Origin: Actinomycetota bacterium | GTDB taxonomy: Bacteria > Actinomycetota > Thermoleophilia > RBG-16-64-13 | Assembly (NCBI GenBank): GCA_018830645.1 | Contig: JAHJSA010000023.1 | Coordinates: 7,482-71,481 of the forward strand | Length of the DNA: 64,000 nucleotides | Reading direction: 5' to 3' | Shown: positions 1 through 64,000 of the stretch, piece after piece | Layout: every line of letters starts with the position of its first letter | Numbering within the stretch: position 1 is the stretch's first letter | The notes under the pieces: generated by a model | What the model was told of the DNA's origin: nothing | Database searches by the model: none | What the model saw: the letters and a program-made list of their open reading frames with translations, nothing else | Position numbers and translations under genes: made by a program

Positions 1-1046
1 ACACCACCCCCTCGGTGCTGATCGCCGAGGTGGCCGAGGCCCTCTGCGAGCGGTTCCCCTTCGAGATGGTGCGCTTCACCAACTCAGGCACGGAATCCAC
101 CATGGACGCCATTCGCCTGGCCCGAGGCTACACGGGTCGTGAGAAGATCATCAAACTCGAGGGCGGCTACCACGGCCACCATGACCTCGTGATGATGTCG
201 GTGCGTCCGCCTCTTGAGGAGGCCGGCCCGGAAGACAGGCCGAACACCGTGCCCTACTACGGCGGCATCACGAAGGGCACTGCCACGGAGGTAGTGGTGA
301 TCCCGTTCAACGACCTCGCCGCCCTTGAGCAGGCCTTCGCCGAGAACGCGGGTGAGGTTGCGGCCTTCATCCTCGAGCCCGTTCCGGAGAACATGGGCAT
401 CGTCCTTCCCGATGAGGGCTACCTGGCCGCCGCCAAGGAGATCTGCCACAAGCACGGCGCGTTGATCATCTTCGACGAAGTCAAGACGGGCATCACGTCG
501 AACTGGGGCGGCGCCGCCGCCGTCTACGGCGTCGCGCCGGATCTGTCCTGCCTCGCCAAGTCCATCGGCGGCGGGGTGCCCATCGGCGCTTTCGGCGGAA
601 GCCGGGAGATCATGGGCAAGATAGCCGACTGGACCGTAGCCCACCAAGGCACGTTCAACGGCAACCCCCTCGTGACGGCGGCTTCCCTGGCCGTGCTCAC
701 GAAGATCTGCACCCCGGACGCCACCGCCGCGGCCATCGCCCGTAACGATCGTCTGATCGCGGGCTGCCAGGCCATCATCGACGACACCGGCCTTCCCGCT
801 CACACGGTGAAGCTCGGCGCCAAGGGCTGCGTCACCTATGTGCCCGAGCGCGTGCGCACCTATCGCGACTACAAGAAGACAGACTTCGAGCTGGCGTATG
901 CCCACTGGATCTACATGATGAGCCACGGCATCTTCCTGCCTCCGGGCCTGGACGAGCAGTGGTTGGTGTCCGTACTCCATTCCGAGGAAGACATCGATAG
1001 GCACCTCACTGTCTTCGAGGGCTTCGTGCGCGAGGTGACCTCCTAG
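1..1046 (+). CDS. Class-III (PLP) aminotransferase, glutamate-1-semialdehyde 2,1-aminomutase (HemL)-like; 5' end truncated by window edge; ends in TAG
   Basis: Motifs IFDEVKTG and LAKSIGGGVPIGAFGGSREIM closely resemble the HemL PLP-lysine region; the track ORF starts at a GTG at 15 but the frame is open to nt 1 and ~90 N-terminal residues typical of the family are missing. Confidence 0.6.
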   Translation, partial: TTPSVLIAEVAEALCERFPFEMVRFTNSGTESTMDAIRLARGYTGREKIIKLEGGYHGHHDLVMMSVRPPLEEAGPEDRPNTVPYYGGITKGTATEVVVIPFNDLAALEQAFAENAGEVAAFILEPVPENMGIVLPDEGYLAAAKEICHKHGALIIFDEVKTGITSNWGGAAAVYGVAPDLSCLAKSIGGGVPIGAFGGSREIMGKIADWTVAHQGTFNGNPLVTAASLAVLTKICTPDATAAAIARNDRLIAGCQAIIDDTGLPAHTVKLGAKGCVTYVPERVRTYRDYKKTDFELAYAHWIYMMSHGIFLPPGLDEQWLVSVLHSEEDIDRHLTVFEGFVREVTS

Positions 1047-1091
1047 CGAGAGCGCCCGCGCCGTCGAGCGAACCGCCTCCCGGGAGAGATC

Positions 1092-2072
1092 ATGAGCAGC
1101 GTCCAACAGCAGGGCAGTACTATCGTCGTCGTGGGCGCGGGGCTGATGGGGGTGGGAGTCGCGCAGACCTTCGCGCAAGCCGGTCACCGGGTGGTCGTCA
1201 CCGACACGGACCAGGGCCGTCGCGACGAGGTCGCCACCCGGCTCGCGGCCCAGTTGGACTTCATGGTTCTACATGACCTGATCGGCGCCGAAGCGGCCGC
1301 CGGCGCAGCCGGCCTGGTCGCCACAGCATCTTCCATCGTGGAGGCGCTCGCCCCCGCAACGCAGGGCCGGGCCCCGTACCCCCTGATGGTCGTGGAGGCG
1401 GTGAACGAAGACTTGGCTCTCAAGCAGAGGCTGTTCGCCGAACTCGACGCCTCGACGCCGCCCACGACCATCCTCTGCAGCAACACTTCGGGGCTGTCGA
1501 TCACCCAGATCGCCCGCGATACCGTATCCCCCGAGCGGGTCTGCGGAGCCCACTTCTGGAACCCCCCACACCTGATACCCCTCGTCGAGGTGGTCTACGG
1601 CGAGAGCACCAGCGATTCGACCGCCGACTTGGTCGTCTCGCTTCTCGAAGACGCAGGCAAGACACCGGTCCGGGTGCGAAGAGACGTACCCGGGTTCGTG
1701 GGCAACCGGCTCCAGCATGCGCTACAACGGGAAGCCATGGCTCTCGTAGCGGCCGGCGTGGCGACCGCCGAGGAAGTGGATCTCGTGGTGACCCAGGGGT
1801 TCGGCCGAAGGCTCGGGGTGGTGGGCCCTCTCGCCGTGTGCGACATGTGCGGCCTCGACCTGATTCTGCAGGTCGACTCCTATCTGCTCCGCAATCTCGA
1901 ATCTTCGCCGGAACCCTCACCTCTCTTGGCCGAACTGGTATCGGAGGGGGCGGTGGGCGTGCGTTCGCATCGCGGCTTCCTGGAATGGGACGAAAAGCGG
2001 GTCACCTCGATGATCGCAGCCCGCGACGCGGCGCTCATCGCGGCCCTCAAAGCTCGGGACGCGAAGGCGTAG
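1092..2072 (+). CDS. 3-hydroxyacyl-CoA / 3-hydroxybutyryl-CoA dehydrogenase (NAD-binding Rossmann N-term)
   Basis: N-terminal VVGAGLMGVGVAQTFAQAGHRVVVTD dinucleotide fold; central WNPPHLIPLVEVV and C-terminal 3HCDH-type dimerisation region; RBS GGGAGAG upstream of ATG; TAG stop. Confidence 0.8.
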   Translation: MSSVQQQGSTIVVVGAGLMGVGVAQTFAQAGHRVVVTDTDQGRRDEVATRLAAQLDFMVLHDLIGAEAAAGAAGLVATASSIVEALAPATQGRAPYPLMVVEAVNEDLALKQRLFAELDASTPPTTILCSNTSGLSITQIARDTVSPERVCGAHFWNPPHLIPLVEVVYGESTSDSTADLVVSLLEDAGKTPVRVRRDVPGFVGNRLQHALQREAMALVAAGVATAEEVDLVVTQGFGRRLGVVGPLAVCDMCGLDLILQVDSYLLRNLESSPEPSPLLAELVSEGAVGVRSHRGFLEWDEKRVTSMIAARDAALIAALKARDAKA

Positions 2073-2130
2073 GACGGAGCTGCTGGCGCCGCCTCCCCGG
2101 GAAGACTACTTCCCGGGGAGGCGCCTGTCG

Positions 2131-2848
<718 letters not shown>

Positions 2849-2856
<8 letters not shown>

Positions 2857-3577
2857 CGTACTCCTCCTCCCCGAGGTAGGCGTCGAGGACCGCCGGGTTC
2901 TTGGAGATCTCGGCCGGAGTACCCTCCGCGATCTGGGAGCCGAAGTTGAGCACCACGATGCGGTGCGAGAGGTTCATGATCACCTTCATCACGTGCTCGA
3001 CCACCAGAAAGGTCATACCTTCGCTGTTGAGCCGGCGCACGAGAGCCAGGATGTCGTCGATCTCCACGGGAGTGAGCCCGGCGGCGACCTCGTCCAGCAA
3101 CAGCAGGTCTGGTTCGGTCGCAAGCCCCTTTCCGATCTCAAGACGTTTGAGCTCCATCAGCGTGAGGTCGCGGCCGAGCACGTCGGCCTTGTGGCCTATT
3201 CCCACCACATCGAGCACCTCGCGGGCCTTCGCTTCGGCCGCTCCAGTGGAGCCGTGCCGTACAAAGGCGCCGATCATCACGTTCTCGAGCGCGGTGATGT
3301 CGGGGAACGGCTGCACCACCTGGAACGTGCGCGTAAGCCCGAGCTTGCACATCTGGTGCGACTTGCGGCCGGTGACATCCTTGCCTTTGAAAAACACCGA
3401 TCCGGAGGTGGGCCGCAGGGCCCCGGCGAGCAGGTTGAAGCAGGTGGTCTTGCCGGCGCCGTTCGGGCCGATCAGACCGACGATCTCACCGCTGTCCACG
3501 TGGAACGTGAGGTCGCCCACAGCGGTGAGGCCTCCGAACACCCGGGTGAGGTTCTTCACCTCCAGCAGCGGAGTCAC
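2849..3577 (-). CDS. livG: Branched-chain amino acid ABC transporter ATP-binding protein LivG
   Basis: Walker A GPNGAGKTT; C-terminal LivG-type extension; true start is a GTG at 3577 preceded by GGAGGTG RBS (residue 256 of the track ORF, whose N-terminal 255 aa overlap livM in another frame). Confidence 0.85.
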
Positions 3578-4584
3578 GAGGCACCTCCTTCGGGCGCCGG
3601 GGCGGAAACCGAGTCGTCCGGGGTCTTCCAGATGCGGCTCCGGACGCTCTTCACGAGTCCCACTATGCCTTTCGGCATGAACAACATGGTGAACACCAGC
3701 ACGCCGCCGTAGAGGAGCAGGTGTGCTCCCTGGAACTGCGTGCCCAGTTCTGCCCGGGCGATCTCCGCCACGGGCACGAGTATCACAGCTCCCACCAGTG
3801 GGCCCCACACCGTGCCCAAGCCGCCGATGATGGCGAAGAGCAGTATCTGCACCGACACCATCTCGCCGAACACCACGCGCGGACCCACGTAGGTGAAGTA
3901 CTGAGCGAAGAACGTGCCGCCGGCGGCCGTCATGACGGCGCTGAGCACGTTGGCGTTGATCTTCGTGCCCAGGGTGTTCACGCCCATGGCTTCGGCGGCC
4001 TCTTCGTTCTCGCGCACGGCGATGAGCCGATACCCGAAGCGACGGCGGTTGAGCCACTGCGCGGTGAGCACCGCGAGCAACGTCATGACCAGGATGATGT
4101 AGAAGTAGGGCAACTTGCCGTCGAACTGCATCATGAACGGGTTGGTTCCGAGGTACTTCACCTCGAGTCCCGCGGCCCCGCCCATGGCCTTCCAGTTGCT
4201 CACCACGTAGACGGCCGCCTCCGCAAGGGCGATGGTCACCAGGGCGAAGTAGGCACCCTTCAAACCATAGCGGAACGTCGCGTAACCCACGAACCACCCG
4301 GCCGCGGCTGCGAACGCCATCCCCACGAACATGCCCACCCACGGGGTGAGTCCGAAGTTGAGCGCCAGGTACGTCGAGGCGTACGCGCCGATGCCCATGT
4401 AGAGCCCGTGTCCCAGCGAATGCTGGCCGGCGTACCCGCCCAGGATGTTCCAGGAGGTCGCAAGGTACGCCCAGATCAGGATGAGAATACCGATGTGCAC
4501 GTAGTAGGTCTTCAGAAAGAGCGGCAAGAAACCCGCCAGCCCGAAGACCACCACTGGGATGAGGAACTCCCTGTACCTTCTCAT
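3574..4584 (-). CDS. livM: Branched-chain amino acid ABC transporter permease LivM
   Basis: Multi-TM permease with LivM-like sequence; ATG at 4584 overlaps the livH TGA stop (ATGA coupling); the track ORF has a spurious 122-aa N-terminal extension. Confidence 0.85.
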   Translation of the reverse strand: MRRYREFLIPVVVFGLAGFLPLFLKTYYVHIGILILIWAYLATSWNILGGYAGQHSLGHGLYMGIGAYASTYLALNFGLTPWVGMFVGMAFAAAAGWFVGYATFRYGLKGAYFALVTIALAEAAVYVVSNWKAMGGAAGLEVKYLGTNPFMMQFDGKLPYFYIILVMTLLAVLTAQWLNRRRFGYRLIAVRENEEAAEAMGVNTLGTKINANVLSAVMTAAGGTFFAQYFTYVGPRVVFGEMVSVQILLFAIIGGLGTVWGPLVGAVILVPVAEIARAELGTQFQGAHLLLYGGVLVFTMLFMPKGIVGLVKSVRSRIWKTPDDSVSAPAPEGGAS

Positions 4585-5459
4585 GACTGCCTCTTGCTCA
4601 GGATGCCCTGCGGGCGGAACAGCAGGAAGAGTACGAAGATGCCGAAGGTGAGCACCCGCGAAAGCGAGCCCGGCATGATGGCCGCGCCGAGGCTCTCGGT
4701 GAGTCCGATGATCAGGCCCCCGACGAACGCGCCGAGGAAGTTGCCCATGCCGCCCAGGACAACCACCACGAAGGCTATAAGGCCGAGGAACAGGCCGACA
4801 GTGGGCGACGTGTAGTAGAAGGGCAACAGCAGCGAAGCCGCGATGCCCAAGCACGCCGATCCCATGCCGAAGGCAAGCAGGTAGGTGAAGCGCACATCGA
4901 CGCCCTGGAGAATCGCAGCCGTGGGGTTCTGCGCGGCAGCCCGGATCCAACGACCGATATCGGTGGTCTTGAGGATGTAGTACAGGGCGAGAGTCGCGAT
5001 GATGGAGCCGAAGAACGCGATGAGTTCGGTGAGAGTCACCACGACCCCGCCGACGGTGTAGTTGATGCCCGTGTAGCGCGTACGCACTGACAGAACGTCA
5101 GCCTTGAAGAGCACCAGCGCCAGATTCTGGAGGATCAACGAGATACCCAATGTGAGCATGATCTGGTTCATCTGGGGATGCTTGAGGATCGGCTTGATGC
5201 TCACCTGGAATATCCCGATCCCTATGAAGAACAACGCGGGAGTCGTGATCAGGATGGTCAGGTAGGGGTCCATCCCGAACTGCGTCACCAAGAAGTAGGT
5301 GAGGTACAGCCCGATCATGAGGAATTCGCCGTGAGCGAAGTTGATGATCTTCATGACGCCCCAGATGAGTGTCAGCCCGATGGAGATGAGGGCGAACACA
5401 CCACCGATCATCAGACCGCTGGCAATAGCCTGGAGGATCACTGAGAGTGAGAAAGTCAT
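4581..5459 (-). CDS. livH: Branched-chain amino acid ABC transporter permease LivH
   Basis: 292-aa hydrophobic protein with LivH-type motifs (NFAHGEFLMIGLY...). Confidence 0.85.
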   Translation of the reverse strand: MTFSLSVILQAIASGLMIGGVFALISIGLTLIWGVMKIINFAHGEFLMIGLYLTYFLVTQFGMDPYLTILITTPALFFIGIGIFQVSIKPILKHPQMNQIMLTLGISLILQNLALVLFKADVLSVRTRYTGINYTVGGVVVTLTELIAFFGSIIATLALYYILKTTDIGRWIRAAAQNPTAAILQGVDVRFTYLLAFGMGSACLGIAASLLLPFYYTSPTVGLFLGLIAFVVVVLGGMGNFLGAFVGGLIIGLTESLGAAIMPGSLSRVLTFGIFVLFLLFRPQGILSKRQS

Positions 5460-5592
5460 ACCGCCTCCGCGGAGGTTGCACTAGCTTGACGGGACTTCCT
5501 GCCGTGAAACCGGCCGGCCCCCACAAGGAGGGCCGGCCTGGATTTCCTACACGAGTCGGACCGCCGCCTCACAGCAGAGTCCGCACTCCACG

Positions 5593-6864
5593 CTACTCCG
5601 GTATCCGGATCTCGGCGGCGGCGTACTCGGCCGGCCACACCGGGATCAGCTCGCCGTCCTGGATCTGCACCACGAACAGCGGAGCACTCAGGTTCTGACC
5701 GTCGGGCCCGAACTCAAGTACGGCCGTGGGCAGTACCATGGTCGGCCCTGAGGGCATCTTCGTTGCCGCAAGGGCCTGGCGCACGGCTTCGCGGTCGGCG
5801 GAGCCGGCACGCTCGAGAGCGTCGGCGATCAGGTAGCCCGCCTGGTACGCGTATGCACCGTTACCGGTGATGTCGCGCCCGTACGCGGCGAAGAACTTGT
5901 CGTTCAGCACCTCGGCGCCGGCCGCATACTTGGTGTACTCGATCTCCGTGAGGATGCCCTCGGCAGCCTCGGCCAGGCGGGCGACGAACTCGGGGTCGAT
6001 GGTGCCGCCGGCGGCGTCAAAGAAGAGCTGCTTCATGCCCAACTTCTCACGCGCCTGAGCGATAAGGATGGAGTCGTTCAGGTAGGTCACCGTCAGCACG
6101 ACGTCCGGGTTCGCGGCCTTGATCTTGCTTACCTCGGTGGTGAGGTCGGCCTTGGCTGCGGGATAGGCCACCTCTACCACCATCTCCATACCGGCTTCTT
6201 CCAGGTACTTCTTCTGACCGGCAGAGGTGGACTCGCCGAAGTCGGTGTCCTCATGCAGGAGGGCCACTCTCTTCACGTCGAGGCCGATCAGGTCCTTCAG
6301 GTCCTTCAGCAATTCCACCTGATCCTTCGCGTACCAGGCCGCCTTCGGGCAGATGCGGAACGTGTACATGAAGTCGCGCTCGGTGATCGTGTCGGCGACA
6401 GCCATGCTCACGATGAACGGCGTCTTCAGCTTCTCGGCCGCCTGTGTCGAGGGAATGGCCACGCTGGACTGGTACGTACCGATGATCGCCGAGACTTCCT
6501 CCTGCTGCACGAGACGCTCGACCTCGCTGATCGCGACGTCAGGCTTGCCCTGGGAGTCGGCCTCGACCAGTTCGAGCATGGCGCCGCCCATGGACTTGAT
6601 GCCGCCCGCGGCGTTGATCTCTTCGATGGCCAGCTTGAGACCTTGCACGTTCTCCTCGCCGAGCTTCGCGAGGTCGCCGGTAACCGGGTAGAGCGACGCG
6701 ATCTTGACGCTCTCCGCCGTACCGGCAGTCGTTTCTGTGGTGCCCGCCGCCGTGGTGTCGGTAGTGCCCGCCGCCGTGGTCGTGGTTGTCGTCTCACCGC
6801 ACGCGGCGGTGAAGAGAGCCACGGCCAAGACCAGCACCATGACTACTATCAAACGACCCTTCAT
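5593..6864 (-). CDS. Branched-chain amino acid ABC transporter substrate-binding lipoprotein (LivJ/LivK family) with Thr-rich linker
   Basis: Signal peptide plus lipobox (LFTAAC), Thr/Ala/Gly-rich low-complexity linker encoded by tandem DNA repeats, then a periplasmic-binding-protein type I fold; first gene of the liv operon; ends in TAG. Confidence 0.85.
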   Translation of the reverse strand: MKGRLIVVMVLVLAVALFTAACGETTTTTTAAGTTDTTAAGTTETTAGTAESVKIASLYPVTGDLAKLGEENVQGLKLAIEEINAAGGIKSMGGAMLELVEADSQGKPDVAISEVERLVQQEEVSAIIGTYQSSVAIPSTQAAEKLKTPFIVSMAVADTITERDFMYTFRICPKAAWYAKDQVELLKDLKDLIGLDVKRVALLHEDTDFGESTSAGQKKYLEEAGMEMVVEVAYPAAKADLTTEVSKIKAANPDVVLTVTYLNDSILIAQAREKLGMKQLFFDAAGGTIDPEFVARLAEAAEGILTEIEYTKYAAGAEVLNDKFFAAYGRDITGNGAYAYQAGYLIADALERAGSADREAVRQALAATKMPSGPTMVLPTAVLEFGPDGQNLSAPLFVVQIQDGELIPVWPAEYAAAEIRIPE

Positions 6865-7078
6865 GTACGTACCCCCGTCTTCGAATGGTGTTGTGGAGCC
6901 CTGATTCGTGGACAGCGCCCAACGCTCCCGTGCTTTCAGGGATCCACTGGGAGGCCCGCGACCCTCAGTGGCCGCGATCGCAGCCTCATGACCGCCCCAG
7001 TCTACTCGAACTCCGGGCGGCTGTACAGAGCATCGCTGAACGGCGGTCAGACCACCGACCGCTCGACCACTGGTTGCC

Positions 7079-9610
7079 TCAGCGCACCACCAGGTTCACC
7101 AGCTTGCCGGGCACCACGATCTCCTTCACCAGCGACATTCCGTCCAGGTGCTTGGCCACGCCGGGCACCTGCTTTGCGGCGGCAAGGACGTCCTCACGGG
7201 ATGCGGCGGCGGGCACCGTGACGCGGTCGCGCACCCTGCCGTTCACCTGCACGGCCAGTTCGACAGTCTCGTGGGCGAGGAACCGGGGATCGGCTACGGG
7301 CCACGGTTCGTCCCAGACACGCTCGCGGCCCATCATCTCCCACAGCTCCGCTCCCAGGTGGGGAGCGAACGGCTCCAACAACCGCACAAGGGTCTCCGTC
7401 GCGACCGCCAGGACAGCCGCCTCATCCTGGGTGCGGCCGAACTCCTCGTCCTCCGCCGAGCCCCGAAACGCGGTGATCTCGTTGTTCAATTCCATGATGG
7501 CCGCAAGGGCGGTGTTGAAGTGGAAACGCTCCGCGATATCCATGGTCACCTTCTCGATCACCTGGTTCGTCTTGACAACGAGTCCCCGCATGCGTGGGGT
7601 GAGGGCGGTCTCGTCGGGGAGTCTGCGCGGTGCAGTGCTCGCGAACAGACCGGCGTCGATCGCTTCGGTGACCTGCCGCCAGACCCGGGTGAGGAAGCGG
7701 AAGGTGCCCTCGATGCCCTTGTCGTTCCATTCCACGTCGCTCTCCCCCGGGCCCATGAACATGATGTAGCTGCGGAGAGAGTCGGCGCCGTAGCGGGCCA
7801 CGTGCTCGTCGGGGTTCACCACGTTGCCCTTGCTCTTGGACATCTTGGCGCCCTTGTAGTAGATCATGCCCTGCGTGAAGAGGTTCCTGAAGGGCTCCTC
7901 GAAGCCAACCAGCCCCAGGTCGTAGAGCACCTTCGTGAAGAAGCGCGAGTACATCAGATGGAGGATCGCGTGCTCCACCCCGCCTATGTACTGGTCGACG
8001 GGCAGCCAGTAGTCCACCGCCGCCCGGTCGAAGGCGACATCGTCGCGCCACGGTGAAGCGTAGCGCAGGTAGTACCAGGACGAGTCAACGAACGTGTCCA
8101 TGGTGTCGGGATCGCGCGTGGCCGCGCCGCCACACGTGGGGCAGGTCGTATTGATCCAATGCTCGGCGGCCGCGAGGGGCGACTTTCCCTTCGGGGCGTA
8201 ATCGCGTATCTCGGGGAGCAGCAGCGGGAGCTGTTCCTCAGGCACCGCGGTCTCTCCGCACGTCTCGCAGTAGACGATTGGGATGGGGCATCCCCAATAG
8301 CGCTGACGCGAGAGCAGCCAATCGCGGAGCTTGTAGTTCACCGCGAAGTCGGCCTTGCCTTGCTCCCTGAGCCACTCCGTCACCGCGCGGATGCCCTCGG
8401 TCTTCGGCAGCCCGTCGAACCGCCCACTGTTGACCAGGAGTCCGTCGCCGGCGTAGGCGGCCGTCAACTCCCCTGCATCGTCCTTGAACTCGGCGGGGCT
8501 CTCGATCACCTCGACGACCGGCAGCCCGTACTTCCGGGCGAAGGCGTAGTCACGCTCGTCGTGCCCGGGTACGGCCATGATGGCTCCGGTGCCGTAGTCC
8601 ATGAGCACGTAGTCGGCTATGTATATGGGGATCAGCGCTCCGTTCACCGGGTTCACCGCGTGACGGCCCGTGAACACCCCGGTCTTCTCCTTCTCGGTGC
8701 TGGCCCGGTCGATCGCCGACATCCCCATCGCCGCGACGACGTAGCTCCGCACCTCGGCCTCGTAGACCGAACCCTGGACCAACTCGTCGACCAACGGATG
8801 CTCCGGAGCGAGGATGAAGAAGGTCGCACCGAACAGAGTATCGGGACGGGTGGTGAACACCGTGATCTCGTGTTCGCCGACGGTGAAGACCACCTCGGCG
8901 CCTTCCGAGCGTCCGATCCAATTGCGCTGCATCGTGATGACCCGCTCAGGCCAGGATTCGAGCTTGTCGAAATCGGCGAGCAGGCGCTCGGCGTAGTCGG
9001 TGATGCGGAAGAACCACTGGCGCAGCTTCTTGGCCTCGACGGCGGAGTCGCAACGCTCGCACACGCCTTGGATCACCTGCTCGTTCGCCAGCACAGTCTG
9101 GCACGACGGGCACCAGTTCACCGGGGCTTCCTTCTTGTAGGCGAGGCCCTTGTTGTAGAACTGGATGAACAGCCACTGGGTCCACTTGTAGTAGTCGGGT
9201 CGGCACGTCGCCAGTTCCCGGCTCCAGTCGATGGCCACCCCCAGCCTGCGGAGCTGCCGGTTGATGGTGCTGATCGCCCTCTCGGTGAAGGCGGCGGGAT
9301 GCTCGCCGGTCTGGATGGCCACGTTCTCGGAGTTGAGGCCGAAGGCGTCGTAGCCCATGGGGTGGAGCACTCGCTGACCCTTATGGCGGCGGTAGCGGGC
9401 GACCACGTCACCCATGGTGTAGTTCTTCACGTGCCCCATGTGCGCGCTACCGGAAGGGTACGGGAACATCTCGAGCACGTACGTGGAGCCGGGCCCCTCG
9501 CCCGAGGCCGGCTCTTCCGCAGTGGGGTTCGGTGCGAAGAAGGTCTCTTCGCGCTCCCAGACCTCCTGCCACTTCGTCTCGATGCGTTCCGGATCGTACG
9601 TTGCCGCCAT
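7079..9610 (-). CDS. leuS: Leucyl-tRNA synthetase
   Basis: 843 aa; class I HIGH-type motif (HMGHVKNY), KMSKS motif, CP1 editing domain. Confidence 0.95.
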   Translation of the reverse strand: MAATYDPERIETKWQEVWEREETFFAPNPTAEEPASGEGPGSTYVLEMFPYPSGSAHMGHVKNYTMGDVVARYRRHKGQRVLHPMGYDAFGLNSENVAIQTGEHPAAFTERAISTINRQLRRLGVAIDWSRELATCRPDYYKWTQWLFIQFYNKGLAYKKEAPVNWCPSCQTVLANEQVIQGVCERCDSAVEAKKLRQWFFRITDYAERLLADFDKLESWPERVITMQRNWIGRSEGAEVVFTVGEHEITVFTTRPDTLFGATFFILAPEHPLVDELVQGSVYEAEVRSYVVAAMGMSAIDRASTEKEKTGVFTGRHAVNPVNGALIPIYIADYVLMDYGTGAIMAVPGHDERDYAFARKYGLPVVEVIESPAEFKDDAGELTAAYAGDGLLVNSGRFDGLPKTEGIRAVTEWLREQGKADFAVNYKLRDWLLSRQRYWGCPIPIVYCETCGETAVPEEQLPLLLPEIRDYAPKGKSPLAAAEHWINTTCPTCGGAATRDPDTMDTFVDSSWYYLRYASPWRDDVAFDRAAVDYWLPVDQYIGGVEHAILHLMYSRFFTKVLYDLGLVGFEEPFRNLFTQGMIYYKGAKMSKSKGNVVNPDEHVARYGADSLRSYIMFMGPGESDVEWNDKGIEGTFRFLTRVWRQVTEAIDAGLFASTAPRRLPDETALTPRMRGLVVKTNQVIEKVTMDIAERFHFNTALAAIMELNNEITAFRGSAEDEEFGRTQDEAAVLAVATETLVRLLEPFAPHLGAELWEMMGRERVWDEPWPVADPRFLAHETVELAVQVNGRVRDRVTVPAAASREDVLAAAKQVPGVAKHLDGMSLVKEIVVPGKLVNLVVR

Positions 9611-9761
9611 GGGGTGGAGTTCCTTTCGCCGAACCGATACCGGTCACCGCGGCGCTCGTGGATCGACGCCGCCTGCCCGGCAGTCCCACAGTCGCCCGGG
9701 CTTCGGATGACTATTCTAACCTGTGGAGGAGTCAGAGAACTCACCGAGAAGTCAGGCAGCG

Positions 9762-10265
9762 ATGCACCACCCTCACCACATCCGCCCGGCGGCGACTCTC
9801 GTCGCCTCGCTCCTCGTCGCGTGGCTCTCGCTCGCGGCGACGGTCGCCGGCTGCGCCGCCGAGTCGGTTCCCCGGGAGCGAGTGGGAGCGTCCATCGATC
9901 CCACCACGCTCGAGTTCCCCGAGGTGGACCCGATCTACGTGCGGTCGCTGCGCGAAGCCGTCGAGCGGTTCCTCACGCACAGAAGAGACGGTGAGTGGTC
10001 GCAGGCGTACGATCTCCTGGACGCCGCGAGCAAGGAACTCGAATCGCCCGACGATTACGTGGCGAGGCACGAGTCACCCTCGGTCGTCACCCTGCTCGAC
10101 TACACGGTAGAGGGGGTCACGTTCGTGCCGGGGTATGACGACCTTGGGGTGGCCAGGGTCGAACTGCGGGTTCTCAATCGGAAGTCTGAGGAGACGTGGG
10201 TGGAGCACCTGTGGCTGGTACGGGAGGGAGATGCGTGGTTCGTGAGTCCGAACCTGTTGCGATGA
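9762..10265 (+). CDS. Hypothetical lipoprotein (His-rich N-terminus, signal peptide, lipobox VAGC)
   Basis: MHHPHH..LSLAATVAGC signal/lipobox; no recognisable catalytic motif; start chosen at the internal ATG of track ORF 9723..10265. Confidence 0.45.
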   Translation: MHHPHHIRPAATLVASLLVAWLSLAATVAGCAAESVPRERVGASIDPTTLEFPEVDPIYVRSLREAVERFLTHRRDGEWSQAYDLLDAASKELESPDDYVARHESPSVVTLLDYTVEGVTFVPGYDDLGVARVELRVLNRKSEETWVEHLWLVREGDAWFVSPNLLR

Positions 10266-10289
10266 GCGACCGCGCTTCCTCGCCGGTGG

Positions 10290-12317
10290 TCAGGCTCGGC
10301 CCACCGTGCCGCCCCGCCCGGCTCTGTCACGAACCCGACGAAGCTCTCCGGCCAGCCCTTTGATCTCGTCGCGCAGGGTGGCCGCGTACTCGAAGCGCAG
10401 CTCCTCCGCCGCCAAGAACATCTCCTCCTCCAGGGACACGATGAGCCGCTCGATCTCTTCCGGAGCCAGGTCAGCGCCGCCGGCCCCCGTCCTTCTCTTC
10501 TCCTTGTAGGGCACTTCACTCAAGCCGAGAAGTTGGGTGATGTCCGAGATGCCCTTGACGATCGTCTGCGGGACAACCCCATGGATCTCGTTGAACGCCT
10601 CCTGCGCCGCCCTACGGCGGTCGGTTTCGCTCAGGGCGCGTTCCATCGCGTTCGTCATCTTGTCGGCGTACATGATCACCCGGCCATCGATGTTCCGCGC
10701 GGCCCGCCCGATCGTCTGGATCAGAGCGGTCTCGCCTCGCAGGAAGCCCTCCTTGTCGGCGTCGAGGATCGCCACCAGGGTGACCTCGGGCAGGTCGAGC
10801 CCTTCCCGCAGTAGGTTGATGCCCACGAGCACGTCGAACTCGCCGAGCCTCAGGTCGCGCACGATCTGGATGCGCTCGAGAGTGTCGATCTCCGAGTGCA
10901 TGTAGCGCACGCGGAACCCCATCTCGAGCAGGTAGTCGGTGAGGTCTTCCGACATCTTCTTGGTGAGGGTGGTCACCAGCGAACGCTCTCCACGGTCGGC
11001 GCGCGACCGCACCTCGTTCATGAGGTCGTCGATCTGGTTGCGCGTGGGTCGCACCTCTACCATCGGGTCCACCAGCCCGGTGGGACGCACCAGTTGCTCC
11101 ACTACCTGGTCCGACACCGAGATCTCATACTCCGCGGGCGTCGCGGATACGAACACCACTTGCTTGACGCGCTCCTGGAACTCCTCGAAGCGCAATGGGC
11201 GGTTGTCAAGGGCCGAAGGGAGGCGGAAGCCGTTGTCGACGAGAGCGGTCTTGCGGCTACGGTCGCCGTGATACATGCCCCGCAGCTGTGGCACCGTGTT
11301 GTGCGATTCGTCGATGAACACGAGGAAGTCGTCTGAGAAGTAGTCGAGTAGGGTGTGCGGCGGCGTGCCCGGCTCCCTGCCGTCGAGAATGCGCGAGTAG
11401 TTCTCGATGCCCGAGCAGTACCCGACCTCGCGCAGCATCTCCATATCGTAGCGAGTGCGTTGCCTCAACCTGAAGGCCTCGAGCTGCTTCCCCTTGGACT
11501 CGAGCTCGGCGATCTGCACCTCGAGTTCTTCGCCGATCTCCTGCACGGCACGTTCGACGGCGCCCTCGGCGGTCACAAAGTGAGTGGCCGGATATATGGC
11601 CACCGCCGGGAGTCGACCAATCACGTTCTGCGTGAGGGGGTCGACCCGCACGATCTCCTCGATCTCGTCGCCGAAGAGACGCACCCGCACGGCCAGATCT
11701 TCGTAGGCCGGCCAGACCTCGAAACTGTCGCCCCGAACCCGGAACTTGCCCCGGGTGAACCCCACGTCGTTTCGCTCGTATTGGATCGCGACCAGCTTGG
11801 CGAACACCTCGCTCCGGTCGACCTCAGCGCCCTCGCGCAGCAGCACCACTTGGCGGAGGTACTCCTCGGGCGACCCCAGCCCGTAGATGCACGACACGGA
11901 GGCCACGATCACCACGTCGTCGCGCATCAGAAGGTTGCTCGTGGCCGAGTGCCGCAGGCGGTCGATCTCCTCATTGATGTGGGAGTCCTTCTCGATGTAG
12001 GTGTCGGTGGCGGCGATGTAGGCTTCCGGCTGGTAGTAGTCGTAGTACGAGACGAAGTACTCCACCGCGTTCTCGGGAAGGAACTCACGGAACTCGTTGC
12101 AGAGCTGGGCCGCGAGGGTCTTGTTGTGGGCGATGACGAGCGCGGGCCGGCCGGCCTTGGCGATCACATTGGCCATGGTGAAGGTCTTGCCCGACCCAGT
12201 CACTCCGAGCAGGGTCTGGAACCGGTCGCCGCGCTCGACTCCGGCCAGGAGGCGGTCGATGGCCTCCGGCTGGTCGCCGCGGGGAACGTAGTCGGCCCTG
12301 AGGTGGAAGCCGCTCAC
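10290..12317 (-). CDS. uvrB: Excinuclease ABC subunit B
   Basis: 675 aa; helicase Walker [15 protein letters not shown]-like DESH, UvrB interaction and C-terminal UVR domains. Confidence 0.95.
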
Positions 12318-12345
12318 GTCGGGCCCGATCGAGATCGTGGGGCGG

Positions 12346-13101
12346 TCACGGTGTGCGCCCGAAGGCCTCGGGGTGAGCCTGGAGATATATCAGCCGCAGC
12401 TTCTCGACCCGCTCCACGAAGCCGCGCGTCTCCGGGAAGGGGATGTCCTTCGGGTCGAGGGACGCTCCCTCTCCCAAGACCCCGCGGGCCAGCCACTCCG
12501 CGACGGTGCCTTGGCCGGCGTTGTAGGCGGCGAGCGTCGCGCGGACATCACCCTCGAACAGCTCGAGCAAGAACGCCAGGTAGTAGGTGCCGAGTTCGAT
12601 GTTCCACTCAGGATCCGTCAGGGTGCCCACGGCGCCGGCCGCCCAGTCGTCTCTGCCCTCGATCCACTCAGCGGTCGAAGGCATCAGCTGCATCAGGCCC
12701 ACCGCTCCGGCCGCCGAAACCGCCTCTGGGTCGTACCCGCTCTCCGCCTTGACCACCGCGGCCACCAAGTACGGGTCGACCCCGTGGCGCTCCGAGGCTT
12801 CACGTATCGTCTCTCGATACTCGATCGGATAGAGGCGGCTTTGGACTATCTTCAGGTCAAAGCCGCCCGGCGTGGCTATCTGGCCGGCCAAGAACACCAG
12901 AAGGACAGTGACGATAAGCACCGTGAAGGCCAACGGAGCCCCAGGCAAGGGCACCGGGTGCGCACTGTGTCGAGCCGGCGACGCCACCGCGCGCGGAACG
13001 GCGCGTGATCGTGCCGAACGCGCCTCAGGGCGGCCGCGCCCCCGACCGAGCCCTCGGGGCCCGCGGGACCGCCGGATGCTCATGACCGACGGCTCACTCA
13101 C
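12346..13101 (-). CDS. Membrane-anchored lytic transglycosylase (SLT domain) protein
   Basis: N-terminal TM helix followed by the SLT catalytic motif ...[26 protein letters not shown]...; sits between coaE and uvrB as in other actinobacteria. Confidence 0.7.
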
Positions 13102-13783
13102 CCCCCAACACCCGCCAGAGCTCCCCCGACGCGACTCGTTTCGCAGCCTCGTACACCTCGGACACGAACTCGGCTAGATCCTCAACGGTACCGTCGTTGG
13201 TATAGGCGAAGTCGGCCCCGGCGACGCGCTCCTCCTCCCCCGCCAATCTGGCGTCCAAGAAGTCGAACGCCTCGGCACCCACCCGGCTCGATGCCCGTTC
13301 CCTCCGCACCTCCCGCGGCGCCTCGAGCGTTGCGACAAGATCGAAGTGGCTCTGGAGCCCCGATTCGAACAAGAGGGGCACCTCGCACACGCGCACGTCA
13401 CCGGGGACGCCCCCGGTGAGGAAATCCTCGATGTCCCTCGCCACACGCGGATGAACGAGCGACTCGAGTGCGAGGAGCTCCTTCTCGTTGCCCATCACCA
13501 GCCTGCCGAGAACTGCACGATCGACCTTCCCACTGGCACCTATCACCTCAGCGCCGAACCGCGCGTGCAAGGCCATTTGGATCTCCGCCCGCTCGTAGAG
13601 GCGGTGGACGATCGCGTCGGACGAGATGGTCTGGGCGCCCAAAGCGGCGAACATCTCGAGTGCGAGGCTCTTTCCCGAGGCCACACCGCCGGTGAGACCG
13701 ACGGCGGCGCGACCATCCGGCCTCAATCGCCGTTCAGCGGAGAACTGCGCACTACTTGAGATATGTGTGCTCGTAGAATCCAT
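13094..13783 (-). CDS. coaE: Dephospho-CoA kinase
   Basis: P-loop GLTGGVASGKS and CoaE fold; start set at the ATG ~27 aa upstream of the P-loop (residue 41 of the track ORF), exact start uncertain. Confidence 0.75.
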   Translation of the reverse strand: MDSTSTHISSSAQFSAERRLRPDGRAAVGLTGGVASGKSLALEMFAALGAQTISSDAIVHRLYERAEIQMALHARFGAEVIGASGKVDRAVLGRLVMGNEKELLALESLVHPRVARDIEDFLTGGVPGDVRVCEVPLLFESGLQSHFDLVATLEAPREVRRERASSRVGAEAFDFLDARLAGEEERVAGADFAYTNDGTVEDLAEFVSEVYEAAKRVASGELWRVLGGE

Positions 13784-13927
13784 GCTCCCATTGTACCGTC
13801 CGGCTCGGCGGGACGACGCACCCGCCAAGGTCCTCATGCCACGTCCGCGCCCGACGCAGGTCTCTGGGGCGAAAAGAAGGGGCGCCCTCGGGCGCCCCTT
13901 CATGGATCACGACCTCAACTGGAGATA

Positions 13928-15481
13928 CTAGCGTTCGAACACCTCGTCGGAGAGACCGAGGCTGGTCGCAGCGCCTTCCGGCTCGCTTCCTTCTGCAACT
14001 TCCGGCTCGGTCTCTTCTGCGACTTCCGGTTCACCTTCCGCAGCGCCTTCCGGCTCGCCCGGGGCGGGGGCTTCTTCATCGCCCGCGGCGGGGGCTTCCG
14101 GCTCGGCAGAGCCAGCGACGTCCGCTTCGACCGATTCCTCCGCGCTCTGCTCAGGGAGCTCCACGTCGCCCTCGGCGCCATTCACCGGGGCCTCGCCGTC
14201 GGCGTCGGCCGCGACCAGATCGGAATCAGCGGGGCCCACTTCAACGACGCCACCCTCGACGACGCCACCCTCGGCCGCGGTTTCCTCAGCTGCGCCTTCT
14301 TCCGCCGCGGTTTCCTCAGCTGCCTCTAGCTCCTGGGCCATCGCGTCCTCATGGATGCGATACTCGGGCTCGAGACGCTTGAGCGAAAGCGAGAGCCGAC
14401 GACGATCGGGGTCGATCTCGATGATCTTGACGTTCACTTCCATACCGTTGCGCAGCACCTCGGAGGGGTCCTCGACGTGATGCTGGGCAAGCTCCGAGAT
14501 GTGGATCAGGCCCTCGACGCCCTCCTCGATCTCGACGAAAGCGCCGAACGAGACGAGCTTGGTGACCTTGCCGTGTACGATCTCGTTCACCTGACGGTTC
14601 TCAAAGACCTCCTGCCACGGATCCTTCTGGGTCTGCTTGAGGCCCAGCGAGATACGCTGACGGTCACGGTCGATGTCGAGCACCTTCACGGTGACCTCCT
14701 GCGCGACCGTGAGCACCTCAGACGGGTGGTTCACGTGGCTCCAGGAGAGCTCGGAGATGTGGACGAGGCCGTCGATGCCGTTCAGATCGACGAAGGCGCC
14801 GAAGTCCACGATGTTCGAGATGGTGCCGGTGACGAAGTCTCCCACGTTCATGCGGTCAAGGATCTGCTCGCGCACCCCGCGACGCTCTTCCTCGAGCACG
14901 GCACGGCGGCTGAGGACCACGTTGTTGCGGAAGCGGTTCAACTCGATGACGCGGCATATGAGCGTCTGACCGAGGAACTCGTCGAGATCGGCAACCCGCC
15001 GAATGTCGACCAAAGAGGCGGGCAAGAAGCCGCGCACGCCGAGGTCGATGATGAGCCCACCCTTGACCACTTCGATGACCGTGCCCTCGACCGGTGTGTG
15101 CTCCTCGGCAGCCTTCTCGATGCGTTGCCACGCGCGCTCGAACCGTGCACGTTTCTTCGACAGGATGAGCCGGCCGTCGGCGTCCTCTTTGGTCAAGACA
15201 AGAGCGTCGATCACATCACCGACGGACACCTCGTCGCTCGGATCCACCGACTTCTTGATGGAGAGCTCGTTGACGGGCACGACCCCTTCACTCTTATAGC
15301 CGATATCGACAAGGACCTCATCCTTGTCGACACGGACCACCGTGCCGGTCACTATGTCACCCTCCTCGAAGGTGACCATCGTGGCATCGTAGTTGGGGAC
15401 CATCACCCCATCGACCTCGATCATGAGGTCGTAGCCGCCCTGAAGGGTCTCGGGACTGTCGTCGGTCAGTTGGTCAGACAT
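13928..15481 (-). CDS. rpsA: 30S ribosomal protein S1 with long acidic C-terminal tail
   Basis: Four S1 domains; N-terminus MSDQLTDD... (ATG at residue 14 of the track ORF); ~120-aa Glu/Ala/Pro-rich repetitive tail. Confidence 0.9.
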   Translation of the reverse strand: MSDQLTDDSPETLQGGYDLMIEVDGVMVPNYDATMVTFEEGDIVTGTVVRVDKDEVLVDIGYKSEGVVPVNELSIKKSVDPSDEVSVGDVIDALVLTKEDADGRLILSKKRARFERAWQRIEKAAEEHTPVEGTVIEVVKGGLIIDLGVRGFLPASLVDIRRVADLDEFLGQTLICRVIELNRFRNNVVLSRRAVLEEERRGVREQILDRMNVGDFVTGTISNIVDFGAFVDLNGIDGLVHISELSWSHVNHPSEVLTVAQEVTVKVLDIDRDRQRISLGLKQTQKDPWQEVFENRQVNEIVHGKVTKLVSFGAFVEIEEGVEGLIHISELAQHHVEDPSEVLRNGMEVNVKIIEIDPDRRRLSLSLKRLEPEYRIHEDAMAQELEAAEETAAEEGAAEETAAEGGVVEGGVVEVGPADSDLVAADADGEAPVNGAEGDVELPEQSAEESVEADVAGSAEPEAPAAGDEEAPAPGEPEGAAEGEPEVAEETEPEVAEGSEPEGAATSLGLSDEVFER

Positions 15482-15633
15482 CGTAGTTGTTTTCCTCCTC
15501 GCAGAAAAAAAGGCGCGCACTAACAGCCGCTTCGCGGTGCGCTAGCGGCTAGTATACCTAGGGGGAAGGCAATTGCAACAAACCACGCTTTGCGGACCGC
15601 GCGGATGCCCCTCGGCCTCGGTAGGTTTGCTGC

Positions 15634-18384
15634 CTACTTGGCCGAGAGCCAGTCTTCGCCGACGCCGATATCCACCACAAGCGGAGGGTCCATCGCGAAG
15701 GCGGCGATCATCTCGTCGACCGCGATCCGCCTCACGTCTTGGGCCTCGTCTCGCAGGCATTCGAAGATGAGTTCGTCGTGCACCTGCAGCACCAGACGGG
15801 TGTGAGGCGACTCCTGCGCAAGACGCGCGCGGCAGCGGATCATCGCCACCTTGATGATGTCGGCGGCGGTGCCCTGGATGATCGAGTTCACGGCCAGACG
15901 CTCTCCGAGTTGTCTGGTCTGATGGTCGCCGGAGCGCAGCTCCGGGATGGGACGGCGCCGGCCCATCAAGGTGGCCACGAACCCCTGCTTCGTGGCATCG
16001 ACGATGGTGGCGTCGATGAAGGCTCGCACCAGCGGCATCCGCTCGAAGTAGCGTGCGATGTAGGCGGCGGCCTCCTCACGCGCGATGCCCAGCTGCTGCG
16101 CGAGGCCGAACGGCGAGATGCCGTACATGATGCCGAAGTTGACCGCCTTCGCCCAGCGGCGGCGCGTCTGTTCCGGAACCTGGATGTCGGCTCCGAACAC
16201 CTCAGCCGCCGTACGGGCGTGGATGTCCTCCCCGCGTCGAAACGGCTCCAGCAGGGTCGGCTCGCGAGAGATGTGAGCCATGATGCGCAGCTCGATCTGA
16301 GAGTAGTCGGCCACCACGAGGACGCCTCCCTCCTCGGCGGTGAAGCACCCTCTGATCCGAGTCCCGATCTCTGTCCTGATCGGGATGTTCTGAAGATTGG
16401 GATCGCTCGACGAGAGGCGTCCGGTCGCGGCCACCGTCTGATGAAACGTCGTATGCAGCCGCCCTGTGGTGGGGTCCACCGCGCTCGGCAGTGTCAGCAG
16501 ATACGTGGAGAGGAGCTTCGTCAGCTCTCGATACGTCTCGATGAGTTCGATGATGGGGTGCTTCGCGCGAAGCCCCTCCAGCGTGCGTGCGTCCGTCGAA
16601 TACCCCGTCTTGATCTTGCGCCCTCGCGGCAACCCGAGTCTGTCAAAAAGGATCCGGGCCAGCTGTTGAGGAGAACCGAGATTGAACTCCTCCCCGGCCT
16701 CCCGGTAGATCTCATCCTCGAGCCCATCAAGCTGGTCTTCCACTTTGGCCGTGATCTCTCCAAGACGGTAGCAGTCGAGATGGATGCCGGCATTCTCCAT
16801 GTCGATGAGCACACGGGTGAGAGGCAGCTCCACGTCCCGGAACAGACCCCACATGCCCAGCGCCTTCAGTTCACTCTCCTGAAGGCGCGAGAGCTCCAGG
16901 GCCGCCAGAGCCTGAGCGGCGCCTCGGTCCGGGCCCTCCGGCAGCGGCGGGAGACCCGCATCGGCGAGGAGGTCGTCCAACCCGTACGAGCGCTTCCCGG
17001 GAGACAGCAGGTAGGCGGCCACCATCGTGTCGTGGCCGGCTCGGTCGAGAAGCGTGGTGAGCAGACGGTCGCCCTTGAGATCGTGACACGCAGGCCGGCC
17101 TCGAGCGAGAAGACCCTTCACGATTCCGGCGACGCTCTCGGGACCGTCCAGCCTCACCGCAAATGCTCCGGCCGCCGCCCCGCCCCCGCCGGCCGGCTTC
17201 TGCGCGAACCACACATGCGAAGTCCCGGGGGACGCGCCCTCCCGCACACTCGACGACACCCCGAGAGCCCTGGTCCAGTCGAGAGCCGCTTCAAGGCCGG
17301 CGGGGAGGACCGAGCGGCTCTCCAGGGAGGGAGGCTCTGCTTCGGCCGCGCCGACGTCGGGATCTGACCCCCCATCCAAGACCGCCGCCGGCAGCCGGTC
17401 GAGCAGCGATGTGAACTCGAAACGCCGGAACAGAGTCAGGAGCTTCTCGCGATCGGGAGCCTGCCTGCGCATCTCGGCTACGTGCATATCGACCGGGACC
17501 TCCCGATCGATCAACGCCAACGTCTTCGACATGCGGGCGATGTCGGCGTGCTGCCCGAGAAGCTCGCGACGCTTCGGGCCCTTCACCCGATCGATGCTCG
17601 CGAGCACTCCTTCGAGCGAGCCGAACTCCTGCAGGAGTAGAGCCGCGGTCTTCTCTCCGATGCCGGGGACGCCTGGGATGTTGTCCGAGGTATCGCCCTT
17701 CAATCCGATCAGATCTGGGATGAGCAGCGGAGGCACACCGCACTTGTCGGTGACGCCCCCCGGATCGTACACCCGCACCTCGGAGATGCCTTTGGTGTTC
17801 GCCATCACCGAGACCCTATCCGTGACCAATTGCAGGGCATCGCGGTCTCCGGTGACGATCACCACCCGGCGACCCTCGGCGTCACCCTGGCGGGCCAGCG
17901 TCCCCAGGATGTCGTCGGCCTCGTACCCGGGTACGCTCAGGTTGACGAACCCGAGCGCTTCCGCCAGTTCATACAGATGCGGCCACTGGTCGCGCAAGAG
18001 GTCGGGCATGGGCTTGCGCTGTGCCTTGTACTCCTCGAACTCCTTGTGGCGGAAGGTCTTCTCACGCGAATCCCACGCGACGATGACGGCGGAGGGCTCG
18101 AACTCCACGAGGACCTTGATCATCATGGAGCAGAAGCCATAGAGCGCGTTGGTCGGGAACCCCTCCGAAGTGGCGATGGTATCGGGCAGGGCGAAGAACG
18201 CGCGATACGCCAGGTTGTTGCCGTCGATGAGGAAGAGGGGATTCCGCACCTTCCCCCCGCTGGTGGAGTGAGGTGCCTCTGACTCGGGCGAGGCGGCGCG
18301 CGCTGGTGTGAGGTGGTCGTCCACCCCCAGATTGTATCCCCCATGGGGCGGCGGCGCGGCGCCGCCCACGAACCAGGGGCTCAC
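15634..18384 (-). CDS. polA: DNA polymerase I
   Basis: 5'-3' exonuclease domain (LFLIDGNNLAYRAFFALP), polymerase motifs A/B/C (DYSQIELR, RRxAKxxNFGxxYG, VHDE); 3'-5' exo motifs look degenerate; the true start may lie ~40 codons inside the ORF. Confidence 0.9.
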   Translation of the reverse strand: MSPWFVGGAAPPPHGGYNLGVDDHLTPARAASPESEAPHSTSGGKVRNPLFLIDGNNLAYRAFFALPDTIATSEGFPTNALYGFCSMMIKVLVEFEPSAVIVAWDSREKTFRHKEFEEYKAQRKPMPDLLRDQWPHLYELAEALGFVNLSVPGYEADDILGTLARQGDAEGRRVVIVTGDRDALQLVTDRVSVMANTKGISEVRVYDPGGVTDKCGVPPLLIPDLIGLKGDTSDNIPGVPGIGEKTAALLLQEFGSLEGVLASIDRVKGPKRRELLGQHADIARMSKTLALIDREVPVDMHVAEMRRQAPDREKLLTLFRRFEFTSLLDRLPAAVLDGGSDPDVGAAEAEPPSLESRSVLPAGLEAALDWTRALGVSSSVREGASPGTSHVWFAQKPAGGGGAAAGAFAVRLDGPESVAGIVKGLLARGRPACHDLKGDRLLTTLLDRAGHDTMVAAYLLSPGKRSYGLDDLLADAGLPPLPEGPDRGAAQALAALELSRLQESELKALGMWGLFRDVELPLTRVLIDMENAGIHLDCYRLGEITAKVEDQLDGLEDEIYREAGEEFNLGSPQQLARILFDRLGLPRGRKIKTGYSTDARTLEGLRAKHPIIELIETYRELTKLLSTYLLTLPSAVDPTTGRLHTTFHQTVAATGRLSSSDPNLQNIPIRTEIGTRIRGCFTAEEGGVLVVADYSQIELRIMAHISREPTLLEPFRRGEDIHARTAAEVFGADIQVPEQTRRRWAKAVNFGIMYGISPFGLAQQLGIAREEAAAYIARYFERMPLVRAFIDATIVDATKQGFVATLMGRRRPIPELRSGDHQTRQLGERLAVNSIIQGTAADIIKVAMIRCRARLAQESPHTRLVLQVHDELIFECLRDEAQDVRRIAVDEMIAAFAMDPPLVVDIGVGEDWLSAK

Positions 18385-18447
18385 ACCGGGTTGGAGGAGC
18401 GCGACCGCCGCCCCCGGGGTCGGCCGCGCTCTTGCTCCGGCGGTCAG

Positions 18448-20055
18448 CTAGACGCCGAGGATGGTGTCCACTTCGGCCGCGTCCAGATCCATGACGTAGG
18501 GGATGCCCGACACCGCGGATGCCTCTGGCGTCAAGCACGCAAGATCGTCCCGGGTGAGATGCTCGAGCGAGAACTTGCGCGAGCCGGCCATCAACTGGCG
18601 CAGACCTTGGGCAAGACGCTGCGTGTACCCGTACACTCCCACGGCGCCATCCGGCACCGGGCCGATGTCGGCGTACTCCTCGCTCAGCAGCAGGCTGGAG
18701 GCGAAGACGGCATCGCGCGTATGACCGTGCTTCACCACGTGCTTGGGAAGATCGGCGGCGTCGATGTGCCGGCCCACGGTGGCACCGACCATCGCCGCGG
18801 TCAGCGGAGCGCGCGCCATGCCGACGAGACCCACGAACGGGGAACCCATCGCGATGGCCTTGTACAGGTGGTCTTCGAGGGAGAATCCGCCGGCGATGGC
18901 GATGGGCGGCACATACTCTCCGGCCGCGGCGAGACGCGCCGCATACTGGTATGTGAGGGAAGCCAGATAGAAGGTCGGCACCCCCCACTCGTTCATCATG
19001 CGCCACGGGCTCATGCCGGTGCCGCCACCGGCCCCGTCGACCGTGAGCAGGTCGAGCTTCGCCTCGGAGGCGAACTTGATCGCGCGAGCGAGGTCCGCGG
19101 GGCGGTAGGCGCCGGTCTTCAGGAACACGTAGGAGGCTCCGGCGTCGCGGAGCTGACCGACGCGCTCATGGAAGCCGTCGCGGGTGACCATGCCCACCCG
19201 GCTGTGTCGCTCGAACTCCTGGAAGGCCCGCCCAAAGCCCAGCTCGGCTTCGTGGCCCGCCGGGTCGGGCAGCACGAGGTAGCCACGTTCGCGCAACATG
19301 CGCGCCTTTGTCAGATCGGCGATCTTCACCTCGCCGCCGATGTCCTTCGCGCCCTGGCCCCACTTCAACTCGACGGCACGGACACCCAGCTCCTTCACCG
19401 CGTACTCCAACACCCCAAGGCGGCTGTCTTCGACGTTCTCCTGCACCACTATGGCTCCGCCGCCCCGGGCATACTTCCGGTACAGATCCACCCGCCTTCT
19501 CAGCTCCGGCGCATCTTCGATACGTGTTCCTGAGCCGTTCTTGATGACGGCTTCCTCGTCCATGCCCACGACGTTCTCGCCGATCGTGAGCATGATCCCC
19601 GAGATGGCGCAGCCGATCGCGAGCCCCTCCCAATGCCTGCGGGCCACGTCGGTGGAACCGAGGCCGGGCACCACTATGGGCAGTTTCAGCCGGATCCCGC
19701 CATCCTGCCCCAGAGCGACCGAGAGATCGACGTTGGAGAAGATAGCCTCGTCGGAGTCGGCGGCCACGCCGTGCGCGCCGACGGCCGTGCCCATGATCGA
19801 CAGATGTGAGTAGTCAACCGGGTAGTCCTTCTGCGCGGCCGAGGTCATGTGCCCGTAGGGTTGCGGGTAGAGCATCTCAGCTCCGCGGAGAGCCGACTGA
19901 CCGACCTCGCAGTACCCAGGGCAATCGTCTTGACAAACCGCACAGAGCCCGCTCTGAGGGTTGACGTCGCTCAACCGCGAGCGGGTGCCCGTTGCGCCTG
20001 ACCGGTTTGTGTACGAAAGGTTCATGCTGCCCCCATCCTCGGATGACACCGTCAT
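18448..20055 (-). CDS. Standalone FMN-binding glutamate synthase family protein (GltB domain-2 / YerD-like)
   Basis: 535 aa; GltS FMN-domain signature including VDGAGGGTG and a preceding Fe-S cluster-binding region; no amidotransferase domain. Confidence 0.75.
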   Translation of the reverse strand: MTVSSEDGGSMNLSYTNRSGATGTRSRLSDVNPQSGLCAVCQDDCPGYCEVGQSALRGAEMLYPQPYGHMTSAAQKDYPVDYSHLSIMGTAVGAHGVAADSDEAIFSNVDLSVALGQDGGIRLKLPIVVPGLGSTDVARRHWEGLAIGCAISGIMLTIGENVVGMDEEAVIKNGSGTRIEDAPELRRRVDLYRKYARGGGAIVVQENVEDSRLGVLEYAVKELGVRAVELKWGQGAKDIGGEVKIADLTKARMLRERGYLVLPDPAGHEAELGFGRAFQEFERHSRVGMVTRDGFHERVGQLRDAGASYVFLKTGAYRPADLARAIKFASEAKLDLLTVDGAGGGTGMSPWRMMNEWGVPTFYLASLTYQYAARLAAAGEYVPPIAIAGGFSLEDHLYKAIAMGSPFVGLVGMARAPLTAAMVGATVGRHIDAADLPKHVVKHGHTRDAVFASSLLLSEEYADIGPVPDGAVGVYGYTQRLAQGLRQLMAGSRKFSLEHLTRDDLACLTPEASAVSGIPYVMDLDAAEVDTILGV

Positions 20056-20295
20056 ATCACTGAGTCCTGCAGTGCGAAGCGAGATCGGAGGCTTCTAGGA
20101 CATCGGGCCAACTCTACGTGGTCACGTGTAGCTGCCGTTTAGCCTCTTGTATGAAGTTTTCGGATGGGTTGTACGCCTTGTGTACAGGAATGCGAATGGC
20201 GCGCCCGGGAAACGACACCGAGCGCGCCATTCGACGCTCGCGCTGCGACGGCCGGCCCCGGCTGGCGAGCCCGGGGCGCGAACCGCTGCTCGGCC

Positions 20296-21627
20296 CTAAA
20301 GGACGGGCAGGTACCTATCCAACTCGTAGGGAGTCACGACCGCCTTGTATTCGTCCCACTCAGCCTGCTTGTTGCGCACCAGGTACTCGAAGACGTGATC
20401 GCCGAGAGCCTCACGCATGAGCGCGGAGCCTTTGAACTCCTGGATGGCCTCGTGCAGATCGACGGGGAGCGAGTCGATACCCGCCGCGTCCCGCTCGTCC
20501 TCGGTCATCTCGTAGATGTTGTTGGTGGACTCCGGGGACAGCTCGTAGCCCTCTTCGATGCCTTTCAAACCGGCCGCCAGCATCACCGCGAAGGCAAGAT
20601 ACGGGTTGCAGGCCGGATCGGGGTTGCGCATCTCCACCCGTGTCGCTGTTTCCTTGCCCGGCTTGTACATGGGCACCCACACCATCGCCGAGCGGTTGCG
20701 GCGAGCCCAGCAGCAGTAGATGGGAGCCTCGTAGCCGGGAACGAGACGCTTGTACGAGTTCACCCACTGGTTGGTCACCAGGCACATCTCGCGCGCATGC
20801 TTCAGGAGTCCGGCGATGTACGACTTGCCCGCGGCCGAGAGGTGGTACTCGTCGTCGGCATCGAAGAAGGCGTTCCGCGGACCGGTGAACAGCGACTGAT
20901 GAGTGTGCATGCCCGACCCGTTCTCGCCGAAGATGGGCTTGGGCATGAAGGTGGCGTACATGCCACGGGCCTGCGCGACCTCTTTCACGGTGAGGCGGTA
21001 CGTCATGACCTGGTCGGCCATGATGAGGGCTTCCCGGTAGCGCAGGTCGATCTCGTGCTGGGACGGAGCCACCTCGTGATGCGAGTACTCGACGTCGATG
21101 CCGAGGTCCTGGAGCGCGAGGACGGTATCGCGGCGAAGATCGGTAGCGACATCAAGCGGCGTGAGGTCGAAGTAGCCACCCCGATCGAGCACTTCCGTGC
21201 CTTTGCTGTCCTTGAAGTAGAAGAACTCCAGCTCGGGGCCGAGATACATGGTGTATCCGAGATCAGCCGCCTTCTTGAGGGTGCGCTGCAGGATGTGGCG
21301 CGGGTCACCCGGGAACGGGGTGCCGTCGGGACGCTGGATGTCGCAGAACATGCGGGCCGTGCCACCCGAACCGCGCCGCCAGGGCAACACGACAAAGGTG
21401 GACGGATCGGGCATGGCGACCATGTCGGATTCCTGGATGCGCGTGAAACCCTCGATCGACGATCCGTCAAAACCCATGCCCTCATCGAAAGCCGAATCGA
21501 GCTGGGACGGAGTCACCGCGAAGCTCTTCAGGATCCCGAGGACGTCGGTGAACCAGAAGCGCACGAATTTGATGTCCTGATCGCGAACCACACGTAGGAC
21601 GTCGTCCTTCGTCATATCGTTGCCCAT
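20296..21627 (-). CDS. glnA: Glutamine synthetase, type I
   Basis: 443 aa; GS beta-grasp and catalytic domains (FDGSSIEG, KPIFGENGSGMHTHQS, NPYLAFA). Confidence 0.9.
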   Translation of the reverse strand: MGNDMTKDDVLRVVRDQDIKFVRFWFTDVLGILKSFAVTPSQLDSAFDEGMGFDGSSIEGFTRIQESDMVAMPDPSTFVVLPWRRGSGGTARMFCDIQRPDGTPFPGDPRHILQRTLKKAADLGYTMYLGPELEFFYFKDSKGTEVLDRGGYFDLTPLDVATDLRRDTVLALQDLGIDVEYSHHEVAPSQHEIDLRYREALIMADQVMTYRLTVKEVAQARGMYATFMPKPIFGENGSGMHTHQSLFTGPRNAFFDADDEYHLSAAGKSYIAGLLKHAREMCLVTNQWVNSYKRLVPGYEAPIYCCWARRNRSAMVWVPMYKPGKETATRVEMRNPDPACNPYLAFAVMLAAGLKGIEEGYELSPESTNNIYEMTEDERDAAGIDSLPVDLHEAIQEFKGSALMREALGDHVFEYLVRNKQAEWDEYKAVVTPYELDRYLPVL

Positions 21628-21831
21628 GAACTGACCTTCCTGGTGAGTTGTTGGTGCTGCCTACCGGGAAGGGTACCTGCCATTGGCCATAGGAACAACA
21701 CCAAGAGGGCCAACTTTCGACCCAAATCTATTAGCCATTTGGACAAGTGGCAGCGAACGGCTGTGATCGAGCGGTGCTGAGATCGACCGGGGCTCAAGCG
21801 AGCGGCGAGGCGGCACCCACGCCCGAGGTGA

Positions 21832-22707
21832 TCAGTAGGCGTAGAGCTTGCCGTAGGGACGGTGGGTGAACGGGGCTATCTTGCCGAAGGGCTGCGAAAG
21901 CACCTCGGTCTCGTCGAATCCGTGCACTCGACAGAAGTCGGTGACAAGCTCCTCGATGCGGGCCGTGTCCTCGGGAGACGGGTCGACCACACTCACCTCT
22001 TTGCCGAGTTGGTGCCCCTGCACCGACCCGCGAACGTAGATCACACCGCCGTGCATGCCCGTGCCCACGTACGACCCCAGGAGCGGCTCGCTCGAATCGC
22101 CCAACCCGAGCAGGATCATCTCCCCCCCGGCCATGTACTCGCCGAAGAAGTCGCGGGCGCGTCCGCCGATCACGATGACCGGGTGCTGCTCCCCGTAGGC
22201 CTTCATGTGGATGCCCACCCGGTAGCCCACATCGCCGCGCACGTAGACTCGACCGCCGCGCATGCCATACCCGACTACATCCCCCGCATCGCCGCGCACC
22301 ACTACCAGTCCACGGTTCATGGTGTTGGCGATGCCGTCTTGGGCGTTATCGTCCACGATGACCGTGGGACCGTCCATGAAGGCGGCCAGGTCGTTGCCGG
22401 GCACGCCGTTGACCAAGATGGTGAGGTGGTCGGCGCTGATGCCGGCGCCGATGTAGCGTTGGCCGTTGACGTTGTCGAGCGCCACAGTCGATACGCCCGC
22501 TCCCACCAGCTCCCGGATCTGCTCGTTCAAGGTCTTGTAGTAGACGCCCCGGGCGTCGATGTGAGCCGTATCGCCGTCACGTGTCACTAGCCCGCTCTCG
22601 AGGCCGGGCTGGCCGGCCGTGATACGGGCGGGCTCGATGCCCGTGGGCCCGCGCCGAGCGGGGCCGGTGGGGACTCTGCGCACTGATTCCGACGAAGGTG
22701 TCATCAC
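21832..22707 (-). CDS. Glutamate synthase GXGXG-domain subunit (archaeal-type GltB C-terminal domain homologue)
   Basis: Repeated G-x-G-x-G beta-helix motifs (YIGAGISADH, VVVRGDAGDVVGYGMRGG, VYVRGDVGYRVG); immediately downstream of the FMN subunit. Confidence 0.75.
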   Translation of the reverse strand: MMTPSSESVRRVPTGPARRGPTGIEPARITAGQPGLESGLVTRDGDTAHIDARGVYYKTLNEQIRELVGAGVSTVALDNVNGQRYIGAGISADHLTILVNGVPGNDLAAFMDGPTVIVDDNAQDGIANTMNRGLVVVRGDAGDVVGYGMRGGRVYVRGDVGYRVGIHMKAYGEQHPVIVIGGRARDFFGEYMAGGEMILLGLGDSSEPLLGSYVGTGMHGGVIYVRGSVQGHQLGKEVSVVDPSPEDTARIEELVTDFCRVHGFDETEVLSQPFGKIAPFTHRPYGKLYAY

Positions 22708-22717
22708 TCGGCTCTCC

Positions 22718-24244
22718 TTAGTGGCCGACGCCGGCCGGCTTCACGCCGATGATGTCCATGGTCGTCTGGTCGAGTCCGAGCGCGCGCAGACGTTCTCGGC
22801 TGCCACGCAGGCTCTCGATGGCGTTCACCCCGACAGCTCCAAGCACCTCGGCGATCTCGTGACTCCACGCGCGGATCAGGTTGGACACGCGTTCGGCGCC
22901 CCACTCCGGATCCAGGCGGCGAGTGAGCTCCGGGCGCTGTGTGGTGATGCCCCACGAGCAGCAGCCCGTGTGGCACTTCTGACACACGTGGCAGCCCATA
23001 GCGACCAACAACGCGGTGCCCACCCCGCAGGCGTCGGCGCCGAGTGCGATGGCCTTGACGATGTCGGCCGAACTGCGGATCCCGCCTGCGGCGACGATCG
23101 AGGCGCGGTTGCGGATGCCCTCGTCGCGCAGACGCTGGTCGACGACCGCGATCGCGATCTCGATGGGGATACCAACGTGATCGCGGATGATGGTCGGAGC
23201 CGCCCCGGTGCCGCCCTTGAATCCGTCGAGGTAGACGATATCGGCTCCCGCCCGCACGACGCCGGACGCGATGGCGGCCACGTTGTGCACGCAGGCGATC
23301 TTCACCGAAACCGGCTTGTAGCCGGTGGCTTCCTTGATGGCGTAGATGAGCTGCCGCAGGTCTTCGATGGAGTAGATGTCGTGGTGCGGGGCAGGCGAGA
23401 GGGCGTCGGTGCCCTGGGGGATCATGCGGGTGGTCGAGACCTGTTCGTCGATCTTCTCGCCGGGCAGGTGGCCCCCGATGCCGGGCTTGGCACCCTGGCC
23501 AATCTTGATCTCCACCGCCGCGCCGGCCTGCAGGTAGTCGGCGTGCACGCCGAAGCGGCCCGAGGCGCACTGCACGATGATGTTGTCCTGGTAGGGCTCG
23601 AGATCGGCGTGTAGTCCGCCTTCGCCCGTGTTCATGAACGTGCCCGACGCCTTGGCCGCCATGGCCAGGGCCCGGTGCACGTTCAGCGACACCGACCCGA
23701 AGCTCATGCCCCCGAACACGATCGGGGTCTCCAACATCAGTTGCGGGTCGAGTTCGGTGAGGAGCTTCGGAGGCCCCCCGTCGCCGTTTCCATACCCCAC
23801 CACGATGGAGTCCGGCTTGCGGCCCAGGAACGTGCGCAGCTCCATGGGCTCACGCAGCGGGTCGATCGAGGGGTTGGTCACCTGGCACGCGTCGAGCAGA
23901 AGGTGGTCGAATATGCGCAGGTACGGCTTGTCGGTGCCCATGCCCGTGAGCAGCACCCCGCCTGTCTCGGCTTGGCGCCACACGGCCTTCCGCAGAGCTG
24001 ACGACATGCTGTCGGACTCCTTGTAGGCGAGGGGGTTCTTCTCGATGGTGATCGCGTCGGCCGGGCAGAAGGTGACGCAGCGATGGCACGCAGCGCACTT
24101 GGAATGATCGGGCATGGGGCGATCGTCGGCGTCGAGGTGGTACACACCCCAGCCGCACTGGTGCACGCAGCGCCCGCACTTGATGCACGCCTCGCGGTCG
24201 ATGCGCACTCGGAACTCAGGTCTGACGAAGGTCATCTCAGCCAT
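22718..24244 (-). CDS. Glutamate synthase FMN-binding large-subunit homologue with N-terminal 2x[4Fe-4S] ferredoxin domain (archaeal-type)
   Basis: N-terminal CIKCGRCVHQC and CAACHRCVTFCP ferredoxin motifs; FMN/TIM-barrel domain with DGFKGGTGAAP and the C-terminal Cys cluster for the 3Fe-4S centre. Confidence 0.8.
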   Translation of the reverse strand: MAEMTFVRPEFRVRIDREACIKCGRCVHQCGWGVYHLDADDRPMPDHSKCAACHRCVTFCPADAITIEKNPLAYKESDSMSSALRKAVWRQAETGGVLLTGMGTDKPYLRIFDHLLLDACQVTNPSIDPLREPMELRTFLGRKPDSIVVGYGNGDGGPPKLLTELDPQLMLETPIVFGGMSFGSVSLNVHRALAMAAKASGTFMNTGEGGLHADLEPYQDNIIVQCASGRFGVHADYLQAGAAVEIKIGQGAKPGIGGHLPGEKIDEQVSTTRMIPQGTDALSPAPHHDIYSIEDLRQLIYAIKEATGYKPVSVKIACVHNVAAIASGVVRAGADIVYLDGFKGGTGAAPTIIRDHVGIPIEIAIAVVDQRLRDEGIRNRASIVAAGGIRSSADIVKAIALGADACGVGTALLVAMGCHVCQKCHTGCCSWGITTQRPELTRRLDPEWGAERVSNLIRAWSHEIAEVLGAVGVNAIESLRGSRERLRALGLDQTTMDIIGVKPAGVGH

Positions 24245-24253
24245 GGCAGACCT

Positions 24254-25495
24254 CTACGCGACCGCGTTGTACGCGGCTGAGGTGGCAAGGTTGACGCCGT
24301 CTTCCAGCCGCGCGATAACCGGCTCACCGGCACGCGGCATCCAGGTGAGCTCGGGTTTCGGGCAGATCTCGCGGATCGCTGACTCCTCGCTGGCCACGTA
24401 CACGGTCGTGCCCATGCGAGCCGCGGCCAAGGGCCGGAGCTTGATGCGGTCGCTGAGGGCCACCATTCCCTCGCCCATGCCCAGGACGACCGCGAACGGG
24501 CCGTTGAGCAGCGCGGGCCCGTAGACCGCCCGCAGAGCGGTGTACAGCTGACGGTCGTCCTTCTCCATCAGATCGATGTCCTTCCAGAAAGGACTGGCCA
24601 GCGCCTTGCAGGCGATCTCGACCGACAGCCCATGGCGTCGCAGCAAGAGGTCGAACAGATACGTGACCACCTCGGTGTCGGTGCGCATCGAGCACTTGTA
24701 CCCGAACATCTCCAGGTAGCGCTGGTTGATGCCATACGAGCTGATCTCGCCGTTGTGAACGATGCTGTAGTCGAGCAGGCAGAAGGGGTGTGCGCCGCCC
24801 CACCATCCCGGCGTGTTCGTGGGGAAGCGACCATGGCCGGTCCAGGTCCAACCCCTGTACTCGTCGAGGCGGTAGAACTCGCCTATCTCCTCGGGAAACC
24901 CCACGCCCTTGAAAGCGCCCATGTTGCGCCCCGAAGAGGCGACGAAGGCTCCCTTGATGTGGTTGTTCACGTCCATGACCGAGTGGACCACGTAATCTTC
25001 GGCGCTCAGCTGCGTCTCGGCCAAACGCTCGTCGCTGATCTCGAGGAAGTATCGCCAGAGGATGGGCTCGTCTTCGATGCCGCGCACCGACTTCGACGGG
25101 ATCGGCTCGTGATGTAGGATCACGAAATGCCGCGCCAGGTAGTACTCGGTGTCGTCCTTGGCTACGTCGTCGTTGAAGAGCATGTGGAAGCAGAAGGCGT
25201 AGGGGAAGTCGGGATAGATGCCGTAGCCAGCGAAGCCTCCTCCCAAGCCGTTGCCACGGTCGTGCATCGAAGACATGCTGCGCAGAGCGAGCTCGCCGCT
25301 CATGCGACCGCCCGATTCGTCACACACGCCCATCAGTCCGCACCCACCCAGGATGCGTTCCTCGGCCTCGGCCGTGTAGGCCGGTCGCGGAACGAGGTCA
25401 CTCGAACGCGAACCTGGCGCGGGCAGCCCCCCGTAGGGGCGCCTGGCGCTCCGCCTGTCGGCCTCGCCGAATCGGTTGAGACCGCGCGCGCTCAA
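24254..25495 (-). CDS. Class-II (Ntn) glutamine amidotransferase subunit of archaeal-type glutamate synthase; possible N-terminal propeptide
   Basis: GATase-2 fold with nucleophile context G-C-G-L-M-G-V; the Cys is not directly preceded by a start codon; TTG at 25495 overlaps the upstream gene stop (TTGA), implying a ~46-aa propeptide if used. Confidence 0.65.
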   Translation of the reverse strand: MSARGLNRFGEADRRSARRPYGGLPAPGSRSSDLVPRPAYTAEAEERILGGCGLMGVCDESGGRMSGELALRSMSSMHDRGNGLGGGFAGYGIYPDFPYAFCFHMLFNDDVAKDDTEYYLARHFVILHHEPIPSKSVRGIEDEPILWRYFLEISDERLAETQLSAEDYVVHSVMDVNNHIKGAFVASSGRNMGAFKGVGFPEEIGEFYRLDEYRGWTWTGHGRFPTNTPGWWGGAHPFCLLDYSIVHNGEISSYGINQRYLEMFGYKCSMRTDTEVVTYLFDLLLRRHGLSVEIACKALASPFWKDIDLMEKDDRQLYTALRAVYGPALLNGPFAVVLGMGEGMVALSDRIKLRPLAAARMGTTVYVASEESAIREICPKPELTWMPRAGEPVIARLEDGVNLATSAAYNAVA

Positions 25496-26844
25496 CGCTC
25501 CGCCTTCCGCGCGGACAGCATCTTCTTGAGTTCCTCTCCCCCGGTGCGCGGCAGTGGATCCAGCCCCAGTTTGGTCCGGGCGCTCTCCCTCGGCTCGCCC
25601 AGCGATCCTGTCGACAGGAACATGTCATACGCCGAGCGCACCGCAGCCGGCACGCTGCCACGTTCCGCTGACAGCTCCTTCAGCTTGCGGAACACTTCGG
25701 CCATACCCAGCCGGCTATGGCACCGCTCGTAGCACGTGTAGCACTCGAGGCACTTCCACAGGTCGGCACGGTCGATCACCCCGTCGATGTCGCCGGACAA
25801 GATCTCGCCGATGATGCCGGTCGGGCTGAAGCCCGATCCCGCCTTCGTGACCGGACAGTCTTCCTCGCAGGCATGGCAATCGGCGCACTTCTGCAGTTCG
25901 GTCACCGCGAAGTCGCGTGCGATCTCTCGATGCTGGGCGGCTCTCTCGTTCCACTTCTCGAGGAAAGGCTCGGTGCTCACTCGGTGCATCGAGAGCCCGA
26001 TCTCGTCGGGCTCGTGGCCGAGCGTAAGCGCGAACAGCTCCGAGTAGTAGAAGACAGGGAGACCGGCCCGGGCCTCGGCTCCCCGAAGGAGTGAGGCTTG
26101 ATTCAAGTCGAACTGCTGAAGACAGGAGGGGCACACCACCACGAGCGCATCCACTCCCACTCCAGTGAGGTCATCGAGCTTGTTCCGGCAGAGATCGAGG
26201 GCACTGTCGCGCTCGCCGACGCGGTCGAGAGCGCCGCCGCAGCAGTCCATCTTGGTCTCGTAGTCAACGACGGTCGCGCCCAGGGCCCGCACCAGGTCTT
26301 CGAGTTTGGTGGGATTGGTCGAGCTATCCCAACGCACAGCCGGGCTTGGCCGCAAGAGGTGGCAGCCGTAGTGCACGGCCACGCGCATGCCCCACAGGGG
26401 CTTCTGCACCATCTTCGCGATGGCGGCCGGGCCGAGCTCCTCGTAGAGCCACTCGGCCAGGTGACTCACCGCGGGCAGCGACACCTCACGTGGGTGGCCC
26501 TCACCTTCCGAGACGATGTCGGCGACTCGGTCGGCGAGCCGCCAATCGGCCCGAAGGGTCGCCGAGACCGACTTGAACGTTGAGTAGCAGCCGTTGCAGG
26601 GGGTGACGATGGAGACACCCGCTTCGTCGGCCAGGAAGAGGTTCCGCGCGGCCGTGGCGTAGTAGGCCTCTTCATCCATGGCCTTCATCAGCGTGCCTTC
26701 AGGGCAGCACGTGTAGCCTTCCACCGCGACGGGTAGGCCACCGGCGGCGGCGATTGCGATCCTCGTGGACTTCTCTATGAACGGGAAGCGGGCTGGGATG
26801 GTGCAACCCCAGAACACCGAGAACGTCTTGGGCATCACTGTCAC
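25492..26844 (-). CDS. Iron-sulfur protein with two N-terminal CCG (Cys-rich HdrB-type) domains and a C-terminal 2x[4Fe-4S] HdrC-like domain
   Basis: CCG motifs (YTCCPEG, TPCNGCYSTF, MDCCGGALD, VVCPSCLQQF) followed by CADCHACEEDCP and CLECYTCYERC ferredoxin motifs; translationally coupled to the amidotransferase gene. Confidence 0.7.
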   Translation of the reverse strand: MTVMPKTFSVFWGCTIPARFPFIEKSTRIAIAAAGGLPVAVEGYTCCPEGTLMKAMDEEAYYATAARNLFLADEAGVSIVTPCNGCYSTFKSVSATLRADWRLADRVADIVSEGEGHPREVSLPAVSHLAEWLYEELGPAAIAKMVQKPLWGMRVAVHYGCHLLRPSPAVRWDSSTNPTKLEDLVRALGATVVDYETKMDCCGGALDRVGERDSALDLCRNKLDDLTGVGVDALVVVCPSCLQQFDLNQASLLRGAEARAGLPVFYYSELFALTLGHEPDEIGLSMHRVSTEPFLEKWNERAAQHREIARDFAVTELQKCADCHACEEDCPVTKAGSGFSPTGIIGEILSGDIDGVIDRADLWKCLECYTCYERCHSRLGMAEVFRKLKELSAERGSVPAAVRSAYDMFLSTGSLGEPRESARTKLGLDPLPRTGGEELKKMLSARKAER

Positions 26845-26905
26845 CTGCTGAGTCTTGCGCCTTTATGCCGAGCGACACGAGATTACCGAGCACCCCCGAA
26901 GTCGT

Positions 26906-28048
26906 TCATCCACTGGGGGTAAGACAGTCTACCCCCGGAGGTCGCCTCGCATTCATGTACATCTGGCGTACAGGGCCACCCGCCTTCGTGGCCACATGTA
27001 CTACGTAGCCGAGACTTCGGGCGCGCCGGAATCCCGCTGGAGGCGGAGAGTATGTCTCGAGCGGGTTGGCGGGAAGCCCCTGGCGGGGCGAGCCGTGGTT
27101 GTAGTCTCGCGGCGCCACGTCGTTCGGCGAATCCGGATAGAAGATCGAGGCAAGGGTTTGGATGTGGTCCCTCCCGGGCCCGAGCTCGAACTGCCCGCCG
27201 CCGTACATGGGGATCGACTCCGCCTGACAGAATCCGATCGCTTCGAGCAACCGAGCCAGTGAGCCGAAGCGAGAGGGTTTGATGTTGATGGCCCCAGGTC
27301 GAGAGGCCAGCGCCTGTATGTCGGCGACCGAGTGGATGGGCGCATCCCAGCTGATGCGATCCTGTGCGTCGGCGATGAGCTCGAGCGCTTCATCGCATGG
27401 CGCGGGGTCCTCGATCCACACATCGGGGAAGCTCTCGACCACCCGACGGTAGAGGGCGGGGTCGAAGTCTTGATCGACCGGAGTACCGCGATAGGCCCCC
27501 TTGAGGTCGACCACGCGCACACGGCCGGTATCGGCGAGAGCGCGGCAGAGGTCGGGGCTCCACGAACTCTGCGCGTCGAGCTTGAACTCCAGCGAGGGCT
27601 GCGCTTCTAGCCAACCCAACACCACCATCGCGTCGGGAGGGTCGCCCAGCCGCGTCGAGACGACGAAGCGTGTGGGACGTTCCCCCACCCCGAGCGCACC
27701 ACCGAGTGATAGCCCGTTCTGGCGCAGGGCCAGATCGAGCGCGGCGCTCTCGAACCCCCACCGCGAGTAGGCCTCGGTCTCCAAAGGCAGGAGCGGTTCG
27801 AGCAGGGCCGAGAAACCGGCGAGATCGCCCTCGTAGCGCAAGTCGAACCGGGAGTGCACCGGGAGCACCGCCTCGTGGGCGGCGGCATCGTAGGTGACGT
27901 CTTCACCGCGCCCCTCCTCCCCCGCTCCCCGAAGGGTCACCACGGTGGTGACCCGCGTGAACCCGCTGGACACGTCTCGGCTCAGGGACGCGAGCCCGTG
28001 CCCCTTGACCGCCAGGGAGAGACCGGCCACACGCGCGTAATCGGTCAT
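26906..28048 (-). CDS. Enolase-superfamily protein (mandelate racemase/muconate lactonising enzyme, o-succinylbenzoate synthase-like)
   Basis: Pattern of barrel residues FKLD, VVDLKG, WIEDP, ISWDAPIHSVADI, INIKPSRFGS and MYGGGQFE resembles MLE/OSBS metal-ligand and catalytic-Lys positions; C-terminus of the ORF is probably shorter than the track suggests. Confidence 0.45.
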   Translation of the reverse strand: MTDYARVAGLSLAVKGHGLASLSRDVSSGFTRVTTVVTLRGAGEEGRGEDVTYDAAAHEAVLPVHSRFDLRYEGDLAGFSALLEPLLPLETEAYSRWGFESAALDLALRQNGLSLGGALGVGERPTRFVVSTRLGDPPDAMVVLGWLEAQPSLEFKLDAQSSWSPDLCRALADTGRVRVVDLKGAYRGTPVDQDFDPALYRRVVESFPDVWIEDPAPCDEALELIADAQDRISWDAPIHSVADIQALASRPGAINIKPSRFGSLARLLEAIGFCQAESIPMYGGGQFELGPGRDHIQTLASIFYPDSPNDVAPRDYNHGSPRQGLPANPLETYSPPPAGFRRARSLGYVVHVATKAGGPVRQMYMNARRPPGVDCLTPSG

Positions 28049-28064
28049 GCCTGCTCCTTCTGCG

Positions 28065-28943
28065 TTAGAGAGCCCGCCACGATTCGGGACGCATCACACC
28101 TGTGTCCGGGGCGTCGAGGAACGTGTCGAGCGCGCTAAGCATGCTCTCCTTGTCGGCCGGCAACCTGCCACCCACGGAGACGTAGTTGGAGGCGTGGTTC
28201 GAACGGAACAGCGCGTCAGATACGTTCGTGTGCGCGAGGATCGTGCGGAGCTCACTCAGCATTGACAGAGGATCGGGCACCACGAACTCCCCATTCGCCA
28301 CCCGGCGAGCGAGGGGTGTGCCCTCTACCACCATCAGACTGAGTACGCCGATGAACTGTGGGTCGGTGGCCGAGAGGGCGCGCCCGGTAGCGACGGCGTG
28401 CACCTGCGAGCGTTCCACGCCCGCGAGGCCGAGGATGGCGGTGATGGACATGCTCATGCCGGCGTTGACGGCGCGACGAGAGGCCTCGACCTGCTCCGCG
28501 ACCGTGACGCGCTTGTTGCAGGCTTCGAGGGTGGCGTCATCGCCGGATTCGAGGCCCAAGAAGAGCAGGGTCAGGCCGGCGGCCGCCAACCGGGTCAATT
28601 GCTCCGGGCTCTTCCGCAGCAGCGACTGAGCGGTGGCGTAGGAGCTCACCCGCTCAAGGTGCGGGAGCTCGTCGTGTAGGAGTGAGAGCAGCTCGAGCAG
28701 ACGGCTCTGGGGGAGCATGAGCGCGTCTCCATCGGCTAGGAACACGCGTCGCGCGTGTCGCTTGACCGCCAAGGGAAGACCCCGTACGTCCTCCACGACC
28801 TCCGAGAACGGCCGCACACGAAAGGGCTTCTCCAGGTACGTGGCGCAGAAGGTGCAGCCGTTGTTCGAGCACCCGTAGGTGACTTGAAGGATGAGGCTAT
28901 CTGCTTCACTGGGCGGCCGGATGACGGCGCCTTGGTAGCGCAT
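28065..28943 (-). CDS. Radical SAM domain protein
   Basis: CxxxCxxC motif in LQVTYGCSNNGCTFC; ~292 aa from ATG at 28943 (residue 109 of the track ORF, whose N-terminal extension is unlikely to be real). Confidence 0.7.
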   Translation of the reverse strand: MRYQGAVIRPPSEADSLILQVTYGCSNNGCTFCATYLEKPFRVRPFSEVVEDVRGLPLAVKRHARRVFLADGDALMLPQSRLLELLSLLHDELPHLERVSSYATAQSLLRKSPEQLTRLAAAGLTLLFLGLESGDDATLEACNKRVTVAEQVEASRRAVNAGMSMSITAILGLAGVERSQVHAVATGRALSATDPQFIGVLSLMVVEGTPLARRVANGEFVVPDPLSMLSELRTILAHTNVSDALFRSNHASNYVSVGGRLPADKESMLSALDTFLDAPDTGVMRPESWRAL

Positions 28944-29197
28944 GCGCTGAACGATAGCACAGGGTCGCAGGACATGGTCGCGGGGCAGGTTCGCAGAACA
29001 CAGTCGCAGAAGAGGTTCACCGCTCGGGGGCGATGGCGTTCGGTCGACCGTTCCGCACGCTCCGGCGCGAGGGCGGGAGGCATGCGTCTCCGCGCATGCT
29101 AGGTCGGGCGGGTTCAGTGACGGGGTCATTACATTTGTCCGGCTCCGGTAGGGTAAACTCTGGTAGCAACGATCGAGCTGATCTGGAGTGCGCCGCA

Positions 29198-30265
29198 ATG
29201 GGAGACACATCGTCGATGGACGAGACGGGAGCCGAGCAGGCCGTCGCCACTGAAGCCGACACGGCATGCGCGCTGCCGGGCAACCTTCCGGCGAGTTCGC
29301 CGGCGCCAGGCGCCGGGTCCGCGGGCCGGGACATGGTCGCCACGTACCAGGTGTTCCAGCGGGTGCAGGAGGGCGTGGTCGGCCGGAGCCGCGAGGTACG
29401 CGAGATCTTCGCGGCCATCCTCAGCCGCAAGCACATACTGCTCGAAGGGCCCCCAGGCACCAGTAAGTCGACCATCGTGCGATCGATCGCACGCTCGATG
29501 AACGTGCCCTTCTACTTCATCGAGGGCTCCATCGACCTCACACCCTCGAAGCTCCTCGGCTACTTCAACCCCGGCAAGGTGTTGCAGGACAGTTACCAGC
29601 GCGAGTACTTCGAGATGGGCCCCCTCACTCAGGCCATGGAAGAGGGTGGTGTGCTCTACTTGGAGGAGTTCAATCGCATGAGCTCCGAATCGGCCAACCT
29701 CCTGATCACGCCGATGGAAGAGGGCGTCATCAACATTCCGCGCTACGGCCAGGTCACGGCCCTCGACGGCTTCACCATCATCTGTTCGCAGAACCCCTAC
29801 GACGATGTCGGAACTCTGCAGGTGAGCCGCGCTTTCCTCGATCGGGTGGTGCGCATCCGCATGGACTACCAGTCGGAGGAAGAGGAGATCGAGATCGTCA
29901 AGTTGCGGTCCTGCAACTACGACGACGGGCTGGCCAAGACCGCCGTCCGAGTGACGCGCCTCACCCGCGACACACCTGAGATCAAGCTGGGCGCCTCGGT
30001 CCGCGCGGCCATCGACATCGTGACGATCGTGCAGAACCTCACCCTCCTCTCCGACGACGAGTTGCGTGCCGAAGACCTGGCGGATGCCTGCAAGATGGCC
30101 CTCACGAGCAAGATCTGGCTCTTGGAGACCATCAACGTGACCCCCGAAGAGGTGGTCGACCGCGTGATCGCCCGCGCCCGTCGCGAGCTCGGCGCCGACT
30201 TCTACCTCGGCGCCGACCAGGATAAAAAAAAAGTTTCGCAGAACTCCTGGAGGAGTCGGGGATAG
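29198..30265 (+). CDS. MoxR-family AAA+ ATPase
   Basis: Walker A GPPGTSKST, Walker B LYLEEFNR, sensor residues; start at ATG 29198 (residue 56 of the track ORF); the reading frame continues into the VWA gene if one A is added to the A9 run at 30224..30232. Confidence 0.8.
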   Translation: MGDTSSMDETGAEQAVATEADTACALPGNLPASSPAPGAGSAGRDMVATYQVFQRVQEGVVGRSREVREIFAAILSRKHILLEGPPGTSKSTIVRSIARSMNVPFYFIEGSIDLTPSKLLGYFNPGKVLQDSYQREYFEMGPLTQAMEEGGVLYLEEFNRMSSESANLLITPMEEGVINIPRYGQVTALDGFTIICSQNPYDDVGTLQVSRAFLDRVVRIRMDYQSEEEEIEIVKLRSCNYDDGLAKTAVRVTRLTRDTPEIKLGASVRAAIDIVTIVQNLTLLSDDELRAEDLADACKMALTSKIWLLETINVTPEEVVDRVIARARRELGADFYLGADQDKKKVSQNSWRSRG

Positions 30266-30312
30266 AGCTGCTCAAGCGTCGATTCGACACCGGTGAGATC
30301 ACCGCGTTCGAG

Positions 30313-31119
30313 ATGGCAGAGGCCATCAACCTCGACCCTCAGATGCAGCAGCAGTTCCTCGACGACGAGGAGTTCATAAAGTACTTCGCAAAACTGAACC
30401 ACCTTCTTCGCTCTCGCCTGCGCGAGAAGGCGTTCGTCCTCGCAAAGAGACTGATCTTGAAGGTGGCAAGCCAACTGGTGGGAACCGGAGTGCGCAAGGG
30501 CACCCTTCACCTTCGCCAAGGGACCTTCACCGACGAGATCGACATCGACGCGACCCTCGAGAACCTGGTCACGAACCCACTCGGAGATCTTGAGGAGAAC
30601 CTCGCGATCTGGGACCGCAAGCGAGAGGAGATCGGGTTTGTCATGATGTTCGACCACAGCTACTCCATGCGTGGGCCGAAGATCGTGCTCGCAGCGCTCT
30701 GCATAGCCGCCATCGCAATCTACTTCAAGAAGAACTACGGCGTGGTGGCGTTCAGCACCGATGTGGAGACGGTGAAGACCATCACCGACAAGATACACCA
30801 CGAGACGCTGCTTGATCGCGTCTTCGATCTGCCTATCGAAGGGCTCACCAACATATCGGGCGCCCTTGCCACCGGCCTCGGTCAACTCAAGAGCTACAAC
30901 AAGAAGTTCGGTCTCCTGCTCACCGACGGGGGTTGGACCACCGGCGAAGACCCCATGGCCGTCGCTTCACGGTTCGATCGCCTGAACGTGATCGCCTTTC
31001 CCCCCGCGAATCCCGACAAGGTGCGCCTCATCGCGGAGGCCGGACGTGGTACGTTCCAATTCGTGGACAACGAGGAGGCGATCACCGGCGCGATCGTGAG
31101 AGCCTTGCAGGCGCATTGA
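30313..31119 (+). CDS. von Willebrand factor type A (VWA) domain protein, MoxR partner
   Basis: MIDAS motif DHSYSMRG plus downstream T and D ligands; open frame extends upstream to 30226 with no start codon, suggesting a fusion or frameshift with the MoxR gene. Confidence 0.75.
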   Translation: MAEAINLDPQMQQQFLDDEEFIKYFAKLNHLLRSRLREKAFVLAKRLILKVASQLVGTGVRKGTLHLRQGTFTDEIDIDATLENLVTNPLGDLEENLAIWDRKREEIGFVMMFDHSYSMRGPKIVLAALCIAAIAIYFKKNYGVVAFSTDVETVKTITDKIHHETLLDRVFDLPIEGLTNISGALATGLGQLKSYNKKFGLLLTDGGWTTGEDPMAVASRFDRLNVIAFPPANPDKVRLIAEAGRGTFQFVDNEEAITGAIVRALQAH

Positions 31120-31214
31120 CACGAACGGCGAGCGGCGCCGCCACGGTGATGCATGACGCCGCGTTGGCGCGCACGAGGCCGCAGAGGCGCTGCCCGCGCG
31201 ACGCCACAGCGGCC

Positions 31215-32708
31215 CTATGCCGGCACGCCGGCCCCAGCGATCTCTTTGAGCGCCTCGGCCACCGCAGGCTCCAGCGGGATCGGCGCGTGCGTATCGGCCA
31301 CCTCCCAGGCACGGGCGCGGGCACGGGCCACAGGGTCATCGGTGCCCGGGTCCATCCGTGCCCGCGAAAGCAGCTGAGGCCGCCACATGAGGCGCGCGTG
31401 CCGCATCGAATGCTTGGTGGCGAGGAAGTGCCCTCGGGGACCCACCTGCGCAATCGTTTCGAGCGCCAAGGTATCGTCGTCGACTTGAATGGGGCGCGCC
31501 GTGAAGGTGAGGGCGTTCCACAACTCCACGCCCAGAAGTAGCTCCGCCGGATCGCACACCGTCGCATTCTCGAGGAGACCCGGCCCCACCATCGCGTCGG
31601 GCCTCGCGAGCAGTATCATCGTCCCGGTAAGAGCGTCTTCGAAGGCCGACTGCCAGCCCACCCGAGTCGAGCCGCAGGCCATGCCGCCCATGAGAGATGG
31701 CAGCTTGTAGAAGCGGGCCATAGCAGTGGCGGCATTGGTGACCATGGCTTCCTCCGGTGCTCCACCGGCCATGCGGCCGGTCAACGGGTCGAGGACGCTG
31801 GTCATGCAGCTGTAGAAAGCCCTGGCTCCGGGACAAACCAGCCCCAGCGTCGCCAGGGTGCCGATGATCTCCGCGTTCACGATCACCAGATTCCCGGCGG
31901 GACTCGCCGGAGCAGTTCCACAGGCGAGTGGCATCGACACGATGCCCACGGGCACGCCCGCCTCAGCGAACACGAACGCCGCCTCCAAGGCCTCACCCTC
32001 GTTGGCAAGTGGGCTGATGGAACACTGGAAGTTGGACATCACGGGGCGGCGGCGAAGCTCGTCGGCGCCGCCGGCCACGAGCCGCGCCATCTCCACGGCC
32101 GCGCGCGCCTGGTGGGGCTTGGTGACGGTCATGCACTGCACGTGCTTCCCCGTGTTGGCGAAGGTGGCCTCGAGCTCCCAGAGCGGCTGCCTCTCCACCG
32201 GCCGGTCCAGGGCGCTCACCATCTGCCACGCGAAGGCGATCTCTGGGAGGGCGTCGCAGATGCGGGTCAGAGCCGCCAGATCATCGTAGGTGGAATCCCG
32301 CCACTCCCCCGTGAACCGATCCACCATCAGCATGCCGCACCCGCTCGGGCCAAGGTAGGTGGTACAACCGTCCAGTGCCAAGTCGAAGCGCTCGTCGCGG
32401 GCAGCGAAGACGCAGTCTCGCGACAGGAACGAAAGCCCCTTCTCCACGAGCTCGGCGGACATGCGCACCCGGGTGCCTTCGACGCTCGCCCCGTGTTCAG
32501 CGAGCACCCCCAAGCCCCGCTCCCACGGGATGTCGAGCCCCACAGACCCAAGAACGTCCAAGGTGGCCTGGTGCACGCGGTGCACACCATCTTCGCCGAG
32601 CAGATCCAGCCGCGGCAGGTCGGTCGGCGGCAGGAACGCTCCTGGCTGGGAGCCGCCGGCTGCGCCTGCCGGCGCGGTCGACGGCGGCGGTCGGTAGTCG
32701 TTGCTCAC
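31215..32708 (-). CDS. MttB-superfamily methyltransferase without pyrrolysine (uninterrupted ORF; candidate quaternary-amine/methylated-amine:corrinoid methyltransferase)
   Basis: 497 aa, full-length homologue of the trimethylamine methyltransferase family, but no in-frame TAG at the position where the two neighbouring mttB genes carry it. Confidence 0.8.
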   Translation of the reverse strand: MSNDYRPPPSTAPAGAAGGSQPGAFLPPTDLPRLDLLGEDGVHRVHQATLDVLGSVGLDIPWERGLGVLAEHGASVEGTRVRMSAELVEKGLSFLSRDCVFAARDERFDLALDGCTTYLGPSGCGMLMVDRFTGEWRDSTYDDLAALTRICDALPEIAFAWQMVSALDRPVERQPLWELEATFANTGKHVQCMTVTKPHQARAAVEMARLVAGGADELRRRPVMSNFQCSISPLANEGEALEAAFVFAEAGVPVGIVSMPLACGTAPASPAGNLVIVNAEIIGTLATLGLVCPGARAFYSCMTSVLDPLTGRMAGGAPEEAMVTNAATAMARFYKLPSLMGGMACGSTRVGWQSAFEDALTGTMILLARPDAMVGPGLLENATVCDPAELLLGVELWNALTFTARPIQVDDDTLALETIAQVGPRGHFLATKHSMRHARLMWRPQLLSRARMDPGTDDPVARARARAWEVADTHAPIPLEPAVAEALKEIAGAGVPA

Positions 32709-32751
32709 GCCGTATGTCCTCCTTCGAGTGTGGGGCGATCAGGCCGTTGCA

Positions 32752-34158
32752 CTACAGCTCCGCATTGAGCTTCTTTCGGAGGGTTTCGACGGAGGCTATC
32801 TCCACCCCCAACAGCCTCCCGATGCGCGCCTTGGCCGCCAGGCCTCGGGCGGCGCCCGGCATCGCCGTCACCACGCCGATATCGAGCTCCTCACGCAGTT
32901 CTCGCATGACCACCTCGTCGGAGAGGTCGCTGACGCCGACTCCGAGCTTGCCGGCCACGAACGCTTTCGCCTCTGAGATCCGCATCTTGCGATGGAGTTG
33001 CATCCTGGCGACCAGATCTCCGGCCGCGCGGATGCCCCCCATCCCGGAGGCGAGCACGTGTGCCATGGGCATCCCTACGGGATCGCCCACGCCCACCTAT
33101 AACCCGTCCACGCGCCCGATCTCCACCATGGCCACGCTCGCTCGGGTCACGGCGTCCACCGGCGGGGTCTCGCACATGGGCACTCCCCCCACTCCCATGC
33201 CCACATTCGCGTGTATAGGGATGGAAGCGGCCTCGGAACAGGCCTTGACGAAGGTAACCGCCCGGGCGACGTTCCACGCACACGACCTGCGGGTGTTGGT
33301 GTTGACGACAGGGCCGAACACGGCGGCGCCCGCCTTCTCGACCAACTTCACCTGCTGGTGCGGATAGAGACCGGCCAGCCGCTCTCCCTTGTACGTGACC
33401 TCGCCGTGCATGCCGAGTACGAACTCGGCGGCCATACCCACCTGGATCGACAGGTGCGTGTTCGCGGAGAGCTCCTCGACCGCCAGAAGAGTGGCCAGGA
33501 ACTCGGCATCGCCCGCCGAGGCGGTGGTGTCGAAGTCCAGACCGTCTGCTCCGGCGTCTGCCATCTTCCTACCCACGTACACCATGTCGCGGGTGCAGGC
33601 CTCGGCCGCTGCCAGCTGCGCCGCTCGGGCCTCCTCGATCTTGCCCTCAGGGAGCAGATCAGAGGGGTTGCCGAACGGGCCGTCGGGCCGGGCGTAGGTG
33701 GCCAGGTTCGGCATCGCCCCGTAATACACGGGGATGATGGTGCCGAGTAGCACGCTCTCCATGCATTGCTGCTCGTTGGCGACGATGGGCTTCACGGGTT
33801 TGTACGAGTAGTCCGGGTGGCCGAGTTCGATGGTGTCGAAGCCGAAGGCGCGCTCGAAGAGACGGATGGCCTGTTCTCGCGACACCGGCACCCCGACGCC
33901 GCTGTCTCCCTGCTCGGCGTACAACGAACCCGCCACGCCGTCGTCGCTGAGCACGACCTCACGGCCGGGCTCCACTCCCACGATGCGCCCGGGATAGGCG
34001 AAGAGGTCGAATAGGTGGTCGCGCTCCTGCTCGGTGATGGTAGGGATACGCCCGCGGTCGGCCGCGTCTTCCGTGCCGGCCAGGATGTCGGCACGGACCT
34101 TGTCCGAGGACATCGCCTCAACGCGCCCATCGCCCATGCGCATGCGGTGGCTCGGCAT
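32752..34158 (-). CDS. mtbB: Dimethylamine:corrinoid methyltransferase MtbB, pyrrolysine-containing (in-frame UAG at 33097..33099)
   Basis: Two adjacent in-frame track ORFs (33097..34158 and 32752..33096) separated only by TAG; junction ...[33 protein letters not shown] matches the MtbB Pyl site; N-terminus MRMGDG..GDSGVG is also MtbB-like; ~468 aa in total. Confidence 0.9.
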
Positions 34159-35639
34159 CAGTTTCCTCCTTGGTTCCGGGCCGGACGGCCCAGGTGTTTC
34201 GCGATGACCGCCTCAGCTTCCGGGGGCAACGGCGCTACAGAGTGCTTGGCGAGGATCCTTCGGGCAACGGCGAGCGCCCGAGCGTGGGCGTCCTCACCCC
34301 CGCGCTTCTCCCAGGCGCCCCGCATGCGACGGTCGATCACCTGAGCCTCCGACTGCTCGCGACGAGCCAGTTCCCGGGTATGCCTCTCGCGCAGGAAGTT
34401 GCCATCGGACCCTACTCTCAGAATGGATTCGAGACCGATGGAGGCGACATCGCTGCGGATGCCTTCGAGCACCCGCCGGTTCATGCGTGCGATCTCGTCA
34501 TCCATCACCATCTGACCGAAGTCGAAGGTCAGGCCTAATTCGAGCATCCCCATGCCATAGATCAGGTTGGCCCCTGCCAACGCTGGTAACAGACTGGTGA
34601 GGGTCTTCTCGTGGCCCGCCTGCACGTCGGGTAGTTTGCTGTCTGCCTAACCGCCGGCCACCCAGCAGGGCAGGTAGTAGAACTCACTCATCTCGGCGAC
34701 GGCGGCGGAGATGAGGGCGAGTTCGGGAGCTCCGACGGGCGCAGTGGCGTGGCGCAGGTCGAAGGTGGTGGTGCTGCTGCCGTAGATGACCGGAGCCCCG
34801 GGGCGGGTGAGTTGAGCGAGCGTAAGCGCCGAGAGCACCTCCGCGTTGTGGGTGACCATGGTGCCGGACAGGCTGATCGGACCGGTCGCCCCGGCCATGG
34901 CCATGGAGATGACGTTCGAGGCGATCCCGTGGCGCGCGCACCCCATCATGATCTCCGGGGTGGGCGAGTAGAGGGCCAGGGGACTCGTGGGGCAGGTGTC
35001 GATGGAGAATATGGGGCGCTCGCGCAAGGCTTCAGCCCCGCCGACCACCGCTGCCCCGATCTCGGCGAGTTCATCGATCTGCTCTCCGGTCTCGACGCCC
35101 GCGTGCACGTGCTTCGTGGTATTGCGGAGCGCCGCGACGAAGCCCTCCAGGTAGGCGCTCTCGGAGGGCACGTCGGTGGGCGTCACCGCCATCTCGAAGG
35201 TATCGCACATCTCGAGGGCGTCGCAGAGCCGAGCTATGCGGGCGAGATCGTCCAGGGTGGAGTCCCGGTGCTCCCCCGTCTCGAGATCGTAGACTTTGGT
35301 GCCCTCACCGAAGTTGGTGTAGCCCACCGAACGGCCGCCCATGAGGTAGTCGCGCTCGCCATCCCGCGAGGCCAGGAGGATCGTGCCCGGAGCCGACTCC
35401 AGTGCCTCTTCAACCACGTTCCGGGGGAAGCGGACAATCCGCGTGTGGGTGTCCACGACGCACCCTGCCCCGTCGAGGACATCGAGCGCCTCGTCCACCG
35501 GCACCTTCACACCGGCCGTCTCGAGAACGACCAGGGTGGCCTCATGGATCGCTTCCCGACCCGCGGCGCCCAACACATCGAAGCTGAGCCGCGGTACGCC
35601 CGCTCGCTCCTCATCCCTCAGCTTCTCTCTCCACCCCAT
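34158..35639 (-). CDS. mttB: Trimethylamine:corrinoid methyltransferase MttB, pyrrolysine-containing (in-frame UAG at 34647..34649)
   Basis: Track ORFs 34647..35687 and 34158..34625 share a frame across a single TAG: ...[51 protein letters not shown]; ~493 aa from ATG 35639 (RBS AAGGAAGG), Pyl at ~331 as in MttB. Confidence 0.9.
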
Positions 35640-35644
35640 ATGCC

Positions 35645-36169
35645 TCAGGCCTTCCTTTCCAGAGCGGGATCTTCGGGGACTTCCCACATATAGCTGAACT
35701 TCTCGTTCCCCAGGATGGTGAACACCTCGGTTGAGAGAATGCTCCCGCCCGGCGCGAGCGGGCCGCCGAGGAACTCAAGGAGCTCCTCGCTTCCTCGGAA
35801 CACGGCTTCCACCAGGAGGTTATAACGACCGGTGCAGTACCCCACCCAGCACACCCGGTTGAGTGCGGCGAAGGCGCGGGCGACCTCCCGCAGATCGCCT
35901 GCGACAACATTCACGCCGATCATGACGTTGATGGGATAGCCGGTGGCCGCAGGGTCCAGCAAACCCACGATCTGCATCACTCCGGTTTCGTGCAACCGTT
36001 CGATGCGTTTGCGCACCGTGGGCACGGACACGCCGGTGGCCCGCGCGATCTCCGCGTTCGGCAGGCGTCCGTCGCTCTGCAGGAGGGCGAGGATCTTGCG
36101 GTCCAGTGAATCAAGGTGCTCCGGACGCGGCTCGCTCCTCCGATGCTCGTCCACCAGACCCCCAGTCAA
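35645..36169 (-). CDS. Lrp/AsnC family transcriptional regulator
   Basis: N-terminal HTH (LDRKILALLQSDGRLPNAEIARATGVSVPTVRKRIERL) and C-terminal RAM ligand-binding domain; directly upstream of mttB. Confidence 0.8.
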   Translation of the reverse strand: MTGGLVDEHRRSEPRPEHLDSLDRKILALLQSDGRLPNAEIARATGVSVPTVRKRIERLHETGVMQIVGLLDPAATGYPINVMIGVNVVAGDLREVARAFAALNRVCWVGYCTGRYNLLVEAVFRGSEELLEFLGGPLAPGGSILSTEVFTILGNEKFSYMWEVPEDPALERKA

Positions 36170-36293
36170 GTGAGCAATGACTTCGCCAACGTATCGTTAT
36201 CGCTTCGATAAGTCAATCTCAACATTGATTACCGTTTCGATAAGTACGTCGCCGGAAGGAGCTTCGTATGCCCGCGCGGCGCGGGCATCGGAA

Positions 36294-39497
<3,204 letters not shown>

Positions 39498-39527
39498 GTT
39501 GGGCTCCTCATGGCGGTGTGTGGGATG

Positions 39528-39560
39528 ACTCGGGCTCGGGCTCGGGCTCGGGCTCGGCCG
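39528..39560. repeat. Hexanucleotide microsatellite (CTCGGG/GGGCTC)x~5 in the carB upstream intergenic region
   Basis: gactcgggctcgggctcgggctcgggctcggccgg read directly; it lies in the shadow-ORF Ser-Pro repeat region upstream of the carB start. Confidence 0.7.
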
Positions 39561-39585
39561 GCCCCGGCCGGCCGCTCCGGGCATT

Positions 39586-40833
39586 CTATCGCCTGAGCGA
39601 CGTCCGGCGGAGAGGCCACTGCACCCCGCCGCATCGGTGCGCACTACCCACCCCCGACTGGATCGCCTGGCGCAGACGCCCCGCGTCCTGCCGCGATCCG
39701 ATTACCACCGCCCCGACGACCCGCCCGTCGTGGAACCAGAGCGTACGACCGCGACCCAAGGCGGGGCATCCGATCACCCTCTGCTCCACACCCTCACCCA
39801 AGGATCGCAAAGCCTCTGAGCTCGTGCAGCCCATGAAGGCAACCCGCCGTTCAAACACCGGCAATACGTTGAACGGGATCTCACCCGAGAGCCTCGCATC
39901 GGCGCCCGCCATGTTGGCTCCTGCCACCGCTCCCTGAGCACACGCACTCGGCCAGGTGGCGAAGGCCTCCACCTGCCCGGTGACGGCGTGGCGCGTGAGC
40001 GCCGCGTCGCCGGCGGCGAAGACATTGGGGATCCCCGTGCGCATACCCGCGTCAACCGCCAAGCCCCGGTCGGCGCGGACACCGACGGGGGCGGCCCAGG
40101 CGGTGTTCGGCGCAGCTCCCTTGGCCGCGACACACAGATCGGCCGGTACGGCGTCGCCCCGGGTAGTCGTCAAGAATCGCCGCCTCCCGGCGTCCTCGAA
40201 GGCGGACGCACCGCGGCCAAGCAGGAAACGGATGCCTGCTTCCTCGAGCCACCCCTGCACTATCGTCGCTTCGCCGACCTCGGCATTCCGGCAGAGGATC
40301 TGATCGGACCGAGCAAGTACGGTCACCTGTTTCCCGAGCTTCCGCACCGCCATGGCGATCTCGAGCCCGGCGAGACCGGCCCCGAGAACGGCCACGCTCT
40401 CGGCTTCCTCCAGACGCCCCTGCAGGATCCGGGCGTCGGCCAAAGTGCGCAGAGTCAGGGGACCGTCGGCGCCGGTCGCTCCGGGCACCTCTTCTCCCCG
40501 GGCCGCCGCCCCCGTAGCGATCAGCAGCGTGGTGTACTTGATCGCCCCTCCCTGCTCCACCAAGACAGCGAGCCTCTCGAAGTCGACTCCGACCACCCGG
40601 GTGCCCGACACGAGCACGGCCTGGTGAGCGTCGTAGAAGCGCTGGTCGGCCAGGGCGAGGCCCTTCTCCTCGACCGTGCCCGCCAGCAGATAGGGCAGCA
40701 GAGCCGGGGAGTACGCCGGGCAGCACTCGGCCGTGACCACGATGATACGGCCCGCCTCGTCCCGACGGCGGATGGCCCGTACCGCGGCCAGACCTGCCGC
40801 GCCGGCGCCCAAGACCACGTAGGTCTCGCTCAC
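39586..40833 (-). CDS. FAD-dependent pyridine nucleotide-disulfide oxidoreductase (NADH oxidase / CoA-disulfide reductase family)
   Basis: N-terminal VVLGAGAAGLAAV FAD fold, second GAGLAGLE NAD(P) fold, and the CPAY-type motif (AECCPAYSP); GTG start at 40833 (residue 102 of the track ORF). Confidence 0.7.
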   Translation of the reverse strand: MSETYVVLGAGAAGLAAVRAIRRRDEAGRIIVVTAECCPAYSPALLPYLLAGTVEEKGLALADQRFYDAHQAVLVSGTRVVGVDFERLAVLVEQGGAIKYTTLLIATGAAARGEEVPGATGADGPLTLRTLADARILQGRLEEAESVAVLGAGLAGLEIAMAVRKLGKQVTVLARSDQILCRNAEVGEATIVQGWLEEAGIRFLLGRGASAFEDAGRRRFLTTTRGDAVPADLCVAAKGAAPNTAWAAPVGVRADRGLAVDAGMRTGIPNVFAAGDAALTRHAVTGQVEAFATWPSACAQGAVAGANMAGADARLSGEIPFNVLPVFERRVAFMGCTSSEALRSLGEGVEQRVIGCPALGRGRTLWFHDGRVVGAVVIGSRQDAGRLRQAIQSGVGSAHRCGGVQWPLRRTSLRR

Positions 40834-40873
40834 GTGCACGCACCTGTCGGCGCGTCTCCCCGAGGGGCGCGGG

Positions 40874-42727
40874 TCACCGCGTCGCCCCTTCCAGGTCGAG
40901 GGCGGCCAGCTTGGCCTCGGTGGGCCGTCCGTGCGTGTCCCAGCCTCGAGCCTCGTAGTACTGGGGCAGGAGGATATCCAGGCGCGGCAGATTGCCCTTG
41001 CTCGCGCCCGCGGTGAAGGGGGTCTCGAGCATCCGCTTCGGGAGGGTGTCGTCGGCGGCGGTGAGTCCGGCGCCCAGGTTGAAGAGGCGTTCCTGGTTGA
41101 AGATGCGCTCACCGGCCGCCAGGAAGCCCGCTTCACCCCCGAACGAGAGGCCGGTGGCCTTCTCCATCAGGTCGATGAAGACGCGGACGTCGGGCATCCC
41201 GATCACGATGAAGTTACAGATGCCCGAGGAGTCGATCATGCAGTAGAAGTCCTGGATCTTCTTGGCTACCTCAGCCTTCCCCTCCACAGCGAAGCGGTCG
41301 AGGTTCTCGCCGGTCTCGACAATGCCCAGGAGCGAGATGCCGAAGAACTCCACGCAGTGTACCTCTTGGCGGATGTGGCACGCGCCCCGGTTGGACGTGG
41401 CATACCCGAGGGCGAAGCCCTGCCCCCCGCGTGGGTCGTAGTTCGGGAACTCCTGCTTCTTGACGGTCATGCTGAGCTCGGGGTGCCCGTAGCGCTCGGC
41501 CAGGCGATACGAGCCCTCTGCCAGACTGTCGCCGAAGCCTTCCCGGCGGGCGATCTTCTCCAGGAGCTCCACCACGGCCGCACCATCACCGAAACCGAGG
41601 GGCCCACCGCTGTCGGACTCGGGGACAAGCCCCCGCTCGCTCAACTCCATGGCGCAGGCGATGGTCACGCCCGCTGAGATGGTGTCGAGGCCCATTTCGT
41701 TGCAGATGTAGTTGCTCTTCATGATCGCTTCGACATCATCGACGCCACAGACGGCCCCAAGGGAACCCAGGGTCTCGTACTCGGGACCTTCACCTCGTCC
41801 TTTGAACGGCCCGCTCTTGACCTGCGTCACCCGGCCACAGGCCAAGGGGCAGCCGAAGCAGGCTTTGGTCTTACCGACGCCCTTCAGGTTGTAGCGGGAG
41901 ACGGCGGTGCCCCCGATGGCGGCCGCGCCCTCGAATGTGCCCTGTTGGAAGTTGCGGGTGGGCAGGAGGCCCACCTCGTCGGCAAATTCGACCACGTCTG
42001 AGGTGCCGTACTCACCAACAGTGATTGACATGAAGGGGTCCTTGAACTCCTCGCGGGCGGCCCGCACCGCCGCCTGGAAGCCGGCCGGATCGGCCACCCT
42101 CACGCCGCCGCTGCCCCGCACAACGATGGCCTTCAGTCTCTTGGAACCCATGACGGCCCCCACACCTGAGCGCCCGGCTGCCCGGCCGCCGTCGTTCATG
42201 ACGGCCGCGAAGCGCACAAGGTTCTCGCCGGCCGGTCCGATGCAGGCCACCTTGGCCTCCTCGTCGGTCTCGGCTAGGAGCAGCTCGGTAGTATCGCTCA
42301 CCGCCCGACCCCAGAGGTCGCCCGCATCTCGGATCTCCACCCGGTCGTCGTCGATCCACAGGTAGACCGGTCTCGGCGAGGTGTTCTCGACGATGATCGC
42401 GTCGTAGCCCGCGAACTTGAGCTCCGCGCCGAAGTAGCCACCCGAGTTGGAGTTGGCGATGCCACCGGTGAGCGGCGACTTAGTGACCAGGGTGTATCGA
42501 CTCGAGGCCGGGGCCGACGTAGCCGTCAAGGGGCCGGTCGCGAACACCAGCTTGTTGTGGGGACCCAGCGGGTCGACCGTCGGGTCGACCTCGCTGAGAA
42601 GGTAGTGGATGCCGAGCCCGCGCCCCCCGATGGCCCGTTCGAGTACGGCGGTGTCTATGGACTCCGTGCGGGTGGTGCCCGCAGCCAGGTCGACCCGAAG
42701 TAGGCGTCCGATCCAGCCTGCCATCAT
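40874..42727 (-). CDS. Aldehyde:ferredoxin oxidoreductase (tungsten/molybdopterin AOR family)
   Basis: ~617 aa; AOR N-terminal domain (MAGWIGRLLRVDLAAGT...) and C-terminal pterin/4Fe-4S domains; ATG overlaps the stop of the upstream ferredoxin gene. Confidence 0.85.
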   Translation of the reverse strand: MMAGWIGRLLRVDLAAGTTRTESIDTAVLERAIGGRGLGIHYLLSEVDPTVDPLGPHNKLVFATGPLTATSAPASSRYTLVTKSPLTGGIANSNSGGYFGAELKFAGYDAIIVENTSPRPVYLWIDDDRVEIRDAGDLWGRAVSDTTELLLAETDEEAKVACIGPAGENLVRFAAVMNDGGRAAGRSGVGAVMGSKRLKAIVVRGSGGVRVADPAGFQAAVRAAREEFKDPFMSITVGEYGTSDVVEFADEVGLLPTRNFQQGTFEGAAAIGGTAVSRYNLKGVGKTKACFGCPLACGRVTQVKSGPFKGRGEGPEYETLGSLGAVCGVDDVEAIMKSNYICNEMGLDTISAGVTIACAMELSERGLVPESDSGGPLGFGDGAAVVELLEKIARREGFGDSLAEGSYRLAERYGHPELSMTVKKQEFPNYDPRGGQGFALGYATSNRGACHIRQEVHCVEFFGISLLGIVETGENLDRFAVEGKAEVAKKIQDFYCMIDSSGICNFIVIGMPDVRVFIDLMEKATGLSFGGEAGFLAAGERIFNQERLFNLGAGLTAADDTLPKRMLETPFTAGASKGNLPRLDILLPQYYEARGWDTHGRPTEAKLAALDLEGATR

Positions 42728-43203
42728 CGGTTCCCCCCTTCGAGGCGCATCTTGTCGGCCATTGCCCTGCGCTTGGCCCGCGGCGAGGAGTCCACAGCCG
42801 CGAAGTCGAGGGCTTTGGTAGCACACGCTTCGACACAGGCCGGGTGGCCGCCGCAAAGATCACACTTCCGCACACACCCCCGGCCGTCGTCCTCCACCGC
42901 GCCGAAGGGACAGGCGAGCGTGCACATGTGGCAGCCCACACAACGATCCCGGTTGAGGGAGACCACGTAGCTGCCATCGATCTCGGCGGCATGCATGGCT
43001 CCCGAGGGACAGACGGCCGCACAGGCCGGCTCGGCGCACTGCAGGCACACCTGCGGCAGAAAGAAGGCATCCTCGGTGAAGATGCTCACCCTCACCGCAG
43101 ACTTGCGCGGGTTGAACTCCTCGTAGTGGGCGAAGGAACACGCCGTCTCGCAGGAGCGACACCCCGTGCACCTGTCGACATCGATCACCAGCTGGTTCCC
43201 CAT
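42724..43203 (-). CDS. 4Fe-4S ferredoxin-type protein (multi-cluster; probable AOR electron-transfer subunit)
   Basis: Four Cys-x2-Cys-x2-Cys-x3-Cys-Pro-like motifs (CTGCRSCETAC, CLQCAEPACAAVCP, CVGCHMCTLACP, CDLCGGHPACVEAC). Confidence 0.7.
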   Translation of the reverse strand: MGNQLVIDVDRCTGCRSCETACSFAHYEEFNPRKSAVRVSIFTEDAFFLPQVCLQCAEPACAAVCPSGAMHAAEIDGSYVVSLNRDRCVGCHMCTLACPFGAVEDDGRGCVRKCDLCGGHPACVEACATKALDFAAVDSSPRAKRRAMADKMRLEGGNR

Positions 43204-43269
43204 CTCGAACCCCCTCCTCGCGGCATTATGATGAGATCGCACCGGCGCGCCGGCCGCGCATCATGTTGA

Positions 43270-43563
43270 CTAACCTCCCGAAAGCGGCATGAAGAGCCTG
43301 ATGCGATCACCCTCCCGCACCGAGTCGGCCGGCAGCGAATTCCGCCCATTGACGGTGACGAGCACCCTCATTCCGGCGGGTAGCCCACAGACGTCGGTAA
43401 GCACCGCAGCCACCGTACTCCCTGCGGGCACGCTCACCGCGACGGCACGACCGGTCTCGATCCGCGGACGGAACCGTTCGAGACCGAGGTGCAATTGCAC
43501 GGTCACGGCGATCGGCGAAACGGTGCGGTCGGCGCCCGCGCCACGTTCTCCACCTACTTCCAT
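43270..43563 (-). CDS. MoaD/ThiS-like ubiquitin-fold sulfur-carrier protein
   Basis: ~98 aa ending in the diglycine ...RLFMPLSGG; position next to AOR and ferredoxin is typical for cofactor-maturation partners. Confidence 0.45.
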   Translation of the reverse strand: MEVGGERGAGADRTVSPIAVTVQLHLGLERFRPRIETGRAVAVSVPAGSTVAAVLTDVCGLPAGMRVLVTVNGRNSLPADSVREGDRIRLFMPLSGG

Positions 43564-43741
43564 CCGAAGACCTTCTGTCCGTGACGACGTCTGCGTCTGA
43601 TGTTGTTGTCGTCGACCCACATGCTGACCTCATCGTCGATGAGCACCGCATCGAACGCGACCCCAATCCCGATTCGCGTCTTGTTCCCGCGATTATCCGC
43701 ACGGGTAAGAACGAGTGCATCGTATCGAAATTTATACTCCG

Positions 43742-43750
43742 GGGGGGGGT
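43742..43750. repeat. G9 homopolymer in the intergenic region upstream of the TetR regulator gene
   Basis: ctccgggggggggtcgag read directly; a lone 9-G run in otherwise non-repetitive sequence. Confidence 0.6.
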
Positions 43751-43833
43751 CGAGGAGTACTACAGCGCATTCCGACCGCCGGACATGATCTCTCGGCCGG
43801 GTACGCCATCGGCAGAACAGGAGTCGTGAAGAA

Positions 43834-44499
43834 GTGGAACTCGGCCTCGATCAGGACACCAGAGTTCCCCGTCGCGGCCGGCAGCGTCTTCCACGCGTAC
43901 CCTCCCGCAGTCCCGCGAGCTCCTTGCCCCCGACGGCGCGCAAGATCCTCATCGCCGCCAAGCACCTGCTCACGACCCGGGGCCTAAGCGCCCTCACCCT
44001 AGAGACCGTGACCAACAGAGCAGGCGTCAACAAGGCTCTGGTGCGCTACTACTTCGGGAGCAAAGCTGGATTGATCGAAGCCGTGGTCGACGAGATCGTT
44101 CTGGACGAGTGCGCGTCCATGGCGAACGACCTCTCAGCCAACACGACCGTGGCCGAACGCGTGCGGAGTTTCGTGGCGAGTGTCCGCCGAATGGCTACGA
44201 ACGTCGACGGCTACCGGGCCTTCTTCGACGTACTCCCTCACGGCGCCCGCGATCGCGGCCTCCGCCGAAGGCTCACGTACCTCTACGACCTCTGGTACGA
44301 GTGGAACCTGGAGTGGCTCGGCCTCGACGACGCGACCGCGGATGACGAACGCGCCGCTGGATTGCGGGCGATGGGCGCCTTCACCGCCGCCGTCATCGAC
44401 GGTATCGCCGTGCAGGCCTTGATCCACGGCGCCGAGTACGACGTCGAGCCGACGCTCGACATCCTGGAGCGCTGCCTGCTCCGCATGCTGGAGGAGTAG
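43834..44499 (+). CDS. TetR/AcrR family transcriptional regulator
   Basis: HTH region KILIAAKHLLTTRGLSALTLETVTNRAGVNKALVRYYFGSKAGL; divergent from the methylamine island. Confidence 0.75.
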   Translation: MELGLDQDTRVPRRGRQRLPRVPSRSPASSLPPTARKILIAAKHLLTTRGLSALTLETVTNRAGVNKALVRYYFGSKAGLIEAVVDEIVLDECASMANDLSANTTVAERVRSFVASVRRMATNVDGYRAFFDVLPHGARDRGLRRRLTYLYDLWYEWNLEWLGLDDATADDERAAGLRAMGAFTAAVIDGIAVQALIHGAEYDVEPTLDILERCLLRMLEE

Positions 44500-44602
44500 C
44501 CGCAGGGCGATCGAAACGACGGAAGCCGGTCCGCCCCCGAAGGGACGGACCGGCCTCGTTCAAGCCACCAACGCAGTGGCTCGCGCCCGCTCTGGGTTCC
44601 GC

Positions 44603-46063
44603 CTACTCCTCCGCCGAGACGATGATCTTCTTCATCGCCTCGTGGACCGCGGGATCGAGCGGCATCGCCTCGTGGGTCTTCAGCAGATCGGCGGCCATAG
44701 CCTCGGCACGCGTCGCCACGTCGGTCCCACCTTTCTTCGTCCATGCTCCCCGCGTACGCCTGTCGAAGAGCTTCACCTTCGACTGCTCCGAGGGCATGTA
44801 CTTCAGCGTGTGCTTCTCCTTCAGGAAGTTCTTGCCCGAACCGATCTTGTGGATCACCTCGGTGCCGATGGTGTCGTTGTCCACGGGTGAACCGCGCACC
44901 ACGCGCTTGACCATCGAGGCGATCTCGTTGTCGATCAGGAGCTGTCCGTAGGAGAACGTGACACCCAGTTCGAGCATCCCCATACCGTATATCAGGTTGG
45001 ACCCTGCCAACGCTGGTAGCAGACTGGTGATGGTTTTCTCGTGCCCGGCCTGAGCGTCGATCACTTTGCTATCCGCCTAACCACCGGCAACGTAGCTCGG
45101 CAGATTGTAGTAGTTGGACAGTTCGGCCACCGCCGCGGAGATCATGCCCAGCTCTGGCGCCCCTACGGGGGCCGTGGCGTAGGTCATGTCGAACATGGTG
45201 GTGGAGCTTCCGTACATGGCGGGAGCGCCCTTGCTGGTGAGCTGCGCCAGCGTGAGGCCGGCCAGCACCTCTGCGTTGTGGGTGACCAGCGTGCCCGATA
45301 CCGACACCGGGCTCGATGCGCCCGACATGGCCATGCTGAGCACGTTGATGGGGCATCCCCAGCGCGCGCTCTCCATGATGACCTCGCAGGTCACCGTGTG
45401 GAGCATCAGGGGGCTGGTGGGGCACACCAGGGTGGAGACCAGCGGCCTCTCCCGGAGCTCCCTGTCGCCGCCCGCGATGAGCGCGGCCATCTCGAACATC
45501 TTGCGGGCGTTGGCACCCGAAGAGACGTCGATGTGATGCACGTGCTTACTCGTGTTCAGGAACGCGGCTTCGAGCATGTGCAGGTCGTATGAGGCGTCGG
45601 GCATGTCGCGAGCGACGACGGCCGTCGAGTACACGTCGACGTTCTCCATCGCGTCGCAGGCGAGCGCCGTCCTTCCCATGTCTTCCTTTGTGGTCTCGTT
45701 CACTTCGCCCGTCTCGGGATCGGTGACCATGATCCCGCAGCCGAAGTTGGTGTAGCCCACGTGCTTGCCGCCCATCCAGTAGTCGTACCTGGGATCGCGC
45801 GCCGCGAGCAGGATGCTGCTCGGGCACGACGCCAGGGCTTCCTCGACCACGTAGGCCGGGAACTTCACGATCTTGGTGGCACGATCGACGATGCAGCCGC
45901 CCTCTTCGAGAACGTCCACTGCTTCCTCGAGATGAACCTCGACCCCGGTCAGCCGGAGGACTTCCAGCGTGGCGTCGTGGATGGCGTCGAGCTGACTGCT
46001 CGAGTACATCCTGAGACCCCAGCCTTGGTATTCCTCCGTACTGGCTCTCGGTCCTCGGATCAT
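44603..46063 (-). CDS. mttB: Trimethylamine:corrinoid methyltransferase MttB (second copy), pyrrolysine-containing (in-frame UAG at 45077..45079)
   Basis: Track ORFs 45077..46165 and 44603..45064 are in frame across one TAG: ...[54 protein letters not shown]; paralogous to the 34158..35639 copy. Confidence 0.9.
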
Positions 46064-46106
46064 GTGCGCACCTCCTTTCTCTCGCTCGTAGTGACAGGCC
46101 GTCTCA

Positions 46107-46772
46107 CTAGGAGACGGCTTCCTTGGCCTTCGCCACCGTCTCGGTGGCGCTCTCGGCGTAGACATCCGCGCCGATCTTGTCGGCCCAGTGCTGGGTGGCG
46201 GCGGCGCCGCCCACCATCGTCTTCACATTCCCCCTGATGCCCGCCTCGGTGAGGGCCGCCTCCAACTTGGCCTGATTCACCATGGTGGTGGTCATGAGGG
46301 CCGAGCTACCCACCAGATCGGCGTTGGTCTCCTGCGCCATGCGGACGAATTCGCCGATGGCCACGTCGCGGCCAAGGTCATGCACCTCGAACCCGGACAC
46401 GCCGAGAAGCGTGCCCACGATCGTCTTTCCGATGTCGTGCACGTCACCTTCGATCGTGCCGATGACCACCGTGCCGAGCTTCTCGACCGCCGATGCTTCG
46501 GGCAGGGCCTCTTCCAGTATTGCAAGCGCGGCCGTCATGCAGTCCGCGGCGATGATCATCTCGGGAAGGCTCATCTCTTCCGCCTCGAACATCTCCCCGG
46601 CCCGGCGCATGCCCACCGTGAACCCTTCCTGCAGGAGCCGGACTGGATCTAGACCGCTCTCCAACGCATCCTTGGCCAGCTGTACCGCACCGTCCTCATC
46701 GATGTCGAGGACGAGCTCCTGCGCCTTCTGGATGGCTTCCTCCATGCTAAGTGTCGCCATGTACCGGTTCAC
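46107..46772 (-). CDS. mttC: Corrinoid (cobalamin-binding) protein, MttC-like
   Basis: B12-binding domain with DxHxxG (GDVHDIGK) and SxL / GG motifs; N-terminal corrinoid cap helix; immediately upstream of mttB. Confidence 0.85.
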   Translation of the reverse strand: MNRYMATLSMEEAIQKAQELVLDIDEDGAVQLAKDALESGLDPVRLLQEGFTVGMRRAGEMFEAEEMSLPEMIIAADCMTAALAILEEALPEASAVEKLGTVVIGTIEGDVHDIGKTIVGTLLGVSGFEVHDLGRDVAIGEFVRMAQETNADLVGSSALMTTTMVNQAKLEAALTEAGIRGNVKTMVGGAAATQHWADKIGADVYAESATETVAKAKEAVS

Positions 46773-46874
46773 CTCCTCTCATCCGTCTTCGTCACTGTCT
46801 TCCCTCGATCACTCCTCGCGCCGAACAACAGAGTTCGACCCCACGGAGCACGTCAACCGCCCGTTGCGCGCACG

Positions 46875-46991
46875 TCAGAGCTTCTTGACGAACGTACGAG
46901 CTTGATAGAGCGCCAGAGCCGGCAGAGTCACGAACAGGATGATCGCAACCGCCGGACCCGCTCCGAAAGCCCAGAACTCACTCACGTTCAC
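46875..46991 (-). CDS. Small hydrophobic peptide (38 aa, single predicted TM)
   Basis: GTG start 6 nt after a GGAGGTGG RBS that directly follows the upstream gene's TAA; translation (V/M)NVSEFWAFGAGPAVAIILFVTLPALALYQARTFVKKL; below the length cutoff of the ORF track. Confidence 0.4.
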   Translation of the reverse strand: MNVSEFWAFGAGPAVAIILFVTLPALALYQARTFVKKL

Positions 46992-47005
46992 GTAAGACCA
47001 CCTCC

Positions 47006-47284
47006 TTAGACCAGGAGCCCAGTATCGCTCATGCGCTGACGGCCGAACTCGGTAAGGCTGTACTTGAGCAGTATCTTCTCCTTCCCGAAGCTCTTGCTCG
47101 GATCAATGGTCTCCTCGATGGCATCGATGAGCCCCCCCGAGTAGAGGTCCGCAAGGGTGACCCGGTTGTTGCCGTACCAGTACTCGCCCTCGAGACCGCC
47201 GTACTCGGCGTTCAGTAACTCAGCGAGTTCGTAGTCCCACTTGGCTCCCTCGGTCTGCAGGATCTGCAGCAGGCGCCCTTTCAT
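47006..47284 (-). CDS. Hypothetical small soluble protein (~92 aa)
   Basis: ORF from the internal ATG (MKGRLLQILQTEGAKWDYELAELL...); no recognisable motif; lies between the membrane protein gene and the small peptide. Confidence 0.4.
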   Translation of the reverse strand: MKGRLLQILQTEGAKWDYELAELLNAEYGGLEGEYWYGNNRVTLADLYSGGLIDAIEETIDPSKSFGKEKILLKYSLTEFGRQRMSDTGLLV

Positions 47285-47315
47285 GTGTAGCTTCGCCACG
47301 TATCCCCCTCTCAGC

Positions 47316-48395
47316 TTAGCTGCCCGCAGTGTCCGAGTTCTCCGATGAGCCCCCAAGATGCGAGACCGATCGGATGACCTCAAGAACATCGCGGCGCTCG
47401 GTGTACATGATCACTCCACCGGCGATGACGATCAGGCCGCCGATCAGGAAGTTCAGGTCAGGCATGGTCAAGGTGAAGATGCCCAGGAAGATTATGGCGA
47501 ACACCCCGTAGAAATCGGCGATCGCCTGCCCGCGACCCACACCGATGAGCGGGAACGACTTATACCACGATACGTAGCAGAAGCCGAATGTCAGCCCGGC
47601 CAACAGCAACCACACGAGGTTCGTGAAGTGAAGCGCATCGACGAGCATCGTGATCGCATCGCCGCCGGTGAGGATCGCCGTGACCGGCAAGATGAGAACT
47701 ACCCAATAGAGAACCTCGGCCGTGAAGCGGATCGTGAGCCCCACGTCTGGGTCTACTACATCGAGCGCCCGACCGGCGAACGCGCCTTCGATACCCCAGC
47801 CCGTCGCAGCCATGATCCCGCCCACGTAGCCGAGCCACGAGCCGGTGCCCGTACCGGTCATCTCAGCGAGGATCCCCGGTGCGTAGACGACCAGACCTCC
47901 GCCAACGATCACCAGGATGCCGAGTGCCGCCCGGGTGGTTATCTTCTCTGCATACCAGACCCGGGCCAAGCCGGCGCCCACAATCGGATAGAGCAGGGCG
48001 GCAACAGCCGCGAAGACACCGCCAACGTAGCCGATGGCAAGAAAGCTACCGAAGATCGCCATGGGACCGCCGAAGACCGCTCCTGCGAAGAACCACTTCG
48101 AGACCTTGCGCATCTGCCGAATAGTCCTACCGTATTCCCGCATCTTGCCCAACACCGCAACCCAGACGTACATCGCGAGCAGCACAGCGATGGCGTTGAG
48201 CGCGGTGATAACCGCTGCCGCCATCAGGAAGTCCCTGGTTGTATCGGCGATGGCGTTGAACGGCGCTTCGTACCAGATCGCGGTGCCGGGCACGTACCAG
48301 GCACCCCACAGCACAGCGCACCACAGCGCCCACACGAACCCCCACCGCACCGACCGCTCGGTGTGATCCCTTCGTGCCTTCGTCAGATCCGACAT
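47316..48395 (-). CDS. Integral membrane protein (~10 TM), putative permease, possibly a methylamine permease analogue
   Basis: 359 aa, highly hydrophobic with repeated Gly-rich TM segments; inserted between pylC and the mttC-mttB pair; family not assignable from sequence alone. Confidence 0.55.
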   Translation of the reverse strand: MSDLTKARRDHTERSVRWGFVWALWCAVLWGAWYVPGTAIWYEAPFNAIADTTRDFLMAAAVITALNAIAVLLAMYVWVAVLGKMREYGRTIRQMRKVSKWFFAGAVFGGPMAIFGSFLAIGYVGGVFAAVAALLYPIVGAGLARVWYAEKITTRAALGILVIVGGGLVVYAPGILAEMTGTGTGSWLGYVGGIMAATGWGIEGAFAGRALDVVDPDVGLTIRFTAEVLYWVVLILPVTAILTGGDAITMLVDALHFTNLVWLLLAGLTFGFCYVSWYKSFPLIGVGRGQAIADFYGVFAIIFLGIFTLTMPDLNFLIGGLIVIAGGVIMYTERRDVLEVIRSVSHLGGSSENSDTAGS

Positions 48396-48412
48396 CTATC
48401 GACCCCCTTTCG

Positions 48413-48434
48413 TGCGATGCCTAGCAGCATCGCA
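48413..48434 (-). terminator. Perfect 8-bp GC-rich hairpin (TGCGATGC-n6-GCATCGCA) ~18 nt upstream of the membrane-protein start and downstream of pylC
   Basis: Inverted repeat read directly; no U-tract, so a terminator or RNA-stability/attenuator role cannot be distinguished. Confidence 0.3.
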
Positions 48435-48716
48435 GCCTCTAGAAACCCACCGACTCCAGATCCTCAGTGCCGATCCCCCCTCTCTTCGAGCCTCGGTGTA
48501 CTTGTATGGACAGGTACGCGAGAATGTCCGCGCCCCGGACGACCGCCTCATGATACCTGGACGCACCAACAATACGCAACAGACTCGCACCCATCCTGAA
48601 AGCCGCAGTGACCCCTGTCTCGTGCCTAGACAGGCTTGAGACACCACGGCCGCGACCCCCTGAGCAATCCGCTCGTGTGGGTGGCGCACCGAGCGCGGCA
48701 ACAGCCCGGGGGTGGG

Positions 48717-49904
48717 TCAACGAGCACCTCCCCCTATCGACCCAGTCCGTACGCTCACCGGGTCAGGCGTCGCCGACAACCCGGAGTCGCGCGCGAGCCG
48801 GCGAACGGCCTCCTCCGCGCGGGCACGTGCGTCTACCGCGTCGACGCCTACGCAGATCATGGTGGCCGACCAGGTCTCTCGCCCCTCGGCACGGTCCGTG
48901 AGCACCTCGTCCGCGCCGAAGGCGTCTTCCAGGAGCCGCAGCGGCCCCGCCGTGCTCATCACGTGTTCCCCGAGAACCTCCAGGCTGCCCATGGAGGCGT
49001 GCACGTGTTGGTAGCAGACTCCACGACCGCCCGGGGGCAGTGAGCCGGGGAGACCGGCGCCACGTGCGATATCCGCGACCAACGCCACCACATTGAGTCC
49101 CGTGGAGTGCAGTACCGCGGTGGGCGTCTGGCTGGGTAGCCGCGCGTCGATCTCGATCAGCCGCGGAACGTCGCCGTCCAACATGACCTCGACGTCCATG
49201 AGACCCACGAGCCCCATGCGTTCGGCAAGACGCACCCCGGCAGCGGACATGGCCTCGAGAGACCCTCCGGCCGCGGTCACCGGAGCGACCACGCGCTTGC
49301 AGTCGTACACGTGGTCGAACTCGAGCAACGTGGGCACCAGAGGCAGCGCCCCATCCGGCGTCCCGATCACCTCCAACGACAGCGAAGGCCCGTCGACGTA
49401 CTGCTGCACGACGACTTCATGACCCGCGGTCTCGAGCCTCTCTCGAGCCGCTTCGAGGTCGCTCTCGGTCCAGACGACGCTCACCCCCTCGCTGCCGCTC
49501 GACCCGCTCGGCTTGACCACCGCGGGGAAGCCGCACTCGGGCCACGGTAGGGGCCGCGGAACATCCAGTTCGGCGAAGAGACGGTCGGAACGAAGCTTCG
49601 AGCAGGAGAGCTCGTAGGAAGGAAGGTGGAAGGCCAGAGGTACACCCCAGGACGGCACGACTTCGCTCAGCCACCGCAGGGTCTTCAGGTCTTCGCAGGC
49701 GGGCAGGATCACGTCGCACGCTCCGAGCACCACCCGCGCTCGTTTCACGTCGGCCGTGACGTCGAACACGTGGCTCTCTGTTGCCAATCCCGAGGCGGGC
49801 GTGGCGGGCGCCCTATCGACGAGGACAACCTCGAATCCAGCCTTGATGCCCAAATAGACCGCCTCGGTCCCTTGTAGACGTCCTCCCACGACGCCCAGGC
49901 GCAT
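48717..49904 (-). CDS. pylC: Pyrrolysine biosynthesis ATP-grasp ligase PylC (3-methylornithine--L-lysine ligase)
   Basis: Start VVGGRLQGTEAVYLGIKAGFEVVLVDR... and the IEIDARLPSQTPT motif match PylC; ATG overlaps the pylB TGA. Confidence 0.9.
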   Translation of the reverse strand: MRLGVVGGRLQGTEAVYLGIKAGFEVVLVDRAPATPASGLATESHVFDVTADVKRARVVLGACDVILPACEDLKTLRWLSEVVPSWGVPLAFHLPSYELSCSKLRSDRLFAELDVPRPLPWPECGFPAVVKPSGSSGSEGVSVVWTESDLEAARERLETAGHEVVVQQYVDGPSLSLEVIGTPDGALPLVPTLLEFDHVYDCKRVVAPVTAAGGSLEAMSAAGVRLAERMGLVGLMDVEVMLDGDVPRLIEIDARLPSQTPTAVLHSTGLNVVALVADIARGAGLPGSLPPGGRGVCYQHVHASMGSLEVLGEHVMSTAGPLRLLEDAFGADEVLTDRAEGRETWSATMICVGVDAVDARARAEEAVRRLARDSGLSATPDPVSVRTGSIGGGAR

Positions 49905-51001
49905 CACCACTGGGCCTGCGCCCTCAACCCCGGAGCCTGCGTCCCGGCGAGCCAGCCTTCGTACTCCGGCAAGGAGGCCACCTTCAACCCGAGGGGAGCG
50001 AGATGCCGCTCCACTCCGGCCACGGTACGGAAGCCCTCATCGATGTCGAGCGTTGACTGTGAGACTCCGGCCAGCCCGCTTGCGGGAGGGATGATGGATG
50101 TGACGACGTTGGCGCCCGCACGCAGGCGGGCCTCCAGACCCCGAAGGCCGTCGATGTCGAGAGAGGCTGGGATCAGGCGATCGGGCATGGTGAGCCGCAT
50201 GGTGGCTAAGGTGACCATCTCGGCCAGCAGGGTGGGCGTGTCGAGGCCGCCCATAGGAGTGCCCTTCTGGGGGACGAAGCCCATCACCCGCACCTGCTGC
50301 ACACCCTGCGCCCTCATGGTGACGAGGGAGCGCGCCCGGTCGGCGGCCGTCTCGCCCACACCCAGAAGGATGCCGTCTTCAGCGTGTAGTCCAGCGCCCA
50401 GGGCCCGGCTCCTCGCGCCGACACGCGCCGCGAAATCCTGCCCCGGCCGAAGCTTGCGGAACAACTGCGGTGAGTGGGTCTCCTGGTAGCAGGCATACCA
50501 GTCGGCCCCCGCCTCGGCGAGCTGCCGCAGCACGGCATCCGGCACCACGCCCGGAGACACCATCACCGGCACCCCTGCCGCTCCTCGGACGTCCGCCACG
50601 AGTTCCACCAGATGGTCGAACCGGCCGGCGTCGTGGATCTCCGGGTCCTCCCCCAGGGTCAGATCCACGAGGTGCACGCCCGAGCCGGCCAAGCCGCAGG
50701 CTATCTCGACCACCTCAGCCGCGGTCTTGCGGTACCGGGGACTCGCGTCGTTGCCCTTGCGGTAGAAGCAGAACGTACAGCGATTGCGGCAATACGTCGA
50801 GAAGTAGACGAAACCGTATAGAAAGATCTTGCGCCCGAAGTAGCGCTCCCTCAGTCTCTGCGCGGTGTCGAAGATGAGAGCGGCCTCATCCGGCTCCTGC
50901 ACTTCGAGCAGCGTCTCGATCTCGGGCACCCGGAGGCGTTCCCCCGCGAGCGCGCGCTCGACGATCGCTTCCACTTCCCGGCGTCGTGGCCGTCCGGTCA
51001 C
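49904..51001 (-). CDS. pylB: Pyrrolysine biosynthesis radical SAM enzyme PylB (3-methylornithine synthase)
   Basis: FVYFSTYCRNRCTFCFY radical SAM cluster motif; RLIPASLDIDGL...AGANVVTSIIPP matches PylB; GTG start at 51001 (residue 179 of the track ORF) preceded by a G-rich RBS. Confidence 0.9.
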   Translation of the reverse strand: MTGRPRRREVEAIVERALAGERLRVPEIETLLEVQEPDEAALIFDTAQRLRERYFGRKIFLYGFVYFSTYCRNRCTFCFYRKGNDASPRYRKTAAEVVEIACGLAGSGVHLVDLTLGEDPEIHDAGRFDHLVELVADVRGAAGVPVMVSPGVVPDAVLRQLAEAGADWYACYQETHSPQLFRKLRPGQDFAARVGARSRALGAGLHAEDGILLGVGETAADRARSLVTMRAQGVQQVRVMGFVPQKGTPMGGLDTPTLLAEMVTLATMRLTMPDRLIPASLDIDGLRGLEARLRAGANVVTSIIPPASGLAGVSQSTLDIDEGFRTVAGVERHLAPLGLKVASLPEYEGWLAGTQAPGLRAQAQW

Positions 51002-51012
51002 CTGCGAACCCC

Positions 51013-51900
51013 CTATTCCTCCGCGACCGGATGCGATCCCGGCCGGGTGCCTTGTACGTTGAGGCGCGCCCCGTCGAGGTACACGAGACTCCTCCCTACC
51101 GGGTGGATACGAGACCCACCCGTCTGCATCATGGCTAGACGCTCGAGGCCGAACCCCCACCCGGCCCACGGACCGTTGACGCCCCACTGCTCGTCGAGTG
51201 GGTGCGGTCCGACGACGCCTGAGGCCACCTCGATGCCGCGCACCTCCACATCGAACGTCGCGCCATATACGCCGGAATCGGTCTCGACGATCTTGTATTG
51301 CAGGCCCAGGGGCCTCATGGCGACATCGGCCAGCATCCGCAGGCGATCGGCGGGGTCGCCGCTCGGCTCGAACTCCACAAGGTTGAGCATGGTGAACTCC
51401 GAGAGGTGGTTCGAGCCCTTCGACTCCTTGCGGAAACAGGGTCCCACTTCGAAGATGCTCACGGGGGGCGGCCATAGCCGTTGGAGGTGACTGAGCAGGT
51501 AGTAGAGGTTCGGTGCCAGCATCGGGCGCAGGCATCGGTCGGTGTCGACCCAGTACACCTGGCGCCAGAGCGGGTGTACTTCACCGATCCCCATCTTCGC
51601 CAGGGCGCCCTTGCTCATCATGAGCGGCGTGGCCACCTCGACGAAACCATCCGCCACCAGCGCCGCGACCAAGACCGACTCCACCGTGCGCAGCACCGGG
51701 CGTCGCCTCTCGGTGCGCAGAGAGTCGAGCCGATCGACGTTCGCCTGGCTGAGTTCCCGATGGTTCCCCTCGTAGCGGGCGTCGCGCTCCTCAGCCGAGT
51801 CGAACGTGTCGGCCAGCGCGGCATCGTCAAGCCCGATCTCGGCTAAGCGCTGCCTCTGCTGCGGCGAGAATCCGAGTGCGATGTCTCCCTGGCCTATCAC
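51013..51900 (-). CDS. pylS: Pyrrolysyl-tRNA synthetase, C-terminal catalytic subunit (PylSc)
   Basis: Class II aaRS motifs conserved with PylS: CLRPMLAPNLY, FEVGPCFRKES, EFTMLNL, GPHPLDEQWG, GFGLERL; GTG start overlaps the pylSn TGA (GTGA). Confidence 0.9.
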   Translation of the reverse strand: MIGQGDIALGFSPQQRQRLAEIGLDDAALADTFDSAEERDARYEGNHRELSQANVDRLDSLRTERRRPVLRTVESVLVAALVADGFVEVATPLMMSKGALAKMGIGEVHPLWRQVYWVDTDRCLRPMLAPNLYYLLSHLQRLWPPPVSIFEVGPCFRKESKGSNHLSEFTMLNLVEFEPSGDPADRLRMLADVAMRPLGLQYKIVETDSGVYGATFDVEVRGIEVASGVVGPHPLDEQWGVNGPWAGWGFGLERLAMMQTGGSRIHPVGRSLVYLDGARLNVQGTRPGSHPVAEE

Positions 51901-52262
51901 ACGAACGAGGTGCTCTCGAACTTCTCGAGCTTCCAGGATGGTATACGGCACCGCGGACACGGCTCGTCGTAGATCTTGTTGCGCAGATGACGGGCGACCC
52001 GACTGTTCCGGGAGTTCCGCATGCGGATGTCATGCCCGCAGTGCGTCTGCAACTCCACGAACCCGCCCCTGAGCTTCACCGAACGGACGCCATGCAACAG
52101 GCCGGTCTTCGACGGCCACAGCTTCACCTTCTCGATCACCCCGTAGGGGGCGGCATGCCGCCGCACCGTGCGCTTCTTCGCGCCGGGGATAGGAGCCAAG
52201 ACCCAGTCGGGCAGCTTCCCGCCTGTCCCAACGTCTCCGTTCGTGGAGCCGACCACGTCCAC
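51897..52262 (-). CDS. pylSn: Pyrrolysyl-tRNA synthetase N-terminal tRNA-binding domain protein (PylSn)
   Basis: 121 aa; LQTHCGHDIRMRNSRNSRVARHLRNKIYDEPCPRCRI closely parallels the Zn-binding region of the Methanosarcina PylS N-terminal domain; GTG start 45 nt downstream of pylT. Confidence 0.85.
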   Translation of the reverse strand: MDVVGSTNGDVGTGGKLPDWVLAPIPGAKKRTVRRHAAPYGVIEKVKLWPSKTGLLHGVRSVKLRGGFVELQTHCGHDIRMRNSRNSRVARHLRNKIYDEPCPRCRIPSWKLEKFESTSFV

Positions 52263-52307
52263 CTACCGCCCGCCCTTCCTCTCACCACTCTCTTCTGCAT
52301 GATGGTG

Positions 52308-52379
52308 TGGAGGAGAGTCCGGGAGTCCAACCCGGCTACGAAGATTTAGAGTCTCCGCGGTCATGCCGACCAACCCTCC
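52308..52379 (-). tRNA. pylT: tRNA-Pyl (CUA anticodon) gene pylT
   Basis: Minus-strand 72-nt sequence GGAGGGTTGGTCGGCATGACCGCGGAGACTCTAAATCTTCGTAGCCGGGTTGGACTCCCGGACTCTCCTCCA folds with a 7-bp acceptor stem, single U8, a 4-bp D stem with 5-nt D loop, a 6-bp anticodon stem, loop CU-CUA-AA, a 3-nt variable loop and a 5-bp T stem. These are the hallmark atypical features of tRNA-Pyl. Confidence 0.85.
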
Positions 52380-52457
52380 TTGTTGCCGGCCGCCGGGCGG
52401 CCGGCTCGGGGTGCACCGCCCGTCTGTGGGGCGGTGCACCACTACTCGTAGGCGGTC

Positions 52458-53486
52458 TTAGACCGCCGCCTCTTCCGCGGCCTCCACCATGGCCCTCAGG
52501 TTCTCGGTCTCCGCCGAAGGCGGCACCGAGCAGCCGGGAGCGATCATGTCGTAGCCATCGGCCAGAGCCTTACGCACGTCGTTCTTCACGTCCTCGGGCG
52601 TGCCGGAGAAGAGCGTCACCACCGCGTCCACACCGCCGATCAGGGCGATGTGCCGGGGGAACCCGCGCAGCACCTCTTTGGCGGCGACGGCATCCACCGA
52701 CGGCTCCACGCTGATCGCGGTCACACCGGTCTCGGCGACCTCCGCCATGATCGGGTTGAGCTTCCCGCAGATGTGCATGATCGTGAGAACGCCGGGGAGG
52801 TTGGCGATCTGCTTCGCCTCATACGGCTGAGCGAGGTTGCGGAAGATGGGCGGGCTGATCACGTCGATCGAGGCCATCATGTCTTCGATGACGATGATGT
52901 CCGCACCCGCGTCCACAAGGGCTTTGCCCAGCATGGTGCCGGCCTGCTCGGCCACTTCCATGAGGGGCACCAGGCTCTCCGGCTTCTTGAAACTCGCCTT
53001 GAGTGCGTCGGTGATGCCGATCAGATTGGCCACGATCGAGAAGGGGCCGACGATGTTGCCCATCACCGCGACATCGTCGCCAACGGCTTCCTTCATCAGC
53101 CGCACGGCCTCGATCAATTCAGGCACGCGTCCGCGGGTGAGGAAGTCGTCGGGAAGAGCGATCTCGTCCCCGGCGTGGAAGGCGTGCACGTCGATACGCG
53201 GGATACCCTCGCGCCCGGCGTACTTGACGGTGCAGCCCAGAGCCTCGCTCTCGACGGTCTGGCAGTACGGGGCACGCACAGCGTCGAAGCCGAGTACGGA
53301 GTGGGCCGCCAGAGCCAGTTTGGCCATCGACTCGGCCTTCTGGTGGGCCTCCGGCCATTCCGCTCCACACGCGTCCATCTGCGCATAGGTCGCCGTCTGG
53401 TTGGCCGAGAAGACCGGTGGACGGTCCACGGGCAAACCGGCAAGCGCTGCTAGTACACGTTCCTTCGAAGTCATCACACCTCTCAC
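52458..53486 (-). CDS. Uroporphyrinogen decarboxylase (URO-D) family methylcorrinoid methyltransferase (MtbA/MtaA/MtqA-like)
   Basis: 342 aa URO-D fold typical of the methylcobamide:CoM / methylcorrinoid:tetrahydrofolate methyltransferases that partner with corrinoid proteins; lies between pylT and mtbB. Confidence 0.8.
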   Translation of the reverse strand: MRGVMTSKERVLAALAGLPVDRPPVFSANQTATYAQMDACGAEWPEAHQKAESMAKLALAAHSVLGFDAVRAPYCQTVESEALGCTVKYAGREGIPRIDVHAFHAGDEIALPDDFLTRGRVPELIEAVRLMKEAVGDDVAVMGNIVGPFSIVANLIGITDALKASFKKPESLVPLMEVAEQAGTMLGKALVDAGADIIVIEDMMASIDVISPPIFRNLAQPYEAKQIANLPGVLTIMHICGKLNPIMAEVAETGVTAISVEPSVDAVAAKEVLRGFPRHIALIGGVDAVVTLFSGTPEDVKNDVRKALADGYDMIAPGCSVPPSAETENLRAMVEAAEEAAV

Positions 53487-54887
53487 CTATCCCATCTTCG
53501 CTTTCAGTCTGTCCACACTGTTGATACTGATACCGAGCAATTCTGCGATACGGATCTTAGCCTCTATCCCCTTGGCGCATCCGGGCACTGAGGTGATCAC
53601 ACCTATGTCGAGGTCTTCGCGCATCTCCCGCATCACCGTGACCTCGGAGAGGTCGGCGACGCTGATCTTCAGCTTGTCGGCCACGTAGGCTTTGGCTTCC
53701 GGTAGGCGCATCCTGCGCGCGAGCTGCATCCGAGCGACCAGGTCTCCGGCCGTACGGATGCCGCCCATACCAGCGGCCACCCCGTGGGCGATGGGCATCC
53801 CGTAGGGATCGCCCACACCCACCTATAATCCGTCGACGCGGGCGATCTCGACCATCGCGACCGAGGCCCGCGAGACACTGTCGATAGGCGGGGTCTCGAA
53901 CACCGGGGAGCCACCCACCCCCATGCCCATGTTCACGTGCACCGGGATGTTGGCCACCGCGGTGACCGCCTTGACGAAGGTGACGGCGCGGGCAAGGTTC
54001 CAGGCCATCGACTTGCTGGTGTTGGTGTTCACGACAGGTCCGAAGATGTCGCCTCCGGCCTTCTCGACGAGACCAACTTGGTGGTGCGGGTAGAGCCCGG
54101 CGAGACGCGTGCCGTCGTACTCGAGCTCGCCGTGGATACCGAGTACGAACTCCCCGGCCATGCCAACCTGGATCGCAAGATTCGGGTGTTTGGCCTTCAG
54201 CTGCTCGACTGCCTGAAGCGAGGCTTTGAAGTCCGCGTCGCCCGCCGCGCCCGTCGTATCGAAGTTCACGCCGTCGGCGCCCACCTCGGCCAGCTTGCCG
54301 CAGATGTAGACGATGTCGCGGGTCGCGTGCTCGACCGCCAGTTCCTGGGCCTCACGCGCCTCCTTGATCTTGCCCATCGGCAGGAGGTCGGAGGGGTTGC
54401 CGAACGGGCCGTCGGGCGCGTAGTAGGTGCCGAGGTTCGGCATGGCTCCGTAGAAGATGGGCACGATGGTGCTGAGCAGGATGTTCTCGAGCGCCTGCTG
54501 CTCCTGGGCGATGATCGGCTTGACCGGCTTCCAGGAGTAGTCCACATGCCCGAGTTCCATGGTATCGGCCGCGAAGGCCCGCTCGTGCACCTGCACGCCC
54601 TGCAACCGGCTCAGCGGGATACCGACCCCGCTGTTGCCTTGGTCGCCGTCGAGGCGCAACGTGCCGATGTCGTGCGTGAGTACGACCTCGTTCCCCGAGT
54701 CGACGCCCACTACGCGCGCATTGCTCTTGAAGAGGTCGAGCAGGAAGTCGATCTCGTCGTCTTTGAGGGGTGGGATGCGGCCGCGATCGGCTGCGTCTGC
54801 GGAGCCGGCGATCAGATCGGCCTTCAGCTCGTCAGCCGTCATATCGATCACGTGCCCGTCCCCCATCCGGGTCGGGTACTTCGTCAT
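53487..54887 (-). CDS. mtbB: Dimethylamine:corrinoid methyltransferase MtbB (second copy), pyrrolysine-containing (in-frame UAG at 53823..53825)
   Basis: Track ORFs 53823..54887 and 53487..53822 abut in frame across TAG: ...[33 protein letters not shown]; N-terminus [24 protein letters not shown] is MtbB-like. Confidence 0.9.
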
Positions 54888-54942
54888 GCGAGCACTCTCC
54901 TCATTCGTCTAGCGACCACTCATTCGTCTGGCGACCACTCCG

Positions 54943-55590
54943 CTACCCCTGCACCAACTCGAGGGCCTTCTGCACGGCCTCCTGGGCGTTCTCGGCGTAG
55001 GCGTCGGCGCCGATCTTGTCGGCCCAATACTGAGTGACGACCGCCCCGCCCACCATGGTCTTCACCTGGTCGCGGATGCCCGCCTCCTTCAGCATCTTCT
55101 CCAAGGCCTTCTGCCCGACCATCGTCGTGGTCATGAGGGCCGAGGTACCCACGATCGCGGCCCCCGTCTCCTTGACCTTCTCGACGAACGTGTCCAGGGG
55201 GACGTCGCGGCCGAGGTCCACCACATCGAAGCCGTACACCCGCATCAGGGTCGCCACGATGCCTTTGCCGATGTCGTGCACGTCGCCCTCGATCGTGCCG
55301 ATGACGGCCGTGCCGGCCTTCTTCTCTCTCTGATCCTCGGGAAGCGACGCCTCTAGAATAGCGACGGCCGCAACCATGGCCTCAGAAGCAAGGATCACCT
55401 CCGGCAGGAACATGGTGCCCCGTTCGAAGAGGTCGCCCACGTCGCGCATGCCCGGAGTGAATCCCTCGTTGATCACCTTGAGGGGGTCGAGGCCCAGCTT
55501 CACCGCCTCAGTCGCAATCGCCTTCGCCTCGTCCTCATCGGCCGACACCACAGCCTTGGCTGCGGCTTCGAGCAATTCTTGTTCTGTCAT
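54943..55590 (-). CDS. mtbC: Corrinoid (cobalamin-binding) protein, MtbC-like
   Basis: B12-binding domain with GDVHDIGK (DxHxxG) and the corrinoid cap; upstream of mtbB. Confidence 0.85.
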   Translation of the reverse strand: MTEQELLEAAAKAVVSADEDEAKAIATEAVKLGLDPLKVINEGFTPGMRDVGDLFERGTMFLPEVILASEAMVAAVAILEASLPEDQREKKAGTAVIGTIEGDVHDIGKGIVATLMRVYGFDVVDLGRDVPLDTFVEKVKETGAAIVGTSALMTTTMVGQKALEKMLKEAGIRDQVKTMVGGAVVTQYWADKIGADAYAENAQEAVQKALELVQG

Positions 55591-55759
55591 CTCGCCCTCC
55601 CGCTTGTAGTCGTGGGGCTCGATGGCCCCCCAGAAGCACCTCTATGGAGACCGCTGCCCAAGAGAGACCGCTCTCCACTACGAAAGCACACTACCCACAT
55701 CGACCGGTCGAGACACCGCGGCGACAGTGTCTCGACCGGGTTGAACACAGCGCCAGACG

Positions 55760-57370
55760 TTAGAGCCAGAAGATGGCGTAGGCGGTGAATACCACCGCCA
55801 CACCTGCAGCCAGAGTCACATAGGGCAACACTCCGGCCTTGCGGGGACCGAGTTCAGTCTCGCCCGCGGGCAACAGGTCCGCCCACATGTGGTCGGGGAA
55901 CTTGCCCTTGTCGGTGATGTAGTGCCTCACGGCGAACACTGGGATGACGAGAGCGGCAGATACGAAGCCCGTGGCCAGTGTCCCGGGACCCCACACGTTG
56001 GCCCCCGCGCCCAGAAGGAACGCGTTCACGAACGCCAGTACTACACCTGCGCCCAAGAGGAAGTTGGGGGCGCGCCACGGCCGAGGTACGTGCTTGTTGT
56101 CGATGCGGTGGATCCACCCGGCGTTCAGGTTGAGGAAGTTGAAGATCAAGTAGTTCACGTTCGACACGGCAAGCACGAACAAGTAGTCCGACATCAGCAG
56201 GAGGATCAGGTTGAACGTGAGGTCGGTCCACATGGCGCGGGTGGGCGCCCCGTGAGGGTTCACGTGATCCAGGTACTTGGGCAGCCATCCGTCGACGCCA
56301 CCCTGGTAGAGGGTGCGCGAAGAACCGGCCATCGAGGTCATCACGGCCAGCAGGAGGGTGAACACGAGCATGACCACCAGGACGTTGGTGACGACAGCGC
56401 CGCCGCCGACCATACCGGCCAGGGCTTCGCCGACGCCCGCTCCGCTGGCGATACCCGGTTCGAGCATGCCCTCTGTTCCCAAGACGCCCTGGAAGGCCAC
56501 CGGCACCACGACGTACACGGCGATGCACAGGAGGCCGGAGTAGAGGATGGCGCGAGGGGTATCGCGGCCCGGGTTCTTGAACTCACTTGTGTAGCAGATG
56601 GCGGTCTCGAACGCGTAGGCCGACCAGGCCGCGATGAACAGACCGCCCATGAAGAGCGTCCACCCACCCAGATCCCACGAACCCGCGATGACGTTGCCGG
56701 CATCATCCAAGGCGAGCGGGGTGAACGGCGAGAAGTTGCTGAGTGAGACATCGCCGGTGAGCAACGGCACGACGCTCACGACGAGCAGCGGCATGAGCGC
56801 ACCCACGGCAAGTACTGTCTGGATCCGGGCGGTGCGCAGGATGCCGTGGTGCTGCATGGCGAACACCGCGAGGAGCATGGCTGCACCGATGAAGAAGGTG
56901 GCGTTCACACGGATCGACAGGTCATCCTTGAGGAAGTCGAGCGGTATCAGCGTCACCTGCCACGTGTTGATCGCGGCGTCAGGCGCAAAGAAGATCGAAA
57001 GAAGGTAGCCCGCGCCGAGACCGCAGCCGATGGCCAGCACCGGGGTCCAGGCGAGCCAGTTGCACCAGAGCGAGACCGGCGCCAAGAGCTTGCTGTAGCG
57101 CACCCAGGCCGTGGCGCCATACACAGAAGCCCCTCCCGACTTGCTGGGGAAGAGGCCGGCGATCTCGGCGTAGGTGAACGCTTGGATGAAGCCGAACAGA
57201 ACGGAGATGGTCCACACGAGCCAGGCCGGCGCCCCCACGGTCGCCGAGATGCCCCCCATGGAGAAGAGCACCAGCGCGGGCACGCCGATCGCGACCCAGA
57301 AGGCCCCCTTCCAGTCGATATCGCGCTTCAGAACACCGGCCTCGTGCGACACGTACGTTTCCGATGACAT
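55760..57370 (-). CDS. APC-superfamily permease (amino acid/polyamine/organocation), candidate methylamine transporter
   Basis: 536 aa, ~12 TM, APC-type Gly-rich helices; located between the mtbC and mtmB genes. Confidence 0.75.
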   Translation of the reverse strand: MSSETYVSHEAGVLKRDIDWKGAFWVAIGVPALVLFSMGGISATVGAPAWLVWTISVLFGFIQAFTYAEIAGLFPSKSGGASVYGATAWVRYSKLLAPVSLWCNWLAWTPVLAIGCGLGAGYLLSIFFAPDAAINTWQVTLIPLDFLKDDLSIRVNATFFIGAAMLLAVFAMQHHGILRTARIQTVLAVGALMPLLVVSVVPLLTGDVSLSNFSPFTPLALDDAGNVIAGSWDLGGWTLFMGGLFIAAWSAYAFETAICYTSEFKNPGRDTPRAILYSGLLCIAVYVVVPVAFQGVLGTEGMLEPGIASGAGVGEALAGMVGGGAVVTNVLVVMLVFTLLLAVMTSMAGSSRTLYQGGVDGWLPKYLDHVNPHGAPTRAMWTDLTFNLILLLMSDYLFVLAVSNVNYLIFNFLNLNAGWIHRIDNKHVPRPWRAPNFLLGAGVVLAFVNAFLLGAGANVWGPGTLATGFVSAALVIPVFAVRHYITDKGKFPDHMWADLLPAGETELGPRKAGVLPYVTLAAGVAVVFTAYAIFWL

Positions 57371-57453
57371 CTATCCCCCCAATCTAGGTCTGACGGGTGT
57401 GGATCCGGGGTGGGGCGGCGCACGCCGCCCCACCCCGGATCCCCGGGCGTCTT

Positions 57454-58878
57454 CTACCAGTGCTTGTAGTTGACGCCGAGATCCTGCATCGCTTTCACGG
57501 CTTCGTCGTACACGGCCAAATACTCGGCGGTGGGAACGACCTTGATCGGGTCGTAGCACTCGTCGAACGGCTGACCCGCCGGCGCCGTCTTGTAGTCTTT
57601 CTCGTAGCTGCCCACCAGAGCGTCGAGGATACGGTTGGCCTCTTCGAGCGGCATCCCGGCCACCGCGTGGGCGACCTCGCCCATGAAGCGGGCCTCGAGC
57701 CCCGTGGTCTTGTTCGTGGCCACGCCTTTGGCCGAGGCAACTCCGGAGAGTATCTCGCGACCGCTGACGGTGTCGGTGATGGACTGAGCCGCAGTCTCGA
57801 GCAGGCACATCTTCGTGCCGGGCCCCGCGACTGTGTAGTACTGGTTGCCCAACATCAGGTTCGTGTGCTCCTCGATGGCCCGTGCGCAGTGCCCGGCTAC
57901 CGCCAGCGGCTCCCTGGCCGTGGTGATGCCCCACCGCACGTGGATGGGCCCGTCGAGATGCCACGTCGCCTGCGTCATCACGAACGCGTTCAACGTGGTG
58001 GCCACGTCGACGATGGTGGTCTCTTCGAGTCCACCCGCGTACCCTCCGAAGATGGGCATCTGCTCGCACATGATGATGTTCCCGGCTAGTACGTAATGAG
58101 CGGTGAAGGTCAACGCACCTACGTCGATCTTCAGCTCATTGAGCTGGGACACTTCATGGCTGTCAGACTGCCGCATCCCCCCGGGGAAGTCGGCTGCGAT
58201 GACTCCACCGGGAGACAGGGACGTCTCATTGCCCTATAACCCCATCCCGGGCCTGCCGGCCCTTGCCTGAGCCAGGCGGACCTGGTAGGCCTCTTGCCTC
58301 ACGGCAGCAATCTCCCACGGGCTGTTCGGTGTGGGGTCGTAGCCGTTGATCGTCTGCATCACCCCGTCCACGATGGTGTCTACGATGCTTTCCTTCGCGT
58401 AGGATTCGTGGATCGGCAGGAAGAGCGGCTCGGAGCATGGAGCCCCGGTAGGCCCTCCTTGGATCACCGGCGGCCTGGTGTCCTTGTGACTGCGAGGGCT
58501 CAGGAGCCGCGAATCACGCCCCTCCCCCAGCACGCAGGACTTGGGCGCCGCTGCAATACTGGCCCACACCTCTTCTTCCGTGTACTTGATCACGCGCCCG
58601 GTATCCATGCAGTAGATACCGCACTCCACCAGCATCTCCATGCCGGCTTTGAAGAGGTTGGCTACCAGTGCGGGGTCCGTGGGGACCATGACCTTCTTGT
58701 CCATCTGGATGCCGTGCTTCTCTTTCAAACGCGAGGCCGTCTTGGGGATGATCTCGTAGTCCCACGCGTTCTCATCCACACGCTGGCCGGTCTTCGCACG
58801 GTTGAAGGCTTCGAAGACGGTGACCTTCTGCGCTAGCGCCACGTTGGCTTCCCCCCTTTCTCTCGATCGGATGTGCAT
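57454..58878 (-). CDS. mtmB: Monomethylamine:corrinoid methyltransferase MtmB, pyrrolysine-containing (in-frame UAG at 58234..58236)
   Basis: Track ORFs 58234..58878 and 57454..58176 are in frame across TAG: ...ARAGRPGMGL-TAG-GNETSLSPGGVIAADFPGGMRQSDSHEVSQLNELKID, colinear with the MtmB Pyl-202 region (AGRPGMGV-O-GPETSLS...TDSHEVSQLNELKID); ~474 aa. Confidence 0.9.
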
Positions 58879-58891
58879 TGAGTCGGCCGGT

Positions 58892-59542
58892 TCATCCGCT
58901 GACCAGTTCGATGGCCACCTTCACTGCGTCCGCGGCATTGTCGGCGTAGCCGTCGGCGCCTATCTTGTCCACCCACTCTTGGGAGACGGGGGCACCGCCG
59001 AACAGGCACTTGACGTTGTCGCGGATGCCGATCTCGATGAGGCCGTTCACGATCTCGCGCTGGGCGGGCATCGTGGTGGTCATCAAGGCCGAGCCCGTGA
59101 CGATATCGACGTTCTCCGCCTTGGCCTTCGCCACGACGTCGTCTACGGGGACATCGCGGCCCATGTCGATGACTTCGAAGCCGTTGGCGGCGAACATCGT
59201 CTTCACGATGTTCTTCCCGACGTCATGGATATCGCCCTGCACCGTGTGGCAGATCACCTTGCCTCGGCTCATGGCGCCCCGCTCGTCGGCGGTCATCCCC
59301 TCCGTCAGAATTTCCACAGCCCCTTGAAAGGCTTCCGCCGCGATAATGATCTGCGGAACGAACATCTCGCCCTCATCGAACAGGTCGCTGATGATGTTCA
59401 TGCCCTTCGAGAGTCCCTCCTGGATAGCATCCACAACCGTGATCCCGGCCGCCTTCGCCTCGTGCGCCGCCTCTGCGGCCACCTCGGGCTCGAGTTCCGA
59501 TACCCCCGAGGCCAGTTTCGCTAGGATCTCTTCTCGATTCAC
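58892..59542 (-). CDS. mtmC: Corrinoid (cobalamin-binding) protein, MtmC-like
   Basis: B12-binding domain with GDIHDVGK; first gene of the mtmCB-type unit. Confidence 0.85.
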   Translation of the reverse strand: MNREEILAKLASGVSELEPEVAAEAAHEAKAAGITVVDAIQEGLSKGMNIISDLFDEGEMFVPQIIIAAEAFQGAVEILTEGMTADERGAMSRGKVICHTVQGDIHDVGKNIVKTMFAANGFEVIDMGRDVPVDDVVAKAKAENVDIVTGSALMTTTMPAQREIVNGLIEIGIRDNVKCLFGGAPVSQEWVDKIGADGYADNAADAVKVAIELVSG

Positions 59543-60139
59543 CTACTCACCCCCTCGCTCCTAGGTCCGTTTGCCGAATACACGTTGCCGGCGACACATG
59601 ATCACTGCCGTGCACCCGACCCCGTATAGGGAGATCCCTGTCGCCGCAGGCCGACTACTGCATGCTGCGTCTCCCCCAACACACGCCCGGCGGGCCCTCT
59701 GCCACAACCCATCTAGACAGGTGCGCGCCGGGCCAAGCAGAGCTACTTTACGTACCGCGAAAGCATATGTCAAACCCCTCTGGACGAGTTCGACTGTACG
59801 GTCATACAGGGCTGGAGGCCGCCCAGACCTCGGTGCCATCCTCGCGAAGCCCCCGTCTAGACCGCTTGACAGGAATCCGCGTAGTGACTAATGTTGCGAG
59901 CGTTGAGTTGAAACCGCCGGGGGGCGGATGAGGGCGGACGCTCAGGGGGGCTCCGAAGAAGGATTCCGGCAGGGCCTGCGTATGCTCGGGGTCAAGCGGG
60001 AGCACTTCAGACCTCTCGACCGACCTCCCGTGGCAGCCAGGAGCGTGCAACTCCGGAAAGGGGGCCGACTTCGTACACCCGCGTCTCACGCGTGTACCGC
60101 TAGAACCAATACCGTAGCCACATCGAGAAAGGGGGGAAC
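59543..60139. promoter_or_regulatory. ~600-bp lower-GC divergent intergenic region between the mtmC operon start and the small-membrane-protein operon
   Basis: Longest non-coding stretch in the window and lower GC than the flanks; no ORF with coding character; must carry promoters for both divergent units. Confidence 0.4.
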
Positions 60140-60499
60140 ATGAGCGCACCGGGCGTGGACGAGGTCGTCGCCGCGGCATTGGCACAGGAAGACACGGCGC
60201 ACAAGCACGATCCGCGTATCGACAAGATGTACAAGAACGACGTGATCACGATTTACGCGTTCGTGATCGCATTGTGGATAGTCCTCTGGAGCGTATTCTT
60301 CTTCGCAGCCAATCCGTACATCGAAGATAACCTTCTCAGAGTCGTCTTGATCGTACTCGGCCTTTCCGCTTCGATCTTCAACACAGTCGGAATGGTGCAG
60401 AACACCCGCAGACTGGCGACGGAGCGGGTCCGCTTCTACTCGCAAGACCTCTATTGGCAAGATCAGAAACGGGCCCTAAAAGCGTCCTCCAGGGGGTGA
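60140..60499 (+). CDS. Small integral membrane protein (119 aa, 2-3 TM)
   Basis: Hydrophobic segments; the TGA stop overlaps the next gene's ATG (ATGA). Confidence 0.45.
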   Translation: MSAPGVDEVVAAALAQEDTAHKHDPRIDKMYKNDVITIYAFVIALWIVLWSVFFFAANPYIEDNLLRVVLIVLGLSASIFNTVGMVQNTRRLATERVRFYSQDLYWQDQKRALKASSRG

Positions 60500-60660
60500 T
60501 GACCGTGGCTAAACACGAAGAGTGGATACCGTACAAAGACTACAAGGAACCGAAACAGAGCATCTTCATGCAGGTCTTCGACGTATTGTTCATACTGGTC
60601 CTCTGCTACATCTTCTTGCTCGTTCCGATCATGCTCACTGGAAAGGTCTTGGTGGGCTAG
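60498..60660 (+). CDS. Small membrane protein (53 aa, 1 TM)
   Basis: MTVAKHEEWIPYKDYKEPKQSIFMQVFDVLFILVLCYIFLLVPIMLTG; overlapping start/stop with the upstream ORF. Confidence 0.4.
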
Positions 60661-60662
60661 TC

Positions 60663-60977
60663 ATGGGCGCATTGATAGATCCTCGAGCTGCGACCTTCCG
60701 CAAGATCGCCGCCGTCTGCCTGCTGTGTGTGATCCTGATGCTGAGCTTTTCCGGCTCCGCTTGGGCTGAAGAAGGCACCACCACCACCGACGAGGCGGCG
60801 GCCGTTGAGGAGACCCCCGCACTCGACTACTCGTTCACGTGGCCTACGTTCATCCTATGCCTCGGCCTGGTGGTCGGCTACTACATCTTTGTCCTGAGAA
60901 TCTCGGAGAAAGAGTTCAAGGGCGTCGTGGCTGAGAGGTTCGGCCCCAAGCGGCTGGAAGAGGAGGGGAACAGTTGA
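60663..60977 (+). CDS. Small secreted/membrane protein with signal peptide and acidic Thr-rich segment (~105 aa)
   Basis: MGALIDPRAATFRKIAAVCLLCVILMLSFSGSAWA signal sequence plus a C-terminal TM; ATG at residue 48 of track ORF 60522..60977. Confidence 0.45.
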   Translation: MGALIDPRAATFRKIAAVCLLCVILMLSFSGSAWAEEGTTTTDEAAAVEETPALDYSFTWPTFILCLGLVVGYYIFVLRISEKEFKGVVAERFGPKRLEEEGNS

Positions 60978-61165
60978 GCGACGGCACCGCACAACTCATC
61001 AACTACGTGGTGTGGGCCATCTCGATCGGGATCTTTGGCTGGCTCATCATCGACGCGCTGCGAATCGAGACCACCTACGACCGCGACCTGCTCGTGAGCT
61101 CACGAGAGGGCGAGATCGAAAAGGAGATCCAAGCCGAGCACCACGACACACCGCAGGGGGTCTGA
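60974..61165 (+). CDS. Small membrane protein (63 aa, 1 TM)
   Basis: TTG start overlapping the upstream TGA; hydrophobic helix VVWAISIGIFGWLIIDAL. Confidence 0.35.
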   Translation: MSDGTAQLINYVVWAISIGIFGWLIIDALRIETTYDRDLLVSSREGEIEKEIQAEHHDTPQGV

Positions 61166-61169
61166 GGCC

Positions 61170-62552
61170 ATGGTAGAACAAGCACGTCTCAGTCTGCTTC
61201 GCGTACTCGGACCGCTCCACGTGTGGGCACTCGGCGTGGGCATCGTGCTCGTGGGCGAGTTCATGGGATGGAACTTCACCGTCGCGAAGGGTGGTGTGTT
61301 CGGAGCGCTCGTGGCCTGTTGGTTCGCGGGTATCCTCTACTCATGCGTGGCCATGATCGACTCCGAGGTCTCGTCCACGGTGGCCTCCGCCGGCGGACAG
61401 TACGCGCAGGCGAAGCATATCCTGGGTCCGCTCGCGGCCTTCAACCTCGGGCTGTTCCTGATATTCGAATACAGCATGCTGGAAGCCGCCGACGCCATCG
61501 TGATCGGCGCCATCGTGCAGCAGCTGCACCCGGCGCTCAGTCCCACCGCGTTCGTGGTGCTCACCATCGCGTTCCTCACCTGGCTCAACTACCGTGGGGT
61601 CCATACCTCTCTCACCTTCAACGCCGTGATCACCGGCGTGGCATTCCTGACGATCATCGCCCTCTTGTTCGGATCTGAGTTCTGGAATCCAGGCAAGATC
61701 ATCAAGACAGAGGAGCTCTTCACGCAACTCCCCGGTCATGCCGATCCCAAGTCACCTTATGGCTGGCTCGGGTTCCTTGCCGCTCTGCAGTTCGGCATCT
61801 GGTACTACCTCGGCATCGAAGGGACCTGCCAGACGGCAGAGGAATGCCGTTCAGCGCCCAGAGCCCTGCCGATCGGCACCATGTCGGGCTTGATCACGCT
61901 GCTCATCGCAGCGACCATCACCTGGTACGTCGGCACGGGCCTGGTCGATTGGGTGACGCTGGGCTCCTCGGCCTATCCGCTGTATGACGCGGCGCTCGCC
62001 ACGGGCAAGCAGTGGGTGATCGTGCTTCTCTTCATCGGCACGATACTCTCCTGCCTCGCCTCCGCGAACGGGTGTATCAACGACGCGTCTCGGGCTTGGT
62101 TCGCGATGGGTCGCGACCAATTCATCCCGAAGTTCTTCGGTGGCGTCCATCCTAAGTACAAGACCCCGTACCGCGCCATCCTGTTCCTCGTGCCGATCGC
62201 CATCGCCTTCGGCTACACCGGTCTGCTCGACCAGGTGATCACCTTCTCGATCATGTCGGGGCTGTTGATGTACGCGATCATGCCCATCAACATGATCCGT
62301 TTCAGGCGTCTCTACCCGATGGGCTCGATCAAACGAGGCTACGTCTATCCGTTCCACCCCTTCCCGTCGTATGTGCTGTTGCTGTTTGCGGCCGCGACGT
62401 TCGTGGCCATATACTTCGGGTATTGGAGGAACATGGTCGCCGCCCTGCTGTTCTACCTCTTTGCTTCCATCTGGTTCGTGTACCACAGGTACAAGATGGT
62501 CGACAGGTCCAGGCTCTACACGATGCCGTGGCCACGACCGAAGGGATACTGA
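61170..62552 (+). CDS. APC-superfamily permease (ethanolamine/amino-acid permease-like)
   Basis: 460 aa, 12 predicted TM, APC-family sequence features. Confidence 0.8.
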   Translation: MVEQARLSLLRVLGPLHVWALGVGIVLVGEFMGWNFTVAKGGVFGALVACWFAGILYSCVAMIDSEVSSTVASAGGQYAQAKHILGPLAAFNLGLFLIFEYSMLEAADAIVIGAIVQQLHPALSPTAFVVLTIAFLTWLNYRGVHTSLTFNAVITGVAFLTIIALLFGSEFWNPGKIIKTEELFTQLPGHADPKSPYGWLGFLAALQFGIWYYLGIEGTCQTAEECRSAPRALPIGTMSGLITLLIAATITWYVGTGLVDWVTLGSSAYPLYDAALATGKQWVIVLLFIGTILSCLASANGCINDASRAWFAMGRDQFIPKFFGGVHPKYKTPYRAILFLVPIAIAFGYTGLLDQVITFSIMSGLLMYAIMPINMIRFRRLYPMGSIKRGYVYPFHPFPSYVLLLFAAATFVAIYFGYWRNMVAALLFYLFASIWFVYHRYKMVDRSRLYTMPWPRPKGY

Positions 62553-62707
62553 TCCCGTAGCAGGCGGAGTCGACGCAAGGCGCCGTGGGCCGGACACTGT
62601 CCGGCCCACGGACTGCCTGCAGAGACCAGTTTCGGAGCGAGGGCCGCGGATGCGGAACATGAAGGAGGCCCCAAGTCGACATTTCGTTCGCGCTCAAGAT
62701 CGTACTC

Positions 62708-63400
62708 TTGGTCCCGGTCGCTCTTCTCCTCTGGTGGCGCATCAAGCACGCCTACCGCGATGAGCACGTCGGTCGAGAGGGTCTACTCGACGCATTCGTC
62801 GCGGCGCTCCCCGACGCGACCGTCGACAAAGGACCCCAGGGTCTTCCCCGGCTGCGCGGGCGGCTGGACGGAGCTGCACTCCTGGTGAGCCTCCACGCCG
62901 ACACACTCGCCTTGCGTACCTTGCCGACCTTGCGGTTGGAGGCCCGATGGGACCGCCCGCACAATGCGGTGGTCGACGTGATGCTGGATCCGAGTGGCAC
63001 GGAGTACTTCGCCGAAGGCCTCGGCCTCGGGGGGCGTGCAGCCCCCCCCGAAGGCTGGCCGGACACCACGATAGTGCAAGTCTCGGGCATCGAGGCCGTC
63101 CCGATCGTCGAGCGCCTGTCGGCAGTCGATCCCCGCGCCTTCCCTGCACTCAAGCACATCCTGGTTAGCCGGGATGAACTCAGGCTCACGATGAATTGCG
63201 CCCGAGCCGACCGGCAGACCTACCGCGTGTTACGCTCAGCCACGTTCAAACCCGACGCCGTCGGGCCCGTCATCGTGAAGCAGACGATAGATGCCCTCCG
63301 CACGTTGGAAGTGGCGGCCTCAGGCGCGCCCGCCGCCGGCCCGGAGGAGAGCACTGTCACGGCCGCGCCCGCCGCGAACCCGAACGAGAAGGACTTCTAG
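62708..63400 (+). CDS. Hypothetical protein with N-terminal TM segment
   Basis: ORF with coding-like composition; TTG start, no RBS; function unknown. Confidence 0.4.
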   Translation: MVPVALLLWWRIKHAYRDEHVGREGLLDAFVAALPDATVDKGPQGLPRLRGRLDGAALLVSLHADTLALRTLPTLRLEARWDRPHNAVVDVMLDPSGTEYFAEGLGLGGRAAPPEGWPDTTIVQVSGIEAVPIVERLSAVDPRAFPALKHILVSRDELRLTMNCARADRQTYRVLRSATFKPDAVGPVIVKQTIDALRTLEVAASGAPAAGPEESTVTAAPAANPNEKDF

Positions 63401-63769
63401 ATGCTCAAACGCACGCGCCCGCCGGCTGCGAACCAGCCGCCCAAGAAGCCGTATTCAGTGACCCTCGTGACGGTGGCGGCGATGCTGCTACCCGGCTCCG
63501 GTCAGGTGCTCAACGGCCACCCCGTACGCGGTATCACCATGCAGTTCTTCATGATGCTGATGGCGTTCATCACATATCAGGTGACCGACCCGGATATCTC
63601 CTTCGTGGGCAGGATCGCCGGCGGGATCCTCGTGTACCTCGTCTCCGTGCTGGACGCCCGAGGCATGGCGGTGCGGCGGATGCGGGCCTGGGAGCGGGCC
63701 ACGAGCCCCGAGACAGCGGGCGCAGACCCCGAGACCGCAGGATCCGAGAGCGCCGAACCTAGCCCCTGA
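63401..63769 (+). CDS. Hypothetical small membrane protein (122 aa, 2 TM)
   Basis: Hydrophobic helices, Pro/Glu-rich C-terminus; ATG directly follows the upstream stop. Confidence 0.4.
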   Translation: MLKRTRPPAANQPPKKPYSVTLVTVAAMLLPGSGQVLNGHPVRGITMQFFMMLMAFITYQVTDPDISFVGRIAGGILVYLVSVLDARGMAVRRMRAWERATSPETAGADPETAGSESAEPSP

Positions 63770-64000
63770 TCACGAGCACCGGACAGTGGGCGGCATGGAG
63801 CACCTGGGTGCTCACCGAACCCAACAGGAGGCTCGCGAGACCCCCGTGACCCCGGCTGCCCACCACGATCAGGCTGCACGTACCGTCTTCGTGGGCAGCA
63901 TCCACGATGCCGGCCGCGGGCGACCTGTCTTCGATCAGGAGCGAATCCACGACTACATCTCCACCCGAGGCCGCAGCTCGGATACGCTCCTCCGACTCAG
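63759..64000 (-). CDS. Universal stress protein (UspA family) C-terminal part; gene continues beyond the window end
   Basis: ...SLIVVGSRGHGGLASLLLGSVSTQVLHAAHCPVLVIRG is the conserved UspA ATP-binding C-terminus; the frame is open to the window edge. Confidence 0.6.
   Translation of the reverse strand, partial: ESEERIRAAASGGDVVVDSLLIEDRSPAAGIVDAAHEDGTCSLIVVGSRGHGGLASLLLGSVSTQVLHAAHCPVLVIRG

Follow-up and report, generated by a model that had tools for sequence, protein, structure and literature searches.

The locus described here raises the question of whether a bacterium whose cassette for pyrrolysine (Pyl), the 22nd amino acid, has lost its pylD gene, and whose tRNA-Pyl ends in U73, still makes and decodes this amino acid. 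The DNA analysed, called the window throughout, is a 64,000-nt stretch of contig JAHJSA010000023.1 (positions 7,482-71,481) in assembly GCA_018830645.1, from an Actinomycetota bacterium (GTDB Thermoleophilia; RBG-16-64-13). A preliminary description of this DNA had recognised an actinobacterial polA-rpsA-coaE-uvrB synteny at ~67% GC. These genes are all present and were located, together with leuS, within 7079..18384, while the GC content measured over the window is 64.9%:

7079..9610, leuS, context gene
10290..12317, uvrB, context gene
13094..13903, coaE, context gene
13928..15520, rpsA, context gene
15634..18384, polA, context gene

Phylogenetic placement had been proposed as a check, and comparison of UvrB indeed grouped the contig with Thermoleophilia-related Actinomycetota, beside Thermoleophilia MAGs. 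The UvrB protein is 100% identical to a public database entry bearing the label ‘Actinobacteria bacterium’ and 83-87% identical to housekeeping relatives of the Thermoleophilia MAG group, and in the relative L001 uvrB and the pyl cassette are found on one contig. The locus is almost certainly the Pyl cassette of an actinobacterium.

The cassette occupies 48717..52379 on the minus strand and contains, in this order, the genes for tRNA-Pyl(CUA), the two PylRS subunits and two biosynthetic enzymes:

52308..52379, minus strand, pylT, tRNA-Pyl with anticodon CUA, 72 nt including the encoded CCA (ARAGORN)
51897..52262, minus strand, pylSn, separate tRNA-binding N-terminal PylRS subunit, 119-121 aa (TIGR03912, 101.5 bits, cut-off 51.15)
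51013..51900, minus strand, pylSc, catalytic PylRS subunit, 295 aa (TIGR02367, 283.9 bits, cut-off 178.15)
49904..51001, minus strand, pylB, radical-SAM methylornithine synthase, 365 aa (TIGR03910, 440.1 bits, cut-off 348.2)
48717..49910, minus strand, pylC, ATP-grasp 3-methylornithine--L-lysine ligase, 395-397 aa (TIGR03909, 311.7 bits, cut-off 248.3)

Protein identity was tested against the curated NCBIfam equivalog cut-offs, which were passed by all four proteins, and these assignments, like the ARAGORN call for the tRNA, bear out those made in the preliminary description. The radical-SAM string CRNRCTFC attributed there to PylB and the strings attributed to the ATP-grasp enzyme PylC, IEIDARLPSQTPT, were likewise found in the translations. 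PylSn matched M. mazei PylSn 5UD5 (E = 7.7e-11), with the H, C, C and C positions conserved in the alignment, and PylSc could be aligned over its whole length with D. hafniense PylSc 3DSQ/2ZNI (E ~1e-75); the structures of PylB (3T7V) and PylC (4FFL) were matched with E = 3e-84 and E = 9e-43, respectively. Gene calling on the source contig also yielded the 295-aa PylSc product, and the candidates for the start of pylC are GTG 49910, GTG 49907 and ATG 49904. The reading of a single minus-strand operon with overlapping junctions agrees with the sequence: the GTG start of pylSc overlaps the pylSn TGA as GTGA (51900..51897) and the pylB/pylC junction reads GTGATG (49907..49902), the exception being pylSc and pylB, which are separated, the pylSc stop codon TAG (51015..51013) preceding the pylB GTG at 51001. 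The five-part cassette had, however, been presented as if complete, and pylD, the fifth canonical protein gene, is absent from it; the pylD remnant, the discriminator U73 and the frequency of TAG as an ordinary stop had likewise gone unmentioned there. Comparison with L001, an 88%-identical relative, gave dN/dS values of 0.08 for pylSn, 0.18 for pylSc, 0.13 for pylB and 0.17 for pylC, which average the whole divergence from L001, so that a recent loss of function would not show in them.

Two features that had been thought unusual turned out to have precedents. The position of pylSn before pylSc belongs to the order pylSn-pylSc-pylB-pylC-pylD, one of the two standard bacterial orders (Borrel et al. 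2014, PMC3941956). Pyl cassettes in actinobacteria are also on record, since two Actinobacteria are among the 81 bacterial PylRS genomes of a 2022 census (Guo et al. 2022, PMC9630628) and more than 10 related cassettes were found here in Actinomycetota assemblies; PylD proteins in Thermoleophilia MAGs have already been named by NCBI. Actinobacterial Pyl sets are thus already known, and the departures at this locus are the loss of pylD and the U73 end of the tRNA. The pylSnScBCD clusters (Borrel et al. 2014, PMC3941956) share with the window the tRNA-pylSn-pylSc-pylB-pylC order, the split PylRS and the methyltransferase and corrinoid neighbours, but have pylD and G73 where the window has a pylD remnant and U73. 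In Desulfitobacterium hafniense (pylTScBCDSn) the motif-2 loop of PylSc is of the same length as in the window and the tRNA-Pyl has the same compact cloverleaf and G1-C72 pair, whereas pylSn is at the opposite end of the cluster. The Thermoleophilia MAG cassettes compared (L013, GCA_054640715.1; L004, isolate FR_37; L019, L021 and L055) have the same upstream order of mtbA, pylT(U73), pylSn, pylSc, pylB and pylC, with protein identities of 59-88%, but in these pylD overlaps the end of pylC and is followed by an SSF symporter gene. In the window, three other features stand downstream of pylC:

48609..48677, minus strand, pylD 3' remnant of ~23 codons, HERIAQGVAAVVSQACLGTRQGS, in the 321-nt gap (48396..48716) after the pylC stop
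47316..48395, minus strand, EamA-family membrane protein (PF00892)
47006..47299, minus strand, small ORF beside the EamA gene

Local alignment of the remnant with PylD C-termini (P0003 aa 255-279) gave a score that was reached by none of 5000 shuffles for each of five PylD queries, and tblastn recovered it with a window-wide E of ~0.007. At the DNA level, 48677..48623 showed 71-73% identity to the pylD 3' end of L019, L021 and L013 (blastn, E = 5e-4 to 6e-3); the PylD HMM alone gave 3.8 bits on the remnant, which is not significant. Neither the window nor the 10 kb beyond its 3' end yielded a PylD (TIGR03911/PF21455) by tblastn, HMM or gene-caller Pfam labels, a direct search covering 74 kb of the 218-kb contig, and an indirect check of a 5.8-billion-protein database revealed no PylD protein on a contig as long as this one or that of L001. 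A 3-hydroxyacyl-CoA dehydrogenase (1092..2072) was the only PylD-HMM match and was rejected as PylD, the match being to a generic Rossmann motif. pylD was deleted in place, its 3' remnant being left behind pylC.

The EamA gene and the small ORF stand where relatives have pylD and the SSF symporter gene; both are unique to this contig, with no tblastn match in the related loci, and no trace of the SSF symporter was found in the window. L001 also lacks pylD, with deletion end-points that differ from those in the window, and pylD is absent too from L003, where pylSn and pylB have frame breaks; overall, it is missing from the cluster in 3 of ~12 clade cassettes. The pylC-pylD order is present in L004, L006, L012, L013, L019, L020, L021 and L055, and in relatives with longer sequence the SSF, a corrinoid gene and mttB come after this pair. 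With pylD deleted, the last step of biosynthesis must come from elsewhere. Supply of PylD from another locus of the same genome is a proposal that we regard as evenly balanced: among 27 metagenome loci and all clade loci checked, pylD adjoins pylC wherever upstream sequence was covered, and no stand-alone pylD was seen, which makes a relocated copy less plausible.

The cassette is embedded in an island in which five methylamine methyltransferase genes carry an in-frame UAG; these are listed here with two further features upstream of pylT:

57454..58878, minus strand, mtmB, monomethylamine methyltransferase, UAG 58234..58236 (PYLIS_1, 72.7 bits; PF05369 in both halves)
53487..54887, minus strand, mtbB-2, dimethylamine methyltransferase, UAG 53823..53825 (PYLIS_2, 92 bits; PF09505 in both halves)
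44603..46165, minus strand, mttB-2, trimethylamine methyltransferase, UAG 45077..45079 (PYLIS_3, 77.8 bits; PF06253)
34158..35687, minus strand, mttB-1, UAG 34647..34649 (PYLIS_3, 85.4 bits)
32752..34158, minus strand, mtbB-1, UAG 33097..33099 (PYLIS_2, 91.4 bits)
52458..53486, minus strand, mtbA/mtaA-like methylcobamide methyltransferase of the URO-D family (TIGR01463, 287 bits, cut-off 235)
52385..52440, minus strand, two hairpins (stems of 12 bp and 9 bp) in the spacer that follows the mtbA stop and precedes pylT

In all five client genes the UAG is the exact start of the Rfam PYLIS match. The segments past the UAG gave dN/dS values against L001 of 0.07 in mtbB-2 and 0.04 in mtmB; the start of mttB-2 was placed near 46063 by the gene caller, and mttB-1 and mtbB-1 form a second client pair (32752..35687) in which GC3 is high on either side of each TAG. 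Purifying selection on the pyl genes and the post-UAG segments (dN/dS 0.04-0.18) makes the system look active, and judging from these sequences the Pyl system is likely to be functional at present; Pyl itself is presumably made.

Genome-wide reassignment of UAG to Pyl has been described in some archaea. Such a reassignment was rejected for this genome, where TAG is not avoided and terminates 21 of the 49 curated genes, including pylSc, rpsA, polA, glnA and carB. As TAG is so common as an ordinary stop, Pyl decoding presumably takes place in competition with RF1. The mtbA-like gene is found directly upstream of pylT in every related cassette (L001-L004, L006, L007 and L013), and the two hairpins between them fold at -48.1 kcal/mol (z = -4.8), a value matched by none of 200 shuffles; both are common to L001 and the second is also present in L013. 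They are probably a terminator, an attenuator or a processing signal separating the pyl genes from mtbA. TetR and Lrp/AsnC regulators are encoded near the cassette and, with the hairpins, are the sole hints of regulation.

pylT is the only tRNA that ARAGORN reports in the window. Its cloverleaf is compact, with a 1-nt linker at position 8, a 5-nt D-loop, an anticodon stem of 6-7 bp, a variable loop of 2-3 nt and no T-Psi-C, and its acceptor stem (GGAGGGU/ACUCUCC) is followed by the discriminator U73 and the encoded CCA. Among 13 aligned tRNA-Pyl genes, compensatory changes were observed in 11 of 23 stem pairs and G1-C72 was the first pair in every gene, that of the window included. The reported identity elements of tRNA-Pyl are G73 and G1-C72 (PMC9976931); the window's tRNA has the second of these and departs from the first. 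U73 was present in 8/8 tRNA-Pyl genes of the clade, where it occurs together with A3-U70, and G73 in 12/12 other bacterial tRNA-Pyl genes. The same replacement characterises ‘pylTU’, whose named bearers are a Phycisphaeraceae bacterium, ‘Guaymas Basin Sediment 11’ and H. silvermanii (Guo et al. 2022, PMC9630628); compared with these three bearers, U73 is here fixed in an actinobacterial clade. Clade-wide U73 in place of G73 implies that the PylRS of this clade is co-adapted to its tRNA and would recognise U73. In the PylSc alignment the G73 lineages, D. hafniense included, have HLNEF and PLFSQVFW, whereas the window's clade has HLSEF and PLWRQVYW. Our literature search found no biochemistry on any U73 PylRS/tRNA-Pyl pair.

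The loss of pylD could also mean that the cassette is decaying, with pylD lost recently, no Pyl made, and the other pyl and client genes not yet disabled. An in-place deletion whose remnant is still 71-73% identical in DNA to relatives fits a fairly recent event, the differing end-points in the window and L001 leave room for recent losses that occurred independently, and recent change is beyond the resolution of dN/dS. Nevertheless, the tRNA, the four pyl ORFs and the five client genes with their conserved post-UAG sequence are all intact, dN/dS stands at 0.04-0.18, and two relatives separated by dS 0.4-0.7 both retain everything except pylD; the frame breaks of L003, which would otherwise point towards decay, may be long-read assembly errors. 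We consider decay unlikely. An assembly artefact, in which a collapsed or chimeric pylC/EamA join hides pylD, is very improbable indeed. The ENA, JGI and NCBI contigs (218-224 kb) probably represent one data set and are therefore not independent confirmations, but the independently assembled L001 likewise lacks pylD, the partial, diverged pylD 3' end behind pylC is the trace of a real deletion and not of a mis-join, and neither composition nor GC3 shows a break at the junction.

It is quite doubtful that Pyl is finished without PylD, whether by an unrelated dehydrogenase or through uptake of Pyl or a late intermediate from neighbours, possibly via EamA. Such a route would account for the failure to detect a PylD homologue for the window organism or LH_M24, for the several clade clusters without pylD and for the transporter gene that, on this contig alone, replaces pylD and SSF; however, the neighbourhood contains no candidate replacement enzyme, no PylD-independent route was found in the literature, and incomplete MAGs are a simpler explanation. 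Purifying selection on pylB and pylC suits an alternative last step better than uptake of finished Pyl, which would make both genes dispensable, yet both are conserved. The wider proposal that a Thermoleophilia-related lineage decodes Pyl without any PylD, by an unrelated enzyme or by import of a late intermediate or Pyl, perhaps via EamA, and also uses a U73-specific PylRS/tRNA-Pyl pair, is a slimmer prospect still.

We therefore favour, with a probability of roughly 60%, a genuine Pyl locus kept by selection, with pylD supplied from elsewhere and U73 read by a co-adapted PylRS. In such a locus PylB would convert lysine into 3-methyl-D-ornithine, PylC would join this to a second lysine, and the PylD step, oxidation and cyclisation of the PylC product to Pyl, would come from elsewhere, most likely from a pylD copy at a different place in the genome. 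Once charged by the split synthetase PylSn + PylSc, tRNA-Pyl(CUA) would read the one in-frame UAG each in mtmB, the two mtbB and the two mttB genes, and the methyl groups of mono-, di- and trimethylamine would pass to the corrinoid proteins encoded nearby and to the MtbA-like enzyme. Regulation of cassette expression would probably keep the competition with RF1 at UAG within limits. In Acetohalobium arabaticum (Prat et al. 2012), TAG is reportedly a normal stop and UAG is nevertheless decoded as Pyl in methylamine methyltransferases; by analogy, this conditional decoding may serve as a working model for how the window's TAG-rich genome tolerates a tRNA-Pyl. If the PylRS/tRNA-Pyl pair of this clade is truly U73-specific, it and the G73 pairs employed for genetic code expansion could be orthogonal by nature.

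A tRNA-Pyl gene with a CUA anticodon, the sole tRNA found by ARAGORN in the 64 kb window, heads a minus-strand cassette in which the preliminary description had named both PylS domains, PylB and PylC. Our Pyl family calls rest on the curated NCBIfam equivalog cut-offs, which all four minus-strand ORFs following the tRNA passed, and these identities were therefore upheld, as was that of the 72-nt pylT, which folds into a compact tRNA-Pyl cloverleaf.

Genes of the Pyl cassette
52308..52379, minus strand: pylT, tRNA-Pyl (CUA)
51897..52262, minus strand: pylSn, TIGR03912, 101.5 bits (cut-off 51.15)
51013..51900, minus strand: pylSc, TIGR02367, 283.9 bits (cut-off 178.15)
49904..51001, minus strand: pylB, TIGR03910, 440.1 bits (cut-off 348.2)
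48717..49910, minus strand: pylC, TIGR03909, 311.7 bits (cut-off 248.3)

A full-length match of the window PylSc was obtained with D. hafniense PylSc (3DSQ/2ZNI, E ~1e-75). PylSn aligned with its M. mazei counterpart (5UD5, E = 7.7e-11), in which alignment the H, C, C and C positions are conserved, and PylB and PylC showed sequence matches to the solved structures 3T7V (E = 3e-84) and 4FFL (E = 9e-43), respectively. For PylSc (295 aa) and PylB (365 aa), the products picked by the gene caller on the source contig agreed with these. Overlapping junctions had been described along the operon; this holds for pylSn/pylSc (GTGA) and pylB/pylC (GTGATG) but not for pylSc and pylB, where the TAG stop of pylSc (51015..51013) is separated from the GTG start of pylB (51001, 11 nt on). 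A TAG stop in pylSc is common only to the window and its closest relative, locus L001, TGA being found in the other relatives.

The window spans 7482..71481 of a 218,470-nt metagenome contig (ENA ERZ27247117 k141_60652). The leuS, uvrB, coaE, rpsA and polA genes lie within 7079..18384 of the window, whose GC content is 64.9%, and the polA-rpsA-coaE-uvrB synteny reported earlier is thus present. The window UvrB was 100% identical to an NCBI MAG protein labelled 'Actinobacteria bacterium', 95% identical to that of a relative (apparently L001) and 83-87% identical to those of several Thermoleophilia MAGs. Based on these UvrB relatives, the host is an Actinomycetota bacterium near Thermoleophilia, in agreement with the actinobacterial background first proposed. 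In L001, uvrB and the pyl cassette apparently share a contig; the cassette is chromosomal, and at least two relatives show its linkage to housekeeping genes.

The novelty initially attached to phylum and gene order was not borne out. Two Actinobacteria genomes were already included in the 2022 census of bacterial Pyl (PMC9630628), NCBI annotation already names PylD in Thermoleophilia MAGs, and pylSn ahead of pylSc is one of two standard bacterial gene orders (PMC3941956). The locus had been identified correctly and belongs to a known system, the proteins of its contig are already public, and the cassette by itself adds little, as Pyl systems are well understood and their presence in Actinobacteria is published. 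Its distinguishing features are the loss of pylD in place, with all else conserved, and a tRNA-Pyl carrying U73 throughout its clade.

Relatives were found by a PylSc scan of species-representative genomes, and more members of the clade, in which pylT lies next to mtbA, were retrieved from a protein database. The order mtbA, pylT, pylSn, pylSc, pylB, pylC was observed in six Actinomycetota MAGs: L001 ('Actinomycetes bacterium' LH_M24, 88% PylSc identity), L002 (Thermoleophilia), L003 (uncultured Actinomycetota), L004 (Thermoleophilia FR_37), L005 (Gaiellales) and L006 (Actinomycetota, isolate Soudan_30). Since the protein database added six further members (L012, L013, L019, L020, L021 and L055), this cassette type is widespread in the group. 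A Bacillota MAG (L007), 49% identical, provided the outgroup; ARAGORN called no tRNA in this locus and none was found in its mtbA-pylSn spacer. Matches in L003 (9698..11927, pylSn and pylB) and L004 (9665..9945, pylSn) were broken across reading frames, which reflects either long-read indel errors or pseudogenes. A separate bacterial lineage of 70-73% GC (L023-L028, L032, L034-L037, L039 and L045-L047) displayed the order pylB-pylC-pylD, then tRNA-Pyl(G73), then pylSn, and one PylD cluster (P0225) bears the name Acidobacteriota in NCBI. The bacterial phyla with Pyl cassettes seem to outnumber the four of the 2022 census.

The canonical Pyl cassette has pylD as its last gene. Its absence from the window, and the relic that remains, had been overlooked in the preliminary description. 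PylD is encoded directly after pylC in L004 and L006 (TIGR03911, 222 and 208 bits, cut-off 150), and likewise in L012, L013, L019, L020, L021 and L055, where it is usually followed by an SSF symporter gene, a corrinoid gene and mttB. The window pylC is instead followed by a 321-nt gap, then by two genes (47006..48395, minus strand), one for a membrane protein of the EamA family and the other a small ORF, orf97 (97 aa, no family match), which occupy the place of the symporter and have no match in any related locus; no trace of SSF was found at the window locus. Neither tblastn nor a PylD profile HMM run on six-frame translations detected pylD in the window, L001, L003 (absent within 7.7 kb downstream of pylC) or locus L010, and the 10 kb adjoining the window on its 3' side had none either; in all, direct reading covered 74 kb of the contig. 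A profile search of a 5.8-billion-protein database yielded 127 PylD proteins, none on a contig matching that of the window or L001 in length and none labelled 'Actinobacteria bacterium'.

Within the gap, and in frame after the pylC stop, the stretch HERIAQGVAAVVSQACLGTRQGS aligned with the PylD C-terminus HEPLALGVAAMVAQSCIGIWTDQGA, and the alignment score was reached by 0 of 5000 shuffles for each of five PylD queries. The relic was recovered by tblastn with a window-wide E of ~0.007, and 48677..48623 shared 71-73% DNA identity with the pylD 3' ends of L019, L021 and L013 (E = 5e-4 to 6e-3). By the PylD HMM alone it scored 3.8 bits (E = 8.8); its acceptance depends solely on the shuffle test, the match at DNA level and the location. 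pylD was thus deleted in place. In L001, pylC runs straight into the SSF start and no relic is seen, hence the deletion end-points differ between the two loci.

The cassette sits inside a methylamine island, in which five in-frame UAG codons were marked by Rfam PYLIS models. These models begin at the UAG and were used solely to locate it, as their scores largely mirror coding-sequence conservation and are not evidence of RNA structure.

Features of the methylamine island
UAG at 53825: mtbB (Rfam PYLIS)
UAG at 33099: mtbB (Rfam PYLIS)
UAG at 45079: mttB (Rfam PYLIS)
UAG at 34649: mttB (Rfam PYLIS)
UAG at 58236: mtmB (Rfam PYLIS)
46107..46772, 54943..55590 and 58892..59542: corrinoid proteins
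52458..53486, minus strand: MtbA/MtaA-like methyltransferase, directly upstream of pylT
55760..57370: permease, scoring as trimethylamine N-oxide permease

Both halves of each of the five genes with an in-frame UAG were covered by Pfam family matches, and GC3 was high on either side of each TAG. The MtbA/MtaA-like gene encodes a methyltransferase of methanogen MT2 type (URO-D family), whose scores with the MtaA (321 bits) and MtbA (247 bits) models fall short of the respective equivalog cut-offs. MttB-superfamily genes free of in-frame TAG were also observed in the window (31215..32708, minus strand; 349.6 bits on TIGR02369, under the 525 cut-off) and in L016 (10890..12377), and probably encode methyltransferases that lack Pyl and act on other quaternary amines; just outside the window, a third split mttB is interrupted by an internal stop (L016 12553..14016). 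At 21832..26844 (minus strand), glutamate synthase is encoded as separate domain genes (formylmethanofuran dehydrogenase subunit C-related, FMN and amidotransferase domains), followed by a fused HdrB/HdrC-like protein (25492..26844), an unusual redox set adjoining glnA.

Selection was assessed by Nei-Gojobori dN/dS between the window and L001 (dS 0.23-0.73), a measure that averages over the whole divergence and gave 0.08 for pylSn, 0.18 for pylSc, 0.13 for pylB, 0.17 for pylC, and 0.07 and 0.04 for the parts of mtbB and mtmB after the UAG. Selection thus acts past the UAG, which is therefore read through. Read most simply, the system works and its PylD activity would be encoded elsewhere. Among 27 metagenome PylD loci belonging to several other lineages, each pylD with available upstream sequence stood behind pylC, and no stand-alone pylD was seen; these metagenome matches were at most 49% identical. 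All database PylD loci that were looked up likewise had pylC preceding pylD wherever upstream sequence was present, and none of the PylD matches came from the window's samples. Function may alternatively have been lost recently, with which a dN/dS averaged over the whole divergence is compatible, or Pyl may be completed independently of PylD. That a PylD-independent Pyl supply and a naturally orthogonal U73 pair should both be present here we consider improbable.

Stop codons of the 49 curated window genes were TGA (22), TAG (21) and TAA (6), and rpsA, polA, glnA, carB, pylSc and four of the five methyltransferase genes for Pyl enzymes are among those ended by TAG; a second in-frame stop follows within 15 codons in only 5 of the 21. 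UAG is not reassigned here: its decoding must compete with termination and is presumably limited by the timing and strength of cassette expression. In-frame runs of TAG-ended genes into the next gene (5/21) were judged compatible with chance, the conserved mtbB-mtbA case apart. There, the TAG stop of mtbB-2 (53489..53487) directly precedes the in-frame GTG start of mtbA (53486), an arrangement kept in L001, and reading the terminal UAG as Pyl would give an MtbB-MtbA fusion protein. Between mtbA and pylT lie two GC-rich hairpins (52385..52440, minus strand) with 12-bp and 9-bp stems and no U tract, which are very stable (-48 kcal/mol, z = -4.8); both are common to L001 and the second is also found in L013. 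Their role may be to insulate pylT from upstream transcription or to attenuate it. A promoter/terminator scan gave no match, and such a scan says little for a high-GC actinobacterium.

Compensatory changes were found in 11 of 23 base pairs across 13 tRNA-Pyl genes of the clade and other lineages. After the acceptor stem GGAGGGU/ACUCUCC come a U and an encoded CCA, which makes the discriminator U73. All eight clade tRNAs (window, L001-L004, L006, L013 and L019) combine U73 with A3-U70, whereas G73 is present in 12/12 tRNA-Pyl genes of the other bacterial Pyl loci retrieved, with G3-C70 or G3-U70. The reported major identity elements are G73 and G1-C72 (PMC9976931), and only three bacteria, none given as actinobacterial, were described with U73 by Guo et al. 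2022, who noted that such pairs lack biochemistry (PMC9630628). A shortened motif-2 loop, as in the archaeal A73 pair, was discarded as an explanation of U73, since the PylSc loop does not differ in length from that of G73 lineages. Compared with those lineages PylSc carries substitutions, e.g. HLSEF versus HLNEF and PLWRQVYW versus PLFSQVFW.

Together, the U73 tRNA and the split PylSn and PylSc offer a ready candidate for a synthetase/tRNA pair that would be orthogonal to those with G73 in genetic code expansion. The locus also bears on how UAG ambiguity is tolerated, as an amber suppressor is encoded here by a high-GC bacterium in which TAG ends about 40% of genes. Lastly, the loss of pylD where pylB, pylC, pylS, pylT and five Pyl-dependent enzymes are under purifying selection offers a concrete test case for whether PylD is always required and whether it is always linked to pylC.

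Follow-up and report, generated by a model that had tools for sequence, protein, structure and literature searches.

A U73-type tRNA-Pyl gene with a split pyrrolysyl-tRNA synthetase and UAG-containing methyltransferase genes in an uncultured actinobacterium

Described tRNA-Pyl systems and the actinobacterial locus

The tRNA-Pyl of D. hafniense has G73 as a major identity element, and a G73U change costs the pyrrolysyl-tRNA synthetase (PylRS) of this species 30-fold; changes of G8 cost about 5–13-fold and the A11G/U24C exchange 27-fold, and the anticodon is not read by PylRS (PMC1851642). The gene described here, pylT, lies at 52308..52379 on the minus strand of the window, i.e., the whole stretch of 64,000 nucleotides of actinobacterial DNA that was analyzed, and encodes a tRNA-Pyl with the anticodon CUA that is 72 nt long including an encoded CCA and has U as the discriminator (U73). 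It resembles the D. hafniense tRNA-Pyl in cloverleaf dimensions, the 72-nt gene, encoded CCA, G1:C72, and G10:C25, but has U73, U8, and G11:C24, whereas D. hafniense has G73, G8, and A11:U24. G1:C72 of the canonical acceptor identity set (G1:C72 with G73) is hence present and G73 is replaced by U, which argues against the canonical G73 type and not against membership of the tRNA-Pyl family. The pylT of Paradesulfitobacterium, used as a proxy for D. hafniense, is identical to the window pylT at 57 of 72 positions. The motif-2 loop of the catalytic synthetase subunit is ESKGSNHLS in the window versus ESQGAQHLN in D. hafniense, and the gene order of the window is pylT-pylSn-pylSc-pylB-pylC, whereas most sampled G73 loci have pylSn behind pylC and pylD, several kb downstream of pylSc. 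The order in D. hafniense itself is taken here to be pylT-pylSc-pylB-pylC-pylD-pylSn.

The tRNA-Pyl of Methanosarcina (class N) also has the CUA anticodon, the 6-bp anticodon stem, the single nucleotide between the acceptor and D stems, the 5-nt D loop, and the 3-nt variable loop of the window tRNA, likewise without T-psi-C, but it carries G73 and is served by a synthetase fused into one protein. At about 45 of 72 positions, the M. barkeri sequence is identical to the window pylT. Another natural non-G discriminator together with an altered motif-2 loop is found in Ca. Methanohalarchaeum thermophilum, whose tRNA-Pyl2/PylRS2 is a precedent for a discriminator defining orthogonality (PMC9071458). 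That system is archaeal, lacks PylSn, and has A73 with a motif-2 loop one residue shorter, whereas the loop of the window enzyme is unchanged in length with different residues, and one pair instead of two is present per locus.

U73 tRNA-Pyl genes were named 'pylTU' by Guo et al. (2022) in three bacteria, namely, Halarsenatibacter silvermanii, a Phycisphaeraceae bacterium, and a Guaymas Basin sediment genome; two independent origins were proposed, and biochemical data on U73 pairs were noted to be lacking (PMC9630628). These bacteria share with the window the bacterial tRNA-Pyl scaffold, U73, and the split pylSn/pylSc. They belong to other phyla than the window, which is from Actinomycetota; a Halanaerobiaceae metagenome-assembled genome (MAG; locus L073) has U73 and a PylSc of the same clade as the window, and the Halanaerobiaceae tRNA shares 55 of 72 positions with the window tRNA. 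In comparison with the three species and two origins of the pylTU report, an entire PylSc clade of the present sample has U73 as the rule, with G73 nested in it in Dehalococcoidales. The window system has a split synthetase of the bacterial type, which the Chin-lab nomenclature calls 'class S', and is of the U73 'pylTU' lineage. Its U73 and encoded CCA are real and not new, and its pylT belongs, as an unexceptional case, to the rarer U73 subtype of a known family.

Architecture and comparative evidence for the tRNA gene

The minus strand of 52308-52379 reads GGAGGGUUGGUCGGCAUGACCGCGGAGACUCUAAAUCUUCGUAGCCGGGUUGGACUCCCGGACUCUCCUCCA. Parsed from 52379 to 52308, it starts with a 7-bp acceptor stem (GGAGGGU with ACUCUCC, including one G-U), followed by U8 as the sole nucleotide before a 4-bp D stem (GGUC with GACC) that closes a 5-nt D loop (GGCAU). 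After a single G comes a 6-bp anticodon stem (CGGAGA with UCUUCG, including one G-U) with the 7-nt anticodon loop CU-CUA-AA, then the 3-nt variable loop UAG, a 5-bp T stem (CCGGG with CCCGG), and the T loop UUGGACU, which is without UUC; the 3' end is formed by the discriminator U and the encoded CCA. An earlier note, made from the letters alone, had proposed a tRNA-Pyl gene here with this cloverleaf, and both the gene and the dimensions of its loops and stems are borne out by the results below. Its statement that GG and T-psi-C signatures are lacking holds in part. The D loop has a literal GG at loop positions 1-2, of which the first is invariant in the alignment and the second is conserved in most bacterial pylT, while the canonical G18G19/T54-psi55-C56 elbow signature is absent, position 56 being G and the D loop being only 5 nt long. 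Judged by positional equivalence, the D-loop GG does not appear to stand at the equivalent of 18/19, and the partner for a G18G19/C56-type pairing is probably missing.

ARAGORN called a tRNA-Pyl (cta) at exactly 52308-52379 on the minus strand, the sole tRNA that it called in the 64-kb window. The generic Rfam tRNA model gave no match to pylT at gathering thresholds or at E ≤ 10 around the locus, where the only Rfam matches at E ≤ 10 were noise matches to miRNA and snoRNA models. The expectation that standard finders miss the gene is thus true of the Rfam model and untrue of ARAGORN. The minimum free energy (MFE) fold of the 72-mer is the cloverleaf as proposed, with UCCA at the 3' end; its folding z-score is a weak -1.7, with 11 of 200 shuffles folding as well, so that folding energy alone would not establish pylT.

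Relatives were gathered independently of the tRNA by a PylSc search with one genome per GTDB species. ARAGORN was run on the 80 PylSc loci obtained and yielded 65 pylT genes, among which 37 of 72 nt, 35 of them distinct, were aligned without gaps. All 22 cloverleaf pairs are standard in all 35 distinct sequences (770/770 pair cells), and in 12 of the 22, among them three in the acceptor stem and five of the six in the anticodon stem, both partners have changed in compensation. As a control, the 3' partners were slid by 1–3 columns, upon which only 30%–61% of the cells pair. This comparative test is decisive for the pylT cloverleaf. The covariance-model search that had been suggested as a check was carried out with a pylT model of 31 sequences from which every Actinomycetota sequence was left out; its match to the window gene covers all 72 positions and scores 91.1 bits (E 3e-20). 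A better candidate elsewhere or mismatched stems, named by the earlier note as what would speak against the gene, were not found: the runner-up in the window scored 18.5 bits, which leaves one pylT, and no pair is mismatched.

In the alignment with five actinobacterial relatives, pylT is a conserved island that extends from G1 to the A of CCA between diverged flanks, and 64–72 of its 72 positions are identical in the six Actinomycetota genomes. The nearest genome is the MAG 'Actinomycetes bacterium LH_M24', with a PylSc that is 88% identical and an identical pylT; this identity of the tRNA despite the diverged PylSc and flanks indicates purifying selection. The next relatives are Thermoleophilia and other Actinomycetota MAGs, with 58%–68% identical PylSc and 64–70 of 72 identical pylT positions. 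The great majority of the sampled bacterial pylT genes likewise encode their CCA. Two identical pylT copies were seen in one locus of the sample (L043, an uncultured bacterium), at 522-593 and 3030-3101, i.e., 2.5 kb apart and upstream of pylSc.

The pyl cluster and the U73 clade of PylSc

Four pyl genes lie directly downstream of pylT on the same strand, and all are above the NCBIfam cut-offs. The first is pylSn (51897..52262, minus strand), which encodes the tRNA-binding small subunit of PylRS with 121 aa in the longest ORF (TIGR03912, 101.5 bits) and matches the structure of the N-terminal tRNA-binding domain of M. mazei PylRS (5ud5, E 8e-11). It is followed by pylSc (51013..51900, minus strand), encoding the catalytic subunit of 295 aa (TIGR02367, 283.6 bits), whose GTG start overlaps the pylSn stop (GTGA). 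The two are separate ORFs in different frames, as in the bacterial split PylRS of class S. Exactly the same 295-aa PylSc was also called by a gene caller on the source contig; among solved structures it is closest to D. hafniense PylSc (3dsq and 2zni, the latter in complex with tRNA), matched over the full length with E 1e-75, and its motif-2 loop is RKESKGSNHLSEF. Further downstream are pylB (49904..51001, minus strand; methylornithine synthase, a radical SAM enzyme, gene call of 365 aa; TIGR03910, 438 bits) and pylC (48717..49904, minus strand; 3-methylornithine--lysine ligase, gene call of 395 aa; TIGR03909, 312 bits). The gap between pylT and pylSn was first given as 45 nt, which is right for the longest pylSn ORF, starting with GTG at 52262 directly after an in-frame TAG; the closest relative has a TTG start at the same codon. 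The gene caller placed the start at a GTG two codons later, which makes the gap 51 nt.

Upstream of pylT, two GC-rich hairpins (52385..52440, minus strand) fill the 78 nt that separate it from the stop of an MtaA/MtbA-like gene. Hairpin 1 has a 12-bp stem at 52440-52410, and hairpin 2 has a 9-bp stem at 52405-52385 that ends 5 nt before tRNA position 1. LH_M24 (L003) retains both stems, with different loops and G-U changes. Neither hairpin is followed by a U-tract, no U-tract terminator was found in the scan around pylT, and no sigma-70-like promoter was recognized in the scan around and upstream of the gene. The hairpins may be U-less terminators or processing signals. Because they are kept in LH_M24 and no promoter-like site was recognized, it may be speculated that pylT is processed from a longer transcript rather than transcribed from a promoter of its own. 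Other Actinomycetota likewise carry a GC hairpin just upstream of pylT.

U73 was found in 14 of the 65 sampled pylT genes, from at least four phyla; the holders are six Actinomycetota, Thermincola and other Bacillota, one Thermodesulfovibrionales MAG, and one Halanaerobiaceae MAG. All 14 genomes fall in one PylSc clade of the neighbor-joining tree (loci L003-L015, L021, L027, and L073), and since U73 recurs in 14 independent genomes that form one PylSc clade, it is not an error. pylSn is directly upstream of pylSc in 14 of 14 U73 loci, and pylT is directly upstream of pylSn in 13 of them, the exception being L021 with pylT ~2 kb downstream of pylSc. The clade also contains two nested Dehalococcoidales that have G73, with E at the S167 position of PylSc. 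Ca. Hydrothermarchaeum (G73) stands next to Halanaerobiaceae in the tree, a placement that agrees with the reported affinity of Hydrothermarchaeum and H. silvermanii (PMC9630628). Throughout the U73 clade position 8 is U, and G11:C24 is shared by the Actinomycetota, the Dehalococcoidales, and a single Bacillota MAG.

Among the PylSc columns with the sharpest separation between U73 and G73 systems are K161 and S167 of the motif-2 loop, which correspond to D. hafniense Q164 and N170, so that the loop is ESKGxxHLSEF in U73-type enzymes versus ESQGxxHLNEF in the G73 type. Position 137, which corresponds to D. hafniense R140, is S or G in U73 enzymes versus K or R in most G73 enzymes. In D. hafniense PylSc, R140 and R144 are taken to contact the acceptor end of the tRNA. 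Exceptions to the association are L021, a U73 locus with E at 167, and L004 with T. Because the separating motif-2 columns belong to a loop that is proximal to N73 (PMC9071458), a co-adaptation of enzyme and tRNA at U73 and the motif-2 loop is suggested, which is a lead and not a result, as shared ancestry confounds the association and exceptions exist. A bolder reading, possible and on balance doubtful, is that U73 is part of a distinct recognition set and not an isolated peculiarity; U73 with U8 and G11:C24, the K/S motif-2 loop, and the loss of the basic residue at the R140 position would then be the identity elements ancestral to a deep clade of bacterial PylRS with the archaeal-like order pylT-pylSn-pylSc retained. 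If this were true, there would be a natural PylRS/tRNA-Pyl pair mutually orthogonal to G73 pairs, spread far beyond the three reported species.

Client methyltransferases, TAG usage, and competing explanations

The window contains five genes with an in-frame UAG (two mtbB, two mttB, and one mtmB), in all of which the UAG sits between same-frame coding-like ORFs and the Rfam PYLIS match begins on the UAG. The dimethylamine methyltransferase gene mtbB (53487..54887, minus strand) has its UAG at 53825-53823 (PYLIS_2, 92 bits, starting at the UAG) and consists of two same-frame ORFs, each matching PF09505. The monomethylamine methyltransferase gene mtmB (57454..58842, minus strand) has its UAG at 58236-58234 (PYLIS_1, 72.7 bits), and PF05369 MtmB is matched by both halves. 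The trimethylamine methyltransferase gene mttB (44603..46165, minus strand) likewise consists of same-frame ORFs around the UAG at 45079-45077 (PYLIS_3, 77.8 bits). A second mtbB (UAG 33099-33097; PYLIS_2, 91.4 bits) and a second mttB (UAG 34649-34647; PYLIS_3, 85.4 bits) lie within 32752..35774 on the minus strand, measured from stop to stop, both as coding-like same-frame ORF pairs. The methyltransferase genes adjoin genes for corrinoid proteins, an MtaA/MtbA-like methyltransferase, and a permease.

Several neighboring genes were also observed. The permease (55760-57370, minus strand), located between mtbC and mtmB, matches the NCBIfam trimethylamine N-oxide (TMAO) permease at 873 bits (cut-off 690), which hints at TMAO or methylamine uptake as a part of the island. 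Just outside the window lies a further mttB with an internal stop (L084 14784-16247), with fragments of 330 and 123 aa that both match PF06253, so that the source contig has at least six UAG-containing methyltransferase genes. An MttB-superfamily gene of 507 aa without an in-frame UAG (31215-32738, minus strand) matches TIGR02369 at 349 bits, below the 525-bit cut-off; a second such gene is at L084 13121-14608, and both are beside Pyl-containing mttB copies. These two genes probably encode methyltransferases of the non-Pyl kind that act on a different quaternary amine. Three other in-frame ORF pairs with a TAG between them were considered as new Pyl proteins and rejected, since the two halves of each are unrelated neighboring genes, namely, 3-2072 (aminotransferase and 3-hydroxyacyl-CoA dehydrogenase), 15634-20094 (Glu-synthase-like and PolA genes), and 22718-25624 (GATase and glutamate synthase genes).

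The pylD gene was searched for by tblastn with three PylD queries, which had been recognized as PylD from their location behind pylC and from 64 consistent matches, and whose homologues carry PF21455 PylD_N. In the window, no match was better than E 0.1, and pylD was not found in contig positions 1-80033, which include both sides of the window (L084 and L086); the window itself spans positions 7482-71481 of this contig, the 218-kb ENA metagenome contig ERZ27247117:k141_60652. A search with PylD proteins of Thermoleophilia gave no match on the source contig, and one ENA match was rejected as belonging to another sample. pylC is followed by a 320-nt gap and then by an EamA-like membrane protein gene (window 47000-48720). 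pylD is also absent from the loci of the relatives LH_M24 (L003, 9137-12885) and MFD01721 (L006), and it follows pylC in 64 sampled loci, including three of Actinomycetota. Most probably, pylD lies elsewhere in the genome, unlinked to the pyl cluster.

TAG is also a common ordinary stop. The stops of 46 ordinary coding-like ORFs in the window are TAG in 20 (about 43%), TGA in 21, and TAA in five, and the genes that end in TAG include polA, an S1 protein gene (rpsA-like), glnA, carB, and pylSc. No excess of backup stops was found after these TAGs, as the next non-TAG stop is at a median of 56 codons versus 52 after TGA. Because TAG is common as an ordinary stop without backup, amber suppression must be weak, limited, regulated, or context-dependent. 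Regulated suppression has reportedly been described by Prat and colleagues in 2012 for other Pyl bacteria.

From these sequences, the 72-nt element is with high confidence a functional pylT of an uncultured actinobacterium, whose product would decode UAG as pyrrolysine, with transcription and charging as the presumed steps. The transcript would be matured to a compact tRNA-Pyl with CCA already encoded; PylSn would bind it, and PylSc would charge it with pyrrolysine made by PylB, PylC, and an unlinked PylD, after which EF-Tu would deliver the charged tRNA to the UAG codons of the mtmB, mtbB, and mttB mRNAs. Because the G73 identity element is absent, efficient charging would depend on an adapted PylSc, and U73 would be recognized by the PylSc of this clade.

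Three other explanations were weighed against this reading. In one, the tRNA would be a decaying or non-functional pylT, the relic of a horizontally acquired pyl cassette without pylD, and the UAG of the methyltransferase genes would terminate translation. The lack of pylD beside pylC, in the window, in 80 kb of the contig, and in the L003 and L006 loci speaks for a relic, as does the frequency of TAG among ordinary stops, but pylD may lie elsewhere in the genome; moreover, no pair of the tRNA is mismatched, the tRNA is 100% identical where PylSc is only 88% identical and the flanks have diverged, the four pyl ORFs are intact and above curated cut-offs, and five methyltransferase genes (six with the one just outside the window) are coding-like in frame on both sides of the UAG. 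A relic is thus very unlikely. The evidence bearing on the register concerns the ends of the same tRNA. The acceptor stem might have 8 bp (A-1:U73), or the end might be three bases off, which would make 'U73 + CCA' an artefact of the drawing; in favor of this, a pair between A52380 and the U at 52311 could form, CUCUCCUCCA at the 3' end is repetitive, and the acceptor pairing is shifted in the centroid fold. However, the 7-bp stem is fixed by covariation of its pairs (A3:U70 exchanged with G3:C70 in 18 vs. 17 sequences, U7:A66 with C:G, and G6:C with A:U), the base 5' of G1 varies among relatives (A, G, T, C), divergence begins right after CCA, and the Dehalococcoidales pylT has the same acceptor stem with G73 and then CCA. 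A shifted register is extremely improbable on these data, and the discriminator U with a genome-encoded CCA, as given in the earlier note, follows from the acceptor-stem covariation and the sharp conservation boundaries.

The element might also serve as a general amber suppressor that is charged by a synthetase other than PylRS or receives a different amino acid, with U73 being read by, e.g., a Cys-type or Gly-type system. The G73 element is not kept, and PylRS ignores the anticodon (PMC1851642), both of which would allow such a role. Against it, the tRNA has the specific tRNA-Pyl scaffold throughout its body and retains G1:C72 and G10:C25, and U73 is inherited with pylSn-pylSc in 14 genomes. 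Canonical synthetases are not known to accept the tRNA-Pyl scaffold, and a general suppressor has next to no probability here.

With pylT as a Pyl-decoding tRNA gene, this actinobacterial contig carries most of a Pyl-decoding module, and UAG within mtmB, mtbB, and mttB should be annotated as pyrrolysine and not as a stop or the break of a pseudogene. A high-GC actinobacterial member is added to the U73 tRNA-Pyl group, which is of use to genetic-code expansion. The common TAG stops and the unlinked pylD bear on the tolerance of amber suppression in bacteria. The comparison of loci suggests that U73 is a clade-wide trait tied to synteny and to the motif-2 loop, and the U73 clade is an obvious test case for the orthogonality of U73 versus G73 PylRS/tRNA pairs.

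Follow-up and report, generated by a model that had tools for sequence, protein, structure and literature searches.

The 64,000-nt stretch of DNA analysed here (the window) carries a predicted dimethylamine methyltransferase gene with an internal UAG, mtbB2, flanked by genes for a corrinoid protein (mtbC2) and a UroD-fold methyltransferase (mtaA-like, the candidate second methyltransferase or MT2). The genes for reading and making pyrrolysine (Pyl) lie downstream of the mtbB2/mtaA-like pair, and all genes from mtmC to pylC are on the minus strand (Table 1).

Table 1. Features of the methylamine and pyrrolysine genes in the window
Feature	Coordinates	Strand	Evidence
mtbB1 (copy 1), UAG at 33097..33099	32752..34158	-	TIGR02368, 588.7 bits
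Pyl mttB	44603..46165		TIGR02369, 708 bits
pylC, 3-methylornithine--lysine ligase	48717..49910	-	TIGR03909, 311.7 bits vs 248
pylB, methylornithine synthase (radical SAM), start approximate	49904..51004	-	TIGR03910, 440 bits vs 348
pylSc, catalytic subunit of pyrrolysyl-tRNA synthetase	51013..51960	-	TIGR02367, 283.6 bits vs 178
pylSn, small subunit of split bacterial-type pyrrolysyl-tRNA synthetase	51897..52262	-	TIGR03912, 101.5 bits vs 51
pylT, tRNA-Pyl, anticodon CUA	52308..52379	-	ARAGORN
mtaA-like MT2, UroD-fold methylcobamide methyltransferase, MtaA/CmuA family	52458..53474	-	URO-D, NF004889, TIGR01463
mtbB2 terminal stop, TAG, 12 nt ahead of and in frame with the mtaA-like ATG	53487..53489	-	
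mtbB2, predicted Pyl-containing dimethylamine:corrinoid methyltransferase (MT1)	53487..54887	-	466 codons; TIGR02368, PF09505
PYLIS_2 match (mtbB pyrrolysine insertion sequence), 100 nt starting at the UAG	53726..53825	-	RF02509, 92 bits (gathering score 36)
In-frame UAG, predicted pyrrolysine codon (codon 355 of mtbB2)	53823..53825	-	Sequence; conserved column
mtbC2, corrinoid (B12) carrier cognate to methylamine methyltransferases	54943..55590	-	B12-binding_2 and B12-binding; TIGR02370
APC-family permease between mtmB and mtbC2	55760..57370	-	Pfam AA_permease_2
mtmB, monomethylamine methyltransferase, in-frame UAG at 58234..58236	57454..58842	-	Pfam MtmB, 719 bits
mtmC-like corrinoid protein, probably encoded first in the transcription unit	58892..59542	-	TIGR02370, 236.6 bits

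Translation of mtbB2 starts at an ATG (position 54887) preceded by a GAGGAG ribosome-binding site, and the only stop within the frame is the TAG (DNA context gga tta TAG gtg ggt gtg ggc; peptide ...VDGL-[UAG][13 protein letters not shown]...), which falls at the Pyl column and is followed by a C-terminal segment of ~110 residues. A sequence-only reading of this DNA had described this split reading frame as an mtbB with an in-frame UAG, and both the translation and the DNA bear it out, with no frame disruption besides the single TAG. The protein scored 662 bits against the TIGR02368 equivalog model for MtbB (cutoff 369), which covered residues 2-464, and 742 bits against Pfam Dimeth_Pyl. Its activity as a dimethylamine methyltransferase is predicted from this gene identity. 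A sequence search found no solved structure for any MtbB relative.

The corrinoid partner that the same reading had placed upstream is where it was said to be. MtbC2 has a cap and a Rossmann domain, scored 259.2 bits against TIGR02370 (cutoff 215.3) and contains the motifs DxHxxG (GDVHDIGKG), SALMTTT and VGG, matching the DxHxxG...SxL...GG pattern. Its best solved relative was the trimethylamine (TMA) corrinoid protein 7XCN (E 5e-67), and its score against the MtbC equivalog, 247, was under the cutoff of 350.

An MtaA-type candidate for the second methyltransferase

The mtaA-like open reading frame (52458..53486) opens with a GTG; the ATG at 53474 is the likelier start and is also the one used by the public gene call. 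The protein, 100% identical to an NCBI protein of 'Actinobacteria bacterium', matched a single Pfam family, URO-D (244 bits), and no AcsE/MetH-type pterin-binding fold was found in it. Scores over the subfamily cutoffs of NF004889 (322.2 vs 244) and TIGR01463 (286.4 vs 235.4) place it with the MtaA/MtbA/MtsA clade. The sequence-only reading had been wary of a true uroporphyrinogen decarboxylase (HemE), an identity ruled out by a score of 38.2 bits against the hemE model (cutoff 303). Likewise, the best PDB match was Methanosarcina mazei MtaA (4AY7; E 8e-75, 39.6% identity over the full length), compared with E 4e-8 for the UroD structure 1J93. The HICG and APGC motifs of MT2 align with identical HICG and APGC motifs in 4AY7, whose his-cys-cys positions we take to be the zinc ligands that activate the thiol acceptor of MtaA.

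Within this clade, MT2 resembles MtaA more than MtbA, and it reaches neither equivalog cutoff (MtaA, 321 vs 400; MtbA, 247 vs 600). Given scores under the archaeal equivalog cutoffs, MtbC2 and MT2 are best described as family members and not as demonstrated orthologues. Of the earlier description of this protein as a URO-D methyltransferase that is 'MtbA/MtqA-like', the methyltransferase part holds, as membership in the MtaA/CmuA family. The nearer relative is MtaA and not MtbA, and the MtqA label does not fit because Eubacterium limosum MtqA groups with AcsE/MetH-type enzymes, apart from the UroD superfamily, as do MtvA and bacterial MtaA (PMC13222342, 2026).

More generally, the characterised bacterial methylcorrinoid:tetrahydrofolate MT2 enzymes are of the AcsE/MetH type and not of the UroD superfamily (PMC13222342), and homology is therefore no guide to the methyl acceptor of MT2 here. 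Families for coenzyme M biosynthesis or methyl-coenzyme M use gave no match among the window ORFs scanned. Tetrahydrofolate is the acceptor usually assumed in bacteria. The acceptor would be either tetrahydrofolate or a thiol such as coenzyme M, and the conserved zinc-ligand positions suggest a thiol. A tentative reading, to which we give low confidence, is that MT2 is the uncharacterised second methyltransferase of bacterial Pyl-dependent methylamine systems and passes the methyl group to coenzyme M or another low-molecular-weight thiol and not to tetrahydrofolate; if true, these Actinomycetota would form a methyl-thioether intermediate outside methanogenesis.

Another role for the UroD-fold protein, as an MT1 for a different donor (methoxylated aromatics, methylated thiols or halomethanes) whose position beside mtbB is fortuitous, has precedent in the characterised bacterial systems, where UroD-superfamily members are MT1s (OdmB, VdmB, MtvB, CdmB, CmuA) and the MT2 is AcsE/MetH-like (PMC13222342). 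MtaA-like proteins are also said to lack an assigned function except in methanogens (PMC10418091). We nevertheless consider this role improbable. MT2 exceeds the cutoffs of the coenzyme M methyltransferase subfamilies and resembles M. mazei MtaA over its full length, whereas the MtaA-like protein CLJU_RS09375 shares only ~17% identity with the O-demethylases OdmB and VdmB (PMC10418091). In addition, the mtaA-like gene lies 12 nt past mtbB2 in an arrangement kept in four Actinomycetota MAGs, and the window has no other MT2 candidate.

Decoding of the internal UAG

TAG occupies the alignment column of the mtbB2 stop in ~75 MtbB homologues, bacterial as well as archaeal, a pattern far beyond chance, and nearly all of the best 120 database homologues of MtbB2 had been called as 352-357 aa fragments stopping at this column. 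Full-length MtbB database entries with Q at the Pyl column also occur; for P0025, the DNA gives no such translation under the standard code, so that the Q was introduced in gene calling. Compared with six relatives, the 111 codons 3´ of the UAG are under purifying selection (dN/dS 0.07-0.15), much as the codons ahead of it are (0.03-0.16). The PYLIS_2 match covers model positions 1-100, comprises two hairpins and has a folding z-score of -4.16, though it may partly or largely mirror coding conservation.

Next to these genes are a tRNA-Pyl and both subunits of a pyrrolysyl-tRNA synthetase, together with pylB and pylC, whereas PylD, which would complete the PylB/PylC/PylD set, is absent within the material covered. 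Searches by tblastn with the PylD proteins of two related loci (L007 and L008) gave no significant match in the window, pylD is also missing from the L004 locus, and neither pylD nor a corrinoid activase is among the gene calls for 8.5 kb past the right end of the window. When the protein database was searched with a PylD profile, many PylD proteins came back, with none traceable to the source contig among the best 120. In loci L006-L008, pylD follows pylC, and a stretch ~30 nt past pylC in the window that weakly resembles the C-terminus of PylD (48624..48686; E 0.52, 10/21 identities including the H..GVA positions) is a possible remnant of such a gene.

These observations are what would be expected if the Pyl system were decaying, with pylD deleted, a scar left behind, pyrrolysine no longer made and the UAG-containing genes persisting as relics read as truncated proteins. 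We regard such decay as very unlikely. The window and L004 both have no pylD beside the pyl genes, yet their mtbB genes, separated by 93 synonymous and 14 non-synonymous differences, have kept the UAG, and post-UAG dN/dS between them is 0.07 (16 synonymous and 4 non-synonymous differences). All five Pyl genes of the window also have intact frames. As the material inspected amounts to ~72 kb of a 218 kb contig that is itself part of a genome, pylD may lie elsewhere.

TAG also serves as an ordinary stop, ending 20 of 45 window genes (~44%) with no pattern of meaningful extensions, and decoding of UAG must therefore be partial or regulated. One of these genes is mtbB2 itself. Readthrough of its terminal UAG by design would yield an 809-residue MtbB-MtaA fusion of MT1 to MT2, an idea prompted by the stop-free frame from this TAG through the mtaA-like ATG to the end of mtaA, by the same junction in L004, the 98% relative, and by the UAG-suppressing tRNA encoded 80 nt downstream. 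A fusion by design is hardly credible, since the junction is confined to these two closely related genomes and is absent in L005-L009 (mtbB ends with TGA in L005 and L006, and with TAG followed by unrelated extensions in L007-L010). Moreover, a spacing in frame is expected by chance in 1 of 3 cases, the 12 nt between stop and ATG carry the ribosome-binding site of mtaA, and TAG ends the other genes without a pattern of extension.

Lastly, although public gene callers divide mtbB2 in two and a 111-aa ORF starting with GTG can be listed at 53487..53822, we reject a reading of the internal TAG as an error of sequencing or assembly, as the mark of a pseudogene or as the boundary between two polypeptides (354 aa and 111 aa) in view of the identical sequence assembled independently in three samples, the TAG column kept across ~75 loci in two domains and the dN/dS values, and it is further opposed by the missing ribosome-binding site ahead of the GTG, the adjoining Pyl decoding genes and the role of pyrrolysine as the catalytic residue in MtmB and MttB.

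Methylamine genes across the window and the proposed pathway

The sequence-only reading had also noted two diverged mtbB paralogues and taken them as an expansion of the methylamine repertoire. Alignment of mtbB1 and mtbB2 gave 64% identity and a rough tree put them on separate deep branches, which makes them old paralogues. The first copy has the same VDGL-[UAG][13 protein letters not shown] motif and a PYLIS_2 match (33000..33099); its neighbours are a Pyl mttB (34158..35687) and a non-Pyl MttB homologue (31215..32708), and neither a corrinoid protein nor an MT2 accompanies it. The gene at 44603..46165, also considered as mtbB copy 1, was rejected as such, being a Pyl mttB. The repertoire proved larger than claimed: the window has five Pyl methyltransferase genes (two mtbB, two mttB and one mtmB), one MT2 and three corrinoid proteins, and one more Pyl mttB and one non-Pyl MttB lie in the 8.5 kb past its right end (L068). 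As with mtbB2, the public gene calls divide mtmB at its UAG, where Rfam PYLIS_1 was detected (58137..58236). The permease scored 873 bits against the NF053774 'trimethylamine N-oxide permease' equivalog (cutoff 690).

Measured from mtbC2 to pylSn, the intergenic gaps span 12-78 nt, and with the shared minus strand they indicate that the machinery for UAG recoding is probably expressed together with the genes that depend on it. An operon from mtmC to pylC is predicted from this arrangement, and a promoter-like site (59773..59745) lies ahead of the mtmC-like gene. The order mtbC-mtbB-mtaA-like-pylSn-pylSc-pylB-pylC is kept in the Actinomycetota MAGs L004, L005, L006 and L008, with MT2 71-92% identical. 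The nearest relative locus, 98% identical, is from 'Actinomycetes bacterium LH_M24', followed by those of Gaiellales and Thermoleophilia MAGs.

Collectively, these data make it highly probable that the locus is a Pyl-dependent dimethylamine methyl-transfer system of an uncultured member of the Actinomycetota with high GC content, related to Thermoleophilia/Gaiellales MAGs. In the pathway that we propose, the internal UAG of mtbB2 would be translated as pyrrolysine by means of the adjacent tRNA-Pyl and split PylSn/PylSc. MtbB2 would then move a methyl group from dimethylamine onto the Co(I) corrinoid of MtbC2, and the MtaA-type UroD-fold enzyme would transfer the methyl group of methyl-Co(III)-MtbC2 to a cellular acceptor. 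As the sole MT2 in the window, this enzyme is probably common to the mono-, di- and trimethylamine branches, as MtbA is in Methanosarcina. The genes had been called a complete dimethylamine-to-acceptor unit; MT1, carrier and MT2 are all present, and completeness extends no further in the window, where no RamA/RACo-type corrinoid activase was matched among the ORFs scanned and pylD is absent beside the pyl genes.

Comparison with known systems

One of the closest known systems is Methanosarcina MtbB1/MtbC/MtbA with pylTSBCD, which shares a Pyl MtbB with the same UAG column, a PYLIS_2 match after the UAG, a cognate corrinoid protein and a UroD-fold MT2 whose presumed zinc-ligand positions align with ours; the use of one MT2 by all methylamine branches would be a further likeness. 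In contrast to Methanosarcina, the host is a bacterium (Actinomycetota), the synthetase is split into PylSn and PylSc, TAG is a common stop, and MT2 lies nearer to MtaA than to MtbA, under both equivalog cutoffs. Also unlike Methanosarcina, pylD and the Ram activase are not in the cluster and no coenzyme M or methanogenesis family was detected among the window ORFs scanned.

Among bacteria, pylSn and pylSc were split in all cases surveyed (PMC9630628), and the locus resembles the pyl clusters of Desulfitobacterium hafniense, Acetohalobium arabaticum, marine Deltaproteobacteria and the Olavius symbiont in this split, in having pyl genes beside mttB, mtbB or mtmB and TIGR02370 corrinoid proteins, and in not avoiding TAG genome-wide. 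The second methyltransferase of bacterial methylamine systems has been described as uncharacterised, and the Deltaproteobacteria studied have no MtbA homologue, a MetH-family protein having been proposed as MT2 (PMC8318568). Here, by contrast, an MtaA-clade enzyme is encoded directly between mtbB and pylT, in another phylum and in a cluster without pylD.

The closest homologue of MT2 from a cultured organism, at 57% identity, is from Desulfofundulus (Desulfotomaculum) kuznetsovii and is annotated as MtaA/CmuA family. In that organism two MtaA proteins, together with MtaB and MtaC of one operon, are methanol-induced and have been proposed to form methyl-tetrahydrofolate (PMC5770442); the homologue may or may not be one of these two. 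The donor system there is methanol MtaB/MtaC and not a Pyl methylamine enzyme, and the acceptor is hypothesised.

Within the phylum, Stordalen Mire Actinobacteriota MAGs express Pyl-encoding mttB and mtbB (PMC10805028), and two Actinobacteria genomes have PylRS (PMC9630628). Our locus, of the same phylum-level lineage and with Pyl-type mtbB and mttB, appears to be another instance. As Pyl-encoding mtbB has been reported from Actinobacteriota before, it is a sound but for the most part expected case of a known system. It adds a well-resolved actinobacterial case to the small number of bacterial phyla in which pyrrolysine is known to be encoded, and shows that genes for mono-, di- and trimethylamine demethylation can sit with the recoding machinery in an apparent single transcription unit. 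To our knowledge, the MT2 adjacency, missing pylD and terminal TAG have not been discussed for those MAGs or PylRS genomes. The most useful feature is the single MtaA-type gene, whose tight and conserved linkage to mtbB and pylT makes it a concrete candidate MT2, and the locus offers a natural test case for limiting UAG suppression in a cell that ends ~44% of its genes with TAG.

Evidence for decoding of the in-frame UAG in mtbB2

Translation of the minus strand showed that mtbB2, which has a GAGGAG ribosome-binding site 5´ of its ATG at 54887, comprises 466 sense codons and a single internal stop, the TAG at codon 355 (gga tta TAG gtg ggt gtg ggc), with no other frame disruption. The in-frame UAG proposed in the sequence-only reading was thus confirmed, as were the neighboring ORFs and the same split-ORF signature in a first copy, mtbB1, with the motif VDGL-[UAG]-VGVGDP present in both. 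Read through, mtbB2 matched Pfam Dimeth_Pyl along its full length (742 bits) and exceeded the NCBIfam equivalog TIGR02368, [dimethylamine--corrinoid protein] Co-methyltransferase (662 bits, cutoff 369). Coordinates are collected in the table.

Features of the mtbB2 locus and its surroundings (window coordinates)
Feature	Coordinates	Strand	Remark
GATase_2, Glu_synthase, GXGXG block	18448..25495	-	
Second interval listed with this block	25492..26844	-	
Non-Pyl MttB homologue	31215..32708	-	
mtbB1	32752..34158	-	
mtbB1 UAG	33097..33099	-	
Pyl mttB	34158..35687		above TIGR02369 cutoff
Pyl mttB	44603..46063		above TIGR02369 cutoff
EamA/DMT-family protein	47316..48395	-	
pylC-EamA gap	48396..48716		
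Weak PylD match	48624..48686	-	
mtmC to pylC	59542 to 48717	-	eleven genes
tRNA-Pyl (pylT)	52308..52379	-	
Hairpin region	52380..52457	-	mtaA-like stop to pylT
mtaA-like gene (MT2)	53474 (ATG) to 52458 (stop)	-	
mtbB2-MT2 junction	53474..53489	-	TAG GTG AGA GGT GTG ATG
mtbB2	53487..54887	-	
mtbB2 UAG	53823..53825	-	
mtbC2	54943..55590	-	
APC-family permease	55760..57370	-	between mtmB and mtbC2
mtmB UAG	58234..58236	-	

Five lines of evidence say that the mtbB2 UAG is decoded. TAG occupies the same column in ~75 MtbB genes (64 reference-genome loci and second copies within those loci) from Actinomycetota, Desulfobacterota, Firmicutes, Methanomassiliicoccales, Methanimicrococcus, Methanosarcinaceae, Hadarchaeota, Bathyarchaeia and others, and among the 120 best database homologues almost all are fragments of 352-357 aa that stop at this column. 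In comparisons with six Actinomycetota relatives, the evolution of the 111 codons 3´ of the UAG resembles that of the 354 codons 5´ of it (dN/dS 0.07-0.15 and 0.03-0.16, respectively), with 16 synonymous and four non-synonymous differences from the closest relative in the post-UAG segment. The 100 nt from the UAG onward matched the mtbB model of Rfam, PYLIS_2 (92 bits vs 36), with both predicted hairpins largely satisfied and a folding z-score of -4.16, though this serves as supporting context, since conserved coding sequence is captured by the model as well. The genes for UAG decoding, encoding tRNA-Pyl, PylSn and PylSc (separate genes), PylB and PylC, lie directly downstream on the same strand, and three samples independently yielded the same assembled sequence.

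One full-length homologue, P0081 (L072 6001..7401, GCA_016278615.1, JADQBM010000005.1; 52% identical), is a genuine non-Pyl MtbB relative: DNA translation confirmed a Leu codon at the pyrrolysine column (IDGLLIGTGDP), and no corrinoid protein adjoins the gene in L072. A second candidate with Q at this column, P0025, was rejected as a gene-caller artefact.

Two diverged mtbB paralogues

The two copies were 64% identical with dS near 1. On a rough neighbor-joining tree, copy 2 fell in an Actinomycetota clade beside a Desulfobacula/Desulfobacterota clade and copy 1 formed a separate deep branch, in agreement with the earlier proposal of two diverged paralogues. The pair represents ancient paralogues or separate acquisitions rather than a recent duplication. 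Copy 2 stands within a full arrangement of substrate methyltransferase (MT1), carrier and MT2, while mtbB1 has neither corrinoid protein nor MT2 of its own. A third, large Thermoleophilia clade with conserved UAG was far off (~52% identity; L045-L065, homologous loci from Thermoleophilia/Actinomycetes MAGs). At these loci, up to six MttB-family paralogues were found per 20 kb around mtbB, and the retrieved flanking sequence had no pyl genes.

The corrinoid carrier and the probable second methyltransferase

The upstream protein, MtbC2, has B12-binding_2 and B12-binding domains with DxHxxG/SxL/GG cobalamin-binding motifs, passed the cognate corrinoid protein model TIGR02370 (259 vs 215) and has the trimethylamine corrinoid protein 7XCN as its best solved relative. 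The MtbC-like assignment holds at the family level; MtbC2 scored under the cutoff of the archaeal MtbC equivalog (247 < 350).

The downstream MT2 has the URO-D fold, and its identification as HemE was rejected (38 bits vs 303). It exceeded the MtaA/CmuA family model (286 vs 235) and the methylcobalamin:CoM methyltransferase subfamily model (322 vs 244) and fell under both equivalog cutoffs (MtaA, 321 < 400; MtbA, 247 < 600). Among solved structures, its best relative is Methanosarcina mazei MtaA (4AY7; E 8e-75, 39.6% identity by BLASTP), with which its HICG and APGC motifs, which we take to hold the zinc ligands, align exactly. The bacterial literature usually assumes tetrahydrofolate as the methyl acceptor; the conserved zinc-ligand positions leave open a thiol acceptor. 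Characterised bacterial methylcorrinoid:THF enzymes (MtqA, MtvA and acetogen MtaA) group with AcsE/MetH and not with the UroD superfamily (PMC13222342). Of the MtbA/MtqA-like URO-D methyltransferase proposed earlier, the fold and family stand; the protein is closer to MtaA than to MtbA, and the MtqA label does not fit the Eubacterium limosum MtqA. The closest homologue from a cultured organism is in Desulfofundulus kuznetsovii (57%) and may or may not be one of the two MtaA proteins that are induced on methanol there and proposed to form methyl-THF (PMC5770442).

Gene context

The eleven genes from mtmC to pylC (mtmC, mtmB, APC permease, mtbC2, mtbB2, mtaA-like, pylT, pylSn, pylSc, pylB and pylC) have gaps of 12-78 nt from mtbC2 to pylSn and a sigma-70-like site ~200 nt upstream of mtmC; they may reasonably be taken for one transcription unit. 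The order mtbC-mtbB-mtaA-like-pylSn-pylSc-pylB-pylC was kept in L004, L005, L006 and L008. The sequence itself belongs to a metagenome contig of 218 kb. The closest reference genome, 'Actinomycetes bacterium LH_M24', has the same gene order and a 98% identical MtbB, followed by Gaiellales, Thermoleophilia and other Actinomycetota MAGs (79-84%). Between the mtaA-like stop and pylT are two GC-rich hairpins without a T-tract, GGTGCACCGCCC...GGGCGGTGCACC and GCCGGCCGCCCGGCGGCCGGC, a possible site of processing or attenuation before the tRNA.

A third corrinoid protein is also encoded in the window, together with a non-Pyl MttB homologue, and another Pyl mttB and another non-Pyl MttB lie just past its right edge. 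Such non-Pyl homologues of the MttB superfamily (also at L068 13121..14608) adjoin Pyl genes, with a TIGR02369 score of 350 bits (< 525 cutoff) and MGGMACGS at the Pyl position, and presumably act on quaternary amines. The APC-family permease matched the Methylocella-type trimethylamine N-oxide permease equivalog of NCBIfam (873 bits vs 690), which hints at TMAO or methylamine import. The EamA/DMT-family membrane protein is a candidate methylamine transporter, with homologues (41-63% identical) recurrently linked to bacterial and archaeal mtbB and mttB clusters (L010, L013, L016, L018-L021, L024, L028, L030 and others). Farther away is a block made up of GATase_2, Glu_synthase (bearing a 4Fe-4S domain at its N terminus), GXGXG, glutamine synthetase and another GltB-like protein. 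This block is either a split glutamate synthase of archaeal type together with GS or a look-alike of the N-methylglutamate pathway, and next to it is a fused HdrB/HdrC-like protein (HdrB model 238 bits, < 345).

The absent pylD and the frequency of TAG stop codons

pylD follows pylC in L006-L008 and was not found in the window, in the 98% relative L004, where an SSS-type transporter takes its place, or in the extra contig sequence reached. About 30 nt past pylC, the C-terminal ~21 residues of PylD are weakly matched (E 0.52, H..GVA kept), which looks like a deletion scar. Since both the window and L004 keep UAG genes under strong purifying selection despite having no adjacent pylD, we expect the gene to be elsewhere in the genome.

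TAG is not avoided as a stop although the organism encodes a UAG suppressor: 45 credible window genes end in TAG (20), TGA (20) or TAA (five), the TAG-ended ones including polA, an S1 protein gene, glnA, carB, pylSc and four of five Pyl genes, with no systematic pattern of nearby back-up stops. Expression or context must accordingly restrict the suppression of UAG. mtbB2 itself ends in a TAG that lies 12 nt 5´ of the mtaA-like ATG and in frame with it, such that read-through would yield an 809-residue MT1-MT2 fusion. This spacing was seen in this genome and L004 only and was absent from more distant relatives; the in-frame junction is most likely coincidental.

Proposed pathway and comparison with known systems

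The dimethylamine methyl-transfer unit originally proposed is supported as regards MT1, carrier and MT2. By homology with the Methanosarcina system, the pyrrolysine of MtbB2 would activate dimethylamine for methylation of Co(I)-MtbC2, and the MtaA-type enzyme would then demethylate methyl-Co(III)-MtbC2 onto the acceptor. No RamA/RACo-type activase was matched among the window ORFs scanned or the gene calls for 8.5 kb past the right end. Because the window has a single MT2 against three corrinoid proteins and five Pyl methyltransferases, this enzyme probably serves the mono-, di- and trimethylamine branches, a role that MtbA has in methanogens (PMC8318568). For bacterial TMA systems, the second methyltransferase has been called uncharacterised (PMC8318568), and outside methanogens MtaA-like proteins reportedly have no role assigned to them (PMC10418091). 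MT2 and its acceptor are a modestly interesting, testable angle of the locus, and the absent pylD and heavy TAG stop usage are its two loose ends.

Pyrrolysine in bacteria, split PylS and clusters with Pyl-type mttB, mtbB and mtmB are established, and the proteins described here are already in databases under automatic names. The locus is another example of such methylamine systems, alongside the PylRS reported in two Actinobacteria genomes (PMC9630628) and the Actinobacteriota MAGs from Stordalen Mire for which expression of Pyl-encoding mttB and mtbB was reported (PMC10805028).

Follow-up and report, generated by a model that had tools for sequence, protein, structure and literature searches.

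Introduction

Pyrrolysine (Pyl) was discovered in MtmB1, the monomethylamine methyltransferase of Methanosarcina barkeri (PDB 1L2Q, 1NTH and 1TV2-4). Genes of the mtmB type that encode Pyl are textbook material, and their splitting into two by automated annotation is a known pitfall. The amino acid is completed by PylD, the 3-methylornithyl-N6-lysine dehydrogenase, which carries out the last step of Pyl synthesis. A class of PylRS that is split into PylSn and PylSc has been described, and in the same work PylRS genes were counted in two Actinobacteria (PMC9630628), a count that is repeated elsewhere (PMC11764691). A literature search for Pyl-dependent methylamine metabolism in Thermoleophilia, or for pylB, pylC or pylD in Actinobacteria, yielded only the count given in PMC9630628.

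The locus presented here lies in a stretch of 64,000 nucleotides that was analysed as a whole and is referred to as the window; all positions are those of this stretch. With a probability of about 0.8 in our judgement, the mtmB gene at 57454..58842 (minus strand) is functional and encodes what sequence comparison predicts to be the Pyl-dependent monomethylamine:corrinoid methyltransferase of an uncultured Thermoleophilia-like actinobacterium. Being orthologous to the classic Pyl enzyme, the gene is conceptually nothing new, and its host is rarely reported. Its value lies in the context, namely methyltransferases for mono-, di- and trimethylamine and at least five UAG-containing genes within 64 kb, the contig being chromosomal and its host a high-GC member of the Actinomycetota. 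The main points of note are the lineage, the frequency with which TAG serves as a stop beside five predicted Pyl codons, and an apparent loss of pylD that is unexplained.

The interrupted mtmB frame

The minus strand of 57454..58878 translates as one 474-codon frame with a single internal stop, a TAG that is the complement of 58234..58236; the frame contains neither a frameshift nor an extra stop, and the plus-strand reading of the same interval gives a meaningless translation. The peptides flanking the TAG are AGRPGMGL on one side and GNETSLSPGG ... GGMRQSDSHEVSQLNELKID on the other, and with UAG read as Pyl (O) the junction becomes ...PGMGL-O-GNETSLSPGGVIAADFPGGMR. An earlier, sequence-only reading had described a gene at 57454-58878, its strand unstated, whose ORF track is split by this TAG and whose two halves share one frame. 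The position of the TAG and the single frame are borne out by the minus-strand translation, the flanking peptides that it quoted match exactly, and its limit at 57454 stands as the end of the gene, but its other limit does not hold as the start.

The codon corresponding to ATG 58878 is TCG in L005, the 96%-identical mtmB locus of the actinobacterial MAG LH_M24, and in-frame stops lie upstream in L006. The motif GAGAAAGGGG, in turn, is kept upstream of a GTG, TTG or ATG start in the DNA of L005, L006 and L008. Since ATG 58878 is not conserved and the start that follows GAGAAAGGGG is, the coding sequence is 58842..57454 (minus strand), with 462 codons including the UAG, a GTG start at 58842..58840 and a terminal TAG at 57456..57454. 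A Shine-Dalgarno-like AAAGGGGGG, read directly from the sequence at 58851..58859 (minus strand), is located 8 nt upstream of this GTG, and the in-frame UAG at 58234..58236, the predicted Pyl codon, is codon 203 of the gene. Scans for sigma-70 promoters and intrinsic terminators around mtmC and mtmB gave one weak promoter-like site (59773..59745) and nothing otherwise significant. The stretch that separates the mtmB stop from the next gene contains a perfect 20-bp GC-rich inverted repeat without a T-run (57401..57442), which is a probable transcript end or processing hairpin and was not called by the consensus terminator scan.

In the ORF list, and likewise in the public gene calls of the source contig, mtmB is divided in two, with a first part of 214 or 202 aa and a second of 240 aa. 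Such a division would be real if mtmB were a naturally split gene whose two separate polypeptides assemble, the second being initiated at ATG 58176, which is found 19 codons past the TAG and opens the 240-codon frame. However, the sequence from the TAG to this ATG, 19 codons long (GNETSLSPGGVIAADFPGG), is conserved in every homologue and can be aligned to the solved structure, and a split gene of two polypeptides is therefore excluded as far as this conservation goes; in addition, no Shine-Dalgarno sequence precedes 58176, and the catalytic Pyl would be absent from both products. We regard a natural split as scarcely credible.

Position of the UAG codon in the MtmB family

The read-through protein scores 719.5 bits with the Pfam family PF05369 (MtmB), for which the cutoff is 25 bits, over profile positions 1-449 of 450, a match that spans the TAG. 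Against the solved structure of M. barkeri MtmB1 (PDB 1L2Q/1NTH), the E value is 1e-169, and 57.5% of the 449 aligned positions are identical. The gapless HMMER alignment pairs query residue 215, which is codon 203 when counted from GTG 58842, with chain residue 202, which is given as X in 1L2Q and corresponds to pyrrolysine. The colinearity with Methanosarcina MtmB around Pyl-202 that had been proposed from the sequence alone is thus recovered, and the translation and MtmB1 alignment suggested for checking it put the TAG on the Pyl column, in frame.

A scan that covered a single genome for each GTDB species contributed 13 homologous loci, and a protein database two more. The homologues come from MAGs or isolates of Actinomycetota, Bacillota and Desulfovibrio, and TAG occupies the Pyl column in 16 of the 17 that were aligned; the sole exception, P0002/L004, has TGT (Cys), a real sense codon. 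Some homologues are stored as full-length proteins with Q or K at this column, and these look like artefacts of translation or storage, the DNA of P0001 having TAG. As the solved MtmB1 sequence itself exists in two stored forms, one with X and one with K at Pyl-202, the entries with K are probably cases of Pyl rewritten as K. A stop that falls on the single Pyl column of its family, in a window where four more genes are likewise interrupted at the expected break, is a coincidence far beyond chance.

The part of the gene that lies beyond the TAG has the properties of coding sequence. In comparison with L005, dN/dS is 0.06 for the 202 codons 5′ of the TAG (dS about 0.42), 0.04 for the 259 codons 3′ of it (dS 0.43) and 0.05 for mtmB as a whole, and GC3 of the 259 downstream codons is 0.85, as in real genes. 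A dN/dS of 0.04 after the TAG means that the 3′ part of mtmB is translated and constrained. These values weigh heavily against the idea that mtmB is decaying or non-functional, in which UAG would terminate translation and leave only a 202-residue fragment, either through a nonsense mutation or through lack of Pyl after the loss of pylD. The idea accords with the two ORFs of the public gene calls, with the missing pylD, and with the fact that TAG is a common genuine stop in this genome. However, the TAG stands at the ancestral Pyl column that nearly all the aligned homologues share, frameshifts and extra stops are absent from mtmB, four other methyltransferase genes show the same pattern, and the pyl genes are themselves constrained. 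Decay is, in our opinion, very unlikely, and a functional gene read through at its UAG is the interpretation that we adopt.

Methylamine genes and pyl genes around mtmB

Directly upstream of mtmB lies mtmC (58892..59542, minus strand), whose adjacency to mtmB the sequence-only reading had also noted and which is the gene for the cognate corrinoid (B12-binding) protein with PF02310 and PF02607 domains; it is 94% identical and syntenic in L005, and mtmB is probably co-transcribed with it. On the other side of mtmB, and on the same strand, a gene for an APC-family permease (55760..57370; PF13520, 247.8 bits) is placed between the mtm and mtb genes, and its product is a candidate methylamine transporter. 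The mtb genes comprise one for an mtbC-like corrinoid protein (54943..55590, minus strand; PF02310 and PF02607), the first copy of the dimethylamine methyltransferase gene mtbB (53487..54887, minus strand; PF09505), and an mtbA-like gene for a methylcorrinoid methyltransferase (MT2) of the URO-D family (52458..53486, minus strand; PF01208, 243.7 bits). The ORF of mtbB copy 1 halts at an in-frame TAG (53823..53825), corresponding to position 353 of the 463 in the PF09505 profile, and resumes in the same frame.

Beyond the pyl genes, a gene for an EamA transporter is followed by mttC (46107..46772) and its partner, the first copy of the trimethylamine methyltransferase gene mttB (44603..46063, minus strand), which has an in-frame TAG at 45077..45079, with ...VAGG before and ADSK... 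after it in the read-through translation, and shares 85% identity with the mttB of L008. A second cluster, for which same-frame read-through translations were made (32752..35639, minus strand), contains mttB copy 2 (about 35639..34158, minus strand; TAG 34647..34649) and mtbB copy 2 (34158..32752, minus strand; TAG 33097..33099), and a non-Pyl gene of the MttB family is found in it as well (32.7-35.6 kb). In addition to mtmB, the window therefore holds four amber-interrupted genes (two mtbB and two mttB), in each of which the only internal TAG is situated at the break expected for the family.

The genes for tRNA-Pyl(CUA), pylSn, pylSc, pylB and pylC are intact and located 5-10 kb from mtmB on the same strand. 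ARAGORN identifies pylT (52308..52379, minus strand) as a tRNA-Pyl with a CUA anticodon, and its fold is a compact cloverleaf; it is identical to the L005 copy, and the mean column identity among eight pylT genes from Actinomycetota, Bacillota and Desulfovibrio loci is 92%. The four protein genes were assigned by NCBIfam equivalog models, each scoring above the cutoff of its own model: pylSn for the N-terminal tRNA-binding subunit of PylRS (51897..52262, minus strand; TIGR03912, 101.5 bits, cutoff 51), pylSc for the catalytic subunit (51013..51960, minus strand, with a start at 51960 or 51900; TIGR02367, 283.6 bits, cutoff 178), pylB for methylornithine synthase (49904..51100, minus strand, start approximate; TIGR03910, 439.7 bits, cutoff 348), and pylC for 3-methylornithine--L-lysine ligase (48717..49910, minus strand; TIGR03909, 311.7 bits, cutoff 248). 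The stop codon of pylSn overlaps a candidate GTG start of pylSc as GTGA, and the window PylRS, to judge by these two gene models, is of the split PylSn+PylSc class. Relative to L005, dN/dS is 0.21 for pylSc, 0.13 for pylB and 0.17 for pylC, the range for the pyl genes being 0.05-0.21. The order mtmC-mtmB-permease-mtbC-mtbB-mtbA-pylT-Sn-Sc-B-C is common to the window and LH_M24, and the gene order of the window recurs in L005, L007 and L008.

The missing pylD gene

The PylD of M. barkeri, a query sequence confirmed against PDB 4J43, detects pylD at E values of 1e-26 to 1e-34 in 10 other loci; the gene adjoins pylC in L007, L008 and the Sporomusa loci and comes after pylB in L011, L013 and L015. 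Apart from the C-terminal matches after pylC described next, neither this query nor the PylD sequences of L007, L008, L009 and L022 found a match in the window and the two flanks L020 and L023 (about 75 of the 218 kb of the contig), and L005 was likewise without a match to the M. barkeri query. In the window, the 320-nt gap after pylC contains a probable 3′-terminal remnant of the gene, about 21 codons in length (48624..48686, minus strand). The C-termini of the PylD proteins of L008 and L022 both match this segment, with E values of 0.06-0.07 window-wide and 12 of 21 residues identical to L022, and at the DNA level a stretch of 53 nt within it matches at 72%. Because two PylD C-termini match there, after pylC and on the same strand, the segment is read as a remnant of deletion and is probably the 3′ end of a deleted pylD. 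The undeleted state is represented by L022, in which pylB, pylC and pylD are followed by an SSF transporter; in L005, pylC is followed directly by a transporter of the SSF type, with no pylD between them. A protein-database search with the L008 PylD, which relies on shared 5-residue words, returned 19 matches, none attributable to the samples of the window or L005, and the three most plausible (P0124, P0125 and P0128), considered as the PylD of the window, were rejected since they originate from other samples or assemblies.

These findings lend themselves to a different reading, in which mtmB is of the Pyl type and the lineage, being devoid of pylD, no longer makes authentic Pyl, so that UAG would be read with something else. 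An intermediate from PylB/PylC or a lysine derivative could be taken by a permissive PylRS, Pyl could be scavenged from other organisms nearby, or Pyl could be produced via a non-orthologous dehydrogenase. The lack of pylD in the window and both flanks, the remnant at the expected site, the equivalent lack after pylC in the related L005 when L022 keeps pylB-C-D and the transporter, and the failure to attribute any PylD in the protein database to the sources of either genome all speak for it. So does the purifying selection on pylS, pylB, pylC and all the Pyl-dependent genes, which implies that the pyl system is in use. However, MAGs are incomplete, the coverage of the contig amounts to the 75 kb given above, some genomes are known to have their pyl genes scattered, the protein search was word-based (5 residues) with its 19 matches, and the retention of pylB and pylC is best explained by a normal pathway that is completed. 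We consider a lineage without authentic Pyl unlikely. Equally doubtful, and dependent on there being no pylD elsewhere, is the corresponding evolutionary proposal, according to which the lineage of the window and LH_M24 would have deleted pylD yet retained pylT, pylSn, pylSc, pylB and pylC, together with five or more methyltransferase genes that contain UAG, all still under purifying selection, with the last step then being replaced by a non-orthologous enzyme, scavenged Pyl, or another amino acid derived from PylB/PylC. If true, it would constitute a natural variant of the system for the 22nd amino acid, and the absence of pylD, if genome-wide, would raise the testable question of how pyrrolysine is completed or replaced.

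UAG as an ordinary stop codon

TAG terminates 21 of the 49 assignable genes in the window (43%), including mtmB, mtbB, mttB, mttC, mtbC and pylSc. There is no enrichment of nearby backup stops after terminal TAGs, the in-frame extensions ranging from 0 to 937 codons, and read-through of the mtbB stop would run straight into the GTG start of mtbA, a junction that is conserved in L005. As TAG is a normal stop without nearby backups, suppression of UAG must be partial or conditional, and as about 43% of the genes end in TAG, it must be controlled via expression or competition, not via codon avoidance. Competition of Pyl-tRNA with release factor 1 would be the most economical reading. Conditional expression of the pyl genes, which is known in other Pyl-using bacteria, may add to this competition. 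Wider recoding of UAG was considered for three same-frame ORF pairs that abut at a TAG (1044, 18448 and 24254). In each case an ordinary stop separates two unrelated genes, and hence the pairs provide no evidence of genome-wide recoding. The window would accordingly represent a natural case of ambiguous UAG decoding, with TAG serving as a normal stop even in the Pyl genes themselves.

A search for a PYLIS-like structure 3′ of the mtmB UAG gave no significant signal, the single-sequence fold having a z of -1.0 relative to shuffles. The RNAalifold consensus of the same region is weak (-11.8 kcal/mol; covariation term -0.27). The minimum free energy fold contains a hairpin at 58177..58215 (minus strand), a possible PYLIS-like element that starts 19 nt 3′ of the UAG; 90% of its cells are paired across 11 homologues, a level that is reached by 11-14 of 500 shuffles, so that on the calibration of the program the hairpin does not stand out from them.

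Proposed mechanism

In the mechanism that we envisage, a ribosome translating mtmB would reach the UAG at codon 203, where Pyl-tRNA(Pyl)(CUA), the product of the split PylSn+PylSc encoded 5 kb away, would insert Pyl against release factor 1, and read-through would give a 461-residue MtmB. The Pyl side chain would then activate monomethylamine for transfer of the methyl group to the Co(I) corrinoid of MtmC, from which the mtbA-like MT2 of the URO-D family would pass it to a C1 carrier. The PylD step would be encoded elsewhere in the genome or otherwise supplied.

Host lineage

The window also encodes PolA, LeuRS, UvrB, ribosomal protein S1, GlnA and CarB, and its GC content is 65%. The source contig is also represented in ENA (ERZ27247117, k141_60652; 218 kb) and in Logan SRR6514730. 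The LeuRS of the window has 100% identity with an NCBI protein labelled ‘MAG: Actinobacteria bacterium’, 93% with the LeuRS of the contig on which L005 lies in LH_M24, and 82% with a protein from a Thermoleophilia MAG. With PolA, LeuRS and the other housekeeping genes in the window, and with actinobacterial relatives of LeuRS, the Pyl island can be placed on the chromosome of a high-GC actinobacterium, and the host is probably Thermoleophilia-related. The two PylRS-bearing Actinobacteria of the count in PMC9630628 were probably genomes of the same kind as LH_M24, SKS1.bin6, Soudan_30 and FR_37.

Comparison with known systems

The window gene resembles M. barkeri mtmB1 in being colinear over 449 residues at 57.5% identity, in having UAG at the same column within the flanking motifs RPGMG-O-G-ETSLS and DSHEVSQLNELKID, and in having a corrinoid partner gene adjacent to it. 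In contrast to M. barkeri, the window host is a bacterium, with a PolA-type polymerase, an actinobacterial LeuRS and a GC content of 65%, coenzyme M is unlikely to be its methyl acceptor, and its mtmB yielded no significant signal of a PYLIS-like structure.

The bacterial Pyl loci used for comparison, those of Sporomusa silvacetica, Sporomusa sp. KB1, Ca. Formimonas warabiya, Dethiobacter, Syntrophomonadaceae and Desulfovibrio MAGs, encode MtmB proteins that are 71-77% identical to that of the window, with TAG at the same column, mtmC directly upstream and, in most cases, pylT and pylS/B/C nearby. They differ in that they carry pylD, whereas the window does not, in that no pylSn match was obtained directly upstream of their pylSc, where the window has a pylSn overlapping pylSc, and in their GC content of 45-47% versus 65%. 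Closer still are the Actinomycetota MAGs LH_M24 (JAGXFW01), SKS1.bin6, Soudan_30 and the Thermoleophilia MAG FR_37, whose MtmB proteins are 82-96% identical and have the TAG; among these, Soudan_30 and FR_37 keep pylD after pylC, unlike the window and LH_M24. Members of the MtmB family that do not use Pyl, for example from Acidimicrobiia and Marinimicrobia MAGs, belong to the same Pfam family and have the same length, but they are only about 35% identical, and their Pyl column is filled by a sense codon (in P0028 and P0075, for instance, one for G or H). The window mtmB clusters with the TAG-bearing clade rather than with them.

Amber-interrupted genes and their uninterrupted neighbors

Besides the monomethylamine methyltransferase gene mtmB, four methylamine methyltransferase genes of the window are amber-interrupted, namely two mtbB (copy 1, 53487..54887; copy 2, 32752..34158) and two mttB (copy 1, 44603..46063; copy 2, 34158..35639), all on the minus strand and each with a single internal TAG at the break expected for its family. 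A split MTTB pair (330 and 123 aa) lies directly past the window's right edge on the source contig (flank L020, 14784..16247). The Pyl-type mttB/mtbB genes are adjoined by MttB-superfamily genes without an internal TAG, one encoding 507 aa in the window (31215..32738, minus strand) and the other 495 aa in the flank (L020, 13121..14608), whose products presumably act on another, non-Pyl substrate (a quaternary amine, for instance). At 35645..36196, the window encodes a regulator of the AsnC/Lrp type.

The Pyl column in homologs and databases

An MtmB homolog with 67% identity (locus L004, 554..1951; Logan SRR15661548) carries TGT (Cys) in place of TAG at the Pyl column and is accompanied by genes for a corrinoid protein and a URO-D-family protein; the locus may represent a naturally Pyl-free variant inside an otherwise TAG-bearing clade. 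In public protein sets, Pyl-type MtmB seems unbroken, with Q (P0001 and P0003) or K (P0004–P0008) at the Pyl position, and such entries are open to misreading as non-Pyl variants. Because the DNA of P0001 has TAG at this column, its Q is probably the product of a gene caller using a TAG = Gln code. Given that the PDB holds residue 202 of MtmB1 both as X and as K, the K entries may be cases of O rewritten as K.

TAG as an ordinary stop codon

TAG is the normal stop in 21 of the 49 assigned genes of the window (43%), including pylSc, mtmB, mtbB, mttB, mttC, and mtbC; the genome does not avoid TAG although it encodes a UAG-decoding tRNA. In-frame backup stops close after TAG are not enriched among these assigned genes. 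The TAG that ends mtbB copy 1 directly abuts, in frame, the GTG at which the mtbA-like gene begins (…KMG*VRG…; 53480..53492, minus strand), so amber read-through would yield an MtbB–MtbA fusion; the junction is conserved in L005, the locus of the related MAG LH_M24 (12620..12635).

Possible RNA elements around mtmB

The gap that separates the mtmB stop from the permease gene holds a perfect, GC-rich inverted repeat of 20 bp (GGATCCGGGGTGGGGCGGCG / CGCCGCCCCACCCCGGATCC; 57401..57442), which was not called by the terminator scan because the T-run is missing. If translation continued past the TAG that ends mtmB, the 41 additional codons would run across this repeat. Within the gene, a hairpin (58177..58215, minus strand) begins 19 nt 3′ of the Pyl UAG (90% of cells kept, 11 homologs), its pairing being mostly retained by one-sided G–C to G–U changes at third codon positions, and its conservation shows no statistical separation from shuffled controls.

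Absence of pylD after pylC and arrangement of the pyl genes

The stretches concerned are 48396..48716 in the window, 17386..18703 in L005, and 2902..3813 in the relative's locus L022. While pylD is retained after pylC in L022 and in two further relatives' loci, L007 and L008, it is absent 3′ of pylC in the window and in L005; a stretch of ~21 codons in the window (48624..48686, minus strand) is a probable leftover of the pylD 3′ end. Despite the missing pylD, dN/dS values of 0.13–0.21 for pylS, pylB, and pylC indicate that purifying selection persists.

The pyl genes of the window are ordered pylT-pylSn-pylSc-pylB-pylC on the minus strand, the positions concerned being 51897..52379 (minus strand) in the window, 13738..15104 in L005, and 5215..6556 in L007. 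In the window, the pylSn stop overlaps a GTG of pylSc in a GTGA sequence (51897..51902, minus strand), and a single-base change would suffice to join the two genes. In the Bacillota loci fetched, pylSn upstream of pylSc was not detected; adjacency of pylSn and pylSc is known from split-PylRS archaea (PMC9630628).
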